A stretch of 64,000 nt of DNA, from positions 62,498,001 to 62,562,000 of the forward strand of contig NC_086097.1 in assembly GCF_963921235.1 (NCBI RefSeq), read 5' to 3'. Both the position numbers and the translations under genes were made by a program. Of this stretch, positions 1 through 64,000 are shown piece by piece. Positions within the stretch are counted from its first letter, which is position 1, and each line of letters opens with the position of its first letter. This DNA is from Mobula hypostoma (lineage: Eukaryota). Under the pieces are notes generated by a model that had not been told where the DNA came from, did no database searches, and saw only the letters and a list, made by a program, of their open reading frames with translations.

Positions 1-196
1 GCACAACGGCTTTGCAGAAATATTTGGCACTGAAAGAAAAAGTACTGAATTAACATGAAGTGTCTAATGCTCTGAACCTTAAGGTGATATAAAAGTGAAC
101 ATATCAATAGGGCCATATAATTTAATAAACAGTATTTGAATATTAATAAAGTAGATTAAAAAAAACAAAATATTACAAATCCTAGAAATCAGATAC

Positions 197-360
197 AAAG
201 AAAGCAACTGCTGGTAAAAGCTCTGCAGCTGAGGAGGCATCAGTGAAGAGAGAAGCTGAATTAATATTTTAAGTTGATATAAAATCATTAACCAAAAGTG
301 CTAAATCTGTTTCTCTCTCCACTGATGTTCTCTGACCTGCTGGGCATTGAGTATTTTCAG
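197..360. mobile_element. Highly decayed Penelope-derived inverted-repeat remnant
   Basis: The two halves (ctgctggtaaaagctctgcagctgaggaggcatcagtgaagagagaa and tttctctctccactgatgttctctgacctgctg) are roughly reverse-complementary and resemble the cleaner element at 6122-6362. Confidence 0.4.
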
Positions 361-489
361 TAATTCTTACTTCTTTTGTCAACATTGTTAATTAAATTAC
401 TGAATACAAAAGTCTCTATTAAATGAAAAATCAAAAAACTCACAAGCCAAATGTCTTGAAAATATAGCAATTGCACTGAAATCCATATC

Positions 490-968
490 ATGAACATCAG
501 GAAGGGGAAGTCAGGAGAACAAACACTGTTCATCATTGAGAGGTCTGCAATGGAAAGGGTGAACAGCTTCAAATTCCTGAGCATCAACACCTTAAGAGGA
601 CCGATCCTGGGCACAACACATTGATGCAATCTTGAAGAAGGAAGTCCAGCTTCATTAACTTTATTTGGAGCTTGAGGAGATTTTGCATGTTACCAAAGAC
701 ACTAGCGAGTTTCTGCTGAAAAGCATTCTGAATGGCTGCATCACCGCTCGCTATGGAAGCTCCAATGTGCAGAACCAAGAATGAGCAAAAATCAAGGCAG
801 TTTTGAAAGGGAATGCCTCAAGAAGGTGGCATCCACCATTAAGGGCCTTCACCATCTGAAACATGCCCGCTTCTCATTTCTACCATCAGAGAGAAAGTAA
901 AGGAGCCTGAAAACTCACACCAAGCATGTTAGGAACAGCTCCTTCTCCTCAACCATCAGATTTTTTTA
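490..968 (+). mobile_element. Rex1/Babar-type LINE, decayed 3' part of ORF2
   Basis: Broken ERVNSFKFL..., ESILNGCIT... and LPSERKxRSLKTHT-like segments match the better-preserved copy at 52058-52648. Confidence 0.8.
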
Positions 969-1921
969 TAGCGCAGAACAATCATGGTGAATAAAGGGAT
1001 GAATAGGGTCTATAATCGCTTACACTTAGCAAAGTAAATCATATTAGTAGCAATTTGGCAGCCACCTTATATTGAACAGTATATTGGGCTTCTATTTGCT
1101 GTCAGAAAATGTAGCATTACCACCAAAGAGCAACCTCCACTCCACCGATCTTTCCTTACATTAAAATAATACGGTGCAGTTTTCTCTGCATACGCTTTTT
1201 CTCTCTTTATGGCAGTGCCTTTTATGAAAAGCTTTTTTTGCCATCTCTCCAATGGCGTAATAAACAATATCATAGACTGCAATTCATTGTTACAGAGAGC
1301 TGTATTTATTAACCTCTGCCAACTAAATGAATGCAGTAGCATTGTTTAGTTGATTAATTGCATGTTAGCAGATATCACTTTGGTTTTCACTGGCAGTTCC
1401 ACAGTTCTGTGCTCACAGCCATTGAAGTACCATATATAAATATAGAAGGAATTAAATGAACAATTCATATCAACAACAAAAACAAGAGGTTGTTTCGTTA
1501 ACCCATAAATCTTCTGTTATTTTGAAAATGCAACTCTTGATTGATAATAATGAAAAGCAAACATCTTTTGTTTATTCTGTTTGGTCTACAGTACTTAACG
1601 ACATCTTTTGTTAACTCTTACTCATTCTCTGCCCCAGTAAACTGCTTCATCACAATTAAATACAATTCAATAGACACAAGCATCTGTGTTTCATTCTTAA
1701 TCAGATTATTCTTAGACTATCAAATGATTTTTTAAGTATATCGAAGTTTCCTGATCTAAGGATTATATCCAAAAAAATACATTACTAACTCCACAATTTA
1801 AAGCAGTTTGCATCATTTGGTTATCTCATCCTTGGCATTGAAAATCCAGCATTATTGCTAAGGGACAATTGAACCGATGTTACTCAAATTTACATGTAAA
1901 ATAACGACAAAGGAAAGATAT

Positions 1922-2160
1922 AATAAGACCATAAGACATGGTAACAGAATTAGGCCATTCAGCCCATCAAGGCTGCTCCCCAATTCCATCATGGTTAATT
2001 TATTATCCTGCTCAACACCATTCATCTGCCTTTTCCCCATAACCATTGGCACCTTTACTAAACAAGAACCTACCAAATTCCACTTTAAATATACCCAATG
2101 ATTTGGCCTCCACAGCCATCCGTGGCAACGAATTCCACAGATTCACACCTGCTGGCTAAA
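1922..2160 (-). mobile_element. CR1 LINE 3' end fragment
   Basis: 8-bp tail repeat (taagaccataagacat), ggccattcagccc motif and gaattccacagattcac (reverse of VNLWNS), as in the 47781 copy. Confidence 0.75.
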
Positions 2161-3479
2161 GATGTATTTTTAAGTATAATATCTTTTTGGAAAATAAAGT
2201 ATGGAATAAAGAAATGAATGTTTAAAATCTGGTCAGCAATTCAGATTCTTAGGAGAATGCTTAACGAGTGCAGTTGTCAAGTTTCAGGAGTGGGACAATT
2301 CTGTTGAAACTACAGAGCTGAATTCCAATATTTCTGGAGTTGGAAAATAGGAAAGGTGTTCTAGATTCAATGAGGAACTTTCTGTATGATTTTGTGGTTG
2401 AAATAATCAAACTAGAGCTTCAAAAACTTCAAAATGACAAGAAGGTCTGCCAAGCAATACCAATTATCCGAAGAATGATTGGAAAAAATCAAGATAAAGT
2501 GCATGTTAAACAGAGTAATGGCTAATCAAAAATGTGGTGGAAATATTGACCAATCTTCTGCAGTTCCACCACAGCCCACATTTGTGCTAAATAACAAAAG
2601 CAGCTTGCAACAGTCAGAATTAATCAATACCACAACCAAAGGTCAGATCAAATTTCTGCAGTCCTGCCACACCTAACTACGAGTGATGACAACTGACAGG
2701 AAGACGTGAGCAGAACAGACCCAAGCAGTGACCTGACCAGCATTTCAAGTTCAAGTTTAATTGTGATTCAGGCATACACATGAACAGTCACACATATTAA
2801 CAAAACAAGGCACATATCGCACATAAAATTACAGTAGCAATAAAACATACAGTCACAAAAATAATAATAATAATAATATAGCCAAGTCCATGAATGTGAA
2901 GGCCTGTAGATTGATGGTACAGAACATGTTGCCCTGGAGCCTTGTTCCTGCAAGAACAAGCCCACAGCTGTCCTCATCCCACACTACTACGGCCACAGAT
3001 GAGCTCAAGCCAGCTTGTCTTCCACCGAACGAACACAGGAGGATAGCACCCAGCCCTGCAGTGCTACACCACCGATGAATCCTCCCCTGGGTGGATACAA
3101 ACGGCATGAGGGTCAGTCCGCTCTTCAATCAAGGCCAAGCAGCTCCTCCACCATTGGTCTCACCAATAAATCAGGAATTGGACTTGCAGCATTCTGCATT
3201 ACCAATGTCCAATAGGGTCTTGCAAGCACAAAAAAAAACATCCGAGAGAAAAATACAGATGGGATATATTTCAGCTGATATCCCTATAATTATAGAAACA
3301 AATCTTTAACAAATCCGCTTCGTAATATTTGATATCAAAAAGAAAAATGAGAACATCATGTAAAATGATGTTTCTCAGACTTCAGGTCCGTGACTTGTGT
3401 GTCACAGGGGTCAGTGCCAGGAGCTTTCTAGTTTGTTATTTATGTTACCTTTTTGAATTTTAATAGAAAAGGTAAGGCA

Positions 3480-5350
3480 TTCCGACAGCCCAGTCAGCAG
3501 CAGGAGCAGGCGACAGCAACGAGGTTTCTTGCAGTTCAGCGATGCTTGTTTAAAAGTACAGAAGGGACAAGCAGGGTGGCCATTGTTGGGAGTTGGCCAG
3601 CGGTGAGAGTAGGAGTGTCAGGCTTTGACTCTGGGTAAGCTGCTGTTAAGGTTCCCGTTTTTTCTCTCTTACTGTACCTATTGTAGTAAATGGCCATTGC
3701 GTGTTCTTCATGCCAGATGTTGGAGTCCCAGGTGACCCAGAGACTCCCAGGAAACTACACTGCATGAAGTACACCCAGCTGCAGCTCTTTGAAGACTGTG
3801 TTAGGGATCTGGAGCAGCAGCTGGATGACCTTTGGCTCATTCAGGAGAGTGAGGAGACAATCGATCAGAGTTACAGGGAAATAGTTACCCCAAAGTCGCA
3901 GGAGGCGAGTAGCTGGGTGACTGTCAGAAGAAATGAAAATGTGAATACGCAGTCAGCACAGAGCACCCCGTAGCCATTCACTCAATTAGAATACTGCTTT
4001 GGATATTGCGGTTGGTGATGACCTCCCGGAGGAATACCACAGAAATCAGGTTACTGGCACTGAGCAGAGGTCCATGGTGCAGAAGGGAAAGAGGGAAAAG
4101 AGGGGAACAGTAGTGATTGGGGACTCAATAGTGTGGGGATCAGACAGCAGATTCTGTGGATGTGAATGGGACAACCATATGGTATGTTGCCTCTCAGGTG
4201 CCAGGGTCAAGGACATCTCGGATCACGTCTACAACATTTTGGAGAGGGAGGGAGAGCAGCCAGATGTCTTGGTACATATTGGTACCAATGACATAGGAAG
4301 GAAAATCAAAGAGGTCCTAAAAAGAGAATTTAGAGAGCTAAGTAGAAAACTGAGAAACATAATCTCCTAGGTAGTAATTTCTGAATTGCCGCCTGTGCCA
4401 TGTACCTGTGCGGGTAGAAACAGGACAATTTGGCAGATAAATGTGTGGCTGAGAAGCTGGTGCAAGGGGGCAGAGCTTCAGATTCTTGGATCACTGGGAT
4501 CTCTTCTGGGGGAGGTATGACCTGTTCAAAAGTGACAGGTTGCACCTGAACCCAAGGAGAACCAATATTCTCGCAGGCAGCTTTGTTAGAGCTGTTGGGG
4601 AAGGTTTAAACTAATTTGACAGGGGGGTGGGAACCACAGTGAAGGGATTCAGGATAGGACAGATGGTAAAAAAGCAAAGGTAGCATGCAGTCAGACTGTC
4701 AGAAAGGGCAGGCAGATGATATGCCAAAATTGCAGCCAGCAGGGTGAGTATCAGTGCATTAGGAATGCAGAATGAAAAAGGGTAGCAAATGCAGAACTCA
4801 AAGTGTTACATCTCAATGCACGGAGTATAAGAAATGAGGTGGATGATCTTGTTGCACTTTTACAGATGGTCAGGTATGAAACTGTGGCCATCACCGAATC
4901 GTAGCTGACTGATGGTTGTAGTTGGGAGCTTGATATCCAAGTGTATCGGAGGGACAGGCAGATAGGTAGAGGGGACGGTGTGGCTCTGCTGGTAAACAGT
5001 GGCATCAAATCAGTAGAAAGATGTGATAAGGATCAGAAGGTGTGGAATTTTTGTGGGCTAAATTAAGAAACTGCAATGGTAAAAGGACCTTGATGGCAGT
5101 TACATACAGGCCTCCCAACAGTAGCTGGGATATGGATCCCAGGTTACAGTGGAATATAGAAAAAGTATGTTAACAGGGCAATGTTATGATCATCATGGAA
5201 GATTTCAACATGCAGTTCAATTGAGAAAATTAGGTTGGAAATGGATCTCAAGAGAGTGAGTTTGTAGAATGCCTATGAGATAGCTTTTTAGAGCAGTTTG
5301 TCATTGAGCCTACTAGAGGATAAGCTTTTCTGGATTGGGTAGTATGTAAT
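3480..5350 (+). mobile_element. CR1 LINE 5' half, decayed (ORF1 zinc-finger/coiled-coil plus SGNH esterase; start of ORF2 APE endonuclease)
   Basis: ORFs 3701-3973 (LFEDCVRDLEQQLDDL) and 3999-4370 ([17 protein letters not shown]) are homologous to ORF1 at 50910-51680; LHLNARSIRN, ITES and YRPP APE motifs from about 4800, with stops and frameshifts. Confidence 0.9.
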
Positions 5351-5700
5351 GATCCCTGCAGAAAGCACAGAGTTGGGGGGGGTAAAGAATTATTTGGTTG
5401 TAGGATCCCGTTGAAGATGGCTGTAGTTTGGGAGAATGACGTGTTGGATGTGGAGACTCATGGGTAGTAGGTGAGGACAAGAGGAATTGTATCCCTGTTA
5501 AAGCAGCAGGAGGATGGGTTGAGAACAAATGTTTGGGAAAAGGAGAAGTTGAAGGTTAGGGCAGCATCAATGGTGGAGGAAGGGAAAGCCTGTTCTTTGG
5601 AGAAGGAAGACATCTCTGAAGTCCTGGAAAGGAGAGCCTCATTCTGGGAACAGATGTGGTGGAGACAAAGGAAATTAAAAAAGGGAATAGCATTTTTCAC
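5351..5700 (-). mobile_element. Penelope-like element ORF fragment (region between RT and GIY-YIG)
   Basis: ORF 5458-5700: AIPFFNFLCLHHICSQNEALLSRTSEMSSFSKEQAFPSSTIDAAL...IPLVLTYYP, resembling the IPxSQxLRxRRICS...PLVLTYHP signature of vertebrate Penelope elements. Confidence 0.75.
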
Positions 5701-5709
5701 ACATTGTAA

Positions 5710-5990
5710 TTTTTCCCGTGGAAGGGGAACTAAAAACTGGAGTACAAAAGTTCAAGGTGAGAGGGGAAAATGAGGGGCAACTTCTTCACACAGTGAATGG
5801 TGCATATTTGGAATGAGCTGTTTGGAAAGATGGTTGAGACAGATACAATCACAACATTTGAAAGATATTTGGATAAGTATGTAAATAGGAATTGTTTAAG
5901 AGGATAAGGGCCAAATAAGGGATTAGCTTGGTGGGCATTGGAATCAATATGGACAAGTTGGGCTGAAGGAGTTGCTTTCATACTGTATTC
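5710..5990 (+). mobile_element. CR1 LINE 3' end
   Basis: GNFFTQ..VHIWNEL..FERYLDKY-like C-terminus and ggacaagttgggctgaagg 3' UTR motif. Confidence 0.75.
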
Positions 5991-6121
5991 ATCTACACCA
6001 CTGGAGACAGCAAAGCCTTTGATACTAGATAACATAGTGATATAGAGTTAAGCACCAGAGATTACCACATTGTTCCTGCGTAGTTGCAACACTGGTGTCT
6101 AACCAATAATATGAGAAAATA

Positions 6122-6362
6122 GCAACACACATAAAAGTTGCTGGTGAATGCAGCAGGCCAGGCATCATCTCTAGGAAGAGGTACAGTCGACGTTTCGGGC
6201 CGAGACCCTTCATCAGGACTTTGTGAGTCCTAACGAAGGGTCTCGGCCCGAAACATCGACTGTACCTCTTCCTACAGATGCTGCCTGGCCTGCTGCGTTC
6301 ACCAGCAACTTTTATGTGTGTTGCTTGAAATTCCAACATCTGCAGATTTCCTCGTGTTTGCG
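6122..6362. mobile_element. Short Penelope-derived palindromic element (inverted pLTR pair) with a 14-bp TSD
   Basis: 100-bp arms 6121-6220 and 6226-6325 are reverse complements (6 mismatches by eye) with a 5-bp spacer and a 37-bp extension; flanked by aatatgagaaaata (6108-6121) and aatatgaggaaata (6363-6376). Confidence 0.85.
6185..6220 (-). ncRNA. Minimal type I hammerhead ribozyme motif (Penelope type)
   Basis: Minus strand reads AGUC-CUGAUGA-A-GGGU(CUCG)GCCC-GAAA-C-GUC-GACU: intact core, stem I AGUC/GACU, stem II, loopless palindromic stem III (ACGU), GUC cleavage triplet. Confidence 0.8.
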
Positions 6363-6699
6363 AATATGAGGAAATACCCAGGTTTTTCCAGTTCACAAAA
6401 AGCAGGCCAAGTTATATCCAATATGATAAACTGCCAACCAGTTTACTCTCAAACATCAGCAATGTGTAGAAACAAGTTGTTAATAGTGTTATCAAGCTGC
6501 ACTTCCTTTCCAATAATCTTCTCTTTCTCTCAAAAGCTCTATTAGGGACCTTTCGGGACTATTTAGCTCAATACCTTATCACAGACTTGTTCCAGACTCA
6601 GACCAAGGAACAGAATATCAGTGTGACATCTGTAAGCTCTGCTAAATGGCCTACTTCTGCACCTATTTTCTATATTTTCTATGTAAAACTGAAAACAGT

Positions 6700-7300
6700 C
6701 CAAAAAACTCACTGAAAGGAGAATGATTATGGTGGCTGGAAGTCAATCATCCCGTCCCCAGGACACCAATGCAAGCACTCCTCATGACAAAACCTGGTCC
6801 CAGCAGCTTCATCAATGTCAAAGCTGAAGGAGTGTACTGATGATTACTCGATTCCATTTGCAGCTCCTCAGGAAATGATACAGTCCACCCCTGCATCAGC
6901 AAGACAGAGACTACCTTTAAGCATGAACTGTTTCATTTGTATCAGGCAATATTCAACTCAGGCAAGAAAGAGTCTAACCACCTACTGTATCTCACTTTGA
7001 AAATATGTGTAGATAGTGTAAATGCTTTGAAAATCAGAGTTACAAGCAAGGTCTACCTATACTCTGACTTGTTCTGGTAGCGAGAATATTTATGTCGCAG
7101 ATACAGTTGAGTCTCTGATCAATGGATAACCTCCTGATTATGTGGGGAGGAGGATGGGTGGATAGGGGGTGGCTTAGTGATGGTCACTAACCCTACGAGG
7201 CAGAAGAACATCATGAAATGCCAATCACTTGTCTAAATAGGTGCAATTCCAACAAGGCTGGGATCAAGCAAGGCAGTGCATCACAGAAACCACCCCACCC
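6700..7300 (+). mobile_element. Old CR1/L2-group LINE RT fragment
   Basis: gtggctggaagtcaatcatcccgtccccaggacacc...cagcttcatcaatg resembles a decayed VVGGQSS..GVPQGSVLGP..FIND region. Confidence 0.45.
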
Positions 7301-7974
7301 TATCCTGCCCCTGCCATCTCCTTAACCCTTCCTGCTGCAATACTACACCTCACCTCCAGCAAGGTTTCAACTCCAACTGGAATTGAGCTGAATCACTGGG
7401 TAATTAGGAATGAGTTCAACCTTCAGAACTAATATCACTCCAACTCAGACAAATTAGATAAAGATATTCTTAAAATGCCTTAATTGCATATCCTATTATT
7501 TAATTATACTGCATTTGTTGACAATGTCAAATTAATTAAAACATTTTCATAGAATGGTGATAATCACAACCGTCATTTTCTCCTCACATTTAGAACAATA
7601 TTCACCCTTCCAATCCAGAGGGCTTGATTATTTTAAATATTTTATTCTGCACTTACCTACCCAATTTGTATTGCAGTTTCTGCTTATGTTTGTGTATTGC
7701 TTTTAAACATCATAACTTAGTTAGGTAGCAAATCTATAATGGTCTGTAATTAGGATGTAGAGCTTGGAGAATAAACTGGCATTGAACTTAAGTAAGAATA
7801 CTTGGTAAGCTTCTGCTTCAGCTACATCACATTCTCTTTGACTTCACAGTATTCCAGTTTGTTTGATTTGCTAATTATTCTATGCCTGTGAAATTTCCTG
7901 TATCTGCTATTCACAACTCACACAACTTGCTGTCAGTTGCAAATCTGGCAATGTTCCTAAATATTCTCCATATT

Positions 7975-8245
7975 ATTTTTTATTTTAGTTATTTTATCTA
8001 CTGAGAGTTAGAGGACAAAATATGCCCTTCCATACCTTTGAGCTGCACTCCCAGCAACCCTTCACTTAGCCCCAGACTGATAATAGGACTGTGGCATCAT
8101 AGTCTTTGGACTGTGGGAGGAAACTGGAGCACCCAGAGTAAACCCACTCATTCCACAGGGAGGATCTGCAAACTCCTTGTAAACGGTGCCAGAATTGAAC
8201 TCTGAATGGTAATGGTGTTGTGCTAACTGCCACACTACTGTGACA
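7975..8245 (-). mobile_element. tRNA-derived SINE (V-SINE/HE1-like)
   Basis: gtgggaggaaactggagcacccagagtaaacccac...aaactccttgtaaac...agaattgaac is the reverse of a V-SINE-type core plus B box; same family as 63750-64000. Confidence 0.7.
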
Positions 8246-9149
8246 GTTTACAGAGCAAAACAGTGGAAAACGCAAATCTCTGTTCTACTGCTCCTTAGAT
8301 GTCACCACCTTCCTGTTTACCACCATCTGTTTTTAGGTGTCAATATTTTTTCAGTCCAGTCACTATGATTAAGCCAAAGGTTATTGAAGTGTGTATTAGC
8401 GTGTGTGTGGAATCTAGGGCATACCCACTGGCTCTCCACTGTAATTTCTCTAAGTCTTTGAAATACCACGGTCAAACCTGTGAGCTGTTCATCTCATTTA
8501 TATTTATTGCCAGCTGCCTCATGTTGTTCCTTATTATGCAGACTGAAACAAGACATGTATAATTTCATGTTTTAGCTCATTTTGTTTTTTATTGTTAGTG
8601 CAAGCTAAATGTGTCCTGAATATAGTCCAAGTTAATAAAATGCAAGCCCAAAAGTCAAGTAGCTTTTCAATTTGGAGTGCTGGCTTCCAGTAATCCTCTT
8701 GATACCTAGCCTTGCCAAACTGTCAATCAAATTGTCAGGTAAGATTGCAGAAGTGAAAAAGCAAATTAGCCAAATAAAAATACTGTGAAGTTCATCAGAA
8801 TGTGATATAGTTTAAGCAGAGGCTGGCAAATTCCTTTCACTTAACTTCAATGCCAGTTTATTTTCCAGACTGAGACAAGGGTGAAGTGGCAAATTGTATG
8901 TGTATAATTGCATAATAGGGAGATGTTTATAGAATGGCTCCAAATGAAGTTATAATGTTTAAAATCAATACACAAACAAAACATAAACTACAAGAAGAAC
9001 TGAGTAAATTGCCTTGATGTCAATCACCTTCAGCTCATAGTGATTAACATCCTGATTCCCTCCCTGCTAAACTTCCTCACCCAACTTTTTCTAGTAAATG
9101 ATCACTGCAATAGCCTGTAACTTCCCTTTTGAAGATGGCTTTTAAATTA

Positions 9150-9897
9150 CCTGTATGAGCTGGCATTTTTGCGGTGTGAACTGAAGTCTTGAAGGTGCCG
9201 GATGGTTGTGGCACGGCGTGTATAGGCTAAATTGAAGTGGTGGGACCCAGGCCCGAGAGCAGGGATTGAGCCAATGTCTGACCATTGCTGGAGTGGACTG
9301 AGGTGATTTGATGCAGCAGAACTGAGGTGAGGTAGAGTCGAGATGGCAGGGTCCGGGCCTGAGCCAATAGCGAAGACTGAACTGAGATTTGATCGATTTA
9401 AGCACCGGGTCAATTTGGAAAGGGCAGGTCAGGGCCAAATCAAGGTGGCTGGCCCAGGCCTGAGAGTGTACTGAAGCTGCAAGGCCCAGGTCCGAGAGTG
9501 AGGAACAACCTGAGGTTCCAATGATTTAAGCACCGGACTAAAACATAAAGGTCACAGTGTTGGGGCCGGAGGTGAGGGATAGGTCAGTTCAGCTCACTGC
9601 TTCATGAGGTTTACCTTTCTCTGCACTGAACTGAGGCTGTGGTCTCCGACCTCCAACCTACAGGACTGGCTGCAGCAAAGCCTGGCTTTGCGGCTGTGGA
9701 CTCACATTTGTGAACTTCAGTTGTTTGTATGCTTTATTTGTTTGCACAACATGCCTTTTTTCTGCACATTAGGTATTTAGCGGTCTTATTTTAATGTGTT
9801 CTAATGAGTTTCTTTGTTTTGTGTCTGCCTGAGAGGAGGCAAATCACAAAGTTGTATTTAGTATGCGTACTTCAATAATAAATGTACTTTGAACTTC
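9150..9897 (+). mobile_element. Non-autonomous retroposon-like repeat ending in a Rex1/Babar-type tail
   Basis: GC-rich body with internal direct repeats (gcccaggcccgagag; gatttaagcaccgg twice); ends aataataaatgtactttgaactt like the LINE tails at 25200 and 34780. Confidence 0.45.
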
Positions 9898-10897
9898 AGC
9901 TGACCAGTGCAAAGTAATGCCACTAAAATTCTGCATGCATCCCATCACAAAATGCACCTGCAGCTCACATCATTCATTCTATGAAATGAGTGCATCTGGG
10001 ACATTCACCAGCCAGCTGTGAGTAGAGTGTGCTGGTAGATGAAACAGAACAGTTTGAACAGGGGGCTGACACTTGGAATGCCAAAACCATCTGTCAACCA
10101 GTTGCAACGCATATCTTCTCAAGAGAGCTGGAATGAGCTTTGGGTGTTTCCTGTAATTGCCTCCACTTGGTCGTTGCCAACACGCTGGAGGAAGTTGCAC
10201 CAACCATGATCAGAATTCTCAATTTAGATGAAGCTTATACAAGCGGTGATAAAAATTCACATCTCATCATTTGCCTTGGTGGCAACAGTGCTGTGCCAGA
10301 GATGGCTTCTAAGCAGTTAACGGATCACATCATCGTAGCATCCTCAGGAAGGCTGATAAAGTTCCAGATAAATAATCTCACATTTTTTTCTGCAGTCCTA
10401 TGGAATTGTTTTCTCCAGTACAGCATGAAACGTCAACTGTACTGGTTATCTAAATGCTGCTTGGTGTGCTGAGTTCCTCCAGGCATTTTGTGTGCGTTAC
10501 TCGGGTTTCCAGCATCTTGAGGCTCAAAATGGGCAGCTTTTAGTTTCAGCACTGAAGCTCCTCCCACTGGCTTTTCTGATAATCAAGCAGGAAGAAAATG
10601 AACAGATGCTCACTCACTCTAGGCTAGGGTCCCTGCTGACTATGCTGTAACCAGGAGTTTGTTTAAGATCACCTTCCAGTTTTCACAATTATCAATCCTG
10701 AGGTTAAATAAACATACAAAAGGAGACCTTTGTCATCCTCTGACACTTACAATTTTCAAAGCTAGCATTTCAACTGCGAAGGATAAACAGTTAACAAGCA
10801 TATTGCTGCTATATTGAAGAGCTGATAAATTGGGAGCTTGTTTTGACCTTACTTTCACAGAGCACTAATAGGAATGAGTTGTTCAGCACAGGACAAT

Positions 10898-12690
10898 TAA
10901 AGTTTAAAGTAACTTTATTTCCAAAATACAAGTTTGTCATCAATATACAGTCCCGAGTTTTGTTTTCTTGTGGGCATACTCAAAATAACCAAAAACCATA
11001 ATGGAATCAATGAAAGACCACAGCAAACAGGGTGGAAACCAATGAGTGAAAGATGACAAACAGTGAAAATACAAAAGAAAAAACGAATAATAATAATAAT
11101 AAATAAATAATGCAATAAATATGAGAACTTGAGATGAGGTGTCCTTAAAAGTGTCTTTATAAGTTGTGGAAACAGTTCAGTGATGGGACAAGTGAAGTTG
11201 AGTGAAGTTACCCCTCTGGTTCAAGAGCTTAATAGTTGAGGGGTAATAATTGTTCCTGCACCTAGTTGGATCAGTCCTGAGGCTCTTGTACCTTCTTCCT
11301 GATGGCAGCAGCGAGAAGAGAGCGTGACCTTTGTGGCATGGGGCCCTGATGATGGATGCTGCTTTCCTGTAACAACACTCTGTGTAGATGTATGGAATGG
11401 TGGAGAGGGTTTTACCCATGATGGATTGGGCCGTATCCACTACTTTTTGGAGGATTTTCCATTCAAGGGCATTGGTATTTCTATACCAGGCTGTGATGCA
11501 GTCAGTCAATATACTCTCCACCATACACATCTATAGACATTTGTCAAAGTTTTCAATGTCATGCCAAATGCGGGAGGGGAAGATGCCAGCGCGACGCAGC
11601 TCACAGCGGCCACTCCGGTGGTGATGTCTGTTATTTGTCAAGTTGGGTGCCGTGCACAATCCTGATTTGATGGAGACGGGCGTGAGAGCACGGAGGAACA
11701 TCTGGTGAAACTTCTGAAATGCCTGCTTCACTGCTGCTGCTACTCTGTGGTCCAGAATCTCTGGAGGGGAAGGCCCCAAGTCCTCGGCTTTGCTTATTGC
11801 TTGGCAGCCGGGGTGGGGTCGAAGCGCTCAGCAGATGATGGTGCTCGGAGAGGCTGTGTCGGAGGGGCTGGTCGGAGGCTCGAAGTTTTTGGATGGACTC
11901 AGAGTCCGTTGGGGTCAGGTGCTTGCAATGGTGCTGCATCAGCAAGTTTGCGGAACTTGGAGGTTCATGGCAGGGAGAGTTTCTCCCTTCTACTGACTGC
12001 GTGAGATGATGAGCCTATCAGGACTTTGAGACTTTTTTTTACCGTGCCCATGGTCTGCTCTTTATCAAATTACAGTATTGCTTTGCACTGTTGTAACTAT
12101 ATGTTATAATTATGTGGTTCTGTTAGTTTGAGACTCGGTTTGTCCTGTGTTTTCTTGTGATATCATTCTGGAGGAACATTGTATCATTTTTTAACGCATG
12201 CATTTCTAAATGACAATAAACGAGGACTGAGCGTCCTCATAATCTAAAAAAAAATATCTTCGCAAATTTCTCAGGAAGTAGAGATTCCGCTGTGCTTTCT
12301 TCATAATTGTCCTTATGTGCTGGGTCCTGGACAGGCTGAAATAATATCACCAGGAAATTAAAGTTGGTGACCCTCCCCACCTCTGCCTGTGAGGACTGGC
12401 TCAAGGACCTCTGGTTTCCTCCTTCTGAAGTCAATAATCAGCTCCTTGGTCTCGCTGACATTGAGTGAGAGGTTGTTGTCGTGGCACCACTCAGCCAGAT
12501 TTTCAGTTTCTCTCCTGCACGCTCATTCGTCACCAACTTTGATTTGGCCAATGACAGTGGTGTCGTCAGCAAACTTGAATATGGCACTGGAGCTGTGCTA
12601 AGCCACACAGTCCTGAGTCTAGAGCAAGTAGAGCAGGGGGCTAAGCTAATTGAGATTGTGGCAGAGATGCTGTTACCAATCTGAACAGAC
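10898..12690 (-). mobile_element. Rex1/Babar-type LINE 3' fragment, split by an insertion at 11570-12255
   Basis: ORF 11177-11530 (VESILTDCITAWY...GHALFSLLPSGRRYKSLRT); sequence resumes after 12255 with an [13 protein letters not shown] motif near 12560. Confidence 0.9.
11570..12255 (+). mobile_element. Young ~685-bp non-autonomous retroposon inserted into Rex1/Babar
   Basis: Interrupts the LINE mid-consensus; CpG-rich; starts gggaagatgccagcgcg; ends with AATAAA, hairpin gaggac-tgagc-gtcctc (12222-12238), aatct and an A run. Confidence 0.7.
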
Positions 12691-13059
12691 TGGGGTAAGA
12701 TGGCACCGGTGAAGCACAGCAACATTCTGCAGGTTACGGACAATTAAAGAACATAAAGCATGGTCGGAAGAATTTTGCAGAGATTGAAAGGATCTGTGAT
12801 GGCAATGCAAGTCCCAAGTGTAGAAGCCTGTCAGAAGTGAAACAATGATAAAACTGTAGCAGTAGAGCATGAACCAGCATAAGTTAAATCTATGATGCCA
12901 TTGTTGCATTCAAGAAGCACTGGGGAGCTTAATGCAAAATGTCTAGCACAATAACAAACTAGTATTGTTCACCCAGTCAGTGATGGGAGGCTAAAGGAAG
13001 CACAATAAGAAGAGAACGTCTCCCTGCTGTTGAACCATACTACATCATCTTAGGTTCCC

Positions 13060-14645
13060 TTGAGATTCAACTAAAAATCATCTGTGTGGAGCCACAGGAG
13101 GTTGGCAAGGTCTGAAATGAACATTTTCTTGTCTGCATTTACTACAGAGAAGGGCATGGAAGCTAATGATCCAAACAATGATATATTGGAATACATTAGC
13201 ATTATGCAAGGTAGATGCTGGCGGTCCTAAAAAGCATAAAGGTAGGTAATTCCCAGGGCCTAACAAAGTGTATTCGGAGGTGTTATTGGAAGCAAGAGGG
13301 GAGATGGCAGGGCACCTGGCAGAGAATTTTAGCCACAGGTGAGGTATCAGAAGGCTACAGGATCTATAAATTTGTGACTTTATTTAAGAAGCTCAGCAGG
13401 GATAGGCCAAGGAAATACATGCCACTGAGCCTTACAGCAGTGCTGGGATAAGTATTGGAGAGGATTTTGAGGCAGGCTTTATTTGCATTTGAAAAGGTGA
13501 GGACAGTTAAAGGATAAACAGCAGTAAATTAGTGATCAGGTCACACAGATTTGAGTTTTTTGAAAGGTTGACCAAGAGGATTAATGATGGCAGAGCAGAA
13601 AACGCTGCCTATGTGGACTTTAGCCAGGCCTTTGACAAGTGATAGGTTCGCCCAAAAGGTGAGAACACATAGGATCCAATTGGATATGAAATTGGCTCAG
13701 TGATAAGAGGCAGAGGGTAGCATTGGAGGGTTGCTTATCATATTGAAGGCCTGTCATCAGTGGTGTCCTACAAGGACTGGCCCTAGTTCCTCTATTGTTT
13801 GCCATCTTTATTACTAATTTGGATGAATATGTATATTGTATGAAAAGTAGATGATACCGAAATTGATGATGTGGTGGACAGTGAAGAAGTTTGTCTAAGC
13901 TTACATCAGGATATTAATCAACTGGGAAAATGGAGCAAGGATTAGCAGTTAGAATTTAGCAGACAAATATGAAGTAATGCATTTTGGGAAATTAGATCAA
14001 GACAAGACATACAGAATGTGGGAAAGCGGAGAGACCTGGGAGTACAACTACGTAGTTCCCCAAAAGTGGTAATACTGGTAGATAAGGTTTTGATTAAAGT
14101 GTATAGCATGCTTATCAACATCATCTGTGGCACAAGCTTTGTGATGTCATGTTGGTTGGACTGAACTTGGAGTATTCTATGCAGTTTTATATAGAAAAGC
14201 TATGATTATGTCAGAAAGGGCACAGAAAAGATTCAGAAGGTTGTTTCCTGGATTGAGGGACTTGAGTTATAAAGTGTGATTGGATAGGCTGGATCTGCAT
14301 TCCCCAGATCAAAGGAGGCTGACAGGTACATGACAGAGGCATAAGAAATGAGACGCGTCGAGAGGGTGGATGGCCGGTGTCCATTTCTCGTGGTAGGGGT
14401 GTCTAAAACCAGAGGGCTTTGTTTCAGAATGGGAGGGAGAAAGTTTAATGAAGAACTGAAAAGTAATTTTTTCTCCTAAGTAGTAGTGGGTATCTGCAAT
14501 AAGCTGCCAGAGGATGTGGTGGAGGTAGGAACAATAGTAACATTGAAGAAGAACCTAGACAGGTACTTGAATAAGGGATATACATTAAATGCAGGCTGAT
14601 GGGATGAGTATAAAGAGGCACGATAGTCAATAGAGATGCCCTGGG
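13060..14645 (+). mobile_element. Decayed CR1 LINE ORF2 (RT) and 3' end; tail resumes at 16043-16075 after the solo LTR
   Basis: Remnants of PLSLTAVLG, YVDFSQAFDK, SGVLQGLALVP, DDTEI and LEYSMQF; ggggctgaaggact after 16043 continues the CR1 3' UTR. Confidence 0.85.
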
Positions 14646-16043
14646 TGTCATGGTCCGGATCGGGGTCCCTTTAAATTTACCTTGTTTATGTTACGATCCA
14701 GACCGTTGATTCCCTGTTTTCCCGTGTCCCTCGACTTTGGTGATTAGAGACAATTAACACTCAGCTGAACCGGTAGTTTATAGTCTCCGGCTTTCAGCCG
14801 TTCGGCGTGGGAGCGTCTGCAAAGTCATCTTAGGTACAGTGTACTGATGTCATCTGGCCGAAGCAAGGCTAGTCTCTGCCAAAGCGAGTGCCGGTAATTC
14901 GCCTCTCCTCACCGGAGCAACCCTGTCCAGTTGCCTCGCCAAAGCGAGCCTGCAAAGTTTCCTCACCGAGGTGGGTCTGTCAGTTAACCCGCCGGAGGGA
15001 ATCAAGAACCGCTGTCTACTGTTCCCGGGCCGTGTCGAGAAGTCGCCACTACCCGGAGGCACCAAATCAAGTCCTGGCCCTGGCAGCATTCTAGCACCAA
15101 GTCAAGTCCTGGTCCTGGCGGCATTCTAGCACCAAGTCAAGTCCTTTCCCTGGAGCACCAATTCAAGTCCTTTCCCTGGAGCACCAAGTCAAGTCCTGGC
15201 CCTGGCGGCATTCAAGCACCAAGTCAAGTCCTTTTCCTGGCGGCATTCAAGCACCAAGTCAGGTCCTGGCCCTGGCGGCATTCTAGCACCAAATCAAGTC
15301 CTGGCTCTGGTGGCATTCTAGCACCAAGTCAAGTCCTGGAACTGTCAGCTTCCCAGTTCTGAGTCAAGTCCTGGCCCTGGCGGTCTGTGATTCCTGTCCT
15401 ACCCCCTTGTCTGAATCCCTTCTCTGCCCCTCTCACTTCTAGGCCTTGTCTGCAGCCCCCGCCTGCACTTCGGTCTAGTTCCATCGCTGGAGCTAGATAG
15501 GTACCATTTGGTGTTCATTCGTGTTGGTCTTGTCTTGTCTTGTCCTCGCCTCCATGGGGTAGGTCAGGCCATCTTGCCGTTGCCCCGCGGAGGGTCATGA
15601 GTCCCGGCCCCATGTCCTGTTCCCAAGGAGTGGTCCCGGCTCTGTGTTCTGTGTATGTGTCCATGGTTCCACGTACCTGCTCTCTCGTGACTGAGGCTCT
15701 GTGTTCTCATGTTCCTCCTCTCCCCAGCCCATGTCATGTCCATGCCTGATTCTGGGGTCCGAGCCCGAGGCAAGACCCAGGTACTGGGTCCTTGCCCAGT
15801 CTCGGGCTCGGAGTCCATACCCTAGCCTCTTCATGTCTCCTCTAGTTCGGGGAGCCGATTCCGAGTCCTAGCCCAGACCCTTGGTCCCAGCCTAGCCGTA
15901 GTCCTGAATCCTTGTCCAGTTCGCTATTTCCTGCTCCTGCCTTGCTCTCCTGGTATCGAACAATAAACTAAATCTAAGTAACCTCACAAGATGTGTCTTG
16001 CATTTTGGTCCACCCTTGTCCCCAATGCCCCCACCAGTGTGAA
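14646..16043 (+). mobile_element. Probable solo LTR (~1.4 kb) inserted in the CR1 3' UTR
   Basis: Begins TGTCA and ends GTGTGAA (decayed TGACA); GC/CpG-rich; AATAAA at 15962; no coding region; splits the CR1 tail. Confidence 0.65.
15059..15385. repeat. 35-bp minisatellite (about 9 units, two shortened to 26 bp) inside the solo LTR
   Basis: Unit gcaccaagtcaagtcctggccctggcggcattcta repeated head-to-tail with point variants. Confidence 0.95.
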
Positions 16044-16557
16044 GGGGCTGAAGGACTTGACTCTATGCAATGCAGCACTAGGCTCTAACATTGTGTAACC
16101 TTTAAAAATCCTCTCCATTGACACCAGGCAACTTGTGCTTGAATGAGGGAAACAGTGATTGAATAGCCCCTCCCCCCCCTTTCCCTAGATTATTTGTTCC
16201 TGGTGAGTCATCTTCTTAAAGCACTGCAGAACCTACAACCAAAATGCAGGTGGGTAGATAGTTTTTGGATTTGGAAACAATGATTAAGGAACAACATTAT
16301 ATTTTCAAGATAAGATTATGTCTGACTTGGAAGAAAACCTCCGGAGAGTGAAGTTCGCTTGCAGCGACTGCCCTCGTCCTTCTTTGTGGTGGAGGTCACT
16401 GGTTTTCTGTTGGAATAACCTAAATGAGAAACTGCGAAGTAATTTGTAAATGATCCATCTCTGGAGGGGCGGGGGGCGGGGGAGATGAATGTTCATGGTG
16501 GTTGATGGGATGCAAACAAGTGTGTTGTTCTCTACTGAACATTGTTGACCTAATAAC

Positions 16558-16769
16558 GAATAAATTCTTCTCAGGCTTCCAGTCGGGTACAGGTATTGAT
16601 TATAACCAACTTTTCAATGACAAACTCCGCCATCTTCATCAGGGAAGATGAAGCACTGATGAAGATGACGGAGTTTGTCATCAAAACGATGGTTATAATC
16701 AATGCCTGTACCTGGCTGGAAGCCCGAGAAGAGTTTATTCATCATATACGCCAGGAAAGCACTAGATTC
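16558..16769. mobile_element. Second family of short Penelope-type palindromic element, with decayed hammerhead cores
   Basis: 85-bp inverted arms 16558-16642 and 16656-16740 plus a one-sided extension; each arm has CTGATGA-A-GATGRC-GGAGTTT-GTCATY-RAAA. Confidence 0.75.
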
Positions 16770-17269
16770 TTTTTAGTGTGGAGCTCCTTATTGCTCTGCA
16801 TTCATCCAAGCACTTAGTGAGTCGTCTTCCAAGTTCTTTGACAGTAAATAGGACTAACTTGGATGGGTATTGTAATGTATGGATCTATTTCTTTTAAAGC
16901 AATGATGACTCCACCCCCCCCCCCCTTAGCACTGTGTATTGATCTGTTGCCTGTGCATGCGCTGCTGTCTACACATGAGCATTGTTTTCTCTCCCTCTCT
17001 CAATGTGAATATACCGGTTAAAGCCAACTCTTGCGTGTATGCTGTTATTTAATATATATGTAGTTGTGCACAAACACAATAAATTGGTGATGAATACGAA
17101 TTTGAATGTCAGGAAATATCAGAAACTGCACCAGCAGTTTAGGGTTTAAGTAATTTTGTAAAATTGTAATACTTAAGGGATGAAACAGCGAGAGTTAAAC
17201 AGCACAAGAATGTGGAAGGACCCGTGAGTACCTGTAAAAGATGAACTGAATTTAAAGTGAAAATAATGT

Positions 17270-17966
17270 GCCGATGGAAAGCTGACAAATTTGAAAGTGC
17301 GAATGATATCTGGGAGTCCTATATCAAGAGGGTTGAACTGTACTGGAACGTGAACAATGTAGAGAAAAAGAAAGCTCCTACACTTCCTAGCTTAATGTGC
17401 TAAGAATGTACAGTCTCTTACAAAACTTAGTAATGCTTGCAAAGCCAGCAAGCAAGAAGTTCAATGAAGTTATTACAATTGTACAAAATCACTTAAACCC
17501 TAAACCACTGGTAATGGATGAGACAGTTAGATTTTACAAAAGGAACCAGTCGAAAGATGAAAGCCTTTCTGAATACATTGCAGAACTGTGCAAACTTTCC
17601 CAGTACAATGACTTTAGAGATGGGCTTTCCAATGCATTAAGCTACAGGCTTGTATGTGGCATGCATAGTCAAAGCATTCAAAAGAGGCTTCTGTCAGAAA
17701 GAGACCTAAACCTCGAAAGGATATTGACAATAGCAATATCGTTAGAGGCTGCAGCAAAAGATGCAGCAGAACTACAGAAAAGTAGTTTACAATGTGAAAT
17801 GCACAAAATGTCCCTGAATGGTGCAAATAGCCAAAAATGGTGTTGGCACGGCAAATCCTCCCATGATGTAAATGACTGTGGGTTCAAAGAAAAAGTCTGC
17901 AGTAAGTGTCATAGACAAGGTTACATAGAGAGAATTGCAAGGCAGACAAAAACCACAACCAAGTGA
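17270..17966 (+). pseudogene. gag: Gypsy gag, decayed
   Basis: WESYIKRVELY, HLNPKPLVMDETVRFYKRNQ..ESLSEYIAEL, RLVCGM..IQKRLL, and a degenerate double zinc knuckle (CSKCHRQGY). Confidence 0.85.
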
Positions 17967-19194
17967 AAAGTCTCAAACACAAAACTAAGCAAATGCATAA
18001 AGTACCAAATGTAAAACAGAATCAGACAACGCAGAGTCTGACAAAGGTGAACTGTCATGCCTTGAAGTGTATAGTATTACTGAAGCAGTGCACAATATAA
18101 CATGGATCACAATAGATGTGCCTGCTTTAAAACTGAAAATAGACTGGATACAGTGTCAGATTTCTCTGTAATTTCAGAGGCTGACTACAACAGACTGTTT
18201 TCTAAGATACCATTAGAGAAGACCTCAGTGATGCTAAAGACCTACTCAGGTGAAAAAGTGTTAGCCAAAGGAAAAGTGAAGGTAAATGTGACATATGGTG
18301 ACCAAGCACAGCAGTTAGAGCTTTATGTACTGAAAAGTGGAGGGGCAGCACTTTTCAGATGTGAATGGTTGAGAAAGATCCAACTAGACGGGCACTCAAA
18401 GTGTTTCAGAAGGGGATTGATAAACTCGAAGGCATGAAGGCCAGAATTGAACTGGATGAAACAGCAATACCAAGATTCTATAAAGTACATCCAGTGCCTT
18501 ACGCACTACATCCTAAAGTGGATGCAGAACTGCAGAGCTTAGACGTATCTAGACTTCTTTTCAACATTGAGTTAGGTGATTGGGCCATGCCCATTGTCCC
18601 GGTGATCAAGAAAGGGAAGGCTGGAGCCGTTTGCTTATGTGGGGATTTCAAGTGTAGCATCAGTCTCATGCTACATACTGTGCAGTATCCCCTGCCATGA
18701 ATAGAAGTCATTTTTGCATCTTTGGCAGGCAGTGAGAGGTTTTCAAATATTGACTTGTCACAAGCTATCTGCAAATGGAGACTGAGGAGTCAAGCTGAAA
18801 GTTCCTCACAACCAACGCTCACAGGTGCTGATTACTCACAGTATAATCATCTTGTCTTTGGCATCACATCGGCTCCAGAAATGTGGCAGAGCACTGGACC
18901 AAGTGCTCCAAGATATCTCAGGAACACGATGTTACCTTGGTAACATCATTGTGACTGGAAGAAATGATGGCAAGCACCTCCAGAACCTTGGTAAAGTGCT
19001 CACCAGGCTGAGTGAGTATGGTCTGCACGCAAAGAGAGAGAAATGTGATTTTTTTCAAGAATGAAATTTCATATTGCGGACATGCCATTGACAAGCATGT
19101 CTTCCATAAGTCACAAGAGGGGATCAAAGCCATGCTGCAGGCAGCTAAACTGGAAAATGTGTCACAACTCAGGTCACACTTGGGCCTTGTAAAC

Positions 19195-20423
19195 CAGCGG
19201 ACCCCAACCACCGGGCCGCGGACCGGTGCCGGGCCGCAAAGCATGTGCTACTGGGCCGTGAGGAAATGATATGATTTGGCGATATGAGTCAGCTGCACCT
19301 TTCCTCATTCCCTGTCACGCACTGTTGAGATGAACACACGCGAGGTCATCACCCGCGCGTCATCCATTTCAGCGTGGGAAGAAGATCTACTCCTCGAGCT
19401 GGCAAATGACCGCAGGCTGGAAAGTATGTTTGACATAACATCTCTGCTGGCATTCTGGATCAAAATCAAGGCTAAATATCCTGAGATAGCCACGAAAGCA
19501 CTGAAAACGTTGCTTCCATTTCCAACATATCTCTGCAATGAATGCAACGAAAACTAAATCGCGGAATAGACTGGACATAAGGAACCCCCTTCGAGTATCA
19601 CTGTCTCCCATCATCGCTCGATGGCACCGTCTTGTTGCAGGGAAACAAGCCCAAGGCTCCCACTGATTCAGTGATATTGGTGTGTTGAAATGATTTTATA
19701 TGTTCATACGGGGAAAATATGTGCTGTGAGTTTAATATCCAAAAATTACTTAAAATGTTATGATGCTATTGACTTATAAGTGACTTATATAACCATATAA
19801 CAATTACAGCATGGAAACAGGCCATCTCTAACCTTCTAGTCCATGCCGAACACTACTCTCACCTTGTCCCACTGACCTGCACTCAGCCCATAACCCTCCA
19901 TTCCTTTCCTGTCCGTATACCTATCCAATTTTTCTTTAAATGATAATATCGAACCTGCCTCTACCACTTTTACTGGAAGTTCGTTCAACACTTACTTCAA
20001 GCTCCCCTGATAATTGACTTATCACTATACTCATGGGAGGAAAATATGCGCTGTGTGTTTAATATTAAATTCGTTAGATCAACCCTTTTAGAAACGAAAT
20101 TGAGTGTATTAGCCACTTATCACCTATATTCCGGTTGTGATTAACAACCCCCCCCCCCCCACCATCCCTGCAAACAGAATCGCCAAAAACGATTTGTAGA
20201 AAAAAATCGGCATATACACGCATGCACGTTACACATGCGCACACAGGTGCCCGCGCAAGGCTTCATGGTCATGGTAGTCTTTCTCGGGGTAAGCACAACG
20301 TATTTGACTGCTACTGTTGTCCGTTGGCAACCTTACCCCCATACCACCCCGGGTCGGCCGGTCTGCAAGGATATTATCAATATTAAACCGGTCCGCAGTG
20401 CAAAAAAGGGTTGGGGACCCCTG
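19195..20423 (+). mobile_element. Non-autonomous hAT DNA transposon (Buster/Charlie group) with a transposase C-terminal remnant
   Basis: TIRs cagcggaccccaacc and ggttggggacccctg; perfect 8-bp TSD ttgTAaac (19187-19194 and 20424-20431); hATC-like FWIKIKAKYPEIATKALKTLLPFPTYLC and RNRLDI...QAQGSH* at about 19378-19666. Confidence 0.95.
19791..19990 (-). mobile_element. CR1 3' end fragment inside the hAT element
   Basis: accatataacaattacagcatggaaacaggccat tail and cccataaccctccattcc (reverse of GMEGYG). Confidence 0.75.
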
Positions 20424-21125
20424 TTGTAAACTACTAACACAGGTTTCTCTCAAAGATTGATACAGTGCTGCACCCATTGAACACACTGTTACAGACAGGA
20501 GCAAAGTGGGAATGGTCAGAAAGATGTGAAAGAGCATGCAAGGAAACAAAAAGACTAATAACATCCAATGAACTGCTCACCCATTATGACCCATCCCTGC
20601 CCATCAGACTGACGTGCCATGCCTCCCTTTATGGCATTGGGAGCTGTTTTGTCACACTTTACTGAAGATGGATCTGAACACCCGATTGCATTTGCTTCAA
20701 GATTACTGATGAGCACAGAACGCAACTTCGCACAGATCGACCGAGAGGCCCTTAGTCTAGTATGGGAAATAAAGAAGTTCTATCAGCACCTCTACGAACA
20801 AATGTTTATGCTAGTGACATAGGAAGGGAATTCCAGTAATGAGTACTACCCGGTTACAACATTAGGCACTGTTCCTAGGAGCCCACTCTTACAACATGGA
20901 GTTCAAGGGTGCCTGATGGTTTGTCATGCATTCCACTATTGGAAACTGAAGAAGAAAAGTCTTCATACTGCAACCCAGCAGAAGTGTTCCACACCACATT
21001 GGTGGACCAGTTGACAGCAACAAATTCTGAAATCCATAGGGAAACAAGGAATGACCCGCCATTGTCAAAAGTCTATGAAATCACCATGCAAGGATGGCCA
21101 GCTATGTTTTCAGAGTTCGTAGTGA

Positions 21126-21345
21126 AATTCTCTACCCAGGGAAGCAGTTGAGGCTTCTTCACTAAATATATTTAAGAAACAGCTAGATAGGTTTTTACAT
21201 AGTAAAGGAATTAAGGGTTATGGGGAAAAGGCAGATAGATGGAGCTGAGTTTACAGGCAGATCAGCCATGATCTTATTGAATGGTGGGGCAGGCTCAATG
21301 GGCCGGATGGCTTACTCCTGCTCCTGTATCTTATGTTCTTATGTT
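21126..21345 (+). mobile_element. 5'-truncated CR1 3' end inserted into Gypsy pol
   Basis: GIKGYGEKA terminus, ttcttatg 8-bp tail, TSD tagtga at 21120-21125 and 21346-21351. Confidence 0.85.
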
Positions 21346-24300
21346 TAGTGAGATGAACCAACTGTTGGTACGTCAAATAACGCTGATGTGTTGCTCTCAT
21401 GTTGTGGTTCCTCTAAATTGCACACCAGAGTGTTAGAAAATCTGCATGAAGGACACCTGGGTACAGTCAAGATGAAGACTCTCACCCGGAGCTACATGTG
21501 GCAACCGGGAATGGATAAACTGATTGAATACTTGGCCAAAAGCTGTTCAGGATGCCAAAAAGTTCAAAATGCATCCCACAGACATCATTACACCCAAGGA
21601 AGTGGCCATCATCACCATGGCAAAGAGTACCTATTGATTTTGCTGGGCCATTCATGGACTCCGTGTTTCTGATTGCTGTGAATACTCATTCAAAGTGGCT
21701 GGAAGTTGTACAATTGAAGTAAACCACATCAGCAAAGACTGTTTCCACTCTGAGGATCATCTTTTCCAGAAACGACTTAGCAGAACAAATTGTTAGTGAC
21801 AATGGATCACAATACACATCAGAAGAATTCCGACTGTTCATCAGATAAAGGGCATCAGACATTTCAAGTCAGCTCCTCATCACCCAGAAACAAATGTGTT
21901 AGCTGAAAGGTTCATCCAAGCCTTCAAGAAGTCAATTAAAGCGATGGACAAGGAAGACATTTCTCTGCAGCACAAGATGGACAACTTCCATTTTTTGTAT
22001 CAGAACTCCGTCATGTGACAACAAATCAAACACCTGCAATGCTGTTCATGAGCAGGAATCTGAGTTCTCACACAGACCTCCTGAGACCAGATCTACAGAG
22101 GGAAGTGCAGAATAAAGAGTTCAGCCAGTTTTCAAGTGAAGGAGCTTTGAAATTGGACAGGAAGTCCTAGTGTATGATTACTGAGAAGACAAGTGGACAC
22201 CCAGTAGGATAGTTACAAGAACTGGACCACTGTTGTACACAGTGGACGTTGGAGATGAGACATGGAGATATCATGTGGACCAGATACTGAATGGTTAACC
22301 AAAGAACACTTCTGAGTTGACTGCATCCAGCAAGCCTGGCCATTACAGTCACCGGACTTACCTCTCAGTGATGATCATGTCACTGACAGCAATGTGACAC
22401 CAGAAACCAAGAACATCGTCTCAGACAAGACTCTGGCCAATCTTGATGCTACTCTGCAGGTCCAGAGCCAAAAGACTGAACCTTTAGAACTATGAATTTA
22501 GTTATAGACTGTAATTGTGAAGGCATGTTTATTCAGAATATGGGTTTATGAAAGAGAAATTGAATGTTTTGTACATATACAGTTTTATGTTGCATTAATC
22601 TAAAGGGGGAAGAAGTGAACCCCCCCCCCCCAGCACTATATATTGATCTGTCGTCTGCACATGCACTGTTGTCTGCACATACACATTTTTCTCTCTCTCG
22701 CTGCAATGTGAATACACCAGTTAAAGCCATGTCCCGTGTGCACATCTTTATCGAATATATATGTTGCTGTGCACAGACGCAACAGTTACCTTGGTCGGCA
22801 TGGACCAGCGAAGTTGAAGGGTCTGCTTCAATGCTGTATGACCCTGTGACTCCTGACCTGTGCGTTGTAGGTGATGGAAAGGCCCTGGTTTGTCAGGGTT
22901 TGAATCAGTTATCACAGGATACCCAGCAAAAATAAAGGTTACTAATATTTCTGCTTGACTACCCTTGGTTTCAAATGCTGTAAATCTTCTGCATCCTTAA
23001 GGTGATCCGCCTTTGCTCACAAGTTACCAGGCTGTGATCACACTGAAGACAAACATTTTGCAAGAAGGGCTCTGCTTTGCAGAATTTTGGGACATGACAG
23101 AACAGTGCAGGAATTTCAAATTCTGCACTAGCTTCTGTCAGCAAACTATGATAGCGCAACAACAGAAAAAAGGAAGTGAAAATTTGAAATTAAAGCAGAA
23201 AATGCTGGAATGACTCAACAGGTCTGTCAGCATCAATGGAGAAAGAAACAAAGTTTTTACAGTAGATCAATGAAACTTCTTTGGAGTGGTAAAATGAGAA
23301 TACAAGCTAATGATACGTTTCAGAGAGGATGGGGAAGGGTGGATAGGATAAAGGAAATATAAATTAAAACTTCCATGATGAGTAGTCATTATGTAAACCA
23401 TAATCACGATTATCATCAAATACTAATGGTTTCCACCTATTGATTATTTACACCCCTGGAGCCTTCAAGGTCAGCAGTTTCAACATCCACTTATATAGCA
23501 CTTTTAACATACAGACACATCATAGGAGGGTTGTCTGAAGCCAAGCCATATGTTCACTTCAAGGAAGATGACAAAAATCTTAATTAAAATGTTTTTGTTC
23601 AGGTACACTATTTACAATTGGAATAAACAATGAAGATGGGAACAAGCTTAAAGAGATAATTCCTGTGCTTGGGTCTTTTATAGCTAACATGTTTTTCAGC
23701 AGAGATATCCAGGACCAAAAAATACAACCTTGGGGGAGAGGCTGTCTGAATTAATGTGGAGTGGGCTGTGGAAAATAGAACACTGTGGGTGACTGTAGAT
23801 TTTATGGGGTCAATAATGTGCAGATACGCCTGACTAGATATTGTCAGAGTAGCATTAGAGAGAGAACACTTGGCTAACCAAGTTAAACTTTATTCTTGGT
23901 TGGTCAGACAAGATCTGGAGGAATATACTACCTTAGTCACAATAACATGAGCTGTCATCAGTGACTTGATTCAAAGCAGCTTCAGAAGGAAAAGCACACA
24001 GTCAACAGATTTAAAAGGTCATCAGAGGTGAATTTCTGGGAAAAAATACCTGAAGAACAGAGCCAAAAATGTAAAGACTATTAGTGACAATTCATTTTTT
24101 GATATCTCATGCATCTCAAATGATTATGTCAGCAACTGTATTGTATTTACTTTAATAAGTGCGGAGATATTTGAATAATGGTTTATCTTTCAAAACAAAT
24201 CCCTTATCACATTTTCAAAAATTAATCTTATTGATTTCAATTCAGCCTGAAAGCAGTGGATGTAGTTGAGATGGTTCCAAAGGAAGAAGAGCATAATTCA

Positions 24301-24439
24301 TCCAGATTGTCAAAATTCAAGTAGTCTTCATACCACATCAGAATGCCAAGAAAACTTCCAAAAGTAACTTAACAAAACTCAGCATCATTGTATGGTACTT
24401 TAGTTCATTCCAGTATCTCATTGCTCTATAAGAGCGGGA

Positions 24440-24550
24440 GCATGCTACATGGGCAACAGCTTGCTCCCCATATCATACTGCCCAGGCTTGCACATCTATA
24501 GAGCTAGGATGCAATATCCATAGTCAACTCTGACCGAGGGAGGCCCTCAC
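24440..24550 (+). mobile_element. 3' fragment of the RTE-derived short element family
   Basis: Reverse complement of about 33535-33635 (gctacatgggcaacagcttgctccccatatcatactgccc...gaccga). Confidence 0.65.
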
Positions 24551-24709
24551 TCACCTCACCTATATCTGTGCTGTATAGACGACCAGACTATCAAAGTTGC
24601 CACAATCTCTCATGCTGGGTTCCACAGTAGTCATTCCTCAGGAAATATGCCTTTTCTGTCAGATCCTCTTCAATTATGTTAGAGTTTTAATTGAAATAAT
24701 TCACAGTAG

Positions 24710-25224
24710 CAGTTGAAATTATCGATTGTCCTGGGACCAACATGTAACTGCTATCACAAAGAAGGCACAACAGCACCTCTGCATTCTTAGAAGTTTGTAA
24801 ATTCAGCAAGTCATCTAAAGACTTGATACACTCTATAGATGCACAGTGCAGTATGTATTGACTGGTTGTATTACAATATGGTATGGAAACACCAAAGTCC
24901 AGCAATGGAAAAGTCTGCATATATAAAGCCCAGTGCAGCAGATTACTGAACCAGCATGGAACTTCATTCGCCTCAATGCAGATTAACTCCACAACATATA
25001 GACTCACTTTCACGACTCTACAGCTTAGTATTATTTATTTGTTTTTGTACTATTATTTGCACAATTTGTCTTCTTTTTCACATTGGTTGTTTGACAGAGT
25101 TTAATTATAGTTTTTCATAAATTTTCTTGTATTTCTTTATTTCCCTGTAAATGCCAGCAAGGAATAAATTTCAGAGTAATACAGGGTGAAATATTCATAC
25201 TTTGATAATAAATTTACTTTGAAC
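24710..25224 (+). mobile_element. Rex1/Babar-type LINE 3' fragment
   Basis: ITKKAQQHL..., YRCTVQYVLTGCIT and the tail tttgataataaatttactttgaac. Confidence 0.75.
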
Positions 25225-26136
25225 ATTCTTGCAACAGGCATCAAAAACACAATGCTGTCTCAGATTTTTGAGATTATCAAAGGTATTCTTCAAAGCAAAA
25301 ACAGAGCACACTGTATCCTGTTTTTCCAAAAATAGCCCGTGGTTGCGGTGAGTAATCAAGGATACAACTGTGAAATTAGTCAAAAAATAAGTGTGGAAGG
25401 ATTGTGGCAACTTTAATATGTATTAATATATTCTAAACAACTGCAAGTTACTGTTCTCAAACTCAAGTTTACACTCAGAATATATAAATAATCATTCTTC
25501 ATGTAAATTAGTTCTACAAGGCATGTGCCATTATCATACACAAAGGAAGATTTTCAACAAAAATCTTGTTAAATTGACTGTCAATGCTGTAATTTTCCCC
25601 AATGTTATTTAGTGATAAAGACTTTTAAATATATTTTGTTTTCTTCTACATACTGCTCAGAATTTCACATGTATGTTAAACACTTGCATAATAAAGCAAG
25701 AACATGTTTTTTAATAAATTTGGCAAAAATCTATATTTAGAGATTGTGGTATTGAAATATCTTCACTTTCTCCATGTGTTTTTCTTTCAGCTAGAGAGGT
25801 TTGTTGGTAGATAATGTTTTTAAGCTGTTGAGGCATGTCGATAAAGACAATCCGAAGTAAATATTCTGCATCCCTGAGTTTATAAACAATGCCAAAGAAA
25901 GCACATATAAAGAAGTTATGCTAAATGTTATGTAAATGAAGACTTGTATTAAAATGTGCTTTGCATGGTCTTAAAACTTTCTTCATTGTGCGTGGCAGAC
26001 AATGAAATTTTTGGACGTGTAGTCAGGTTTGCAGTGTTGAGAAATCAGCACACAGCCAGGTGCACAGATGGCAGTGGCGATCTGCCATTGATCATGGGAA
26101 ACAAAAATTTAACAGATCAGACAGCATCTATAGAAA

Positions 26137-26595
26137 GAATCAGAATCAGGTTTAATATTGCCAGCATAAATTGTGATAGCGTACAATACAATACATAATA
26201 ATAGAGATAACTGAACTATAGCAAATATTTATATATATAAAATAGTTAAACGAAATAAGCAGTGCAAACATTAATGAGGGGGTGTTCATGGGTTCAATTC
26301 AGAAATCAGATGGCAGAGGGGAAGAAGCTGTTTCTGTGTGCCTTCAGGCTTCTGTGCCTCCTTCCTGAGAACAAGGTATGACCTGGGTGATGGAGTCCTT
26401 AATAGTGGATGCCGTCTTTTTGAGACAGCACTCCTTGATGATGTCCGGGATACTAAGGAGGCTAGTACCCATGATAGAGCTGACTAAGTTTACAATTCTC
26501 TGCAGATTATTTCAATCCTGTGCGGTGCACTCCCACCCTCCTATACCAGACAGTGATGCAGCCAGTTAGAATGCTCTCCACAGAATATCTGGAGA
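26137..26595 (-). mobile_element. Rex1/Babar-type LINE 3' fragment
   Basis: Reversed tail aatcagaatcaggtttaat; reversed CLKKTASTIKD and ILTGCITVWY motifs. Confidence 0.75.
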
Positions 26596-26769
26596 AACAG
26601 ACTTAAATGTTTCAGGTCAATGATTTTAGATCAGAACCACTTCACATCTTCACATCTCCATCAGCTGTGCTTTTATTTAGCTTTTTTGATTTTCAAATTT
26701 ATCAGCTGAGTAGTAAAACCTGCCTGAAACAAGGGAAGGCTCCTCAGATCATCTGAAGAATAATCATTC

Positions 26770-27063
26770 CTACATACGAGCTTCCAGCTTTTGACATCAT
26801 TCCCACACTCTCCCCCTCCCACACCTACCTTTCACCCCTGCCCCCGCCGATCTGGTTCTACTTATCACTTGCCAGAACATGCTCCATTCCTTCCCTCCAC
26901 CTTTTTATATTATCTCCCCTCTTTCCTTGCAGTTCAGACAAAGGGCCTCGACCTGAAATATTGACTGTTCATTTCCTTCCACAGATGCTGCCTAAACCAT
27001 TGAGCTCATCTTGCACTTTGTATGTTGCTCCAGGTTCCAGCATCTGCAGTCTGTGCTGTCTCC
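26770..27063 (+). mobile_element. Penelope 3' end/pLTR remnant with a degenerate hammerhead
   Basis: Pyrimidine-rich stretch, then cagttcagacaaagggcctcgacctgaaatattgactg...acagatgctgcc, homologous to 6226-6360. Confidence 0.65.
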
Positions 27064-30000
27064 ATCTACAAAATATTGCTGTGGGAACTACTCTGTTAAA
27101 AATAGACAATTTGTGGAAGACAACACACAATGTGTGTGACAACATATTTTCTATGAAGAATAAAGATTAATATCTCCTCGGCATCCAAATGCATAGTGTA
27201 CTTTATCACCAGGGTACCCTTTGGATTTAGCCCTGAAGTATTAATGATGCTCTGAAAATATTGTTATTGTTCTTGCTAGAGTGGACAACTGAAGTATCTC
27301 AGGCACGCAGAGTATAGCAGACAGAGCAGATCTCCCTCAGCACTGCTCTGAATTAACAGTCTTAACGATGTGCTCTCTATAATGGAATATAAGCCCACAG
27401 TCTTCTAATGGAGTGCAATCAAATGAGCCAAACCATCAATGTTTAAATCTCCAGTCAATGCATTTTAGAAGGATGTCAAGGCCTCGGAAAGATATAAAGG
27501 AAATTTATTAGAATATTGCCAGTTATATGGAATCTTGCTTATGTGGAGAGACCGGAGATCGTTTTCAATGCAGCTCTTTAATGTTCTTCATCAATTTTCA
27601 CACAATCAGCCTAATGACCTCCTGTGCTGCGAAAGTCTATTATTCTACAATCTGTTGAGATATTATTATATTATTTGATTAAAATACCAGTTTAAACATC
27701 TGTTGGAAGTATTTCAGTCCATTCTTTAAGGCATTTTTAAGACACTCTATGTTTCCTACCTAACTATCCTGCCTCGTGAAATTGTTTTCAATGGCTAATT
27801 TAAACTAGCATCAACCTGCTGTCTAGAAATAGTTCATGAATATAACTGCATCCATGGGATTTCAAGATATTTACTCTAATGCTTGAATATACCAAACAAT
27901 CTGGGAGTCTGTATGTAAGGATAAGAAATACATAGACTACACGTGGCTTTCCATCCATTGCAACCATTCAGGTATTCCTCTAGTATAAAAAAGGTGGAAA
28001 ATCTACCCATCACTGCATTCAGACTGTATCAGATGTTTTTTATATATATCCAGTCACCAGTGTGAAATTGCTCTGTATATCTGCAATGTAAGCCTCACCA
28101 GGAAATATCAACATGGAGAGAATGTTTTAGTTTTCTGTTAATCCTGTAAGGAGTCATCAATGTGTGAAATATGTTGGCACAAGAATATAAGAATATGTAG
28201 GAGCAGACAAATCCTATTTGGGTTTTAGCTTTGCACTTATTTTAATTGATCTCAATCTCACCCACCCACCAGCTCATCATAACAATAAAGCCATTTTTTT
28301 TCTTGAAATCCATTAAGTTACTTCTTCAACTTATTTATATCGTTCATTATTCATGTTTATGTTAAAGCTAAAAAATTACATTTCAGACTGATTTCCTTGA
28401 TTCCTACTAGATTTCAAAGCTTAAACTAAACATGTACGTACTTGGTTTTCTGAACTTATTATCACAGTTAATAACTGGCTTTCTATCTAGTAACAAATAT
28501 GTGGGATGCGGTGTGGGAGCCCAGTGGATGAACCTGCTGAGTATTTCCAGCATCCTCTGTATTTATTCCAGATTGTCAACATCTACAGTTCTCTGTCCAT
28601 TTCCATTGCTTCCATCATAGGAATTGGCTTTTAACTTCACTGGCTCAAAACTCCTTGTTCCTAATTTGATTAGTTGATACTGTCAAGAGCATCCCAACAT
28701 GCCATTCTACACTATGCAGGGAGCATCAGTATTACATGTACGAGAAATTCAGTTGCAGATCCACTGAATTTCTTGTGATCTGTGTAAATAGCCTACCAGC
28801 TATAGAAACATCCAGCTGGAAGACAATGGGATAGAGTTTGTCCTACCCCCTGAACTATGTATGCGATGTTGCAGTTGCCTTCCATTTCCTGAATTTACGC
28901 CACTGAAATCAAGGAAATTAAATTTTGTAAGTGTGCTCCATTCAATTTGTGAATGGAATGGAAGATAAATTTCTAATCTAGTAAATAACTCACAGGGTGT
29001 GTTTTGCATGATAAATCAAAAGTGGATGGTAGAGGAAGGAGGTATGTTAAGTAATGTAAGCAGGGGAACACATTTGTCATCGTTTAGCAGTCCTGGGCAG
29101 AGTTTTACAAAATACTTGATTAGTGCTTTGTTCAGCAGTGTTAATGTCCACCTTCTTTACTGCTGACATACCATGACGTTAGTTTGAAACTTCACAACAT
29201 GGACTGCAGTAACTTGTGAAAACTTCAACTGCAGCTGATAAACCCAATACTTCTCCTGTCTGTATACTCTGGTTCAATAAGTGTGTGGGAACACGCCTGT
29301 GGGTTACATTCCAAACTGAGCTTCATTATGATTTGAAGTACATCACTGACCCTTCATTTTCACCAAATCAAACTCCTGGATTTCATAACTTAACAGCAAA
29401 ATACCTTCACCTCAAACACTGTAGCAGTTCAAGAAGAAAGTTTAAATTAGTGCCCTGAAATGTATATGCACCATTTTTCCAGGGGGGAAATGTTGCTAAC
29501 AATCTCTCTAACCTTGTTACATACAGATCTAACAAAAGTTGTTCATACTATTCTCAAAACATGGCCCAGGAGTCTGCCTTGTGCAATAATGCACTGCTTC
29601 AGAAACATGAGTGTCATCACAAAGAAGGCACACCAATGCCTCACTTCCTTAAATGCTTGCACAGATTTAATATATCACTCAAATCTTTGACAACTTCTGT
29701 AGATTAACAGTGGAGGGTCAATGATTGTATCATGCATAAAGAGTAACTGATCGCACCGCAGCATGGTATGAAAGCACCAATTCCCAGGAACAGAAAAGGA
29801 TACAGAAAATGGTGGATCCAACCTAATCCACCACAGGCGAATCCTTCTGCAATATTGAGTACATTTACATGGAGTGCTGCCACAAGAAAGCAGCAACCAT
29901 TATCAAATACCACCACCCAACCCATGTCCTCTGTTTGCTACTACAATCAGGTAAGAAGTACACAGGCCTCAGGTCTCACATCAACAGGTTCAGGAACAGT

Positions 30001-30158
30001 GATCACCCTACAACCATCAGGCTCCTGAACCAGCATGGAAAACTTCAACATTACTCTGAACAGATCAACAGCCTACAGACTCTCATTCAAGGACCTTTTA
30101 CTAATCATGTTCTCAGGACTAATTTTATGTGCACAGTTTGTCTTCTTTTGAACATTGG

Positions 30159-33100
30159 TGATATGTTTTCTAACTTCAGAAACTAATCGAAAGAAAAACA
30201 CGGGAGCCAAGGTTAACTTGTGCACGTTTAGTTTTACTTTAGTGAGGCTCGCATATATGATGTGGTGGCGTAATGACATAAACCATTCACAAACTTTTAC
30301 ATATAATCTGCAATGAATTATGTAAATAACTAAGATTACTTTATCAAAGTATATATTTACAATGTTACTCAAATATTAATACAATATGAAATAGTCAACA
30401 CTCCTTCCTGCTTAGCTAAAAACTGCAACTCAATACAGAATGCATCTCAACTTATATACATATATACTACAGCACAGTAAGTTTTAAATTGTTCCATTTA
30501 GACCCAAAGGTTTAATCGCTGTGGAGGATTTCTTAATCTTGTGGAATAACATTTTTCCTGACAAGTTGGAGGGTTCCTCTTCTTGGCAGGTGTAGGCTTT
30601 GAAACGACGTTAGGTTCTGGGGCCTCTTCTATGGTGGTTGTAGGAGTAGACTCGGGGACTGCAGATGTTGTTCTGGCAGCTCTGGACACTTTTTTCTTCT
30701 AATGATTGACTCCGTTCTCCTCAACTCATTGATGTGTTGTCTCTAGGTGATATCAGACACAATCCGCACTGTGTAGGAGTGTGGTCCAGTTCTGTCCTTA
30801 ATCTTTCCAAGTACCCACTTTTGATCACCTCTGTCACCCATCATCAGGACTGCTTGCACATGAGTAAAATATAAAACCTTTTTGTTTGAATAGTCCACAG
30901 TTTGTCTCAGCTGTTTGTCCTGCACACACCTTCTGAGACTGGGTTTGAGGAGATCCAAGCATGAGGGCAAGGGATGACCCAGTAACTGCATAGCGGGTGA
31001 GTTGTTAGTCTTAGTGAGTGCTGCATTGTGATATGCGAGGAGGAAATTGCTGAGATTCTGATTCAGTGTAATGTGTTCTGCTGACACTTCTGCTCGCAGT
31101 GTGTTACTTAGGCTCTGGAAAAATCTTTCCATCAAGCCATTTACCGCTGCATGGTACAGTGCAGATATAATATGTCTTACTCCATTCACTTTCAGGAATG
31201 ACTGAAAATGTTCTGCCACAAACTGTGGCCCATTGTCACTGACTAATTATTCTAGAATACCAGTCCTTGAGAAGAGACTTCTCAACACTTTAATAGTATG
31301 TGAGGTTGTCCTGGAGGCTATGTGAACAATTCTGACCACTTTGTACAGCTGTATCCACTACCACAAAGACACTTGTCCTCTCAAATGGTCTGGCAAAATC
31401 CACAGAAATCCATGCCAGGGCAATGCAGGCCATTCCCAGGAGTGGGGTGGTGCTGCTCCTGGCATCTTTTGGCATGTTAGAATTCCAAACAGTTCATGGC
31501 AAAGTGCTGGATCTGATGGTCTATCCTAGGCTACTGGACAAAGCTTTGAGTCAACGCTCTCATTCTGAGCATGCCTTGATGAATGATAAGTAGCTCCTCC
31601 AACGCAATAGTTCTCAGCTTGGGTGATACAACAACTCTCAAACCCCTCATAATGCAGCCCCCATTAAGGGCAAGTTCTTCCAGACACTGGTAAAAATGGA
31701 GGAAGTGGAGTTTCTAGTGCACATTCCAGCCATTTTGGATTGTTATGTAGAGCTGAGAGAGTGTAGGGTCTTTTATGGTTTCCCTTTGGATCATCTCTGC
31801 CTTAATATGGAGAAATTCAATTTGCATTTGGGAGAATATGCCAAGAGGAGTGTCCTCTTTTGTAAATCTGTCAGGTATTTCCTTTTCCAAGGGTAAACAG
31901 GCCAATCCATGAGCATTTCCATAATTAGTTGTCCTCTTGGAATTCAATTTTGTAATTGTGTCCCCTAAGAAACAGAGCCCATCTCTGCATTTATGCTGCT
32001 GCTGTTAATGAAACACCCTTCTGTGGATTGAAAACGGACACGAGTGGTTGATGATCAGTCATGAGTGTAAACACAAGTACTGGTTAAAACATTTTACGCC
32101 ACAAACCAGACTCAAGGTCGCTCTGCCAATCTGTGTGCAATTTTTCTCTTCAGTGGTCAGGGAAAGTGATGCAAAACCTATGACACATTCATTTCAATCG
32201 TTCATAATACTGTATGTGACATGACTACACCTATATCATAAGGCAAAGCATCACAGGCAAACTTCACTGGACAGTGTGGATTACTTTGTGTGCGCAGTGT
32301 CTGATACCACAATTTCCTTTGCTTTTTGGAGCTGATTCACACTTCTTTGTCCATCGCCATTTCTTCCCGATTTGTAGTAATGAGTTCAAGGGGTGGAGCA
32401 CAGTAGCCAGGTTTGGCAGGAACCTGTTACAGGAATTGACAAATCTTAAAAGGACCACAACTGTCACATGTCCTTTGGCCTTGGGGCCTCTTCCACTGCT
32501 TGAATTTTTGAACACATTAATATAAACCTTGTGCGTCAATGGTATGACAACAGTAAGTGATGCTTGGATGAAAGAATTCACAATTATTGCATTGTGCTCT
32601 CATCCATAACCTTCTAATAATTTTAACACTGCCTTGAGGTTTTGGCGAAGTTCCTTGTCATCCTTACCGGTAACAGTGATGTCATCCAGGTCACACTAAA
32701 TGCCTGGGAATCCATGCAACACGTGGCCTATAGCTTTCTGCCAGTGTGAAAGAGCAGATGTACTCCAAAAATAAGCCAATTATACTGATAACTCCCTTTG
32801 TGAGTGTTTATGGTGTTAAACACTTTGGGCTCTTCTTCCATTTCCATCTGAAGGGAAGCTTCAGCTGAATCCATCTGTGCAGTCCAGGTACTTCTGTCTG
32901 TTTGACATTATGTGTCCTACTTTAGTGCATTTCCTGCAAGTTTTACATTTAACCAGCTTTGGTCAGGTGTATGTGAGCCCCTGTTGCAATGGTAGTACAA
33001 TCTGTTCGGCCAGGCAGGTTTCAGTGTTGACGTTGCAATTTTGTTCACAATCATTTTCATTATTGATTGCAAATCAATTTTGTCTCTGGCTGCTGTTTCC

Positions 33101-34659
33101 ACTGATATAGCAATTTCAACTGTTCTTTAAAATGTGAGCTGTGCTTCATTTAGGAGCTGTTTTTGGATGCTTTCTTGTAAGATTTCACAAACTAAACAGT
33201 TTGCATCATTAAACCCATCACTGAACTGACAATGATTGGACAATCTCTTCAATTCAGCCACATAAGCTGAAATGGACTCCCTTCCTTTTCAATCTGCTAG
33301 TGAAACTTAAAGCATTCTGCAAATGACAATGCTTTCTGTTCAAAATGTTCCTGCATTTCTTTCATGATATCAGCAAAACTTATTTTGGCAGGTTTGGTTG
33401 GAGCAGCCAAACTATTAAGCTAACTGAATGTTTTTCTACCTATTTCATTCAACAAAATTGGTACTCACTTTTCATTAGCTGTTTAATTTGCTTTAAAATA
33501 CTGCTCAATTTGTCCAGTGTACCTGTCTCTGAGTCTGAGGCCATCATCGGTCAAAGTGGACCATGGCTATTGCGTCCCAGCTGAATAGATGGGCAGTATG
33601 ATATGGAGAGCAAACTGCTGCCCAAGTAGCAAGCTCAAGCTCCCCCTCGATATGCTTCTGATGAACCCAAAGGAATGGCAGAGACCGAGATAGTTTGGTA
33701 CCAACAGTGTCTCAGAAGTTGCCAGTCAGCATTGAACTCAATGTAGGACTGCCTTAGGGACTCCTGCTTCGGATTTTTCCCTCATGGTTTACTCCTGAAG
33801 CCTTCTCCATGAGAAGGTATAGCCACGAGGCAGCAAAGGTTTGAGATCAGAGTATTCCTTCTCTTAGATGAGCTGCCAACCTCAGCTGATGATGGTTGCC
33901 TGAAGCAACTGGTTTTAAGGCACCAGTAACCCGCTTTTGCCCTTTTCCCTGTCAGTAGAAATGGTCCTGCCAGGATTAGTAGCTAAGCCACACGTAAAGG
34001 CCAGAAGCTGGACTTAGTTGTCAGAGGCTATTTGAGGCGCATGCCATTCAAAGCATTTAATAACTTGTCCCCATTACCACCCTTGGCTATAACAACTTAA
34101 AGGAACTATTCAGTGTACAACACCCAATTATTTGTTGTACAATCAAACTTGTCTATCTTTCTGATATAGCCAACTATATCTGCTTTTCTTTTATTTATTA
34201 TTATCACCCAGCACTCACGGTTTATGAATCCGAGAATCTCATCTGTTTTCTGCCTTTTTGTTAACTTGAACATCTCTTTCTCCCCTCCCAAAGAGAAAAA
34301 AAATTCTCCATTGCTTTTTAACTCGTACAACTTCCTCTCCCCTTTGAAGAAGAGCGTGCTGTGCTTCAACAGGTAGGTAGTCGTCTTCAGTTAATTTAAA
34401 AATTTACTTGTCACCACTGTTATATTTTGTAACTTCAAAAATTAGCCGAAAGAAATACATGGAGCTGGTGCTAAAGTATCCAGTTTCATTTTTATTTTTA
34501 GTGAGGTGCACACAAATGACGTGATGGTGTATTAACATATGCCATTCATATACTTTTACATATAACCCATAATGAATTATGCAAACAACAAAGAATGCTT
34601 AACCAATCAATATATTTACAATATTTCTCAAATATTACTTAAATATTAAATACACAGCA
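30159..34659 (-). mobile_element. Internally deleted Gypsy/Ty3 LTR retrotransposon (Mag/K02A2.6-like)
   Basis: Direct LTRs 30159-30400 and 34418-34659; PBS TGGTGACAAG at 34407-34416; PPT aagcaggaaggag at 30401-30413; TSD attgg/gttgg; gag (GYIRKIDKFD..W), RT/RH (RFLPNLATVLHPLN) and integrase (ORF 30743-31219). Confidence 0.92.
33523..34106 (-). mobile_element. RTE-derived non-autonomous short element inserted in Gypsy gag
   Basis: TSD cagtgtac (33515-33522 and 34111-34118); minus strand carries an RTE 5' UTR-like motif (ctaagagaaggaatactctgatctcaaacc) and ends in a tcagactcaga tail; second fragment at 24440. Confidence 0.65.
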
Positions 34660-34904
34660 GTTGGTATTTATCAGTCTTTGTCTGTTTATGTGTAATTGTA
34701 TATAAAAATTCTACTATATTTCTTTTATTTCCTGTAAATCCCTTCAAGGAAATATGGTAACATGCATGTGCTTTGATAATAAATTTACTTTGAACTTTGA
34801 TCAAACTTCGTGGTGATAGTTTTCATGTTAAGAGCATACTTCCTCACATCACTGACTTCAGCAGGTAATCCTTTCAGAGAGTGCAGGCAAAGGAATGAAT
34901 GAAG

Positions 34905-35470
34905 GCTGCAGAGACGGGAACAAACTAAAAAACATTAATTAGAAACTCCCTTTCTCAGGCAAGTCCACATCAGACAAGTGGAGGATGTTTAAAGATCAAT
35001 TGCACAGAGTACTGAAAGGTATATTCCTGTTAGAAGGAAGGATGGGAATGGAAAGATAAGAGAACCTTCAATGTCCAGAGAGGTGATGTATTTAGTCAAG
35101 AATGAAAAAGAAAAATGTGTAAAGCATCAGAAGTCAGCATCAAACGGAGCACATGAGGAGCATAAAGAAACCAGAAAAGAGTTCAAGAAGGGAATTAGAA
35201 AAGACAGGAGGGGCCATAAGGCATTCTACACATATATCAAGAGTAAAAGGATAACGAGGGAGAGGGTGAGGCCACTCACAGATAAAAGGGGGTAACATTT
35301 GCCCGGATGCAGAGAATGTGAGTGAGGTACTAATGAGTACTTTGCTTCAGTATTTACCAAGGGAAAGGATATGGAGGACCAGGAGATCAGTGCAAGATAA
35401 TTGAAGAGAGCCAGCATGGCTTTGTGCAGGGCAGATTGTGCCCTACCAGTTTGATTTAGTTCTTTGACAA
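34905..35470 (+). mobile_element. CR1 ORF2 fragments
   Basis: KAFYTYIKSKRITRERVRPL, VLMSTFASVFTKGK-like and SQHGFVQGR motifs. Confidence 0.8.
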
Positions 35471-36029
35471 GTTGATCAGAGAGGTTCCAATCAGCCTTGG
35501 GCATCAGTCCTGACCTCCAATGGACCATACATCTCAGCGTGGCTACAAACTGAGGATCCTAGTTTGGGTCAGTCTGCCTGAGATTTATTTGGCATGTTTT
35601 TAAGACATTTTGCCAATGACTCCAGGAAAGATTAAATAATCTTTAGATGACCTTTAAATAATCTTTAAAGTAAGTATCCAGCATAAAAATCTGTTCCTTT
35701 CTCTGTGAAGCAAGAGCACCAGCAGTAATTCTGACCAATGCCTTTGAAATTCTTGCCAAAAACAAGTTTTAGTTCTCCTGCTACTATTGGCAGCATTTGG
35801 ATTGGAAGAATTAACCAAAATGGCACAAGAAAGTAAAAAACATTTGCAGACAATTGTTCAATCATTATAAACTAGTAAATCACCCAGAAGTCTGTGCAAG
35901 ATGCCTCTTATGTGGTTTCTATCAGTTTGTGTTAGAAAGGGCCATAGGAAATGGACTATTAATCCAAGCATGTCACCACTGCTCAAATTCCACAAAAGAA
36001 TAAAAAGAAACAAATAACTGGTTTCATCT

Positions 36030-36200
36030 ATATCCTGTCACTTATATTCCTCCCACCCCCCTACCACCTTATTCTGGCTTCTGACCCCTTCTTTTACAAC
36101 CCTAATGAGGAGGGCTTGGCCCAAAAAATCAACTGTTTATTCCCCTCCATAAATATTGCCTTACTTGCTGAGTTCCTCTAGTATTTGTGTGTGCTGCACA
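36030..36200 (+). mobile_element. Penelope 3' end/pLTR remnant
   Basis: cctaatgaggagggcttggcccaaaaaatcaactgtttattcccctccat...gctgagttcctc, homologous to the 6226 arm. Confidence 0.6.
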
Positions 36201-37559
36201 CAATTGTGAAGCAATTGTTTTATCTTGTACTCCTTATGTACTAACATATATTGCATTCATATATATGATAAATATCATATAAGACTACTTAGGCAAGCAA
36301 TAATTCAGACAATTTTTATTGGTAACAAATTTAATGATTATTCATGTTTAGTCATTTCTGAGTATCATTGTGTACAGATCACCATTTTTTTACATTCTGG
36401 CATAATTAGGAAACAACTGCAAAATTGCCTACATTGCAAATAAAGTGCGATTATAAAATTTGAGATCTCTTATTCCAATTATATAGGAACTGATGAGACC
36501 ATTTCTGGAATACATGTGCACATAGTTGAACTCCCGAGATAAAGATAGAGGCAATGCAATAAAAAATATCCATATTTTTTTCCTGAGATGGTAAGAGAGA
36601 ATAGCAGACTGGATCAATACTCTCACAGGGTTAGAAGGACTGAGAAGTGATCTCATTGAAACATATATGACAGGGCAGAAATAAAGTTAATGCGTCCTCA
36701 CTTTGTTGTGTTGGCCAAGAAGGGTTTAAGGTATGGAAGGAAACGTCTAACTGGAATGAATCAAGGACAGTGGAAGTAGACAAGCCAAATGTCTTTGTTC
36801 TTGCCACGTGGTTGCAATAATGGAGGCTTTCATTTTGTGGAGCTACTCTGCCAACTCCATTTTGTGAAGAATTTTGAACTGGTTTTGCTCAGGAATAATT
36901 GTATCAAAGTGCTTAAAAGTAGACACTATGAGGCTCCTGGTAATCTGCTGAACTAGAGATCACTTCCAAATAAGAAGCCATTTGTGAGATGTTCTTTGGT
37001 AAGATTGAACATGCAATTTTATGAATAGGGGTGTCTGTGTCTGACCTGAGTAACATGAGCCTAGCAAATGGCTGATCTGCTCTGATTCAGAACAGAGACA
37101 TTATTTGCAAATTCTCACTTGCAGGAAGGACAATAAAGGATGCTGGCTTGGCCACAGCCTATGGAAAGATGACATACATTAGTCATATAGACCAGAGCCA
37201 ATAAGATCAAAACACGGCATTTGAACTGATGAGGAAAGACAATTATAATTAGGAATTTTGAAAGCCAGAGACTATCGCATGGAAGATGCCATGCAAGGTG
37301 CTGGGAGAATAGGGATCTATATTTGGCCAACAGAGATACTGTATTTTAGTGTTATAAATTGTAAAAATGGTCTGAGTGAGTATTGGTACAGAGGGAACAG
37401 TAGAATCCATGATTTTAGTTGTTGGCCTGGGGTCAACATAGTTGATATTTAAGGAGAAACAGTAATGTGCAAGCTTTGAATTAATTAAGAGTTGTACAGT
37501 GAATTACTTAATCTTGATCAGTTGATGATAGGTCAACAGTTGTCTAGAACTAGGGCTAC

Positions 37560-37825
37560 TGATATGAATTAAAGGTTCAACTATTTGAACTGAGATGAGA
37601 AAAATGTTCTTCCCTCTGAGAGAAGTAAATCTGGAATTTTCTACCGAAGTAACTGTAGAGGCTTCATCAATGAGTACCTGCAAGGTATAGACGAATAGAT
37701 TTTTAAGCATAAAGGTATTCCAAATATTTGGAGGAAAATGCCACCAAGGTAAAGGATCAGCCATGATTTTATTGAATAGCAGAGCAGATAAAAAGGGTCA
37801 AATATTCCACTCCTGCTTCTATTTG
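37560..37825 (+). mobile_element. CR1 3' end, decayed
   Basis: TEMRKMFFPLREVNLEF...; ggatcagccatgat...ctcctgcttctatt tail. Confidence 0.7.
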
Positions 37826-40059
37826 TATATTGTGCTGAATATAATGGCACATATTATATAAAATGTATCTGTACCAGATATTACATACATCAACTGGCAT
37901 ATAATTTTCATCTATTTTAATATGTAATACCAATATGTTGAGACATAAAATATCTACTGATGTACATAGCTCACTCACCTAATACTGTACAAAGATATTC
38001 ATCTCCTGATGAATATCATTGAGTCTTAACCAAATATATTTTTGATTCTGCACTTTACCTTTATTTGCAAGTGACTTATTAAAATGACTAAATGGTGTAA
38101 GATACTCAGTTAACATCAATAGTTTATGCAATAGTCACTTCAGCTTCTGTATTTTGCAGCTGCACCATGAGCTATTGAGGTGGACTTCTTGGAACCTTCA
38201 GGGTAAAACCATAATCAAATGTCAGCTTAGTGCAGATTGGTAGTGACAAGATTTTAAATCATAGTGGAAATAGCAGTGCTAAAAAGGCCTGAGGCTCAGA
38301 AGGAATGAATTGTGGTGACCTTTACTATAGAATGAAAAAGAAAGAAGGGAAGATTTCTGCTGCTTTAGTACTTATCTAATCCACAATTGTCATCAGTTAA
38401 ATGGGATATATAATACATAATTTAATATTGTTCTATTCATTGCCTTCCATCCTTTCTCATTTTACTACATTGGAATATTTTCCAGTGTTTATCATGGTTA
38501 GACGCTCCATTTAAATCCATTGTTAGTGGTAGGTGGGGGATTAACTTTAGAAAGCAGTACCATCATTCAGTCATTTATGGCTGCTTGTTAAATTTTGTGA
38601 TGCTCAGAAGAATTAATGTGCCAGTATCAAAAATGAAAAATAGTAAACTGGTAAATAATTGCTAGAGTTGAGCATTTGACCATAACTGATATATTTGCAC
38701 TCTGAAGAAAATGGATCTCAGAGTTAAAATTGTGCAGATACTCTCTTGCATTACAGTATCCAAAGTAGTCAGTAATATTGCTTACACATCAAATACTCTA
38801 ATTTGTCATTTTTATCATTTCATTCAATCTCCACCTGTAAATTAATGATGCTAAGCTTTTCTTATTTTAGACTTTAAATTCTACTGATGTATGTCCATTA
38901 AGAAAACCAGAGAAGACCCTTCTCTGACACTGTCAGAGCAGCTTGTAACCTATTATCATGTGAACCATCATCGCTGCCTTCAGCACAGCTGTGCTCTTCT
39001 CAGACAGGTAGGGGTTTAAAATGTTTTGAGCAATAGCTTCTTGCAGAGTGATGGGATTTTTTTTAAAAAGTACAAAAGCTATCTGTGAATGTACTTCTGC
39101 TGTAATAAGCTTAGAGGATGTATGAAAATCTATTTACACTTCAAGAAAATACATTGCTAAATTTTACAAATGATTATCGAGAAACAGAAGGATATCTGCT
39201 TCAGGTACTTCCGTCAGTTTGTGAGAGGTTAGTGAATATTTGGTTCAAGGGCCACTACTAGAAAACTCAGTGGCAAAAGAATGCTCAAGACATTTAATAT
39301 TATCTAACAGGCCCTGTGCTCTGAACACACTCCACCATTGTGCAGTTTTGAATGAAATCAGGTATATCCAGAGATGGTTGGTACTAAGCAAGGTAGCGAG
39401 TGGCTTGAAGGAAGTTGTGACAGACAGAGGAGGGGTAAGGGATATGTTTGGGATGGAAAAGATTTTTGTCATCCAGGAAATGCAGCAGGGATAATTCAAT
39501 TTGTCATAGGCTTTGAAAGGTAAAATTCCACGTTTTTTTCTTGCATTGGAAAGAAATCATTACAGTTTTCAGTGAACACAAATATTTGCAAATCGGATAT
39601 TCAGATCAACTCTGACATGAGCTGCAATTATAGTCCATCCCTAAATGTACTTGGGAGGTAGGAATGAGTTTCAGTCCTGATGTTGATGCTCCTACAAGGC
39701 TGGTTGCTGGATAAAGTACTCATGGATTTAGACCAAACAGGAATGAAGGATCAACAACATCTTTCAAAGTCAGGTTGGTATGAGAGCTGGTGGAGAACTT
39801 GTAGATGGCAACGTTCCAATGCACCCCTTGTCTTTGTCCTCAATGGTAGAGTTTGCTGGTTTGAGATGAGCTGTCATAGTAAATTGAGCAAGTATTAGGT
39901 GGTACAATGCAGCCACCGTGAGTTTGTGGTGTAGGAAATAAACATTATATGTATTACTTTTTGTATTATACAGAGAGATCTGACAGGGGCAAGAATTTTA
40001 ACAGAAAATGCAAGTTATTTAAATGCTGCTCCATTTTGGATCCCAGCATATTGACATTA

Positions 40060-40330
40060 GTTTCATATATTGTATGCACAGCTCAGGATCTAGTCTTCAC
40101 CAAGCAGAGACTGGCTGACCAAATTGATGAACACCTTTGTTCAGATCATGACCTTCAACTATCGGTCAATTGTTCTTTCAATACTCTGCCTACTCCTGCC
40201 GACCGGTCTGTCTTAGGCATTCTACAAGATCTCAATGGATGCTCAGTGAACAGCTCCTGTATACTGCCTTTTCAATTAACCACTTGATTAGCACTCTAGA
40301 TTTAATATTAAGATTCTCAATTTAAGCTCA
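40060..40330 (+). mobile_element. Decayed Penelope GIY-YIG endonuclease region
   Basis: ORF 39949: TKQRLADQIDEHLCS...VNCSFN...DRSVLGILQ resembles TKRRLxDRFxEH...HFN...DLSVLGL. Confidence 0.5.
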
Positions 40331-41149
40331 TAACCAAATCTAATTTTTTCTCACAGGAACAGCAATCATTTGTAATAACTATGCTACTTACATTTCCTCT
40401 AGATCCAGCATTTGTTGCTTTACCTACTTCATTTCCATGCCTTTTAATTTTGTACAAGTATCTCTTGTCACTTAATTTCTTTGATGACTTTTTCTCTCTT
40501 TCTCCCTTTCACTGAGCACTCATGTAAAATACGTTATAGTATTTTTTCAGCTCTCACGAAAGGACATTAAACTGGAATGTTAACTTACTTCCCTTTCCAG
40601 CCTGACTACCCAACCTGAACTCAAACATATGTTTAAGTTGAGCAAAGTGTATATAATACTAGAACATAATAGCCTGGCTTGGTACTCTCTCCAGGTCAGA
40701 ATGATTTGTTTGATATTTTCATGGACACCTATGTTCTTGATCAATAGCAGTGTACATGCACCATAGCAAGAATGTTTATCTGTTTTTCTGCAAATGCCCC
40801 TCAGCTGCTCAGGGGAAGAAAGCCATATTGTTGCTGAAGAAATGCAGTGCTTGTTCTGGTGATGATAAGCTTCCAGTGTTTCACCACCAACTGTCTGAAC
40901 ACTTACAATAAGAATTACAGTCGGTCACCAGGGCGTTAAACATCATGGCATCAAATAGCATAGGTCTGTTTACCGTGGTGCCTGGCTCCTAATGTTATAT
41001 ACACAATGCATGCATGACCACACAAGCAGAAGGACAAAATCTTGCATAGTGTGTGTTAATGCTTAAAGCAACCAGCAGATCAGGCAGCATGTTCAGAAAG
41101 AGCAATAGAATTAATGTTTCAAATAGAAGACCCTTCCGTTTCCCAGTAT

Positions 41150-42420
41150 TTGAATTGGTTTATAATTTTTACGTATACTAAATACAGGGAAAAGATTATC
41201 TTGTATACTATTCATATCGGTCAAATCAGTACACAATGCACTGAGGCAGAAGAGGGGAAAACAATAACAGAATAAATAAAGTGTAACTGCTACAGAGAAA
41301 GAGCAGCTGCAAGTAAACATCATGGAGCAAGAAAACGAGGTAGATTGTGAGGTTCAGCTTATCGTACTAGAGAATCATTCAATATTTTTGATAAAGATAA
41401 GTTAGAAGCTTGAATCTGGTGATAAATGATTTAAGACTTTTGTATCTTCAGCCCGATGGAAGAGCGGAGAAGAGAGTAGTTCGGGCTGGGTGAGATCTTT
41501 GTTTATGCTAGCTGTTTTACTGAGGAAGTGAGAAATATAGACAGTGTCCATGGAGGTGTGGCTGGTTTTTGTGATGTGCTGAGCTGTGTCCACAACTCTC
41601 TGCAGTTTCTTGTAGTCATGTGCAGAGCAGTTAGCATACCCAGCTGTTGGTGTACCTCCAGATAAGGTGATTTCTATGCTAGATTCATAAAAATTGGTAA
41701 GGGCTGACAGAGGCATTACACATTTCTTTAGACTTCTGAGGAAGCAGACGTGTTGGTGAGCTATGTTGGTCATGGTGTCTACATGCTTGGACCAGCAGGC
41801 TATTGGTGATGTTCACTTCTATGAACTTAAAGCTCTCAACCCTCTTAACCTCAACAATATTGATATAGACAATGACCAGCTGTTTAGTTTGGTTGACATT
41901 AAGGGATGTACAGGGAGTAGAGTAGGGAGTTGAGTGCACAGCTTTGTGGAGCATCAGCGGTTAGAAAAGTTGTGATGGAGGAGTTACTACCTATCATTAA
42001 CGATATTAATGTATTGCTCAGAAATTCAAGGACCAGTTGCAGAACATGGTGTTGACTCCCGAGGTCCAGAATTTGGTGATAATGTTTGCTTATAATTATA
42101 TTATTGAAGGTGGAGTCAACAAACAATAGTCTGTCTTTACTGTCCAGATCCTCTAGAGATGTTTATACGCCATAGACATGTTTTAACAGTAGGCAAATTG
42201 CCAATGGTCAACTTTGCTTGGAAAGCTGGAGTTAATACATCATGACCAGCACTTTATGATGGTGGATGTTAGAACACTAGGGGGTAGTTATTAAGGCATA
42301 TTATTTGTTTTTCTTAAGTATTGGGATGATAGAGGTATTGTTAGTGCAAATGGGAACCACAGATTGAAGCGAGGAAATATCTGCAAATACCTCACCAACT
42401 GATTTGCACAGAATGAAAGG
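41150..42420 (-). mobile_element. Rex1/Babar-type LINE fragment (RT to 3' end)
   Basis: ORFs 41402-41773 (NCSAHDYKKLQRVVDTAQHIT) and 41899-42126 (FVDSTFNNII..APQSCALNSLLYSLY). Confidence 0.85.
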
Positions 42421-43075
42421 GCATAGCCAAAGACACCATGGGCCCAATGTCTTCTGCAGGCTCACTCTGCTGAAGACAGATCAGCATTTTGATATTTAAA
42501 ACTTTTTCCTATCCATACTAGAACAAATAAGTATATGATCCCTTGTATCATGTAGTAATTAATTTTATCAGCATAAAGTACGCACTACATTGTTCTGACA
42601 AAACAGCTCCTTATTTCACCATTGTTAGCCGTATACTCCTACATTATGTTCCACAAGCTGACATACTGAATACAATGAACACTTCCAATTTACATTTTGC
42701 TAAAATTATCTTAAATTTCCTACCAGTACAAGTATTTTAATAACATTGCTAGTTCAACGCATATGTCCAGACTATCTGATTTTCTCACAGGCATACTGTA
42801 TCAGCCTGGACCAACTTATTTTCACAAGTGGATTACCAACACCTGTACACAGTATTCTGTTTTGCCTTAGAATTTCAGTCCAGACATTTACATTTTGTTC
42901 CACTCTGGATGCCTCACTGTGCCTAACATCCATCTTTGTGTGAACTGATGAGAATTTTCTACGAATCATTGTATTTCCATGCAGAAAATTCAAACTTTAT
43001 TTAAACAGAAAAGCAAACTTGACAAATAAAAAAGTTATTTATAAATTATACCTCTAATTCTGGTTTATAAATCAG

Positions 43076-43203
43076 CAAAATGTAATATCGTCAGTGTTGG
43101 TCTATTCGTAAGTGTATGTGTAAAATTATGAATGCACAAAATGTAATATTGTCAGCGTTAGTCTATTTGTAAGAGTATGTGTAAAATTATGAATGCACAA
43201 AAT
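43076..43203. repeat. Tandem duplication of a 61-bp unit
   Basis: caaaatgtaatatcgtcagtgttggtctattcgtaagtgtatgtgtaaaattatgaatgca at 43076-43136 and a variant at 43137-43197. Confidence 0.95.
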
Positions 43204-43661
43204 CTGTTCTATGACTTCATACTGTTCACCAAAGATTAAGAGCAAATCAGATTTCAGTATTGGGACCGGATGCGAGGACTAAGTGAATCCATATCTATTG
43301 CTGTTCTTGGTACATAATCTAACTTCTTTTTATAATATGGAATATGCAAAGTAAGCCTTTGAATATCCATAAGTAATCATTCAAAATTTATTATTGGCCC
43401 ATCTAGGGTGAATTTTATGCAAATTATGTATCAGCACAAGCATTCATTAGATAAATTTATATAATGTGAGATTTGAAATAAGTATTTGTGAACCGTTACA
43501 AACAAAATCATTGTAGTAGGTCCACATAATTTGTAACAGTTCAAATGCTGCTGTAATTTGTGTTAGCCTAAGGTTAGAATTTATATCAGCACAAGTACCA
43601 ACTAAAAAAAACCCGCATAAAAATGAGAAAATTAAATTCAGAATGGATCCACTTAAAGAAG

Positions 43662-46638
43662 TGTAACTCTCAATTCGGCTAGTGGCTTAATCCGGGGAAG
43701 GCAGCCCTCGGCCCGGCCAAACTTAAGAAATATTGTTTGGGTGGATACTACGTGATGTGTCCCCTGTTACAAATCAGTACCATGAAATAACAAACAGTAC
43801 AGAATATGTGATTAAACAATTGAGCTTTATAATTCTTAATTTGACTATATGGTTAGTAAAGAAACAAAAAAAGAAAAGGGCCCATTTTCATGAAACAGTC
43901 TAGTGCGCAAGGTTAGAGCTCACAGTTCAGTCCACTGGTTTCCCGTCCACCTTCAATTAGAGTAGTCAACCCTCGGACCCTCCCTCAAAGTCCACTCCAT
44001 CCGGCGGTCTACCAACTCTCACCATTCGCGGCTTCTCTCCCCAGCAAAAGACCGTGAAATCCCTGCTCCCAGACCCACAAGGAAGAACAATATCCCTCTC
44101 ATTAGATAGTCCCACATTCCAAAGCCCCATTATCTCTAGTCATAACACAAACATTGCTGCTACAGAGAAACCATTACATTAGCAGTGAAACCTTACAGTA
44201 TGTTACACTCTTCCCCCACCAAATTTAGTCATGTCCTCATGACATTGAGATAATTCACCAACCCTTCCTGCAAAACACAAAGTCCAATCCAGATGTAAAA
44301 GGCAGTGGCGTAGCTCCCCAACACGGTAGCAGTCACACTCTGTACCCCTGGTCCAGAGCTCCAGCCTATCCAGTGGTCTCCTAATTCTCTGAGACCTCCA
44401 TACCCCCTCACCTAACCCGTCAGGTTCAGACACTGCTGGGGATACTTCCGGTCTACTGGCGAGTCCTCCCCTGACCTAACACTCGTGCCCACCTGCAACT
44501 TGGACCCCTCTGTCCTGTGGCCAAGCCCCGCTGCAACCCAGGCTGTCCACAGATAGCCCCACCCCCCATTTTACCTGACTCAGTGGGAGAAGGGCTGGAA
44601 GTCTCTTCCTCAGTCAATGGGGAGTTAACACGTGCAGCATATAACCACACATCCAGTATCCCTCCAAATCAGTATCCCCCTCAGGGGTGGGGCCCAGCCC
44701 AGCCTCTCCCGCTGTGGGCCCTGCAATCACCCTGCGTTTCCGCAGAGTCCTCTTACTAGGTGTAGTCTCCAAGTTGGGCTCTGGGTCTACTTGCACCTCT
44801 TGTCCCGGAGCAGCAGGTGGTTCCGATGGAGAACCCTGACAGGCCCATTCCCCTCCTCTGGTTTCACTCGGAAAACTGGTAGGTTTGGCATTTGACTCTC
44901 CACCACATCGGGCTTAGCCACCCAATAGTCCGCCATCTTATGTTTCCCAGGTAGCCCCAAATTCCTTATGAGGACCGGTCTCCTGGCAGGAGTTGGGAGA
45001 ACCTCACCCTTTGAACATATCTCCTCTTATTTCCTCAATTCTGCTTGGCAGCCACGACCCCAGCTAATTCATAAGCCCATTCTAGCTCTTTTCTCATGTC
45101 AGACTCATACTTCAGGTAAGCCTTTGGTGGTAAGTTTCCCTCGTCAGTTTTTCTCGGAGGGCGACAGACTCCAGCTGACAAATGCAATGGGTCTCAACCC
45201 AGTGCCCTGAGCCTAATACAGCATGCCCTCTAAGCCCTCTCGGCTGGCATCCATGTTCAGTACATATGGCAATCGGGGGTCTGCACTGGCGCCTGAGTCA
45301 GCAGCTCCTTCAGCGACTGAAAGGCCTTCTCACATTTTGCATCCCACCTGCCAAAGGGCTCTGACAGGCTAAGATACTCTCCACCCTCTTGTTCTTTCTT
45401 CCCCAAGGGAGGACAACTGAACAGAAGCTGATTCAACGGGTGATTTCAACGAACCTCCGATAGTCACCAAAGAACCCAAGGAACGAGCGCAGAGCCCTCA
45501 TAGTCTGGGGTCTTGGCCAAGTGGTAATCGCCTCTATCTTAGCTGGATCAGTAGCTACTCCAATTCATAAGACTATGTGCCCAACATAGCTAACAGATGT
45601 TTGGCAGAACTCACACTTGTTCAGGGAGAGTTTTAACGCTTGAGCTTTCAGACGGCCCAGCACCTTCAGCAGCCTTGCTTTATGGTTTTCCAAGGTGGAT
45701 CCAAACACTATAACGTCATCCAGATGCACCAATACCTCAAGCAAGTTCATATCCCCCACTGTCTTCTCCATGACCCACTGGAAGTTTGTAGGGGCTCCCA
45801 ATATGCTCAGGGGCATCCTTTCAAACTAGAAGAATTCCAAGGAACATATAGATGCTGTCTTCTCTTTGTCAGCCTCATTCATGGGGATCTGGTAATAGCC
45901 ACTCCCCAATTCCAGCATACTGAACCACTTTGCACCACGCAGGCAGGCCAGCACGTCTTCAGTCCTTGGGACCATAAACTGAGCAGGGACGGTGCGCCTG
46001 TTCAGAGTCCTATAGTCCACACACATTCGTACCTTCCCATTCTTCTTTTGTGTCACTACTACTGGGGACGCATAGGGGCTTTGGGACTCGGTGATGATCC
46101 CAGCTTCCTTCAATTTACACAATTGTTGGCGAACATCCTCCACATCTGCAGGGGTCAGCCTCCATGACCACTCAATAAATGGGGTGTCCTCGGTCACCCG
46201 GGTAGTGTGACGGATGCTCTTGGAATAACCCACATCAAACTCATCAGAGGACAAAACACCCTCCAGCTTCAACATCTTCTCTTAATGCATGTTCTGAAAC
46301 CCCACCATGAGCTCCATTGGGCTTCTTGTTGGGCCAAAATCATTGTCCAGTGCTTGCATGTAATTGACAGCTGTCACTATGGGATGCCGCAACCTGACAG
46401 ATCTCACAACATCAATGTCAGCAGCCCACCCACTCAAACTCTCAACCAATTTCTGTCGCTTTACGTCATCAGAGCACTGCCACTCATCTAACAACTGAGA
46501 GGTCTGCTCCACCCAAGTCTCATACTCCTCTTCCCCTTTAGGGGTGGGCGTTATTCCAGAGAATGGGCGGAGGCTGCCATAGCTGCGAGTTTGAACCTGG
46601 CATTTTTCCATTTATTCGCCAGAGAGGTAGGGTTGCAT
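43662..46638 (-). mobile_element. Truncated, internally deleted Gypsy LTR element with PNMA-like Gag
   Basis: 3' LTR 43662-44207 with TGTAAC...GTTACA ends; PPT ggtgggggaagag; RT (SPYASPVVV..RMCVDYRTLN, VHLDDVIVF) at 45565-46275; gag at 46282-46611; no 5' LTR. Confidence 0.9.
46282..46611 (-). pseudogene. gag: PNMA (paraneoplastic Ma)-like Gag capsid fragment
   Basis: YGSLRPFSGITPTPKGEEEYETWVEQTSQLLDEWQCSDDVKRQKLVESLSGWAAD...YMQALDNDFG matches the Y..LR.FSG...GEE.FE.W....W...D.EK..RL.ESL.GPA pattern of PNMA-type Gag. Confidence 0.8.
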
Positions 46639-46640
46639 TA

Positions 46641-46934
46641 CGAGGGGGCGATTGATAAGTTTGTGGCCTAAGGTAGAGGGAGCCAATTTTAGAAAACCTA
46701 GCACATTTATTTTTCAACATAGTCCCCTCCTACATTTGCACACTTAGTCCAGCCTTCGTGGAGCATACGGATGCCTTCTTTGTAGGAGTCGGTGTCTTGG
46801 ACCTCCAGAAAGTGGTCCACAGCAGGGGTGATTGATAAGTTTGTGGCCTAAGGTAGAAGGAGATGAGTTATACAGCTCTCGTTGCATGCACGTGCAGTTC
46901 AACTCTTTGAGTGATTATGCAGAAAGTTTGAAGT
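46641..46934 (-). mobile_element. Mariner (Tc1/mariner) non-autonomous remnant, one end only
   Basis: TA followed by cgagggg terminus; minus strand encodes QDTDSYKEGIRMLHEGWTKCANVGGDYVEK*, a typical mariner transposase C-terminus; TIR-like sequence repeated at about 46823-46860. Confidence 0.85.
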
Positions 46935-47878
46935 CATCTTGAGGAAATACTGTACGTCAGTGTGCTACAGGATGAAGAGGAGCTATTTCTTCAACTGCCC
47001 CTAGTTTCTCCTTTACCCTTATCCTATTATGTCTGCAGATAGCAGAACAAATATGGTGACATACAACAATTTTTTGCTTTGTGAAGGATTGAATGTCAGT
47101 TTTAATCAGAGTTTTGTAGATATTAAACATTACAAATGAGAACCAGTGCAACAAGAAAAACTGCCGAGGGTTCTCAGCCTCAGGCAACATCTGTGAAGAG
47201 AGAAGGATAGTGAATATTTCAGATTGAGACCTTGTGACTGAAATCCATCAAGTCCCAATGCTTTGAGTCCCTGACCTGCTTATTCCTCCACATCCAGGCA
47301 TCTAACTCTTTTGTGTCTCCAAATGAGAATCAGTCTTCAACATAGGACAAGGATAACTACATGAATATGCACTAGTGTCTGTAGAGAGAGCTATTTTTGG
47401 TGTCTCGATTCCTGGTAAAGATGTACTTGTCACTCGAAATAGTCTCCCTTTGTAAATATGGATCCATTTTCCTCCACTGAAAATGAAGCAAGTTATATAA
47501 TTGCAACTACAGAAACCATATGCAATTATCTACTTAAACAGGATAAAACCTCAACATACTTTAAGTTCAGTGAGATTCTTTCAAGACTTCAAAAAGGCAA
47601 AAATTATACCAGTGCCTGAGAAGAATAATGTGAGCTGCCTTAATGACTGTCACCTGGTAGCACTCACATCAACAGTGATGAAATGCTTTGAGAGGTTGGT
47701 CATGACTAGACTGAACTCCTGCCTCAGCAAGGACCTGAACCCATTGCAATTTGCCTATCGCCACAATAGGTCAATGGCAGATAGAAACATAGAAACATAG
47801 AAAATAGGTGCAGGAGTAGGCCATTCGGCCCTTCGAGCCTGCACCGCCATTTATTATGATCATGGCTGATCATCCAAC

Positions 47879-50800
47879 TCAGAACCCAGCCTTCCCTCCG
47901 TACCCCCTGACCCCTGTAGCCACAAGGGCCATATCTAACTCCCTCTTAAACATAGCCAATGAACTGGCCTCAACAGTTTGCTGTGGCAGAGAATTCCACA
48001 GATTCACCACTCTCTGTGTGAAGAAGTTTTTCCTAATCTCAGTCCTAAAAGGCTTCCCCTCTATCCTCAAACTGTGACCCCTCATTCTGGACCTCCCCAA
48101 CATCGGGAACAATCTTCCCGCATCTAGCCTGTCCAATCCCTTTAGGATCTTATACGTTTCAATCAGATCCCCCCTCAATCTTCTAAATTCCAACGAGTAC
48201 AAGCCCAGTTCATCCAGTCTTTCTTCATATGAAAGACCTGCCATCCCAGGAATCAATCTGGTGAACCTTCTTTGTACTCCCTCTATGGCAAAGATGTCTT
48301 TCCTCAGATTAGGGGACCAAAACTGCACACAATACTCCAGGTGTGGTCTCGCCAAGGCCTTGTACAACTGCAGTAGTACCTCCCTGCTCCTGTACTCGAA
48401 TCCTCTCGCTATAAATGCCAGCATACCGTTCGCCTTTTTCACCGCCTGCTGTACCTGCATGCCCACTTTCAATGACTGGTGTATAATGACACCTAGGTCT
48501 CGTTGCACCTCCCCTTTTCCTAATCGGCCACCATTCAGATAATAATCTGTTTTCCTATTTTTGCCACCAAAGTGGATAACTTCACATTTATCCACATTAA
48601 ATTGCATCTGCCATGAGTTTGCCCACTCACCCAACCTATCCAAGTCACCCTGCATCCTCTTAGCATCCTCCTCACTGCTAACACTGCCACCCAGCTTCGT
48701 GTCATCCGCAAACTTGGAGATGCTGCATTTAATTCCCTCATCCAAGTCATTAATATATATTTTAGCAACTGGGGTCCCAGCACTGAGCCTTGCGGTACCC
48801 CACTAGTCACCGCCTGCCATTCTGAAAAGGTCCCGTTTATTCCCACTCTTTGCTTCCTGTCTGCTAACCAATTCTCCACCCACACCAATACCTTACCCCC
48901 AATACCGTGTGCTTTAAGTTTGCACACTAATCTCCTGTGTGGGACCTTGTCAAAAGCCTTTTGAAAATCCAAATATACCACATCCACTGGTTCTCCCCTA
49001 TCCACTCTACTAGTTACATCCTCAAAAAATTCTATGAGATTCGTCAGACATGATTTTCCTTTCACAAATCCATGCTGACTTTGTCCGATCATTTCACCGC
49101 TTTCCAAATGTGCTGTTATCACATCCTTGATAACTGACTCCAGCAGTTTCCCCACCACCGACGTTAGGCTATCCGGCCTATAATTCCCCGGTTTCTCTCT
49201 CCCTCCTTTTTTAAAAAGTGGGGTTACATTAGCCACCCTCCAATCCTCAGGAACTAGTCCAGAATCTAACGAGTTTTGAAAAATTATCACTAATGCATCC
49301 ACTATTTCTTGGGCTACTTCCTTAAGCACTCTGGGATGCAGACCATCTGGCCCTGGGGATTTATCTGCCTTCAATCCCTTCAATTTACCTAACACCACTT
49401 CCCTACTAACATGTATTTCACTCAGTTCCTCCATCTCACTGGACCCTCTGTCCCTTACTATTTCTGGAAGATTATTTATGTCCTCCTTAGTGAAGACAGA
49501 ACCAAAGTAATTATTCAATTGGTCTGCCATGTCCTTGCTCCCCATAATCAATTCACCTGTTTCTGTCTGCAGGGGACCTACATTTGTCTTTATCAGTCTT
49601 TTCCTTTTTACATATCTATAAAAGCTTTTACAGTCCGTTTTTATGTACTCTGCCAGTTTTCTCTCATAATCTTTTTTCCCTTTCCTAATTAAGCCCTTTG
49701 TCCTCCTCTGCTGAACTCTGAATTTCTCCCAGTCCTCAGGTGAGCCACTTTCTCTGGCTAATTTGTATGCTACTTCTTTGGAATTGATACTATCCCTAAT
49801 TTCTCTTGTCAGCCACGGGTGCACTACCTTCCTTGATTTATTCTTTTGCCAAACTGGGATGAACAATTGTTGTAGTTCATCCATGCAACCTTTAAATGCT
49901 TGCCATTGCATATCCACCGTCAATCCTTTAAGTGTCATTTGCCAGTCTATCTTAGCTAATTCACGTCTCATACCTTCAAAGTTACCCCTCTTTAAGTTCA
50001 GAACCTTTGTTTCTGAATTAACTATGTCACTCTCCATCTTAATGAAGAATTCCACCATATTATGGTCACTCTTACCCAAGGGGCCTCTCACGACAAGATC
50101 GCTAATTAACCCTTCCTCATTGCTCAAAACCCAGTCCAGAATAGCCTGCTCTCTAGTCGGTTCCTCGACATGTTGTTTCAAAAAACCATCCCGCATACAT
50201 TCCAAGAAATCCTCTTCCTCGGCACCTTTACCAATTTGGTTCACCCAGTCTACATGTAGATTGAAGTCACCCATTATAACTGCTGTTCCTTTATTGCACA
50301 CATTTCTAATTTCCTGTTTAATACCATCTCCGACCTCACTACTACTGTTAGGTGGCCTGTACACAGCTCCCACCAGCGTCTTCTGCCCCTTAGTGTTACG
50401 CAGCTCTACCCATATCGATTCCACATCTTCCCGGCTTATGTCCTTCCTTTCTATTGCGTTAATCTCTTTTTTATCCAGCAACGCTACCCCACCTCCCCTT
50501 CCTTCATGTCTATCCCTCCTGAATATTGAATATCCCTGAACGTTGAGCTCCCATCCCTGGTCACCCTGGAGCCATGTCTCTGTGATCCCAACTATATCAT
50601 AATCATTAATAACAATCTGCACTTTCAATTCATCCACCTTATTACGAATGCTCCTTGCATTGACACATAAAGCCTTCAGGCGCTCTTTTACAACTCTCTT
50701 CGCCCTTATACAATTATGTTGAAAAGTGGCCCTTTTTAATGCTTGCCCTGGATTTGTCGGCCTGCCACTTTTACTTTTCTCCTTTGTACTTTTTGCTTCT

Positions 50801-50904
50801 ACGCTCACTTTACACCCCTCTGTCTCTCTGCACTGGTTCCCATCCCTCTGTTGTGAACTAACCTCCTCACGCCTAGCCTCTTTAATTTGATTCCCACCCC
50901 CCAA
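47879..50904 (-). CDS. CR1 ORF2: APE endonuclease plus reverse transcriptase; a single 1-nt frameshift near 48760 separates ORFs 48535-50904 and 47879-48745
   Basis: LCVNARSIRNK, GITETW, IMGDFN, SDH (APE); YLDFQKAFDKV, GVPQGSVLGP, KFADDTKL (RT); RVVNLWNSLP C-terminus. Confidence 0.95.
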
Positions 50905-50909
50905 CCATT

Positions 50910-51670
50910 CTAGTTTAAAGTCACCTCAGAAGCCCCCGCTAATCTCCCTGCCAGGATATTGGTCCCCCTAGGATTCAAGTGTAACCCGTCCTTTTTGTAC
51001 AGGTCACGCCTGCACCAAAAGAGGTCCCAATGATCCAAAAACTTGAATCCCTGCCCCCTGCTCCAATCCCTCAGCCACGCATTTATCCTCCACCTCATTG
51101 CATTCCTACTCTCACTGTCGCGTGGCACAGGCAGTAATCCCGAGATTACTACCTTTGCGGTCCTTTTTCTCAACTCCCTTCCTAGCTCCCTATATTCTTC
51201 TTTCAGGACCTCATCCCTTTTCCTACCTATGTCATTGGTACCTATATGTAACATGACCTCTGGCTCCTCACCCTCCCACTTCAGGATATCTTGGACACGA
51301 TCAGAAATATCCCGGACCCTGGCACCAGGGAGGCAAACTACCATCCGGGTCTCTGGACTGCGTCCACAGAATCGCCTATCTGACCCCCTTACTATCGAGT
51401 CCCCTATCACAACTGCCCTCCTCTTCCTTGCCCTACCCTTCTGAGCTACAGGGCCAGACTCTGTGCCGGAGGCAGGGCCACTGTCGCTACCCCCGGGTAA
51501 GCTGTCCCCTCCAACAGTACTCAAACAGGAGTACCTGTTGTTAAGGGGCACAGCCACCGGGGTACTCCCCATCACCTGCCTTTTCCCCTTCCCCCTCCTA
51601 ACCGTGACCCACTTGTCTGCCTCCCGTGGCCCCGGCGTGACCACCTGCCTTCCACTCCTCTCTATCACCT
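50910..51670 (-). CDS. CR1 ORF1 (5'-truncated), SGNH/GDSL esterase domain
   Basis: [10 protein letters not shown] (block I), [14 protein letters not shown] (block III), DGLHLN (block V); no internal stops. Confidence 0.92.
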
Positions 51671-53539
51671 GTGAGCTCATTGGTTCTCCACACAGCTTTA
51701 GACCACCTGAACAACACCAACACCTATGTCAGGATGCTGTTCAACGACTATAGCCCAGCATTTAATACCATCATTCCCACAGTCCTGATTGAGGAGTAAT
51801 GGAACCTGGGACTCTGTACTTCCCTCTGCAATTGGATCCTCAACTTCCTAACCAGAAGACCACAATCTGTGTCGATTGGTGATGACATATCTTCCTTGCG
51901 CACCTCAGGGGTGTGTGCCTAGCCCACTGCTCTACTCTCTATATATACATGACTATGTGGCTAGGCATAGCTCAAATACCATCTATAAATTAGCTGACGG
52001 TACAACCATTGTTGGTAGAAACTCAGGTGGTGACGAAAGGGCATAAAGGAATGAGAAATGCCAACTAGTGGAGTAGCGCTGCAGCAGACAAAAGAGCTGA
52101 TTGCGGACTTTAGGAAGGGTAAGACAAAAGAACACATACCAATCCTCATAGAGGGATCAGAAATGAAGAGAGTGAGCAGCTTCAAGTTCTGGGGTGTCAA
52201 GATCTCTGAGGATCTAACCTGGTCCCAACATATCGATGTAGTTATAAAGAAGACAAGACAGCAGCTATATTTTATTAGGATTTTGAAAAGATTTGGCATG
52301 TCAACGAATACACTCAAAAACTTCTATGGTTGTACCATGGAGAGCATTCTGACAGGCTGCATCACTGTCTAGTATGGAGGGGCTACTGCACAGGACCGAA
52401 AGAAGCTGCAGAAGGTTGTAAATCTAGTCAGCTCCATCTTGGATACTAGCCTGCAACATACCCAGGACATCTTCAGGGAGTGGTGTCTCAGAAAGGCAGC
52501 GTCCATTATTAAGGACCTCCAGCATCCAAGGCATGCCCTTTTCTCACTGTTACTGCCAGGTAGGAGGTACAAAAGCCTGGAGGCACACACTCAGCGATTC
52601 AGGAACAGCTTCTTTCCCTCTGCCATCCAAATCCTTAATGGACATTGAATCTTTTGACACTACCTCACTTTTTTTAATATACAGTATTTCTGTTTTTGCA
52701 TGTTTTTTAATCTATTCAATATATGTAATTGATTTACTTGTTTACTTATTATTATTATTATTATTATTTTTATTTTGTTTCCTCTTATTATTATTTTTCC
52801 CTTCAATATTATGTATTGCATTGAAGTGCTGCTGCTAAGTTAACAAATTTCATGTCACACGATGGCGATAATAAACCTGATTCTGATTCTTCTGGAATGT
52901 CTGATTGACTGGATAAAGACTTTTTATACCTGCAGCTCCAATCTTCATGTGGCTGATTCAACATCTCACTAGGAGTTGTCTGTAAATTTCTTCTAATCAT
53001 AAAATGAAATTCACGTGGGAATTTACCTCCATGTCCCACCCCATCAAAACCGATCCTCCATCCACTCCAAAGCACACAATTACATATTCCTTGAAAAAGA
53101 ATTTCAACAATCATTGCTTTCCCTCTTTGCTTGCAAGAGTTAGTATTGAGACATCTCTCCCTCCCTAAATTACTCAGGTGAGAATGAACGGAAAGCTATT
53201 AATCCAGTAGTGCAGGATTATTGGAAACAGCCACCCATTATGACAAAACCAATACTTGCTGCAGCAAGGGAAAGATAAAACAACAGAAAGCAATGGGATT
53301 TTGATTTGGATACCTTTTCACAATAGCTTGGACAAAAATAAAACCAGAAACCAGCAGAATCAAAATCTAATACCTCCATTATGTTCAGAAAGATAACTTA
53401 AAAATGCAGTAGTAAAAATTCCAAAACCAGTGATTCATTGTTTCTTTTTAATGACTACAATTTGTTTTATATTCCTTGGCTTTTCACAGTGTTAATTGTA
53501 GGCAAGTGAAATGGAGAGTTGAAGGTTGCAGGCAAGTTC

Positions 53540-54412
53540 AGATTTCAAAGGAAAGTTATTATCAAAGTACCTGCATGTCACCATACGCAAGCCTGAGATT
53601 CATCTTCTTGCAGGCAATTACAGGAAATACATTAAACACGATAGAATCCGCACACGACAGGGCAGACAACAGCCAATGTGCAAAAAAAAACCCAACAAAC
53701 TGTGCAACTACAAAAAGAAAGAGAAAAATAAATAAATGGCAATAAATATCAAGAACATGAAGTGAAGAGTCCTTGAAAGTGAGTTCACAGGTTGTGGTAA
53801 GAGTTCAGTAATGAGGTGAGAGTCATTGAGTGAAGTTATTTCCTTTGGTACAACAGCTTAGTAGTTGAGTGGTAATAACAGTCCCTAAACCTATTGGTAC
53901 AGGTATTGAGGCTCCTGTACCTTTTTCCTGAAGGTAACATGAGAAGAGAGCATGGCCTGGGTAGTGGGGGTCCTTACTGTTGGATGTTTCTTTCCTGCAA
54001 CAGCGTACATGTAGATACACTCAGTGATTGGGAGGGCTATATCAGTGAGGGACTGGTCAGTATCCACTATTTTTTGTCGTTTTTCCAATACAAGGGCATT
54101 GGTGTTTCTATACCAACCCGTGATGCAACCAGTCAATATACTCTCCAGCACACACTTAGTTTGTCAAAGCTTTAAATGAGATGCCGAATCTTCATAAACT
54201 TCTCAGAATGAAGAGGCACTGCCATGCTTTCTTTGTAATTGCACATATGTGTTGGACCCAGGACAGGTCCTCTGAAATGAGAACACGGAGGAATTTAAAG
54301 TTGCTGACCCTCTCCACCTTTGATCCGCAGATGAGGACTGGCTCATGGACTTCCATTTTCCTCCTCCTGAAGTCAATAATCATCTCTTTGGCCTTGCTGA
54401 CATTGAGTGAGA
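53540..54412 (-). mobile_element. Rex1/Babar-type LINE 3' fragment
   Basis: ORFs 53891-54151 (LESILTGCITGWY) and 54192-54440 (LNVSKAKEMIIDFRR..VERVSNFKFL). Confidence 0.88.
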
Positions 54413-54924
54413 GTAGAACAAGGCTCTTCATGACAGACATTGTCTTCCAAATCTATTTAAGAATTCCTCTTTGAAACTCCAGTTTTCACTGTAGTTAGAT
54501 AACTGCAGCTAATTGCAAAAAGATACAATTTGAAATAAGTTGGTTAGTGTTTTACATTTAGTCAGATTCAGATGTATCACATATACATTCAAATATACAG
54601 AGAAATGTATCATTTACATTAACAAACAACACACCTAGATATGAGCTGGGGGCAGCCCACAAATATTGACACACATCCTGGGTCAACCTTCTATGCCTAC
54701 AGTGCTCAATGGAACAACACAGAATCCAACAAAACTAAACACAATAAGCAAAAACACTACCACATCAAATCAAGTCCCTTTCCTCCCTCCCACCCACCAC
54801 ACATATGGACAGTCCTCCAACTCCAGGCCAAGCCTCTCATCTCCAAGCTTCAGCCATCCGGCATCAATGTACAGACTTCCGATCAACTTTTGGGCTCTGA
54901 TCCTCAGAACCGATCGCCAGACCA

Positions 54925-55820
54925 AAGTTCAAAGTGAATTTATTATCAACCTCCATATGTGGCACCAGACACAACCCTGAGATTCATCTCCTTGTGGCGT
55001 ACTCAGTACATCTCTAGAATAATAACTATAACAGAATCAATGAAATTCTGTCCAACTTGGGCGTTCAACCAGAGTAGGGAAGACAACAAATTGTACAAGT
55101 GCAAAATAAGAAATAATAAATAAGTAAACAATAAATATTGGGAACATAGGATGAAGAGTCCTTAAAAGTGAGCCCATTTATTGTGGGAACAGTTTAGTGA
55201 TTGGGCAAGGAAAGCCGAGTAAAGTTATCTCCTTTAGTTCAAGAGCCTGATGGTTGATGGGTAGTAACCGTTCCTGAACCTGGTGGTGTGAGTCCTGAGG
55301 CTTCTGTACCTTCTTCCTGATGGCAGCACTGAGAGGAGAGCATGGCCTAGGTGGTGGGGGCCCCTGATGATGGATGTTGCTTCCCTGTGACAACACTTGG
55401 TGTAGATATACTCATAGGATGGGAGGGCTTTACCACTGATGGACTGGGCCATATCCACTACATTTCATAGTTTTCATTCAAGGGCATTGATGTTTCCATG
55501 CCAGATTGTGATGCAGCCAATTAATAGACTCCCCACCACAGAAGTTTGTCAAGATGTCATGCCAAAGCTCTGCAAACTCCTAAGGAAGTAGAGGAGTAGA
55601 GGTGTTGTCATATTTTCTTCATAATTGCACTTATGTGTTGGGCCTAGAAGAGGTCCTCCAAAATAATAAAACCTAGGAAGGTTGAAAATCTGCCTGAGTA
55701 GTGTCGTGACAACAACCTCTTACTCAGTATCAGCAAGTCCAAGGAGCTGATTATAGACTCATGAGAAGAAAACCTGAGGTCAATAAACCAGTACTCATTG
55801 GAGGGTCAGCAACTTTAAAT
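54925..55820 (-). mobile_element. Rex1/Babar-type LINE 3' fragment with an inverted 5' segment (55680-55820)
   Basis: ORF 55234-55458 (GHALLSVLPSGRRYRSLRTHTTRFRNGYYP); 55680-55820 is the upstream LINE segment in + orientation. Confidence 0.8.
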
Positions 55821-55849
55821 CCATACAGTCAAAATGACAACATACATTT

Positions 55850-56380
55850 TACAGGGCTGTGCCCTCTGGTCCTAGACACCCCCACTATAGGATCCATCCT
55901 CTCCACATCCACTCTATCTAGGCCTTTCAATATTCAATAGGTTTCAATAAGATCCCCCTCATTCTTCTAAACTCCAGTGAGCACGGACCCAGAGCTCTGG
56001 GCCTATACCCGTTGGAGCTTAGAAGAATGTTATCCCTTTTCCTTCTGGGATCATTCTCTTGAACCTGCCCTGGACCCTTTCCAATTCCAGCACATCTTTT
56101 CTTAGATAAGGAGGCCCCAGACTGTTCACAATACTCCAAGTATGGTCTGACCAGTACTTTATAAAGCCTCAGCATTACATCCTTACTTTTTTTTTAAGTC
56201 CTCTCAAAATGAAAGCTAACATTGTATTTGCCTTCGCTACCACTGACTCAGCCTGGAAGTTAACCTTTAGGGAATTGTACATAAATTCTTTTGAATTTTT
56301 TTTCCCCATTTAGAAAATCGTCTTCTACAAAAGTTCACGACATGCACTTTCCTCCACTATATTCCATCTGCCATTTCTAT
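55850..56380 (-). mobile_element. CR1 ORF2 C-terminal fragment
   Basis: ORF 55927-56175: MLRLYKVLVRPYLEYC...SLEFRRMRG. Confidence 0.85.
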
Positions 56381-56491
56381 TGAGACCTATTGAGTAGGTA
56401 CTGCAAACTTGTATTTTAGAAAATTTTCATTCCTTTTGTCTGTGTTCTCAGCCTCTAATTGCCCTAATTTCACATTTTTCACAATCTAACA

Positions 56492-57376
56492 ACTAGCTTC
56501 CCCTGTCATCTGTTGTGGAGAAATTCAAGGTGGCAAAATGCAAAGCCTTATTAATCTTGAGAGATTCCAATGATATCGTGGTAAAGCAAGCAGGCATTAC
56601 AACCAGATCTGGGTGCAAGTGGGCAGCCAACGCAGCTGTGGAGGAGGCAGTGTCTTCTCTGAAGCTGCGAGATATCATTGACAACCCCTGTGTCGGGCAG
56701 CAAGGCCTCGGCTCAGTTCACCTCCAGCAGTGGGGAAATGCAAGCATAAGGAACAGGCGAGACATGGTACAGGCAGAAGTACGGATCCGTGAGGAAGAGA
56801 AGCGGATGTCTAAGACAGTGGGAGATGAGGGTCAATGTGGGAAGGAGGTTGCAGTTCCCGGATGTGGTGCACACAACCCTACGCCCGGTCATTGTACTTG
56901 GTCAACCAAAGACAAGAAAATAATTCTGGTTGAGCTGACTGTGCCGTGGGAGGAGGGATGGGAAGAGGCCCATGAGAGAAAGGCCTTGAAGTACCAGCCC
57001 TTACTGCAGGAGTGTAAAGACAAGGGACGGCAGGTATGGTTGTTCCCTGTGGAGATCGGCTGCAGAGGTTTCCCAGCCAAATCAGCATGGCGGTTGTTGT
57101 CAGATCTGGGCCTGGACGAAAGGAGCAAAAAACAATCAGCTCGTAGGATGGGGGAAGAGGCAGAACGAGCCTCTTGTTGGATTTGGAGTAGGCGAGAAGA
57201 GGGGAGCTGGAAGCCAGGAGCAGATGGGCAGTGATTTGGCCACCACTGCCGGCCCACTAACTGGAGAGTGTCGTGGTTAAGGGTCGAAACACTCTGTGAA
57301 GGTTGGGAACCACTTGATGACATCTGCTCCTGGCTGAAGGCTACGGTTCCCTTATTAGGTAACTGGAGAATGCATC
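56492..57376 (+). mobile_element. HERO-clade (R2-superfamily, RLE endonuclease) non-LTR retrotransposon 3' part, internally deleted
   Basis: ORF 56515-57234: EKFKVAK..LRDSND..RSGCKW..GLG and the restriction-like endonuclease WST..KIILVELTVPWEE..AHERKALKY..FPVEIGCRGF; the RPDIV motif is present in a shifted frame at about 56880; possible TSD ctaaca. Confidence 0.85.
57257..57325 (+). ncRNA. Candidate non-circularly permuted hammerhead ribozyme in the HERO 3' UTR
   Basis: AGAGUG-UC / GAAA-CACUCU (stem III), GUGGUU / AACCAC-UUGAUGA (stem I plus core) and GGGUC / CAUCU (imperfect stem II), in crossed order. Confidence 0.55.
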
Positions 57377-59289
57377 CTAACAGGTGTATGTAACAAGTCT
57401 CTCCCTGATATGTACCCATTGGCTAGATGCATTTTTCCTCAGCTTGGCCTCACTACAGAGATATTCCCTTCATCACATCCATCCTTCTAAATTAACCCTG
57501 CAACTTAATACTACTGTGTTCACCTGGAGCAGTCTCATGTTTTCCTTTCCACAGATACTGCCTGACCTATGGGATACTTACAGCACTTTCTGCTTTGATT
57601 TTAGAGATCCAGCATCTATTGCTCATTTGATTTGCATATAATTGTTCACTTTCCCTATTAAGTAGTTTACAATGACAATCATGTCATCTTAAAAGGATAC
57701 TTACACTGTTAATTATTATTCTATTCTATTCTTTGATTAAATGAATTATAATTGTTTGCATAGAAATTAAGCTACTCATAAAGAATACAACAAGGTTAAG
57801 GTGGGAAGACACCTTTTTATAGTTAATGCTAACATATTGACCTACAGTTCACAAGGTTTCCCCTCCTTTCCTTTCCAGAAGTTTCTGACAGAATTGCAAC
57901 TTTGATCACACTGTTCACAATCTCTCACCAAATAGAGGTTATTAGCTTTAGCTAAGATAGCACTGCTTCCTGGTTATCAAAAAGGGCAAATAAACATAGC
58001 GGTTGACATTTTAAATATTAGATACAAATATTGTCATGATCATAACATTTGCTTTTCATAAATTAGAATGAAAACAGATTCAAATTGCCTTTGAAGATTT
58101 TATTCAAATAATTGTTAAAATTCCAATCTACTTACTCTACCTCTTACCTAAAGTTAACACACAGTTCACATTCTTCAAAGTGTCCAACTTTGATCTCCAG
58201 GGTCAACTTTATCTTTCCCTCCTGCTCATTTAGGAACTTTTCATCTGCCTTTGAAAGGCACTGTCATTAAACACAGTGGTGTGTTGCAAGGTGTATTCAG
58301 ATTCAAATTGCAGTCGGCTCAGTTTTGCAGAAGTCAGCAACAAAATGAAAGTGCTACAGTCAGATGCTTTTTGTGACAGTTCAGTTTGATCTCATCTGTT
58401 TCTAGTCAAGAAGTAACTACAAAGGTTGGAATTATTGGCAGAAGATAAATTCCCAGGGAACTTCATTTGCAAGAGTAATTAGACAATATTTTGTTTTTCT
58501 GGGACATACCCTTGTTGCTCAATGTAAGTCTTGGATCTATCCCTCCCTGTTTAACCAAATGCTTTTAGAGGTATTTGAACCTGTTACTTAAAGACAAGGG
58601 TTTTTGCGAAGTTACAATCTTTCTTTATTTTGTCAAAATTGTCATTGAAGTTGTAAGCATTAAAAAATTTCATCCGTTATGGTTTAGTATTATGACTGTT
58701 TTATTTAACAGATAACCTGAGTAGAATATTCAGAAGTCGGAACAATTTGCCTCAGTTTAGTAGGATATATTTGCCTGCATCTTTATTAATCATACATTCA
58801 GCTGAAATATGAGTGCTTTAATGTTTCAACTGAAAAATAAATGACCACAGAGAGGATATTAAACACAGATGTTTCATTTTACTGAATTGCAGGGATAACT
58901 GATCCACTATAGCTGACTTGTGACATTTAGGCAAATATAAAGTACTTGTTTTTTTTAAATAAAACAAACTCAGTCTTGTAATCACAAATAAATGATTCCT
59001 TGATTCCCCTAGCAATCATTGAAGCAATGGTGGCAAATGAAGATAACAGCACTAGTAATCTCAATGATATGCTCCTATTAAAATTGTTTTATCCAAATTA
59101 TGCATGCCAGCATTTAATTTCCCATAATATGCTCACTATTAGACCAGGATTAAATAATTTATTCTTTAATTTGTTTGAATTTTTTTCCATAGCCATACAG
59201 CTGTGAATGCCATTATTGGAGACAGACCTAGTTAATCTGTGCTGACTATCCAGCATCCATTTACACTCATATTTTACTGTTCTAATTTT

Positions 59290-59460
59290 ATTCTCCCCAC
59301 ATTCCCATCAAATTCTTACCATTCCTACTATTCACCTGGACAATGGGGCATAAATGACGGTGGCCAATAATCCTCCTAACCCGCAGATCTTTGGGATGTG
59401 AGCAGAAACCAAAGCTGCAGGGAAAACTCACGCAAGTCACAAGGAGAACACGCAATCTCT
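59290..59460 (-). mobile_element. V-SINE-like SINE fragment
   Basis: tctttgggatgtgagcagaaacc...ggaaaactcacgcaagtcacaaggagaacacgcaa is the reverse of a V-SINE-type core. Confidence 0.65.
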
Positions 59461-59467
59461 CTAGGCA

Positions 59468-59582
59468 ACACACATAAAAAATGCTGGTGAACACAGCAGG
59501 CCAGGCAGCATCTATAGGAAGAGGTACAGTCAACATTTCAGGCCGAGACCCTTCGTCAGGACTCCTCGTGTTTGCGTTTTAG
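59468..59582 (-). mobile_element. One-armed copy of the 6122-type Penelope-derived element, 14-bp TSD
   Basis: Matches the left arm of the 6122 element plus its terminal cctcgtgtttgcg; TSD aatctctctaggca at 59454-59467 and 59583-59596; hammerhead core CTGACGA..GAAA on minus (59528-59563). Confidence 0.85.
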
Positions 59583-59629
59583 AATCTCTCTAGGCAGCTG
59601 CTCAGTTCAGAGTTATGGTGAATTAAGTT

Positions 59630-61640
59630 ATTTAGCCTGCTCACGAGTCTGATGATTGTAGGCTAATAACTGATCCTGATCCTGGTGATGTGGAAGCAAA
59701 GTCTGTGTACCTCTGCCCAATGGCAGTAGTGAGAGGAAAGCGTGGCCTGGATGGTGGGGGTCTTTACTGATGAATGTCGCTTTCTTGTGGCAGCACCCCA
59801 TGTAAATCTACACAATGATGGGGAGAGTTTTGTTTGTGAAGGAGTGGGCTGTATGCACCACTTTTGGTAGTCTTTTCCATTCCTGGGCATTGATGTTTCT
59901 GTACTAGGCCACAATGCAACCAGTTAGGATGTGCATCTAGAGAAGTTTGTCAATGTTTTTGGTGACATGTTGAATCTATCTGAAATTCCACGACAGTGGA
60001 GATCTTGTCATGCCTTCTTTGTGATGACATACTAGTCCCAGAACAGATCATCTGATATGTCAAAGCCAAGGAATTTAGAGCTACTGACCCTCTCCACCTC
60101 CAATCCCCTAATGAAGACTAACTCATGGACCCTGGCTTCTTCTTCCTGTAATTAATAATCAGCTCTTTGGTTTTGTTGACATTGAGTGAACGATTGTTGT
60201 CGTGGTACCATGCAACCAGAGTTCCAGTCTTCCTCCTATATACTGATCCATCATTACCTCTGTTTTGGCCTGCTACAGTGGTGTCATCAGCAAACTTAAA
60301 TACAGCATTGGAGCTGTACTTAGGCACATAATCATTGGCGTAAAGTGAGTGAAGCAGGTTGCTAAATACACGGTCCTGTGGTGCACCTGTGCTGTTAGTG
60401 AGTGTGAAGGAGATGTCATGGCCAATCTGTAATAACTGCAGTCTGCCAGTGAGAAAATTGAGGATCCAGTTGCACAGGGAGGTAGCAAGGCCCAAGTCTT
60501 TCTTGAAGCTCAGTGAATATTTTCGAAGGGATGATAATATTGAATGCTGAGCTGTAGTCAATGAAGGGCGTCCTGATGTATGCATCTTCACTGTCCTGAT
60601 GTTCCAGAGTTGAATGAAGGGCCAATGAACTGGCATCTGCTGTTGATCTGTTATGATAGTGGGCAAATTGGAGCGGATCCAGGGCACTTCTCAGGGAGGA
60701 GTTTATATGCATCATGACTAATCTCTTGAAGAACTTCATCACAGTGGATGTGAGTGCTACTGGACAACAACCATTGAGGTATGTTAACACATTCTTCTTG
60801 GACACCAGTATAATTGATGCCTGCTTGAAGCAGATGGGTACTTCAGACTACCAAAGTGAGAGGTTGAAGATGTTGGTAAAAGTTCCTGCAAGTTGATTAG
60901 CACAGATCATCAGTACTCAGCAAGGTATGCTATTTTGGCCGGTTGCCATCCGTGAATTCATCCTCTGAAGGATACCCTCATGACAGCCTCAGAGACTGAG
61001 ATCACAGGGTCATCAGGGGCCTCCGTGTTCTTTCAGTCAAAGTGAGCATAAATGGGAGTGAAACCTTCTTGCAATTTATATTGCTTAGTTTTGCTTTGTA
61101 GGGGGTGACAGCATTTAAGCCCTGCCACAGCTGTCGGGCATTCCTCTGTGATTCACATTTAATCCAGAATTGTCACTTTGTATGTGAGATAGTCTCTGAT
61201 GTGTCTTCTTCTGGTTCCTTGTTCCTTAGACTCTCTTATACGCAGGTAGGAGAAGGACAGGCAGATGATCAGAGTTCCCAAAAGTGTACCAGTGGTCGAG
61301 TGTGTTGGGTCCTCTGGTACTGTGGGTGAGCTGTTGATGGTAATTGGGCAAAGATTTCATCAAACATTGAGTGCCAAAAAAGGCTTAATATCTGCCTTTG
61401 GTGGTATGTAAATTGTGGTCAGGATCATGGCGGAGAACTCTCTCGGTAAGGAAAATGGTCAGCACTTAATTATTAGATATTTTAGGTTGGTTGAACAAGA
61501 GTGAGTCAAGACTGCTACATCGAAGCATCATGATGAGTCTATAATGAAACAGATGCCATCATCTCTGCCCTCTCCTGATGCTGGCATCTGGTCCATCCAG
61601 TGGACTGAGAATCCCTTAGGCAGGAACACAATGTCTGGAG
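59630..61640 (-). mobile_element. Longer decayed Rex1/Babar-type LINE (endonuclease remnants, RT, 3' end)
   Basis: ORFs 60118-60687 ([22 protein letters not shown]) and 60416-60805 ([26 protein letters not shown]). Confidence 0.9.
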
Positions 61641-63685
61641 TGTGTGGGGGTGGGGAAAGGGGTGGTGTGTGTGAACCATGTCTCAATGACACAGAGAACA
61701 CTGTTATCCCTCATTTCCCTCCAATATAAGCAACCACAATGGGAATGCTATATTCAGACTTAAAAAGAATACTAACGAGGATCCTGAAAGTTTGAATAGT
61801 GAAGAAGCAGCAGGAAATTAGAAAAAAAAAGTCAAAATGATCACTTATGAACTAAATTGTGCTTAAAACTCTAACGTCAAATTAAATGCAAATCAAGTTT
61901 ATTTAAAAAGTGCAATCAAAAGATTAAAGAAAAAGAAATAAGACATGGAAGGGAATTATGGTCCTTGGGAGAGCACTGCAGGACATGACAGGTGCCTGGT
62001 CTATGAAATGCACACATGGGAAGCACACTTTTAATATCCCACAACAGGATCCCTACAAGACAACTGTTATAAAATTGACTAGATAATTATCTTGAACATT
62101 ACCTAAGAACCCATAGGAAGCATTTTTATAATCTGGAAAAGGAGAGAACAAGGGGAAAATTCTTAAAGTAGGCCACCTACTGATTTTATTAAAAGATGCA
62201 TAGATGGTTGTTAAGGGAATAGAGTAATATTGAAAAAACTGCCAAGAGTATCACAGGGATATTTCCATCTATAGAAACTCAAGAGATGAGTCTGAAGCCT
62301 ACTGCTACCATTAGTTGAACCACTATTTGTTTTAAAGAAAAGGAGAAATAACACTGAAATAGAAGTTTTACTGACTACAAGTGCTGATCATGATTCTTTT
62401 ACAATATTTTTCATTCTGTAATATTAACTACATAGCGTGTATGGACTTGTTCAAGCCAAGGCAATGATCATATTGAGGGTGTAAGTAATATCAGAATGAA
62501 GAATTTCTCCGAGGTTTACAATTAAATGTTTCATTTTATCCACTGAAAACATATAGGATTTCTAGATAATACCTAAATAGTACCTAAATATTTTACTGAC
62601 CTCTCATCTTAAACTCAAGTCCTACTGTTGTACCTCTGATATGGAAAGAAGTTACCTACATTCTACTAGATCTGTACCCCTCATAAGATTTTAATATATC
62701 TACGCTCCTCAAAAACTATATGTTCCTCTTGACTTTCTCTGCTCCAGTGAAAGGAAATCTAGCCTCTCCAGACTCTACTCACACTTGAAATGCACAATCC
62801 CAAGCAATATTTCCGAACTACTTATTTCAACTTAAATATTTAATAAACATATATATATACTTATTGTAATTCAGGTTTTTTTCTATATATTTATTTATCA
62901 TGTATTTCATCGTACTGCCGACACAAAAACAACATATTTCATGGCATATGCCGGTGATATTACACCTAATTCTGATATCCTGGTCCATCTGTGACCTCTC
63001 CAGCAGTATCACATCCATCCAATAATGTAGTGATCAGAACCACGTGCACTACTTCAGCTGAGATCAGACCAATAGGTTATGAAGTGGGGGCACAATGACC
63101 CTGCTTTTGTTTTCAATGTTCTTTTTCAGAATGGTTGCATGTGACAAATGGCAACAAACAAGGCCGTTCCCCAATCTTATTCTGTACAGATGTGTGGAAT
63201 AGGTATTGTTATAGAAACTGCATTTGTCTGGTTCTAAACTAGTTTTAGAAACTCCAGTTGCACACCATTTTGATATGTCAAAGAAAAATAATAAGCAATA
63301 TCATATTATCACAGTATATGTGATGTTAGTAGAAACTTCCTCCAACTAAAGAAAAATGGATAAAGGCTTTTGTCAATAGATTCTTCTCAGAGCCACAGCT
63401 ATGCACTACATTTTAATCAACTAATTCATCAAAACTCAACTTTCTGGCATTATTTATACCACTTCTGATACACTTTGTATAAGATGAACCAAGCATTGGG
63501 ACAAATTTTTGCAGATAATTTAAAAGTGTAATTATATTTTCCATTTTTTTTGAAGGAAGTGATTTTAAAATGACAATATAAAAGAGTACAGAATATTTTG
63601 CATTAGAGTTGAACTCTTGACTGGAAATAAATATGGACCATAAATGGGACACCATAGCTTAGAAACTGGATAAATTTGCTTTAGT

Positions 63686-63752
63686 ATCTATCTATCTATT
63701 CATTTGTTTGTATATTTGTTTGTTTATTTATTCATTCATTCATTCAATTATT
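63686..63752. repeat. Mixed tetranucleotide microsatellite (TATC/TTTG/TTTA/TTCA), likely the tail of the adjacent SINE
   Basis: tatctatctatctattcatttgtttg...tttatttattcattcattcattcaattattt. Confidence 0.7.
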
Positions 63753-64000
63753 TAGAGAGACAGTGCAGAACAAGTTCTTCAGGCTCAATGAGCTGCACTA
63801 CTCAGCAACCCACCCATTTAACCCTTGATTAATCACAGGACAGTTTACAATGAACAACTAACCTACCAACTGGTATGTCTTTGGAATGTAAAAGGAAACC
63901 AGATCACCCTGAGGAAACCCATCTGTTCATGGGGAGGACGTACAAACTCGTTACAGATGGCGTCAGAATTGAAGTCTGAACTCTGACACCCTGAACTTTT
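63750..64000 (-). mobile_element. tRNA-derived SINE (V-SINE/HE1-like), running off the window end
   Basis: ggaaaccagatcaccctgaggaaaccc...ggggaggacgtacaaactc...agaattgaa; same family as 7975-8245. Confidence 0.75.

Follow-up and report, generated by a model that had tools for sequence, protein, structure and literature searches.

CR1 ranks among the main vertebrate LINE families, and how ORF2 is synthesized from the two-gene RNA of a LINE is a long-standing question. The window analyzed here, a 64,000-nt stretch of the Mobula hypostoma genome (NC_086097.1, positions 62,498,001 to 62,562,000 of the forward strand), contains an element in which ORF1 and ORF2 overlap on a slippery heptamer, and it raises the question of whether CR1 makes its ORF2 by programmed −1 frameshifting. 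A 22-nt cassette that is conserved at synonymous positions makes this question directly testable with reporters.

Results

A CR1 copy whose two ORFs overlap on a slippery heptamer

The element, copy A, occupies 47783..51670 of the minus strand and has the features of an esterase-type CR1: an SGNH esterase in ORF1, APE followed by RT in ORF2, a short-repeat tail without poly(A), and 5′ truncation. The truncation lies within ORF1; the 5′ end and the first ∼57 ORF1 codons are missing, and homology to the full ORF1 protein P0001 begins at P0001 residue ∼57–60. The ORF1 remnant (50910..51670, minus strand), which ends EVTLN-stop, matches Pfam Lipase_GDSL_2 (4.7e-17), is 96% identical to its best protein match, a Mobula protein, and gives a profile match of 7.5e-44 to the ZfL2-1 esterase structure 4c1b, the only solved relative found. 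In the −1 frame relative to ORF1, ORF2 encodes the APE endonuclease and the first part of RT (48535..50919, minus strand); a copy-specific frameshift at about 48886-48763, in RT, places the remainder in a different frame (47879..48802, minus strand). The 3′ tail (47781..47807, minus strand) has 3.5 copies of an 8-nt repeat by tandem-repeat count. Copy A, being 5′-truncated and frameshifted in RT, is a dead copy and not expressible as an intact element, and statements on translation therefore concern the family and not this copy. The CR1 label is a probable one, drawn from domain content and from a by-eye match of the junction and of a second copy to CR1-labelled consensus records.

The sequences flanking copy A, which end at 47782 and 51671, are contiguous on one uninterrupted paralog (60830-60635 and 60631-60509), showing that copy A is an insertion; a target-site duplication was not visible around it. 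It interrupts the RT region of a decayed host LINE (47401-47782 and 51671-52700, plus strand; paralog at 60830-60214, minus strand), further pieces of which lie at about 11095-11570, 26309-26580, 29744-30079, 53693-54410, 55084-55679 and 59587-60365.

The minus-strand junction reads, 5′ to 3′, GTG ACT TTA AAC TAG AAT GGT TGG GGG GTG GGA A. The original prediction held that ORF1 ends ACT TTA AAC TAG with a heptamer in the correct phase at 50919-50913, and re-reading of the minus strand confirmed this: T_TTA_AAC (50913..50919) is made up of one preceding base and the last two ORF1 codons in X_XXY_YYZ phase, falls in phase within the overlap of the two ORFs, and abuts the ORF1 stop TAG (50910..50912, minus strand), which is TAA or TGA in other lineages. 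The −1 frame, which had been said to run into ORF2, is indeed free of stops from 50925 to 48535, and the APE and RT domains were found there. Counted in codons from the heptamer, the TTG given as the start of the open reading frame is codon 6 (50904), the Asn of NARS is codon 87 (50661), ETW is codon 114, and the earliest ORF2 Met is codon 216 (50274, in IMGDFN), which agrees with the claim that the first Met follows both motifs. The two ATGs found within 120 nt past the heptamer lie in the other two frames. From the heptamer to the APE domain extends a charged, AUG-free linker (50662..50912, minus strand; 86 codons up to the NARS Asn) with no stop in the −1 frame and with six and eight stops in the other two frames; only 0.6% of shuffled sequences were open. 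Within it a run of six Gs (50897..50902, minus strand), whose first G is nt 11 after the heptamer and which is separated from the stop by a free spacer of 7 nt, is a candidate linear frameshift stimulator.

TTTAAAC alone occurs 16 times in the window and is hence not rare, so that the weight of the heptamer comes from its position and conservation and not from rarity. The longer pattern TTTAAACTAR-N7-GGGGG has two matches in the window (0.01 expected), both of them CR1 junctions. Copy B, a second and decayed CR1 at about 3690-5356, carries TTTAAAC TAA, 7 nt and G6 at 4605..4627 on the plus strand. Over ORF1 the two copies are 70–73% identical; copy B keeps TTTAAACTA and GGGGGGTGGGAA, while its spacer and linker diverge from those of copy A, and by eye it resembles the consensus HypSab_CR1-6b (PMC13343379 supplement).

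The heptamer, the stop and a G run are conserved across CR1 junctions

A metagenome scan through ORF1 returned 43 loci, 30 of which matched the ORF1 C terminus and 19 of which had readable junctions. The remaining 11 of the 30 reached the contig end without an in-frame stop; ten stop before or inside the heptamer, and in one (L028) the heptamer is followed by TGC. At 14 of the 19 readable loci the first in-frame stop is immediately preceded by the heptamer (TTTAAAC in 13, GTTAAAC in one). In four damaged loci (L001, L015, L031 and L036) it lies near the projected ORF1 end, where it was placed by motif, and one locus, L039, has no heptamer; in this decayed copy the esterase and APE motifs share one frame, as in an L2-like element. 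The 14 loci together with the two window copies provided 16 frame-defined junctions, which fall into seven clusters at 65% identity; their ORF1 DNA is 36–85% alike, and a comparison of the 300 nt upstream of the junction, window copies included, gave 36–90%.

Conservation of the heptamer beyond amino-acid constraint was the test that the original prediction had offered for its own refutation, and the prediction came through it. The terminal ORF1 codons are Leu TTA in 16 of 16 frame-defined junctions and Asn AAC in 16 of 16, whereas other conserved columns of the same alignment use mixed codons (Leu 71, six codons; Leu 83, five; Asn 30, AAT in nine and AAC in five; Gly, three to four). In the ORF2s of these loci TTA makes up 20% of Leu codons and AAC 42% of Asn codons. 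The rough chance is 0.023 per lineage, with clusters treated as independent. The base before TTA AAC is T in 18 of 19 cases although the residue that it helps to encode varies (T, G, C, Y, H, A, S or F), and the one exception, L007, has G_TTA_AAC, with G_UU(A) being an X_XX variant listed for equine arteritis virus in an excerpt of PMC5009743. Per-base conservation peaks at the heptamer and stop, dips across the 7-nt spacer and peaks again at a GGGGG at nt 11–15. Across the 19 junctions the stop is conserved to the same degree as the heptamer, and GGGGG occupies exactly nt 11–15 after the heptamer in 17 of them; L007 has it three bases earlier and L037 contains one T. Two of the five Gs are third codon positions of the −1 frame, and these are G in 19 of 19.

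Junctions found through ORF2 gave the same picture. A search by APE alignment identified 22 loci, apparently animal DNA within bacterial assemblies, and TTTAAAC-TAG-N7-GGGGG was present exactly in 15 of them, that is, in 15 of 15 readable junctions. The other seven comprised three contigs that were too short, three copies showing no ORF1, and one distant locus. The 15 represent about three lineages, two of them close to loci of the ORF1 scan. Eleven of the 15 junctions are in phase with the APE domain; the other four are not, which is what decay would lead one to expect, although decay is only the presumed cause.

The CR1 DNA in bacterial assemblies and MAGs (L066-L087) includes 14 contigs in one MAG, and a CR1 ORF1 (P0020) is annotated as a Pseudomonas SGNH hydrolase; CR1 in bacterial records is likely animal contamination of public collections. 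One of the APE-found loci, L070, is without ORF1, and its family similarity starts just before the G run, at about 2540-2560, a single case of 5′ truncation near the signal. No CR1 relatives were found in viral contigs by ORF1 or APE alignment. Exact cassette matches at 22 viral loci were taken as chance, since none is CR1-like and in none does a long 0-frame ORF lead into a long −1 ORF.

ORF1 proteins and published consensus records extend these observations to other hosts. Among ORF1 homologues with a DGLH-type motif, 73 of 80 end in LN, IN or VN; the named sources are rays, sharks, coelacanth, frogs, turtles, lizards, a snake and a bird. The ZfL2-1 esterase was crystallized as D136-I302 (PMC3905857), from which it follows that the esterase fold does not need the terminal LN. 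A residue whose codons cannot end in T precedes LN in 2 of 79 proteins, compared with 40 and 31 of 79 at the two preceding positions and 3 and 4 of 79 further up, a weak test given that the 79 proteins were selected by their ending. The supplement of PMC13343379 has 12 instances of TTTAAACTAG and eight of TTTAAACTAA; CR1-labelled records account for 18 of these. By eye, 16 of the 18 lie at the ORF1 end and two near a 5′ end. The hosts of the 16 records, according to the record names, are bowfin, lungfish or amphibian-type labels, coelacanth, chimaera, sharks, rays and crocodilians; the exact 7-nt spacer and G5 are present in six of the 16, the other ten being gap-ridden or deviating. On one strand of the same supplement, six alternatives that end in TAG and are synonymous or non-slippery had eight matches, none of them in a CR1 record.

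Several records are set apart here. Two shark consensus records, SquAca_CR1-3 and SquAca_CR1-18, have TTTAAACTAR and G-rich bases also near the 5′ end, upstream of ORF1, possibly by chance. In three proteins (P0121, P0017 and P0050) ORF1 continues into the −1-frame FKL; a search aimed at longer ORF1 proteins had three matches. Since damage to the copy or the gene model may have produced such proteins, they were not counted as support. FKL, the −1 reading of the heptamer, is also found at residues 14–16 of P0131, a distant CR1-like ORF2 (44% over the APE region), ∼100 residues before the APE motif.

The G run lacks a conserved structure

Consistent with the original description of a G-rich tract with no clear pseudoknot, no conserved fold was found at the junctions by folding or by Rfam, in which the junction had no match. 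Downstream of the copy A heptamer there is no stable fold (z 0.63), and at the 19 junctions the 70 nt past the stop fold no better than shuffled sequences (z −1.7 to +1.3; pseudoknots lie outside the folding model). Neither a common pairing partner for G5 nor a C run recurring at a matching place was seen among the 19 junctions, and a G-quadruplex, predicted in 2 of 15, is not conserved. The structured stimulator that usually lies 5–9 nt downstream of a −1 shift site is thus not apparent at these junctions. A stimulator of the PRRSV type calls instead for a conserved linear motif ∼11 nt 3′ of the slippage site; this is what the G run provides (17 of 19 and 15 of 15). On the strength of the alignments, the G tract is the second conserved half of the putative signal.

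In some copies the length of the G run is shifted: one G is lost in 4% of X1 depth, and G5 or G11 is found in others (50897 run; L022, L075 and L077). An altered length puts ORF2 out of register, and these changes are probably homopolymer slippage in dead copies.

An open −1 frame leads from the heptamer to the APE domain

The first APE motif was recognized at 15 of 20 junctions. At 13 of these the spacing between heptamer and motif is divisible by three, with nine lengths between 38 and 95 codons, and at 12 of the 13 the −1 frame is free of stops across the linker. The open and in-register linker indicates that it is traversed by ribosomes coming from close to the junction, but by itself it does not separate slippage from reinitiation at the stop. 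Upstream of the heptamer the −1 frame is closed within 1–5 codons in 13 of 20 junctions and has an upstream ATG in 2 of 20. Dual coding was on this account ruled out as a cause of the heptamer, since translation from an upstream start does not produce the F-K of the −1 frame. Stop readthrough was also discarded: ORF2 lies outside frame 0, and in most leaders that frame is interrupted by stops.

The long −1 ORF is open from the heptamer, and start AUGs, where present, are at unconserved places. Five linkers have no ATG (copy A, L003, L005, L009 and L031) and four have one at codon 5 (L001, L002, L006 and L013), a codon that is TGG, TCG, GCA, GTG or GAA in other lineages. With L029 included, an AUG lies within 5 codons of the junction at 5 of 19 loci, so that a conserved stop-adjacent AUG is not seen; in L029 the AUG overlaps the stop (UAAUG) in the ORF2 frame, as it does by eye in three shark consensus records (TAATG). 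A Met-free leader would arise by chance with a probability of 0.2–0.5 and is hence not improbable. None of the 11 in-phase loci found through APE has an ATG between heptamer and APE; eight of these copies belong to one family, and two further lineages are likewise free of an AUG before the APE domain. Eight such copies of one family indicate that lacking a leader AUG can be the usual condition of a family. In 68 ORF2 homologs, whose N-termini were set by gene callers, the Met positions are merely scattered.

Variation within the family was assessed in contigs from four runs (1328, 2004, 1 and 61 records over 50866-50955), a comparison that does not capture divergent subfamilies. At a share of at least 1%, the variants over this interval were one substitution (50923, in ORF1) and the G deletion in the G run; none was listed in the heptamer, stop or spacer. 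The variant table seems blind near the ends of a stretch, given that a full difference at 50930 is absent from it and present in a longer comparison. The loose-end consensus of X9, built from eight contigs at a thinly covered far end, has TTG for TTA, and the X1 and X13 consensuses have TTA. X9 is guessed to be RNA, and its contigs show presence, not expression level or translation; the low-share runs X19-X21 were left out. Over the longer stretch, among the 40 of 115 variants that were listed, at least 12 fall in the linker; at least two give an in-frame Met and none of the 12 gives a stop. Leader codon 38 is polymorphic for GTG and ATG, with ATG at 17% of depth in X1, 95% in X5, 9% in X9 and 34% in X13, and leader codon 46 for AAG and ATG, with ATG at 0%, 9%, 0% and 66%, respectively. 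The description of ORF2 as AUG-less, with no in-frame AUG before the APE domain, therefore fits copy A, the greater part of X1 depth at codons 38 and 46, and the family of eight in-phase copies; it does not fit the whole family of copy A, part of which has an in-frame AUG, nor other lineages, which have one at varying positions.

Discussion

A −1 frameshift is the simplest account of the junction

Comparative sequence supports well the view that the signal is real and family-wide. We put at roughly 0.7 the probability that it serves programmed −1 frameshifting and yields an esterase-EN-RT fusion, with G5 as a linear stimulator. This is the simplest account because a heptamer in the correct phase sits on the last two ORF1 codons, its synonymous sites are fixed, its one substitution is to another slippery sequence, and the enzyme ORF lies in the −1 frame. 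The fusion proposed in the original prediction is thus favored for the family, from the conservation and register of heptamer, stop and G5, but does not apply to the flagged copy, which is dead. The RNA signal would have three parts, namely the heptamer, the adjoining stop and the G run at a fixed distance. Most ribosomes would terminate and release ORF1p, while a minority would slip back one base, with tRNA-Leu and tRNA-Asn re-pairing from UUA/AAC to UUU/AAA. The fusion would read T-L-N and then L-E-W-L-G-G-G, and the product would be one chain of esterase, variable charged linker, APE and RT. The pause might come from the adjoining stop, from a factor on G5, single-stranded and positioned just beyond the mRNA entry channel, or from both. 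That a protein binds G5 is a guess by analogy with PRRSV. Only tentatively, and with the odds against it, would we go further and propose that CR1 in vertebrates and more distant animals uses a structure-free cassette, U_UUA_AAC-stop-N7-GGGGG, on which a G5-bound protein (a host G-tract binder or ORF1p) switches on the fusion, making it regulated and Gag-Pol-like and the first G-rich counterpart of the C-rich stimulator of PRRSV.

The main rival is termination-reinitiation, which we consider improbable: UUUAAACUAR-N7-G5 would hold on to the 40S subunit past the end of ORF1, and ORF2p would start on its own from a nearby AUG or from any codon, as proposed for mammalian L1. Conservation of the stop to the level of the heptamer agrees with this, as do the codon-5 AUGs of four loci, the UAAUG overlap in L029 and some shark records, the near-cognate TTG at codon 6 of copy A, and the open in-register leader, which is expected here too; an AUG-independent start is considered likely for L1 ORF2 in an excerpt of PMC5009743. 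However, reinitiation has no need of X_XXY_YYZ in exact phase and leaves unexplained why L007 has exchanged one slippery heptamer for another, codon 5 is not an AUG in the other lineages, and the eight in-phase copies and two further lineages offer no AUG before APE. Slippage and reinitiation could also coexist. We give little credence to a third explanation, in which the cassette is a cis element of the RNA or DNA without a role in decoding (a protein site for RNP assembly, a splice acceptor with a G-run enhancer or an internal initiation element) and ORF2 is made by another route. A linear, unstructured G-run motif would be typical of RNA-binding proteins, and TAG resembles a 3′ splice acceptor, but the TAA and TGA lineages cannot use theirs as acceptors, which rules out splicing at TAG, and joint skipping to the junction is not among the listed contig results (contigs attesting presence only). 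Nor would a binding site need the codon phase or a seat on the last two codons, the sole place where the frames overlap.

Scarcely credible, and largely refuted, is the explanation that the C-terminal LN is needed in the protein and its nucleotides were merely inherited. LN is nearly invariant in the proteins and the lineages are related, as this explanation has it; yet the third positions of other invariant residues are randomized in the same alignment, two of the G5 positions that are synonymous in the −1 frame are fixed, and the L2-type esterase ends otherwise.

Relation to known systems

The element itself is no different from canonical vertebrate CR1; the new part is the proposed recoding signal. 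Vertebrate canonical CR1 with an esterase ORF1 is described in PMC4120745 as ORF1 type IVB, CR1 subgroup 7, and is surveyed in PMC13343379; the copies analyzed here share with it the esterase ORF1, an ORF2 with APE and RT, the short-repeat tail, 5′ truncation and the junction in consensus records. The word frameshift is absent from the main text of PMC13343379, PMC3905857 and PMC4120745. A full-text literature search found no paper on CR1 frameshifting; the original 1997 CR1 papers were outside its reach and may already remark on the overlap. The single match that named CR1 and ribosomal frameshifting is, in the portion retrieved, about avian leukosis virus. CR1 would not be the first non-LTR case, given that a figure legend of PMC5911963 states that a −1 frameshift is required for ORF2 of Dictyostelium TRE5-A and TRE3-A. 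These are likewise non-LTR elements of the APE type but of another clade and kingdom and without an esterase ORF1.

A site of the form X_XXY_YYZ that closes a structural ORF and is followed by an enzyme ORF in the −1 frame is, according to excerpts of PMC5009743, an arrangement of retroviruses, LTR retrotransposons, coronaviruses and arteriviruses, and the G_UUA_AAC variant of equine arteritis virus is the one seen in L007. CR1 differs from classical −1 frameshifting in lacking a pseudoknot or stem-loop behind the site and in that the host is a LINE and not a Gag-Pol element. The closest parallel for the G run is the −2/−1 frameshift of PRRSV with nsp1beta and PCBP, in which a short linear, homopolymer-rich motif bound by protein begins 11 nt 3′ of the slippage site, with no RNA structure involved (PMC5009743, excerpt); the motif there is C-rich, whereas CR1 has G5 and an adjoining stop, and its G5 binder is only hypothetical. 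Mammalian L1 resembles CR1, in the same source, in its bicistronic LINE RNA and in an ORF2 that is independent of its AUG, but it has a spacer between the ORFs and unusual initiation is favored for it, whereas the CR1 ORFs overlap on a slippery heptamer.

Zebrafish ZfL2-1 (L2 clade, 4c1b) has an ORF1 esterase of the same family. Its ORF2 was reportedly found by Kajikawa et al. in 2012 to depend on suppressing the stop of ORF1; an ORF1-ORF2 fusion would result there too, though by what is said to be in-frame readthrough and not frameshifting. The PRRSV shift site, for its part, is of the G_GUU_UUU type.

If the frameshift reading is true, the CR1 RT would come fused to ORF1, at a ratio that is set or regulated, and this would suggest a reason for retaining the esterase ORF1. 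The annotation of CR1 ORF2, whose starts are now placed at arbitrary internal Mets, would change, and an unstructured G run would be added to the known frameshift stimulators.

Other elements in the window

Pieces of a PNMA-type gag (Pfam PNMA, 2.6e-20) and of an RT mark a decayed Ty3/gypsy-like element at 45826-46611 (minus strand). Remnants resembling LTR retrotransposons lie at 17391-17966 (plus strand) and 30743-31246 (minus strand), the evidence being an ORF that looks gag-like by eye and an integrase match that is weak (rve, 7e-4, below the cut-off). Long inverted repeats of MITE-like appearance are found at 6121-6325 (about 200 nt, 92%) and 16558-16740 (180 nt, 83%), and one arm is present again at 59465-59564. 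Finally, a 245-aa open frame without a Pfam match occupies 56497-57234 (plus strand); its C-terminal stretch, VELTVPWE...VEIGCRG, resembles the restriction-like endonuclease with which site-specific or RTE-type non-LTR elements end.

Follow-up and report, generated by a model that had tools for sequence, protein, structure and literature searches.

Positions 57213-57334 of the window, that is, of the whole 64,000-nt stretch of Mobula hypostoma DNA that was analysed, are well supported as a dead copy of a 122-nt structured RNA domain. With equally good support, this domain appears to hold a complete hammerhead catalytic core, consisting of U16.1-H17, G12-A14 with A15.1, and C3-A9. The best overall explanation, which is about equally likely to be right or wrong, is that the domain represents an SGC-like hammerhead opened between A9 and G10.1 and that intact copies of it would be self-cleaving.

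The host element and its lineages

The domain is hosted by a non-LTR retrotransposon of the RT+RLE (R2-superfamily) type, which is very abundant in the M. hypostoma genome; this conclusion is well supported. A longer copy of the element was found to encode RVT_1 (E = 4e-15), a CCHC motif and a PD..E..K-type C-terminus. Pfam returned RVT_1 and a weak zf-RVT match for the element protein, and CX2C..HX4C and PD..E..K were read from the translation. The element thus has a single RT, a C-terminal CCHC motif and a restriction-like endonuclease, as in the R2 superfamily. The earlier note had placed a ribozyme in the 3' UTR of a HERO element; the location in the 3' UTR of an R2-superfamily element was confirmed, and HERO is the label of that note, since it was the R2-superfamily architecture alone that was established here.

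The window copy is 5'-truncated and has lost about 480 bp internally, as other copies match residues 1-112 and residues 127-245 of its ORF in two blocks that lie about 480 bp from each other. From the stop codon of this ORF, which ends at 57234, it is 22 nt to the start of the motif, in agreement with the distance of about 20 nt given previously. The features of the region are as follows.

56497..57234, forward strand: C-terminal ORF fragment of the dead retrotransposon copy, from the ORF list; stop codon at 57232-34
57213..57226, forward strand: 5' strand of closing helix Pa, inside the last codons of the ORF; partner 57321-57334
57227..57250, forward strand: hairpin Pb, 57227-33 with 57244-50; holds the stop codon and adjoins Pa and stem II without a spacer
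57251..57255, forward strand: proposed 5' strand of stem II (10.1-10.5), GGCCC here and GACCC in lineages B and C; partner 57281-85
57257..57262, forward strand: 5' strand of helix P1; partner 57301-06; 100% of cells paired
57263..57265, forward strand: non-bulged strand of the k-turn-like loop, G(3n), G(2n), A(1n)
57266..57271, forward strand: 5' strand of stem III (16.6-16.1); partner 57289-94, with U57271-A57289 as the 16.1-15.1 pair
57272..57273, forward strand: predicted cleavage site, between H17 (57272) and G1.1 (57273)
57273..57278, forward strand: 5' strand of stem I; partner 57308-13; duplex energy -6.1 kcal/mol
57281..57289, forward strand: 3' strand of stem II, GGGUC (11.5-11.1), followed by G12, A13, A14 and A15.1; GAAA in all four lineages
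57295..57300, forward strand: bulged strand of the k-turn-like loop, L1-L3 at 57295-97 and G1b, A2b, A3b at 57298-300
57301..57313, forward strand: 3' strand of P1 (57301-06), spacer G57307 and 3' strand of stem I (57308-13), from sequence and alignment
57314..57320, forward strand: CUGANGA box (C3-A9); the window copy has UUGAUGA, family A and L112 have CUGAUGA, and family B has CUGACGA
57321..57334, forward strand: 3' strand of Pa, starting with CAUCU; partner 57213-26
57335..57398, forward strand: 3' tail of the element, with a hairpin (57345-52/57357-64) that is mutated in the window copy; the element ends near 57398

The domain runs from the last codons through the stop codon and covers the first 100 nt of the 3' UTR. 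The 3' end of the element has no poly(A); copies diverge past ..GTAACAAG, which is at times doubled.

For comparison, 80 family-A rows and 18 family-B rows were aligned, duplicates included (at least L011/L038 and L021/L061 are the same copies). Family B is a second family in the M. hypostoma genome, with about 80-85% identity to family A by eye; its diagnostic 17-mer had 101 exact matches, 20 of which were fetched. Lineage C is represented by L112, a metagenome contig in which a C-terminal stretch of the protein is 59% identical over 80 aa. This lineage was not detectable in the M. hypostoma genome, where one match with a mismatch was obtained against 2-3 control matches. Further lineages were sought in viral and prokaryote collections with 0 matches, and 14 of 16 metagenome matches were rejected as chance matches.

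The hammerhead core and its conservation

The presence of the hammerhead parts was confirmed. All the letters reported earlier were found in place, namely AGAGUG+UC (57265-72), GUGGUU (57273-78), GGGUC+GAAA+CACUCU (57281-95), AACCAC (57308-13), UUGAUGA (57314-20) and CAUCU (57321-25), together with CUAACU (57257-62) opposite GGUUGG (57301-06). The blocks follow one another in the order cleavage site, GAAA, CUGANGA. This order is indeed non-circular, as had been claimed, but the claim that it fits no class did not hold, because S-G-C is the order of the type-SGC hammerheads (HRIMA-1 and variants), which are described as non-circularly permuted in the portion of Eckert, Friedrich, Weinberg & Weinberg 2023 (PMC10085705) drawn on here.

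Stems I and III adjoin the core without a gap, and CUGANGA lies directly 3' of the stem I strand. GAAA (57286-89) and U57271, with the A15.1-U16.1 pair, are kept in all four lineages. The cleavage triplet is an NUH triplet with a base other than G at position 17: GUC in family A, GUA in family B and L109, and GUU in L112. Position 17 is C in 73 of 80 family-A rows and A in all 18 family-B rows, and G occurs there in none of the four lineages. The U at position 3, reported as a caveat, is present in the window copy but is private to it, the family having C (26/30 copies in one sample, 77/80 family-A rows and 15/18 family-B rows); the window copy, judged by this change, is probably inactive. Family B and L112 keep all 11 invariant core bases and differ only at N7 (U/C/U) and H17 (C/A/U). 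The hammerhead core parts are thus conserved across copies and lineages, a point that the earlier note had proposed to check.

Between L112 and family A, identity was 60/69 (87%) in the motif (57257-57325), 153/240 (64%) in the coding sequence and 35-39/73 (about 50%) in the rest of the UTR (Fisher p = 1.9e-4 for motif vs coding sequence and 4e-6 for motif vs the rest of the UTR).

The stems themselves vary little. In stem III, all six pairs are paired in 100% of cells and five are invariant, with no variation at the level of lineages; the sole change, G-C to G-U, occurs in one decayed family-B copy. In stem I, the five inner pairs are identical between lineages, and the outer pair differs by lineage (A-U, C.U or G.U). 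When covariation was checked, stems I and III were paired in 90-100% of cells without compensatory change between lineages, because they are identical between lineages, and stem II showed one-sided changes only.

The published RNAMotif type-SGC descriptor was re-implemented with any base allowed at 10.1 and was run on both strands of the 64-kb window. With strict CUGANGA, 0 matches were found on both strands; with position 3 relaxed to Y, there was exactly one match, at the motif site. In Monte Carlo simulation, the loosest descriptor gave 5.9e-10 matches per position, which corresponds to 7.6e-5 matches in 64 kb and to about 4 in 3.48 Gb. Simulation with stems as long as those observed gave 0 matches, and our own analytic estimate, made without a tool, was about 6e-12 per position for stems of this length. 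The natural intact copy L071 has all elements of the published descriptor except the G after CUGAUGA. As C, and not G or UG, follows CUGAUGA, the published hhead-SGC and hhead-SGC-noU descriptors do not match. Rfam returned no hammerhead, only weak unrelated matches, for 56800-57800 at E <= 10, and no match anywhere in three near-full-length loci at E <= 0.1. This silence is expected, because the form is permuted, and it counts as no support either.

These figures bear on the explanation by chance, according to which an ordinary structured UTR happens to hold CUGAUGA, GAAA and UC beside two helices. The motifs are short, the windows surveyed were very many (about 250,000), and the covariation statistics are weak (130/500 shuffles). 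Nevertheless, chance is very unlikely: the expected rate is low even with the loosest descriptor, the core is kept in three lineages with changes only at two free positions, the motif is more conserved than the coding sequence, and an independent stem II with G10.1-C11.1 is found where the geometry requires it.

The proposed stem II, the closing helix and hairpin, and the k-turn-like loop

It had been proposed that stem II is formed by GGGUC and the downstream CAUCU, with a C-C mismatch at its first pair, so that 57257-57325 would be a plain type-SGC hammerhead. This exact model is improbable. It agrees with the published descriptor apart from G10.1, four of the five stem II positions can pair in families A and B, and a one-base register shift in L112 gives 4 Watson-Crick pairs (-5.8 kcal/mol). 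However, 10.1 and 11.1 are paired in 0/8 sequences, the helix is paired in 29/40 cells, and its energy is -1.0 kcal/mol vs -8.3 kcal/mol with the upstream partner; in addition, A57322 is changed to C in L112, which breaks a pair in the proposed register. CAUCU is instead the first five bases of the 3' strand of Pa, the 14-bp helix formed with 57213-26, in which 4 compensatory changes are found. In type-SGC terms, the 5' strand of stem II is therefore not contiguous with CUGANGA, since the strand past A9 belongs to Pa.

A better partner for GGGUC is found upstream. Positions 57251-55 and 57281-85 are paired in 39/40 cells, 3 of the 5 pairs change on one side yet stay paired, the duplex energy is -8.3/-8.5 kcal/mol, and RNAalifold also predicts this helix. 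The pair G57251-C57285 (10.1-11.1) is G-C in 5/8 sequences and G-U in 3/8, and G10.1 is then not joined to A9. The U at 11.1, found in most family-B copies and in L112 and giving G.U, may be due to CpG decay. We infer that 57251-55 is the stem II strand of the hammerhead, with a canonical G10.1-C11.1 pair. The caveat of a C-C mismatch is dropped, because 57251-55 supplies a stem II whose first pair is G-C.

Pa was predicted blind by RNAalifold with 14 pairs, of which 4 have changes on both sides in lineage C; its inner 10 pairs have 3 double changes and are paired in 93.8% of cells. L112 is the one sequence that supplies all the compensatory changes in Pa. Pb has 7 pairs, with 98.2% of cells paired and one G-C/G-U change, and RNAalifold agrees with it. 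The whole fold model is paired in 96.9% of 320 cells; its 3 double changes were reached in 14 of 500 shuffles and its covariation score in 6 of 500. In the nested solution of RNAalifold, the upstream stem II is lengthened by pairs that are in competition with P1 and stem I, and the nested MFE of a natural copy was no better than that of shuffles (z = -0.23). As a separate candidate, GGUUGGG/CCUGGCU was considered as the bridge between stems I and II and was rejected, since U57331 is A in L112, which breaks that helix, and the pairing in Pa explains the change.

The earlier observation that CUAACU/GGUUGG (CCAACU/GGUUGG in the family) extends the structure as a helix, here called P1, was borne out, with one compensatory pair in L109; in this sequence, A-U is replaced by G-C and U-G by C-G. 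One nucleotide joins P1 to each of the two strands, and P1 would be the counterpart of the helix that bridges stems I and II in type-SGC hammerheads. Between P1 and stem III lies a loop with the signature of a k-turn: a C helix, three variable bulge bases, G.A followed by A.G, and A.G at 3b.3n. The nucleotides G(3n), G(2n) and A(1n) are found in 79/80, 75/80 and 80/80 family-A rows and in 17-18 of 18 family-B rows; L1-L3 are variable columns (G/U/A, G/A, U/A), and GAA is invariant. The assignment was made by applying rules given in the portion of Huang & Lilley 2016 (PMC5061560) used here to the sequence and its conservation pattern. Of the seven pairs previously claimed for stem III, six stand, and the seventh, A57265-U57295, more likely belongs to this loop.

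Taken together, the pairings suggest the following arrangement for the favoured reading, the SGC-like hammerhead opened at A9/G10.1. Stem II would be formed by 57251-55 with 57281-85, giving G10.1-C11.1. With stem II upstream, the RNA chain would therefore enter the core at G10.1 and leave it after A9. The flanks would pair as the 14-bp Pa, and Pa with Pb can form a perfect four-way junction at the A9/G10.1 step. P1 would join the far ends of stems I and II via 1-nt linkers, and the connection of P1 to stem III would be the loop with a standard k-turn sequence. The strand order would be that of the type-SGC hammerhead after circular permutation, with the opening inside the "C block". An interruption at the A9/G10.1 step is likely tolerated, because an extra base there is common in natural hammerheads (PMC4209133) and appears in the type-SGC descriptor as published. 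The wider proposal, in which this is a new topology, an A9/G10.1-opened SGC with a four-way junction at the ORF end, braced by a k-turn, active, possibly ribosome-gated and used by a cartilaginous-fish RLE lineage, is tentative, and we would rather expect it to fail in some part. To our knowledge, a hammerhead interrupted between A9 and G10.1 has never been shown to be active, and no k-turn in a hammerhead has been described.

Predicted cleavage, possible functions and related systems

Intact copies are predicted to cleave themselves between the equivalents of 57272 and 57273 by ordinary hammerhead transesterification. Genomic 5' ends did not pile up at 57273 among the 534 copies holding the 22-mer after the site. 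In 2 of the 534, all four bases upstream of the site were unlike the element; one of these has a 3-nt deletion and the other an internal deletion. Control patterns 10 nt on either side gave 0 and 0, which is no finding, as the power for small deletions differs and anchor totals were uncounted. None of the 40 best-matching copies starts at the predicted cut site. Assembled RNA contigs from 24 runs were also inspected; RNA ends are not readable from such contigs. Two contig starts, at 57273 (X2 record 15) and 57274 (X9 record 32), were rejected as evidence because assemblies break at variable sites and 57272 is polymorphic between families.

At 8 loci (7 distinct copies) of those examined, and in L112, the 5' UTR of the next copy lies directly past the 3' end. 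A cut that made the 5' end of the next copy would be expected to leave a 126-nt leader, and no tandem junction among those seen has one. As to the role of cleavage, it is speculated that transcripts reading through head-to-tail tandem copies may be processed by the cut, as is thought for Penelope-like elements. Another possibility is that the cut divides the coding part from the 3' tail. Folding might, again speculatively, be gated by the ribosome, because Pa and Pb overlap the end of the ORF.

A somewhat improbable, though possible, explanation is that the domain is non-catalytic, a structure derived from a hammerhead or an attenuated former ribozyme that is kept for protein binding. The binder could be the RT of the element, serving target-primed reverse transcription, RNA stability or cis-preference, or else a host k-turn-binding protein of the L7Ae/SNU13 family. 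The strict sequence conservation of stems I and III, which are invariant and not covarying, exceeds what a ribozyme needs and so fits recognition by a protein. The position next to the stop codon would suit co-translational capture, and a k-turn-like loop is a typical protein-binding site, as stated in the part of PMC5061560 used here. Moreover, cleavage would detach the ORF from the 3' end that copying requires, and fossils of cleaved templates did not pile up. R2 proteins recognise a structured element in the 3' UTR, pseudoknotted in birds, according to the portion of PMC12222951 drawn on here. However, that element of R2Tg is the last 67 nt of the UTR, whereas the terminal 64 nt here are separate from the domain and diverge fast (35-39/73). 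It is this fast-diverging tail that behaves as expected of an RT-specific site, and the hammerhead part is fixed even though the protein is 59% identical. Furthermore, the keeping of all 11 catalytic bases, with changes only at N7 and H17 and no G at 17, is the pattern of a working hammerhead.

A putatively self-cleaving SGC-like domain of this kind can be compared with several known systems. With the type-SGC hammerheads, as far as they are described in the part of PMC10085705 used here, it shares the S-G-C order, a stem I of 5-6 bp, a stem II of 5 bp, a 2-3 nt linker between stems I and II, 13 bases from H17 to GAAA as in the SGC-2 construct (by our own reading of the oligos), a helix that connects the distal ends of stems I and II, and a pseudoknotted core. 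Unlike in type-SGC, the 5' strand of stem II here most likely lies upstream of everything and not after CUGANGA, the domain is closed by a 14-bp helix and a hairpin, and a k-turn-like loop lies between stem III and the bridging helix. The published examples in that part of the paper all come from IMG/M metatranscriptome contigs, whereas the present one, a putative ribozyme, belongs to a vertebrate retrotransposon. With simple k-turns such as Kt-7 and that of the SAM-I riboswitch, the loop shares, on the rules in the same portion of PMC5061560, the Watson-Crick C helix, the 3-nt bulge, G.A and A.G directly 3' of the bulge, and A.G at 3b.3n. Its presumed job would be to fold a helix back so that the loop of that helix reaches a distant partner.

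Penelope-like elements carry minimal type-I hammerheads in their terminal repeats, as do retrozymes (Cervera & de la Pena 2014, PMC4209133). They share with the present element a hammerhead core on a retroelement that often forms partial head-to-tail tandems; by this comparison, frequent tandems mean that a ribozyme lies upstream of a full-length copy. They differ in that a GIY-YIG Penelope element is replaced here by an RT+RLE non-LTR element, a minimal, dimeric hammerhead by a permuted, monomeric one with long stems, and the terminal repeats by a position overlapping the ORF end and the 3' UTR.

"Type-SGC" was found in the full-text literature in Eckert et al. 2023 alone; non-circularly permuted hammerheads are known from that single study, in metatranscriptome contigs whose hosts are not known. 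No paper joining HERO, the hammerhead ribozyme and non-LTR was found, and the term "hammerhead ribozyme" was absent from the 12 papers listed for hammerhead, retrotransposon and shark or skate. R2 and other non-LTR retrotransposons carry HDV-like ribozymes at their 5' ends. The likeness to these is that of a self-cleaving RNA, predicted here, associated with R2-superfamily elements and processing of co-transcripts; they belong to another ribozyme class and lie at the other end of the element. We know of only 5' ribozymes in R2-superfamily elements, so a ribozyme at the ORF/3' UTR boundary, if real, would be an addition. A conserved example with hundreds to thousands of copies in a vertebrate genome would tie the type-SGC class to a host and place it in a genetic setting. 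Should the upstream stem II prove right, CUGANGA and stem II would not have to be contiguous. Current descriptor and covariance-model searches take that junction for granted, so they may have overlooked further forms of this kind.

Like the domain, the RT-binding element of R2Tg is a structured RNA with a pseudoknot that lies in the 3' UTR of an RLE element; as described in the portion of PMC12222951 used here, it comprises the 3'-terminal 67 nt and has no hammerhead core, whereas the present domain ends 64 nt before the 3' end. The tail of L112 carries a hairpin of different sequence at the same place as that of family A. A small hairpin (57331-35/57339-43) is a competitor of the outer pairs of Pa.

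Motif elements, strand order and chance rate

The letters claimed for the motif in the earlier note matched the window exactly at every coordinate; the ORF fragment of this copy ended at 57234.

Elements of the motif read in the window
57257-57262, plus strand: helix strand (P1)
57265-57272, plus strand: AGAGUG-UC
57273-57278, plus strand: GUGGUU, with AA as the next two bases
57281-57295, plus strand: GGGUC-GAAA-CACUCU
57301-57306, plus strand: GGUUGG
57308-57313, plus strand: AACCAC
57314-57320, plus strand: UUGAUGA
57321-57325, plus strand: CAUCU

This order had been described as fitting none of types I, II and III. The order of the cleavage-site, GAAA and CUGANGA blocks is the one already named type SGC by Eckert et al. 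2023 (PMC10085705). The RNAMotif descriptor of this type was re-implemented from the supplement of that paper, with any base permitted at 10.1. The strict-core form had zero matches on either strand of the 64-kb window, and when U was permitted at C3, the motif site was the sole match in the window. The loosest descriptor was expected by chance at 5.9e-10 per position, i.e. 7.6e-5 per 64 kb and approximately 4 per 3.48-Gb genome; simulation with stems as long as those of the motif gave zero chance matches. L071, a natural intact copy, had all descriptor elements except the G required after CUGAUGA.

Conservation of the core across families

Sampled copies of family A, the main family in this genome, were approximately 89-97% identical within the family and were therefore little informative on constraint. 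C occupied position C3 in 26/30 copies and in 77/80 family-A rows, which were not de-duplicated. These copies show that the U noted earlier at C3 is private to the window copy.

Divergent relatives with A at 57272 were found in contigs of four public sequencing runs. A 17-mer carrying this A had 101 exact matches in the genome versus 0 for the control, and the 20 of these 101 places that were retrieved and aligned revealed an older family B. Scanning of metagenomes with an 18-mer yielded 16 loci, 14 being chance matches and two being relatives: L109, which resembled family B, and L112, whose C-terminal protein stretch shared only 59% identity over 80 aa with the protein of family A and whose lineage was not detectable in the Mobula hypostoma genome by sequence search. 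C3, U4, G5, A6, G8, A9, G12, A13, A14, A15.1 and U16.1 were identical in A, B, L109 and L112; N7 was U, C, U and U, and H17 was C, A, A and U, respectively.

Identical bases, L112 versus family-A copies
Coding sequence: 153/240
57257-57325 (motif): 60/69
57326-57398 (remaining UTR): 35-39/73

Fisher p values were 1.9e-4 for motif versus coding sequence and 4e-6 for motif versus remaining UTR. Because L112 identity was 60/69 in the motif versus 153/240 in the coding sequence, the motif was constrained more strongly than the neighbouring protein. The site is very probably a real, selected domain of the hammerhead type in permuted order.

CpG dinucleotides covered three motif positions (57272/57273, 57285/57286 and, in family B, 57318/57319), and most decay in the copies affected them: GUC-G became GUU-G or GUC-A, UCGAAA became UUGAAA or UCAAAA, and CUGACGA became CUGACAA or CUGAUGA. 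Since these are CpG positions, the U residues that L112, a single copy, carries at 17 and 11.1 may reflect decay instead of the lineage state.

Helices and a model of the domain

Stem II had been assigned to GGGUC and CAUCU. This pairing failed at 10.1/11.1 (C.C or C.U, paired in 0/8 sequences), filled 29/40 cells and had an energy of -1.0 kcal/mol. It was dropped, since the CAUCU strand falls in the predicted closing helix and GGGUC (57281-85) finds a better partner in 57251-55 (GGCCC in family A, GACCC in family B and in L112). The helix with 57251-55 had 39/40 cells paired, three pairs changed on one side and still paired, a duplex energy of -8.3 kcal/mol and a G-C pair in canonical orientation adjoining G12; RNAalifold also predicted it. 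Stems I and III were invariant between lineages, and the new stem II partner 57251-55 showed paired changes on one side only.

CAUCUGCUCC (57321-30) was the exact complement of 57217-26, within the last ORF codons. In L112 both strands of this helix were changed yet still complementary. Pair counts across the alignment gave 3 of the inner 10 pairs with changes on both sides, and RNAalifold, run blind, found a 14-pair helix (57213-26/57321-34) with 4 such pairs, all double changes being contributed by one sequence. It also placed a 7-bp hairpin (57227-33/57244-50) in the gap between the closing helix and 57251-55. Covariation without the closing helix was not significant (130/500 shuffles as high); with it, the 3 double changes were reached in 14/500 shuffles and the score in 6/500. 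The nested RNAalifold solution included pairs competing with P1 and stem I, which could represent an alternative inactive conformer. The nested MFE of a natural copy was ordinary relative to shuffles (z = -0.23).

In the proposed model, the RNA chain would enter the hammerhead core at G10.1 and exit after A9. Stacking of the closing helix on the hairpin is possible and would put the crossover of a perfect four-way junction at the A9/G10.1 step. An extra base at this step is accepted in natural hammerheads (PMC4209133), and the type-SGC descriptor in the supplement of PMC10085705 includes the same extra base. Between P1 and stem III, the loop sequence was that of a standard k-turn.

Elements of the putative k-turn (plus strand, by sequence match)
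57266-71/57289-94: C helix
57295-97: three-base bulge, exactly the columns varying between lineages
57298.57265 and 57299.57264: G.A, then A.G
57300.57263: 3b.3n, A.G

According to Huang & Lilley (PMC5061560), A.G is the 3b.3n combination that folds best. A kink here would fold P1 back, and the P1 end, one base each from the stem II 5' strand and the stem I 3' strand, could close a second three-way junction with the AA linker. By strand order, the whole domain would correspond to the published type-SGC hammerhead, rotated to open inside the C block. According to the text and construct oligos of PMC10085705, the helix bridging stems I and II is common to both; the architecture is related, but the domain does not fit the type-SGC descriptor. 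Most likely, the domain carries a further rearrangement beyond type SGC.

Host element, tandem copies and a search for traces of the predicted cleavage

The window copy was 5'-truncated and internally deleted: in other copies, the stretches matching its ORF residues 1-112 and 127-245 lay approximately 480 bp apart. The suspicion that this copy is dead was upheld by C3-to-U, truncation and deletion, to which a mutated 3' hairpin is added, and the copy is considered dead; the C-C mismatch, also cited, fell with the former stem II. A longer copy encoded RVT_1 together with a CCHC motif and a C-terminus of the PD..E..K type, so that the architecture is that of the R2 superfamily. At DNA level, initial searches yielded at least 1445 candidates for the UTR; protein candidates numbered at least 12028. 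The 22-mer 3' of the predicted cut site occurred at exactly 534 places. The full-length unit was approximately 3.73-3.74 kb. Copies lacked poly(A) and terminated near 57398 with ..GTAACAAG; the terminal heptamer was doubled in several copies as a short 3' microsatellite.

R2-superfamily elements often carry a 5' HDV-like ribozyme. Rfam at E <= 0.1 detected no HDV-like, twister or other ribozyme, at the 5' end or elsewhere, in near-full-length copies L061, L062 and L063. A long tandem repeat (L061:3962-5639; period approximately 33 bp, an 11-residue unit in ORF translations) lay 5' of the L061 copy, outside the region in which this copy is homologous to other full-length copies; ORFs across it were repeat artefacts.

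Head-to-tail tandems were frequent: the 5' UTR of a next copy lay directly 3' of the element in 8 loci, which represent 7 distinct copies, and also in L112, the diverged lineage on a metagenome contig.

Loci with the next-copy 5' UTR after the 3' end
L062:1236-5605; L063 (reverse strand); L002; L009; L011/L038; L048; L072; L112:430-618

Both full-length copies examined had a 5'-truncated copy upstream (79 nt and at least 640 nt). Template jumping of reverse transcriptase could account for these tandems; Penelope-like elements form similar partial tandems. Because a 5'-truncated upstream copy always retains its 3' UTR, a ribozyme there could separate the following copy from read-through transcripts, a role proposed for Penelope-like elements. 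The 126-nt leader predicted by this role was absent at all tandem junctions seen. After a cut, the halves would remain joined by approximately 31 base pairs. The closing helix and the hairpin extend over the last codons and the stop codon, so that passage of a ribosome would be expected to open the fold.

Genomic fossils of cleaved templates were not seen among the 534 copies with the 22-mer or the best 40 matches to 57273-57398. Only 2/534 copies had four unlike bases upstream, versus 0 and 0 at two control positions, numbers too small to weigh; one had a 3-nt deletion spanning the predicted cut site, and the other, family-B copy L120 (C12:159431400-159431800), had an internal deletion of approximately 2 kb with its 3' breakpoint at 57273. 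Among the best 40 matches, 38 continued upstream and 2 stopped 4 and 7 nt before the site. For intact copies, the chances of detectable self-cleavage are judged from sequence to be even; the main rival, a non-catalytic, protein-binding descendant, is a somewhat less probable reading.

The L120 deletion, a single case, joined the RT-coding region directly to the 57273 equivalent with 2-3 bases of microhomology; it may be a scar left when reverse transcription ran off a cleaved template and jumped. The two copies among the best 40 matches that did not continue upstream were the 5'-truncated L072 and L082, starting 7 and 4 nt 5' of the predicted cut, possibly because reverse transcriptase halts at the folded domain. 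On the minus strand just 3' of the element (57407-57480), box C/D snoRNA-like matches were weak (snoU30, 18.5 bits; sR2, 17.6 bits), far under gathering scores, and are probably due to chance.
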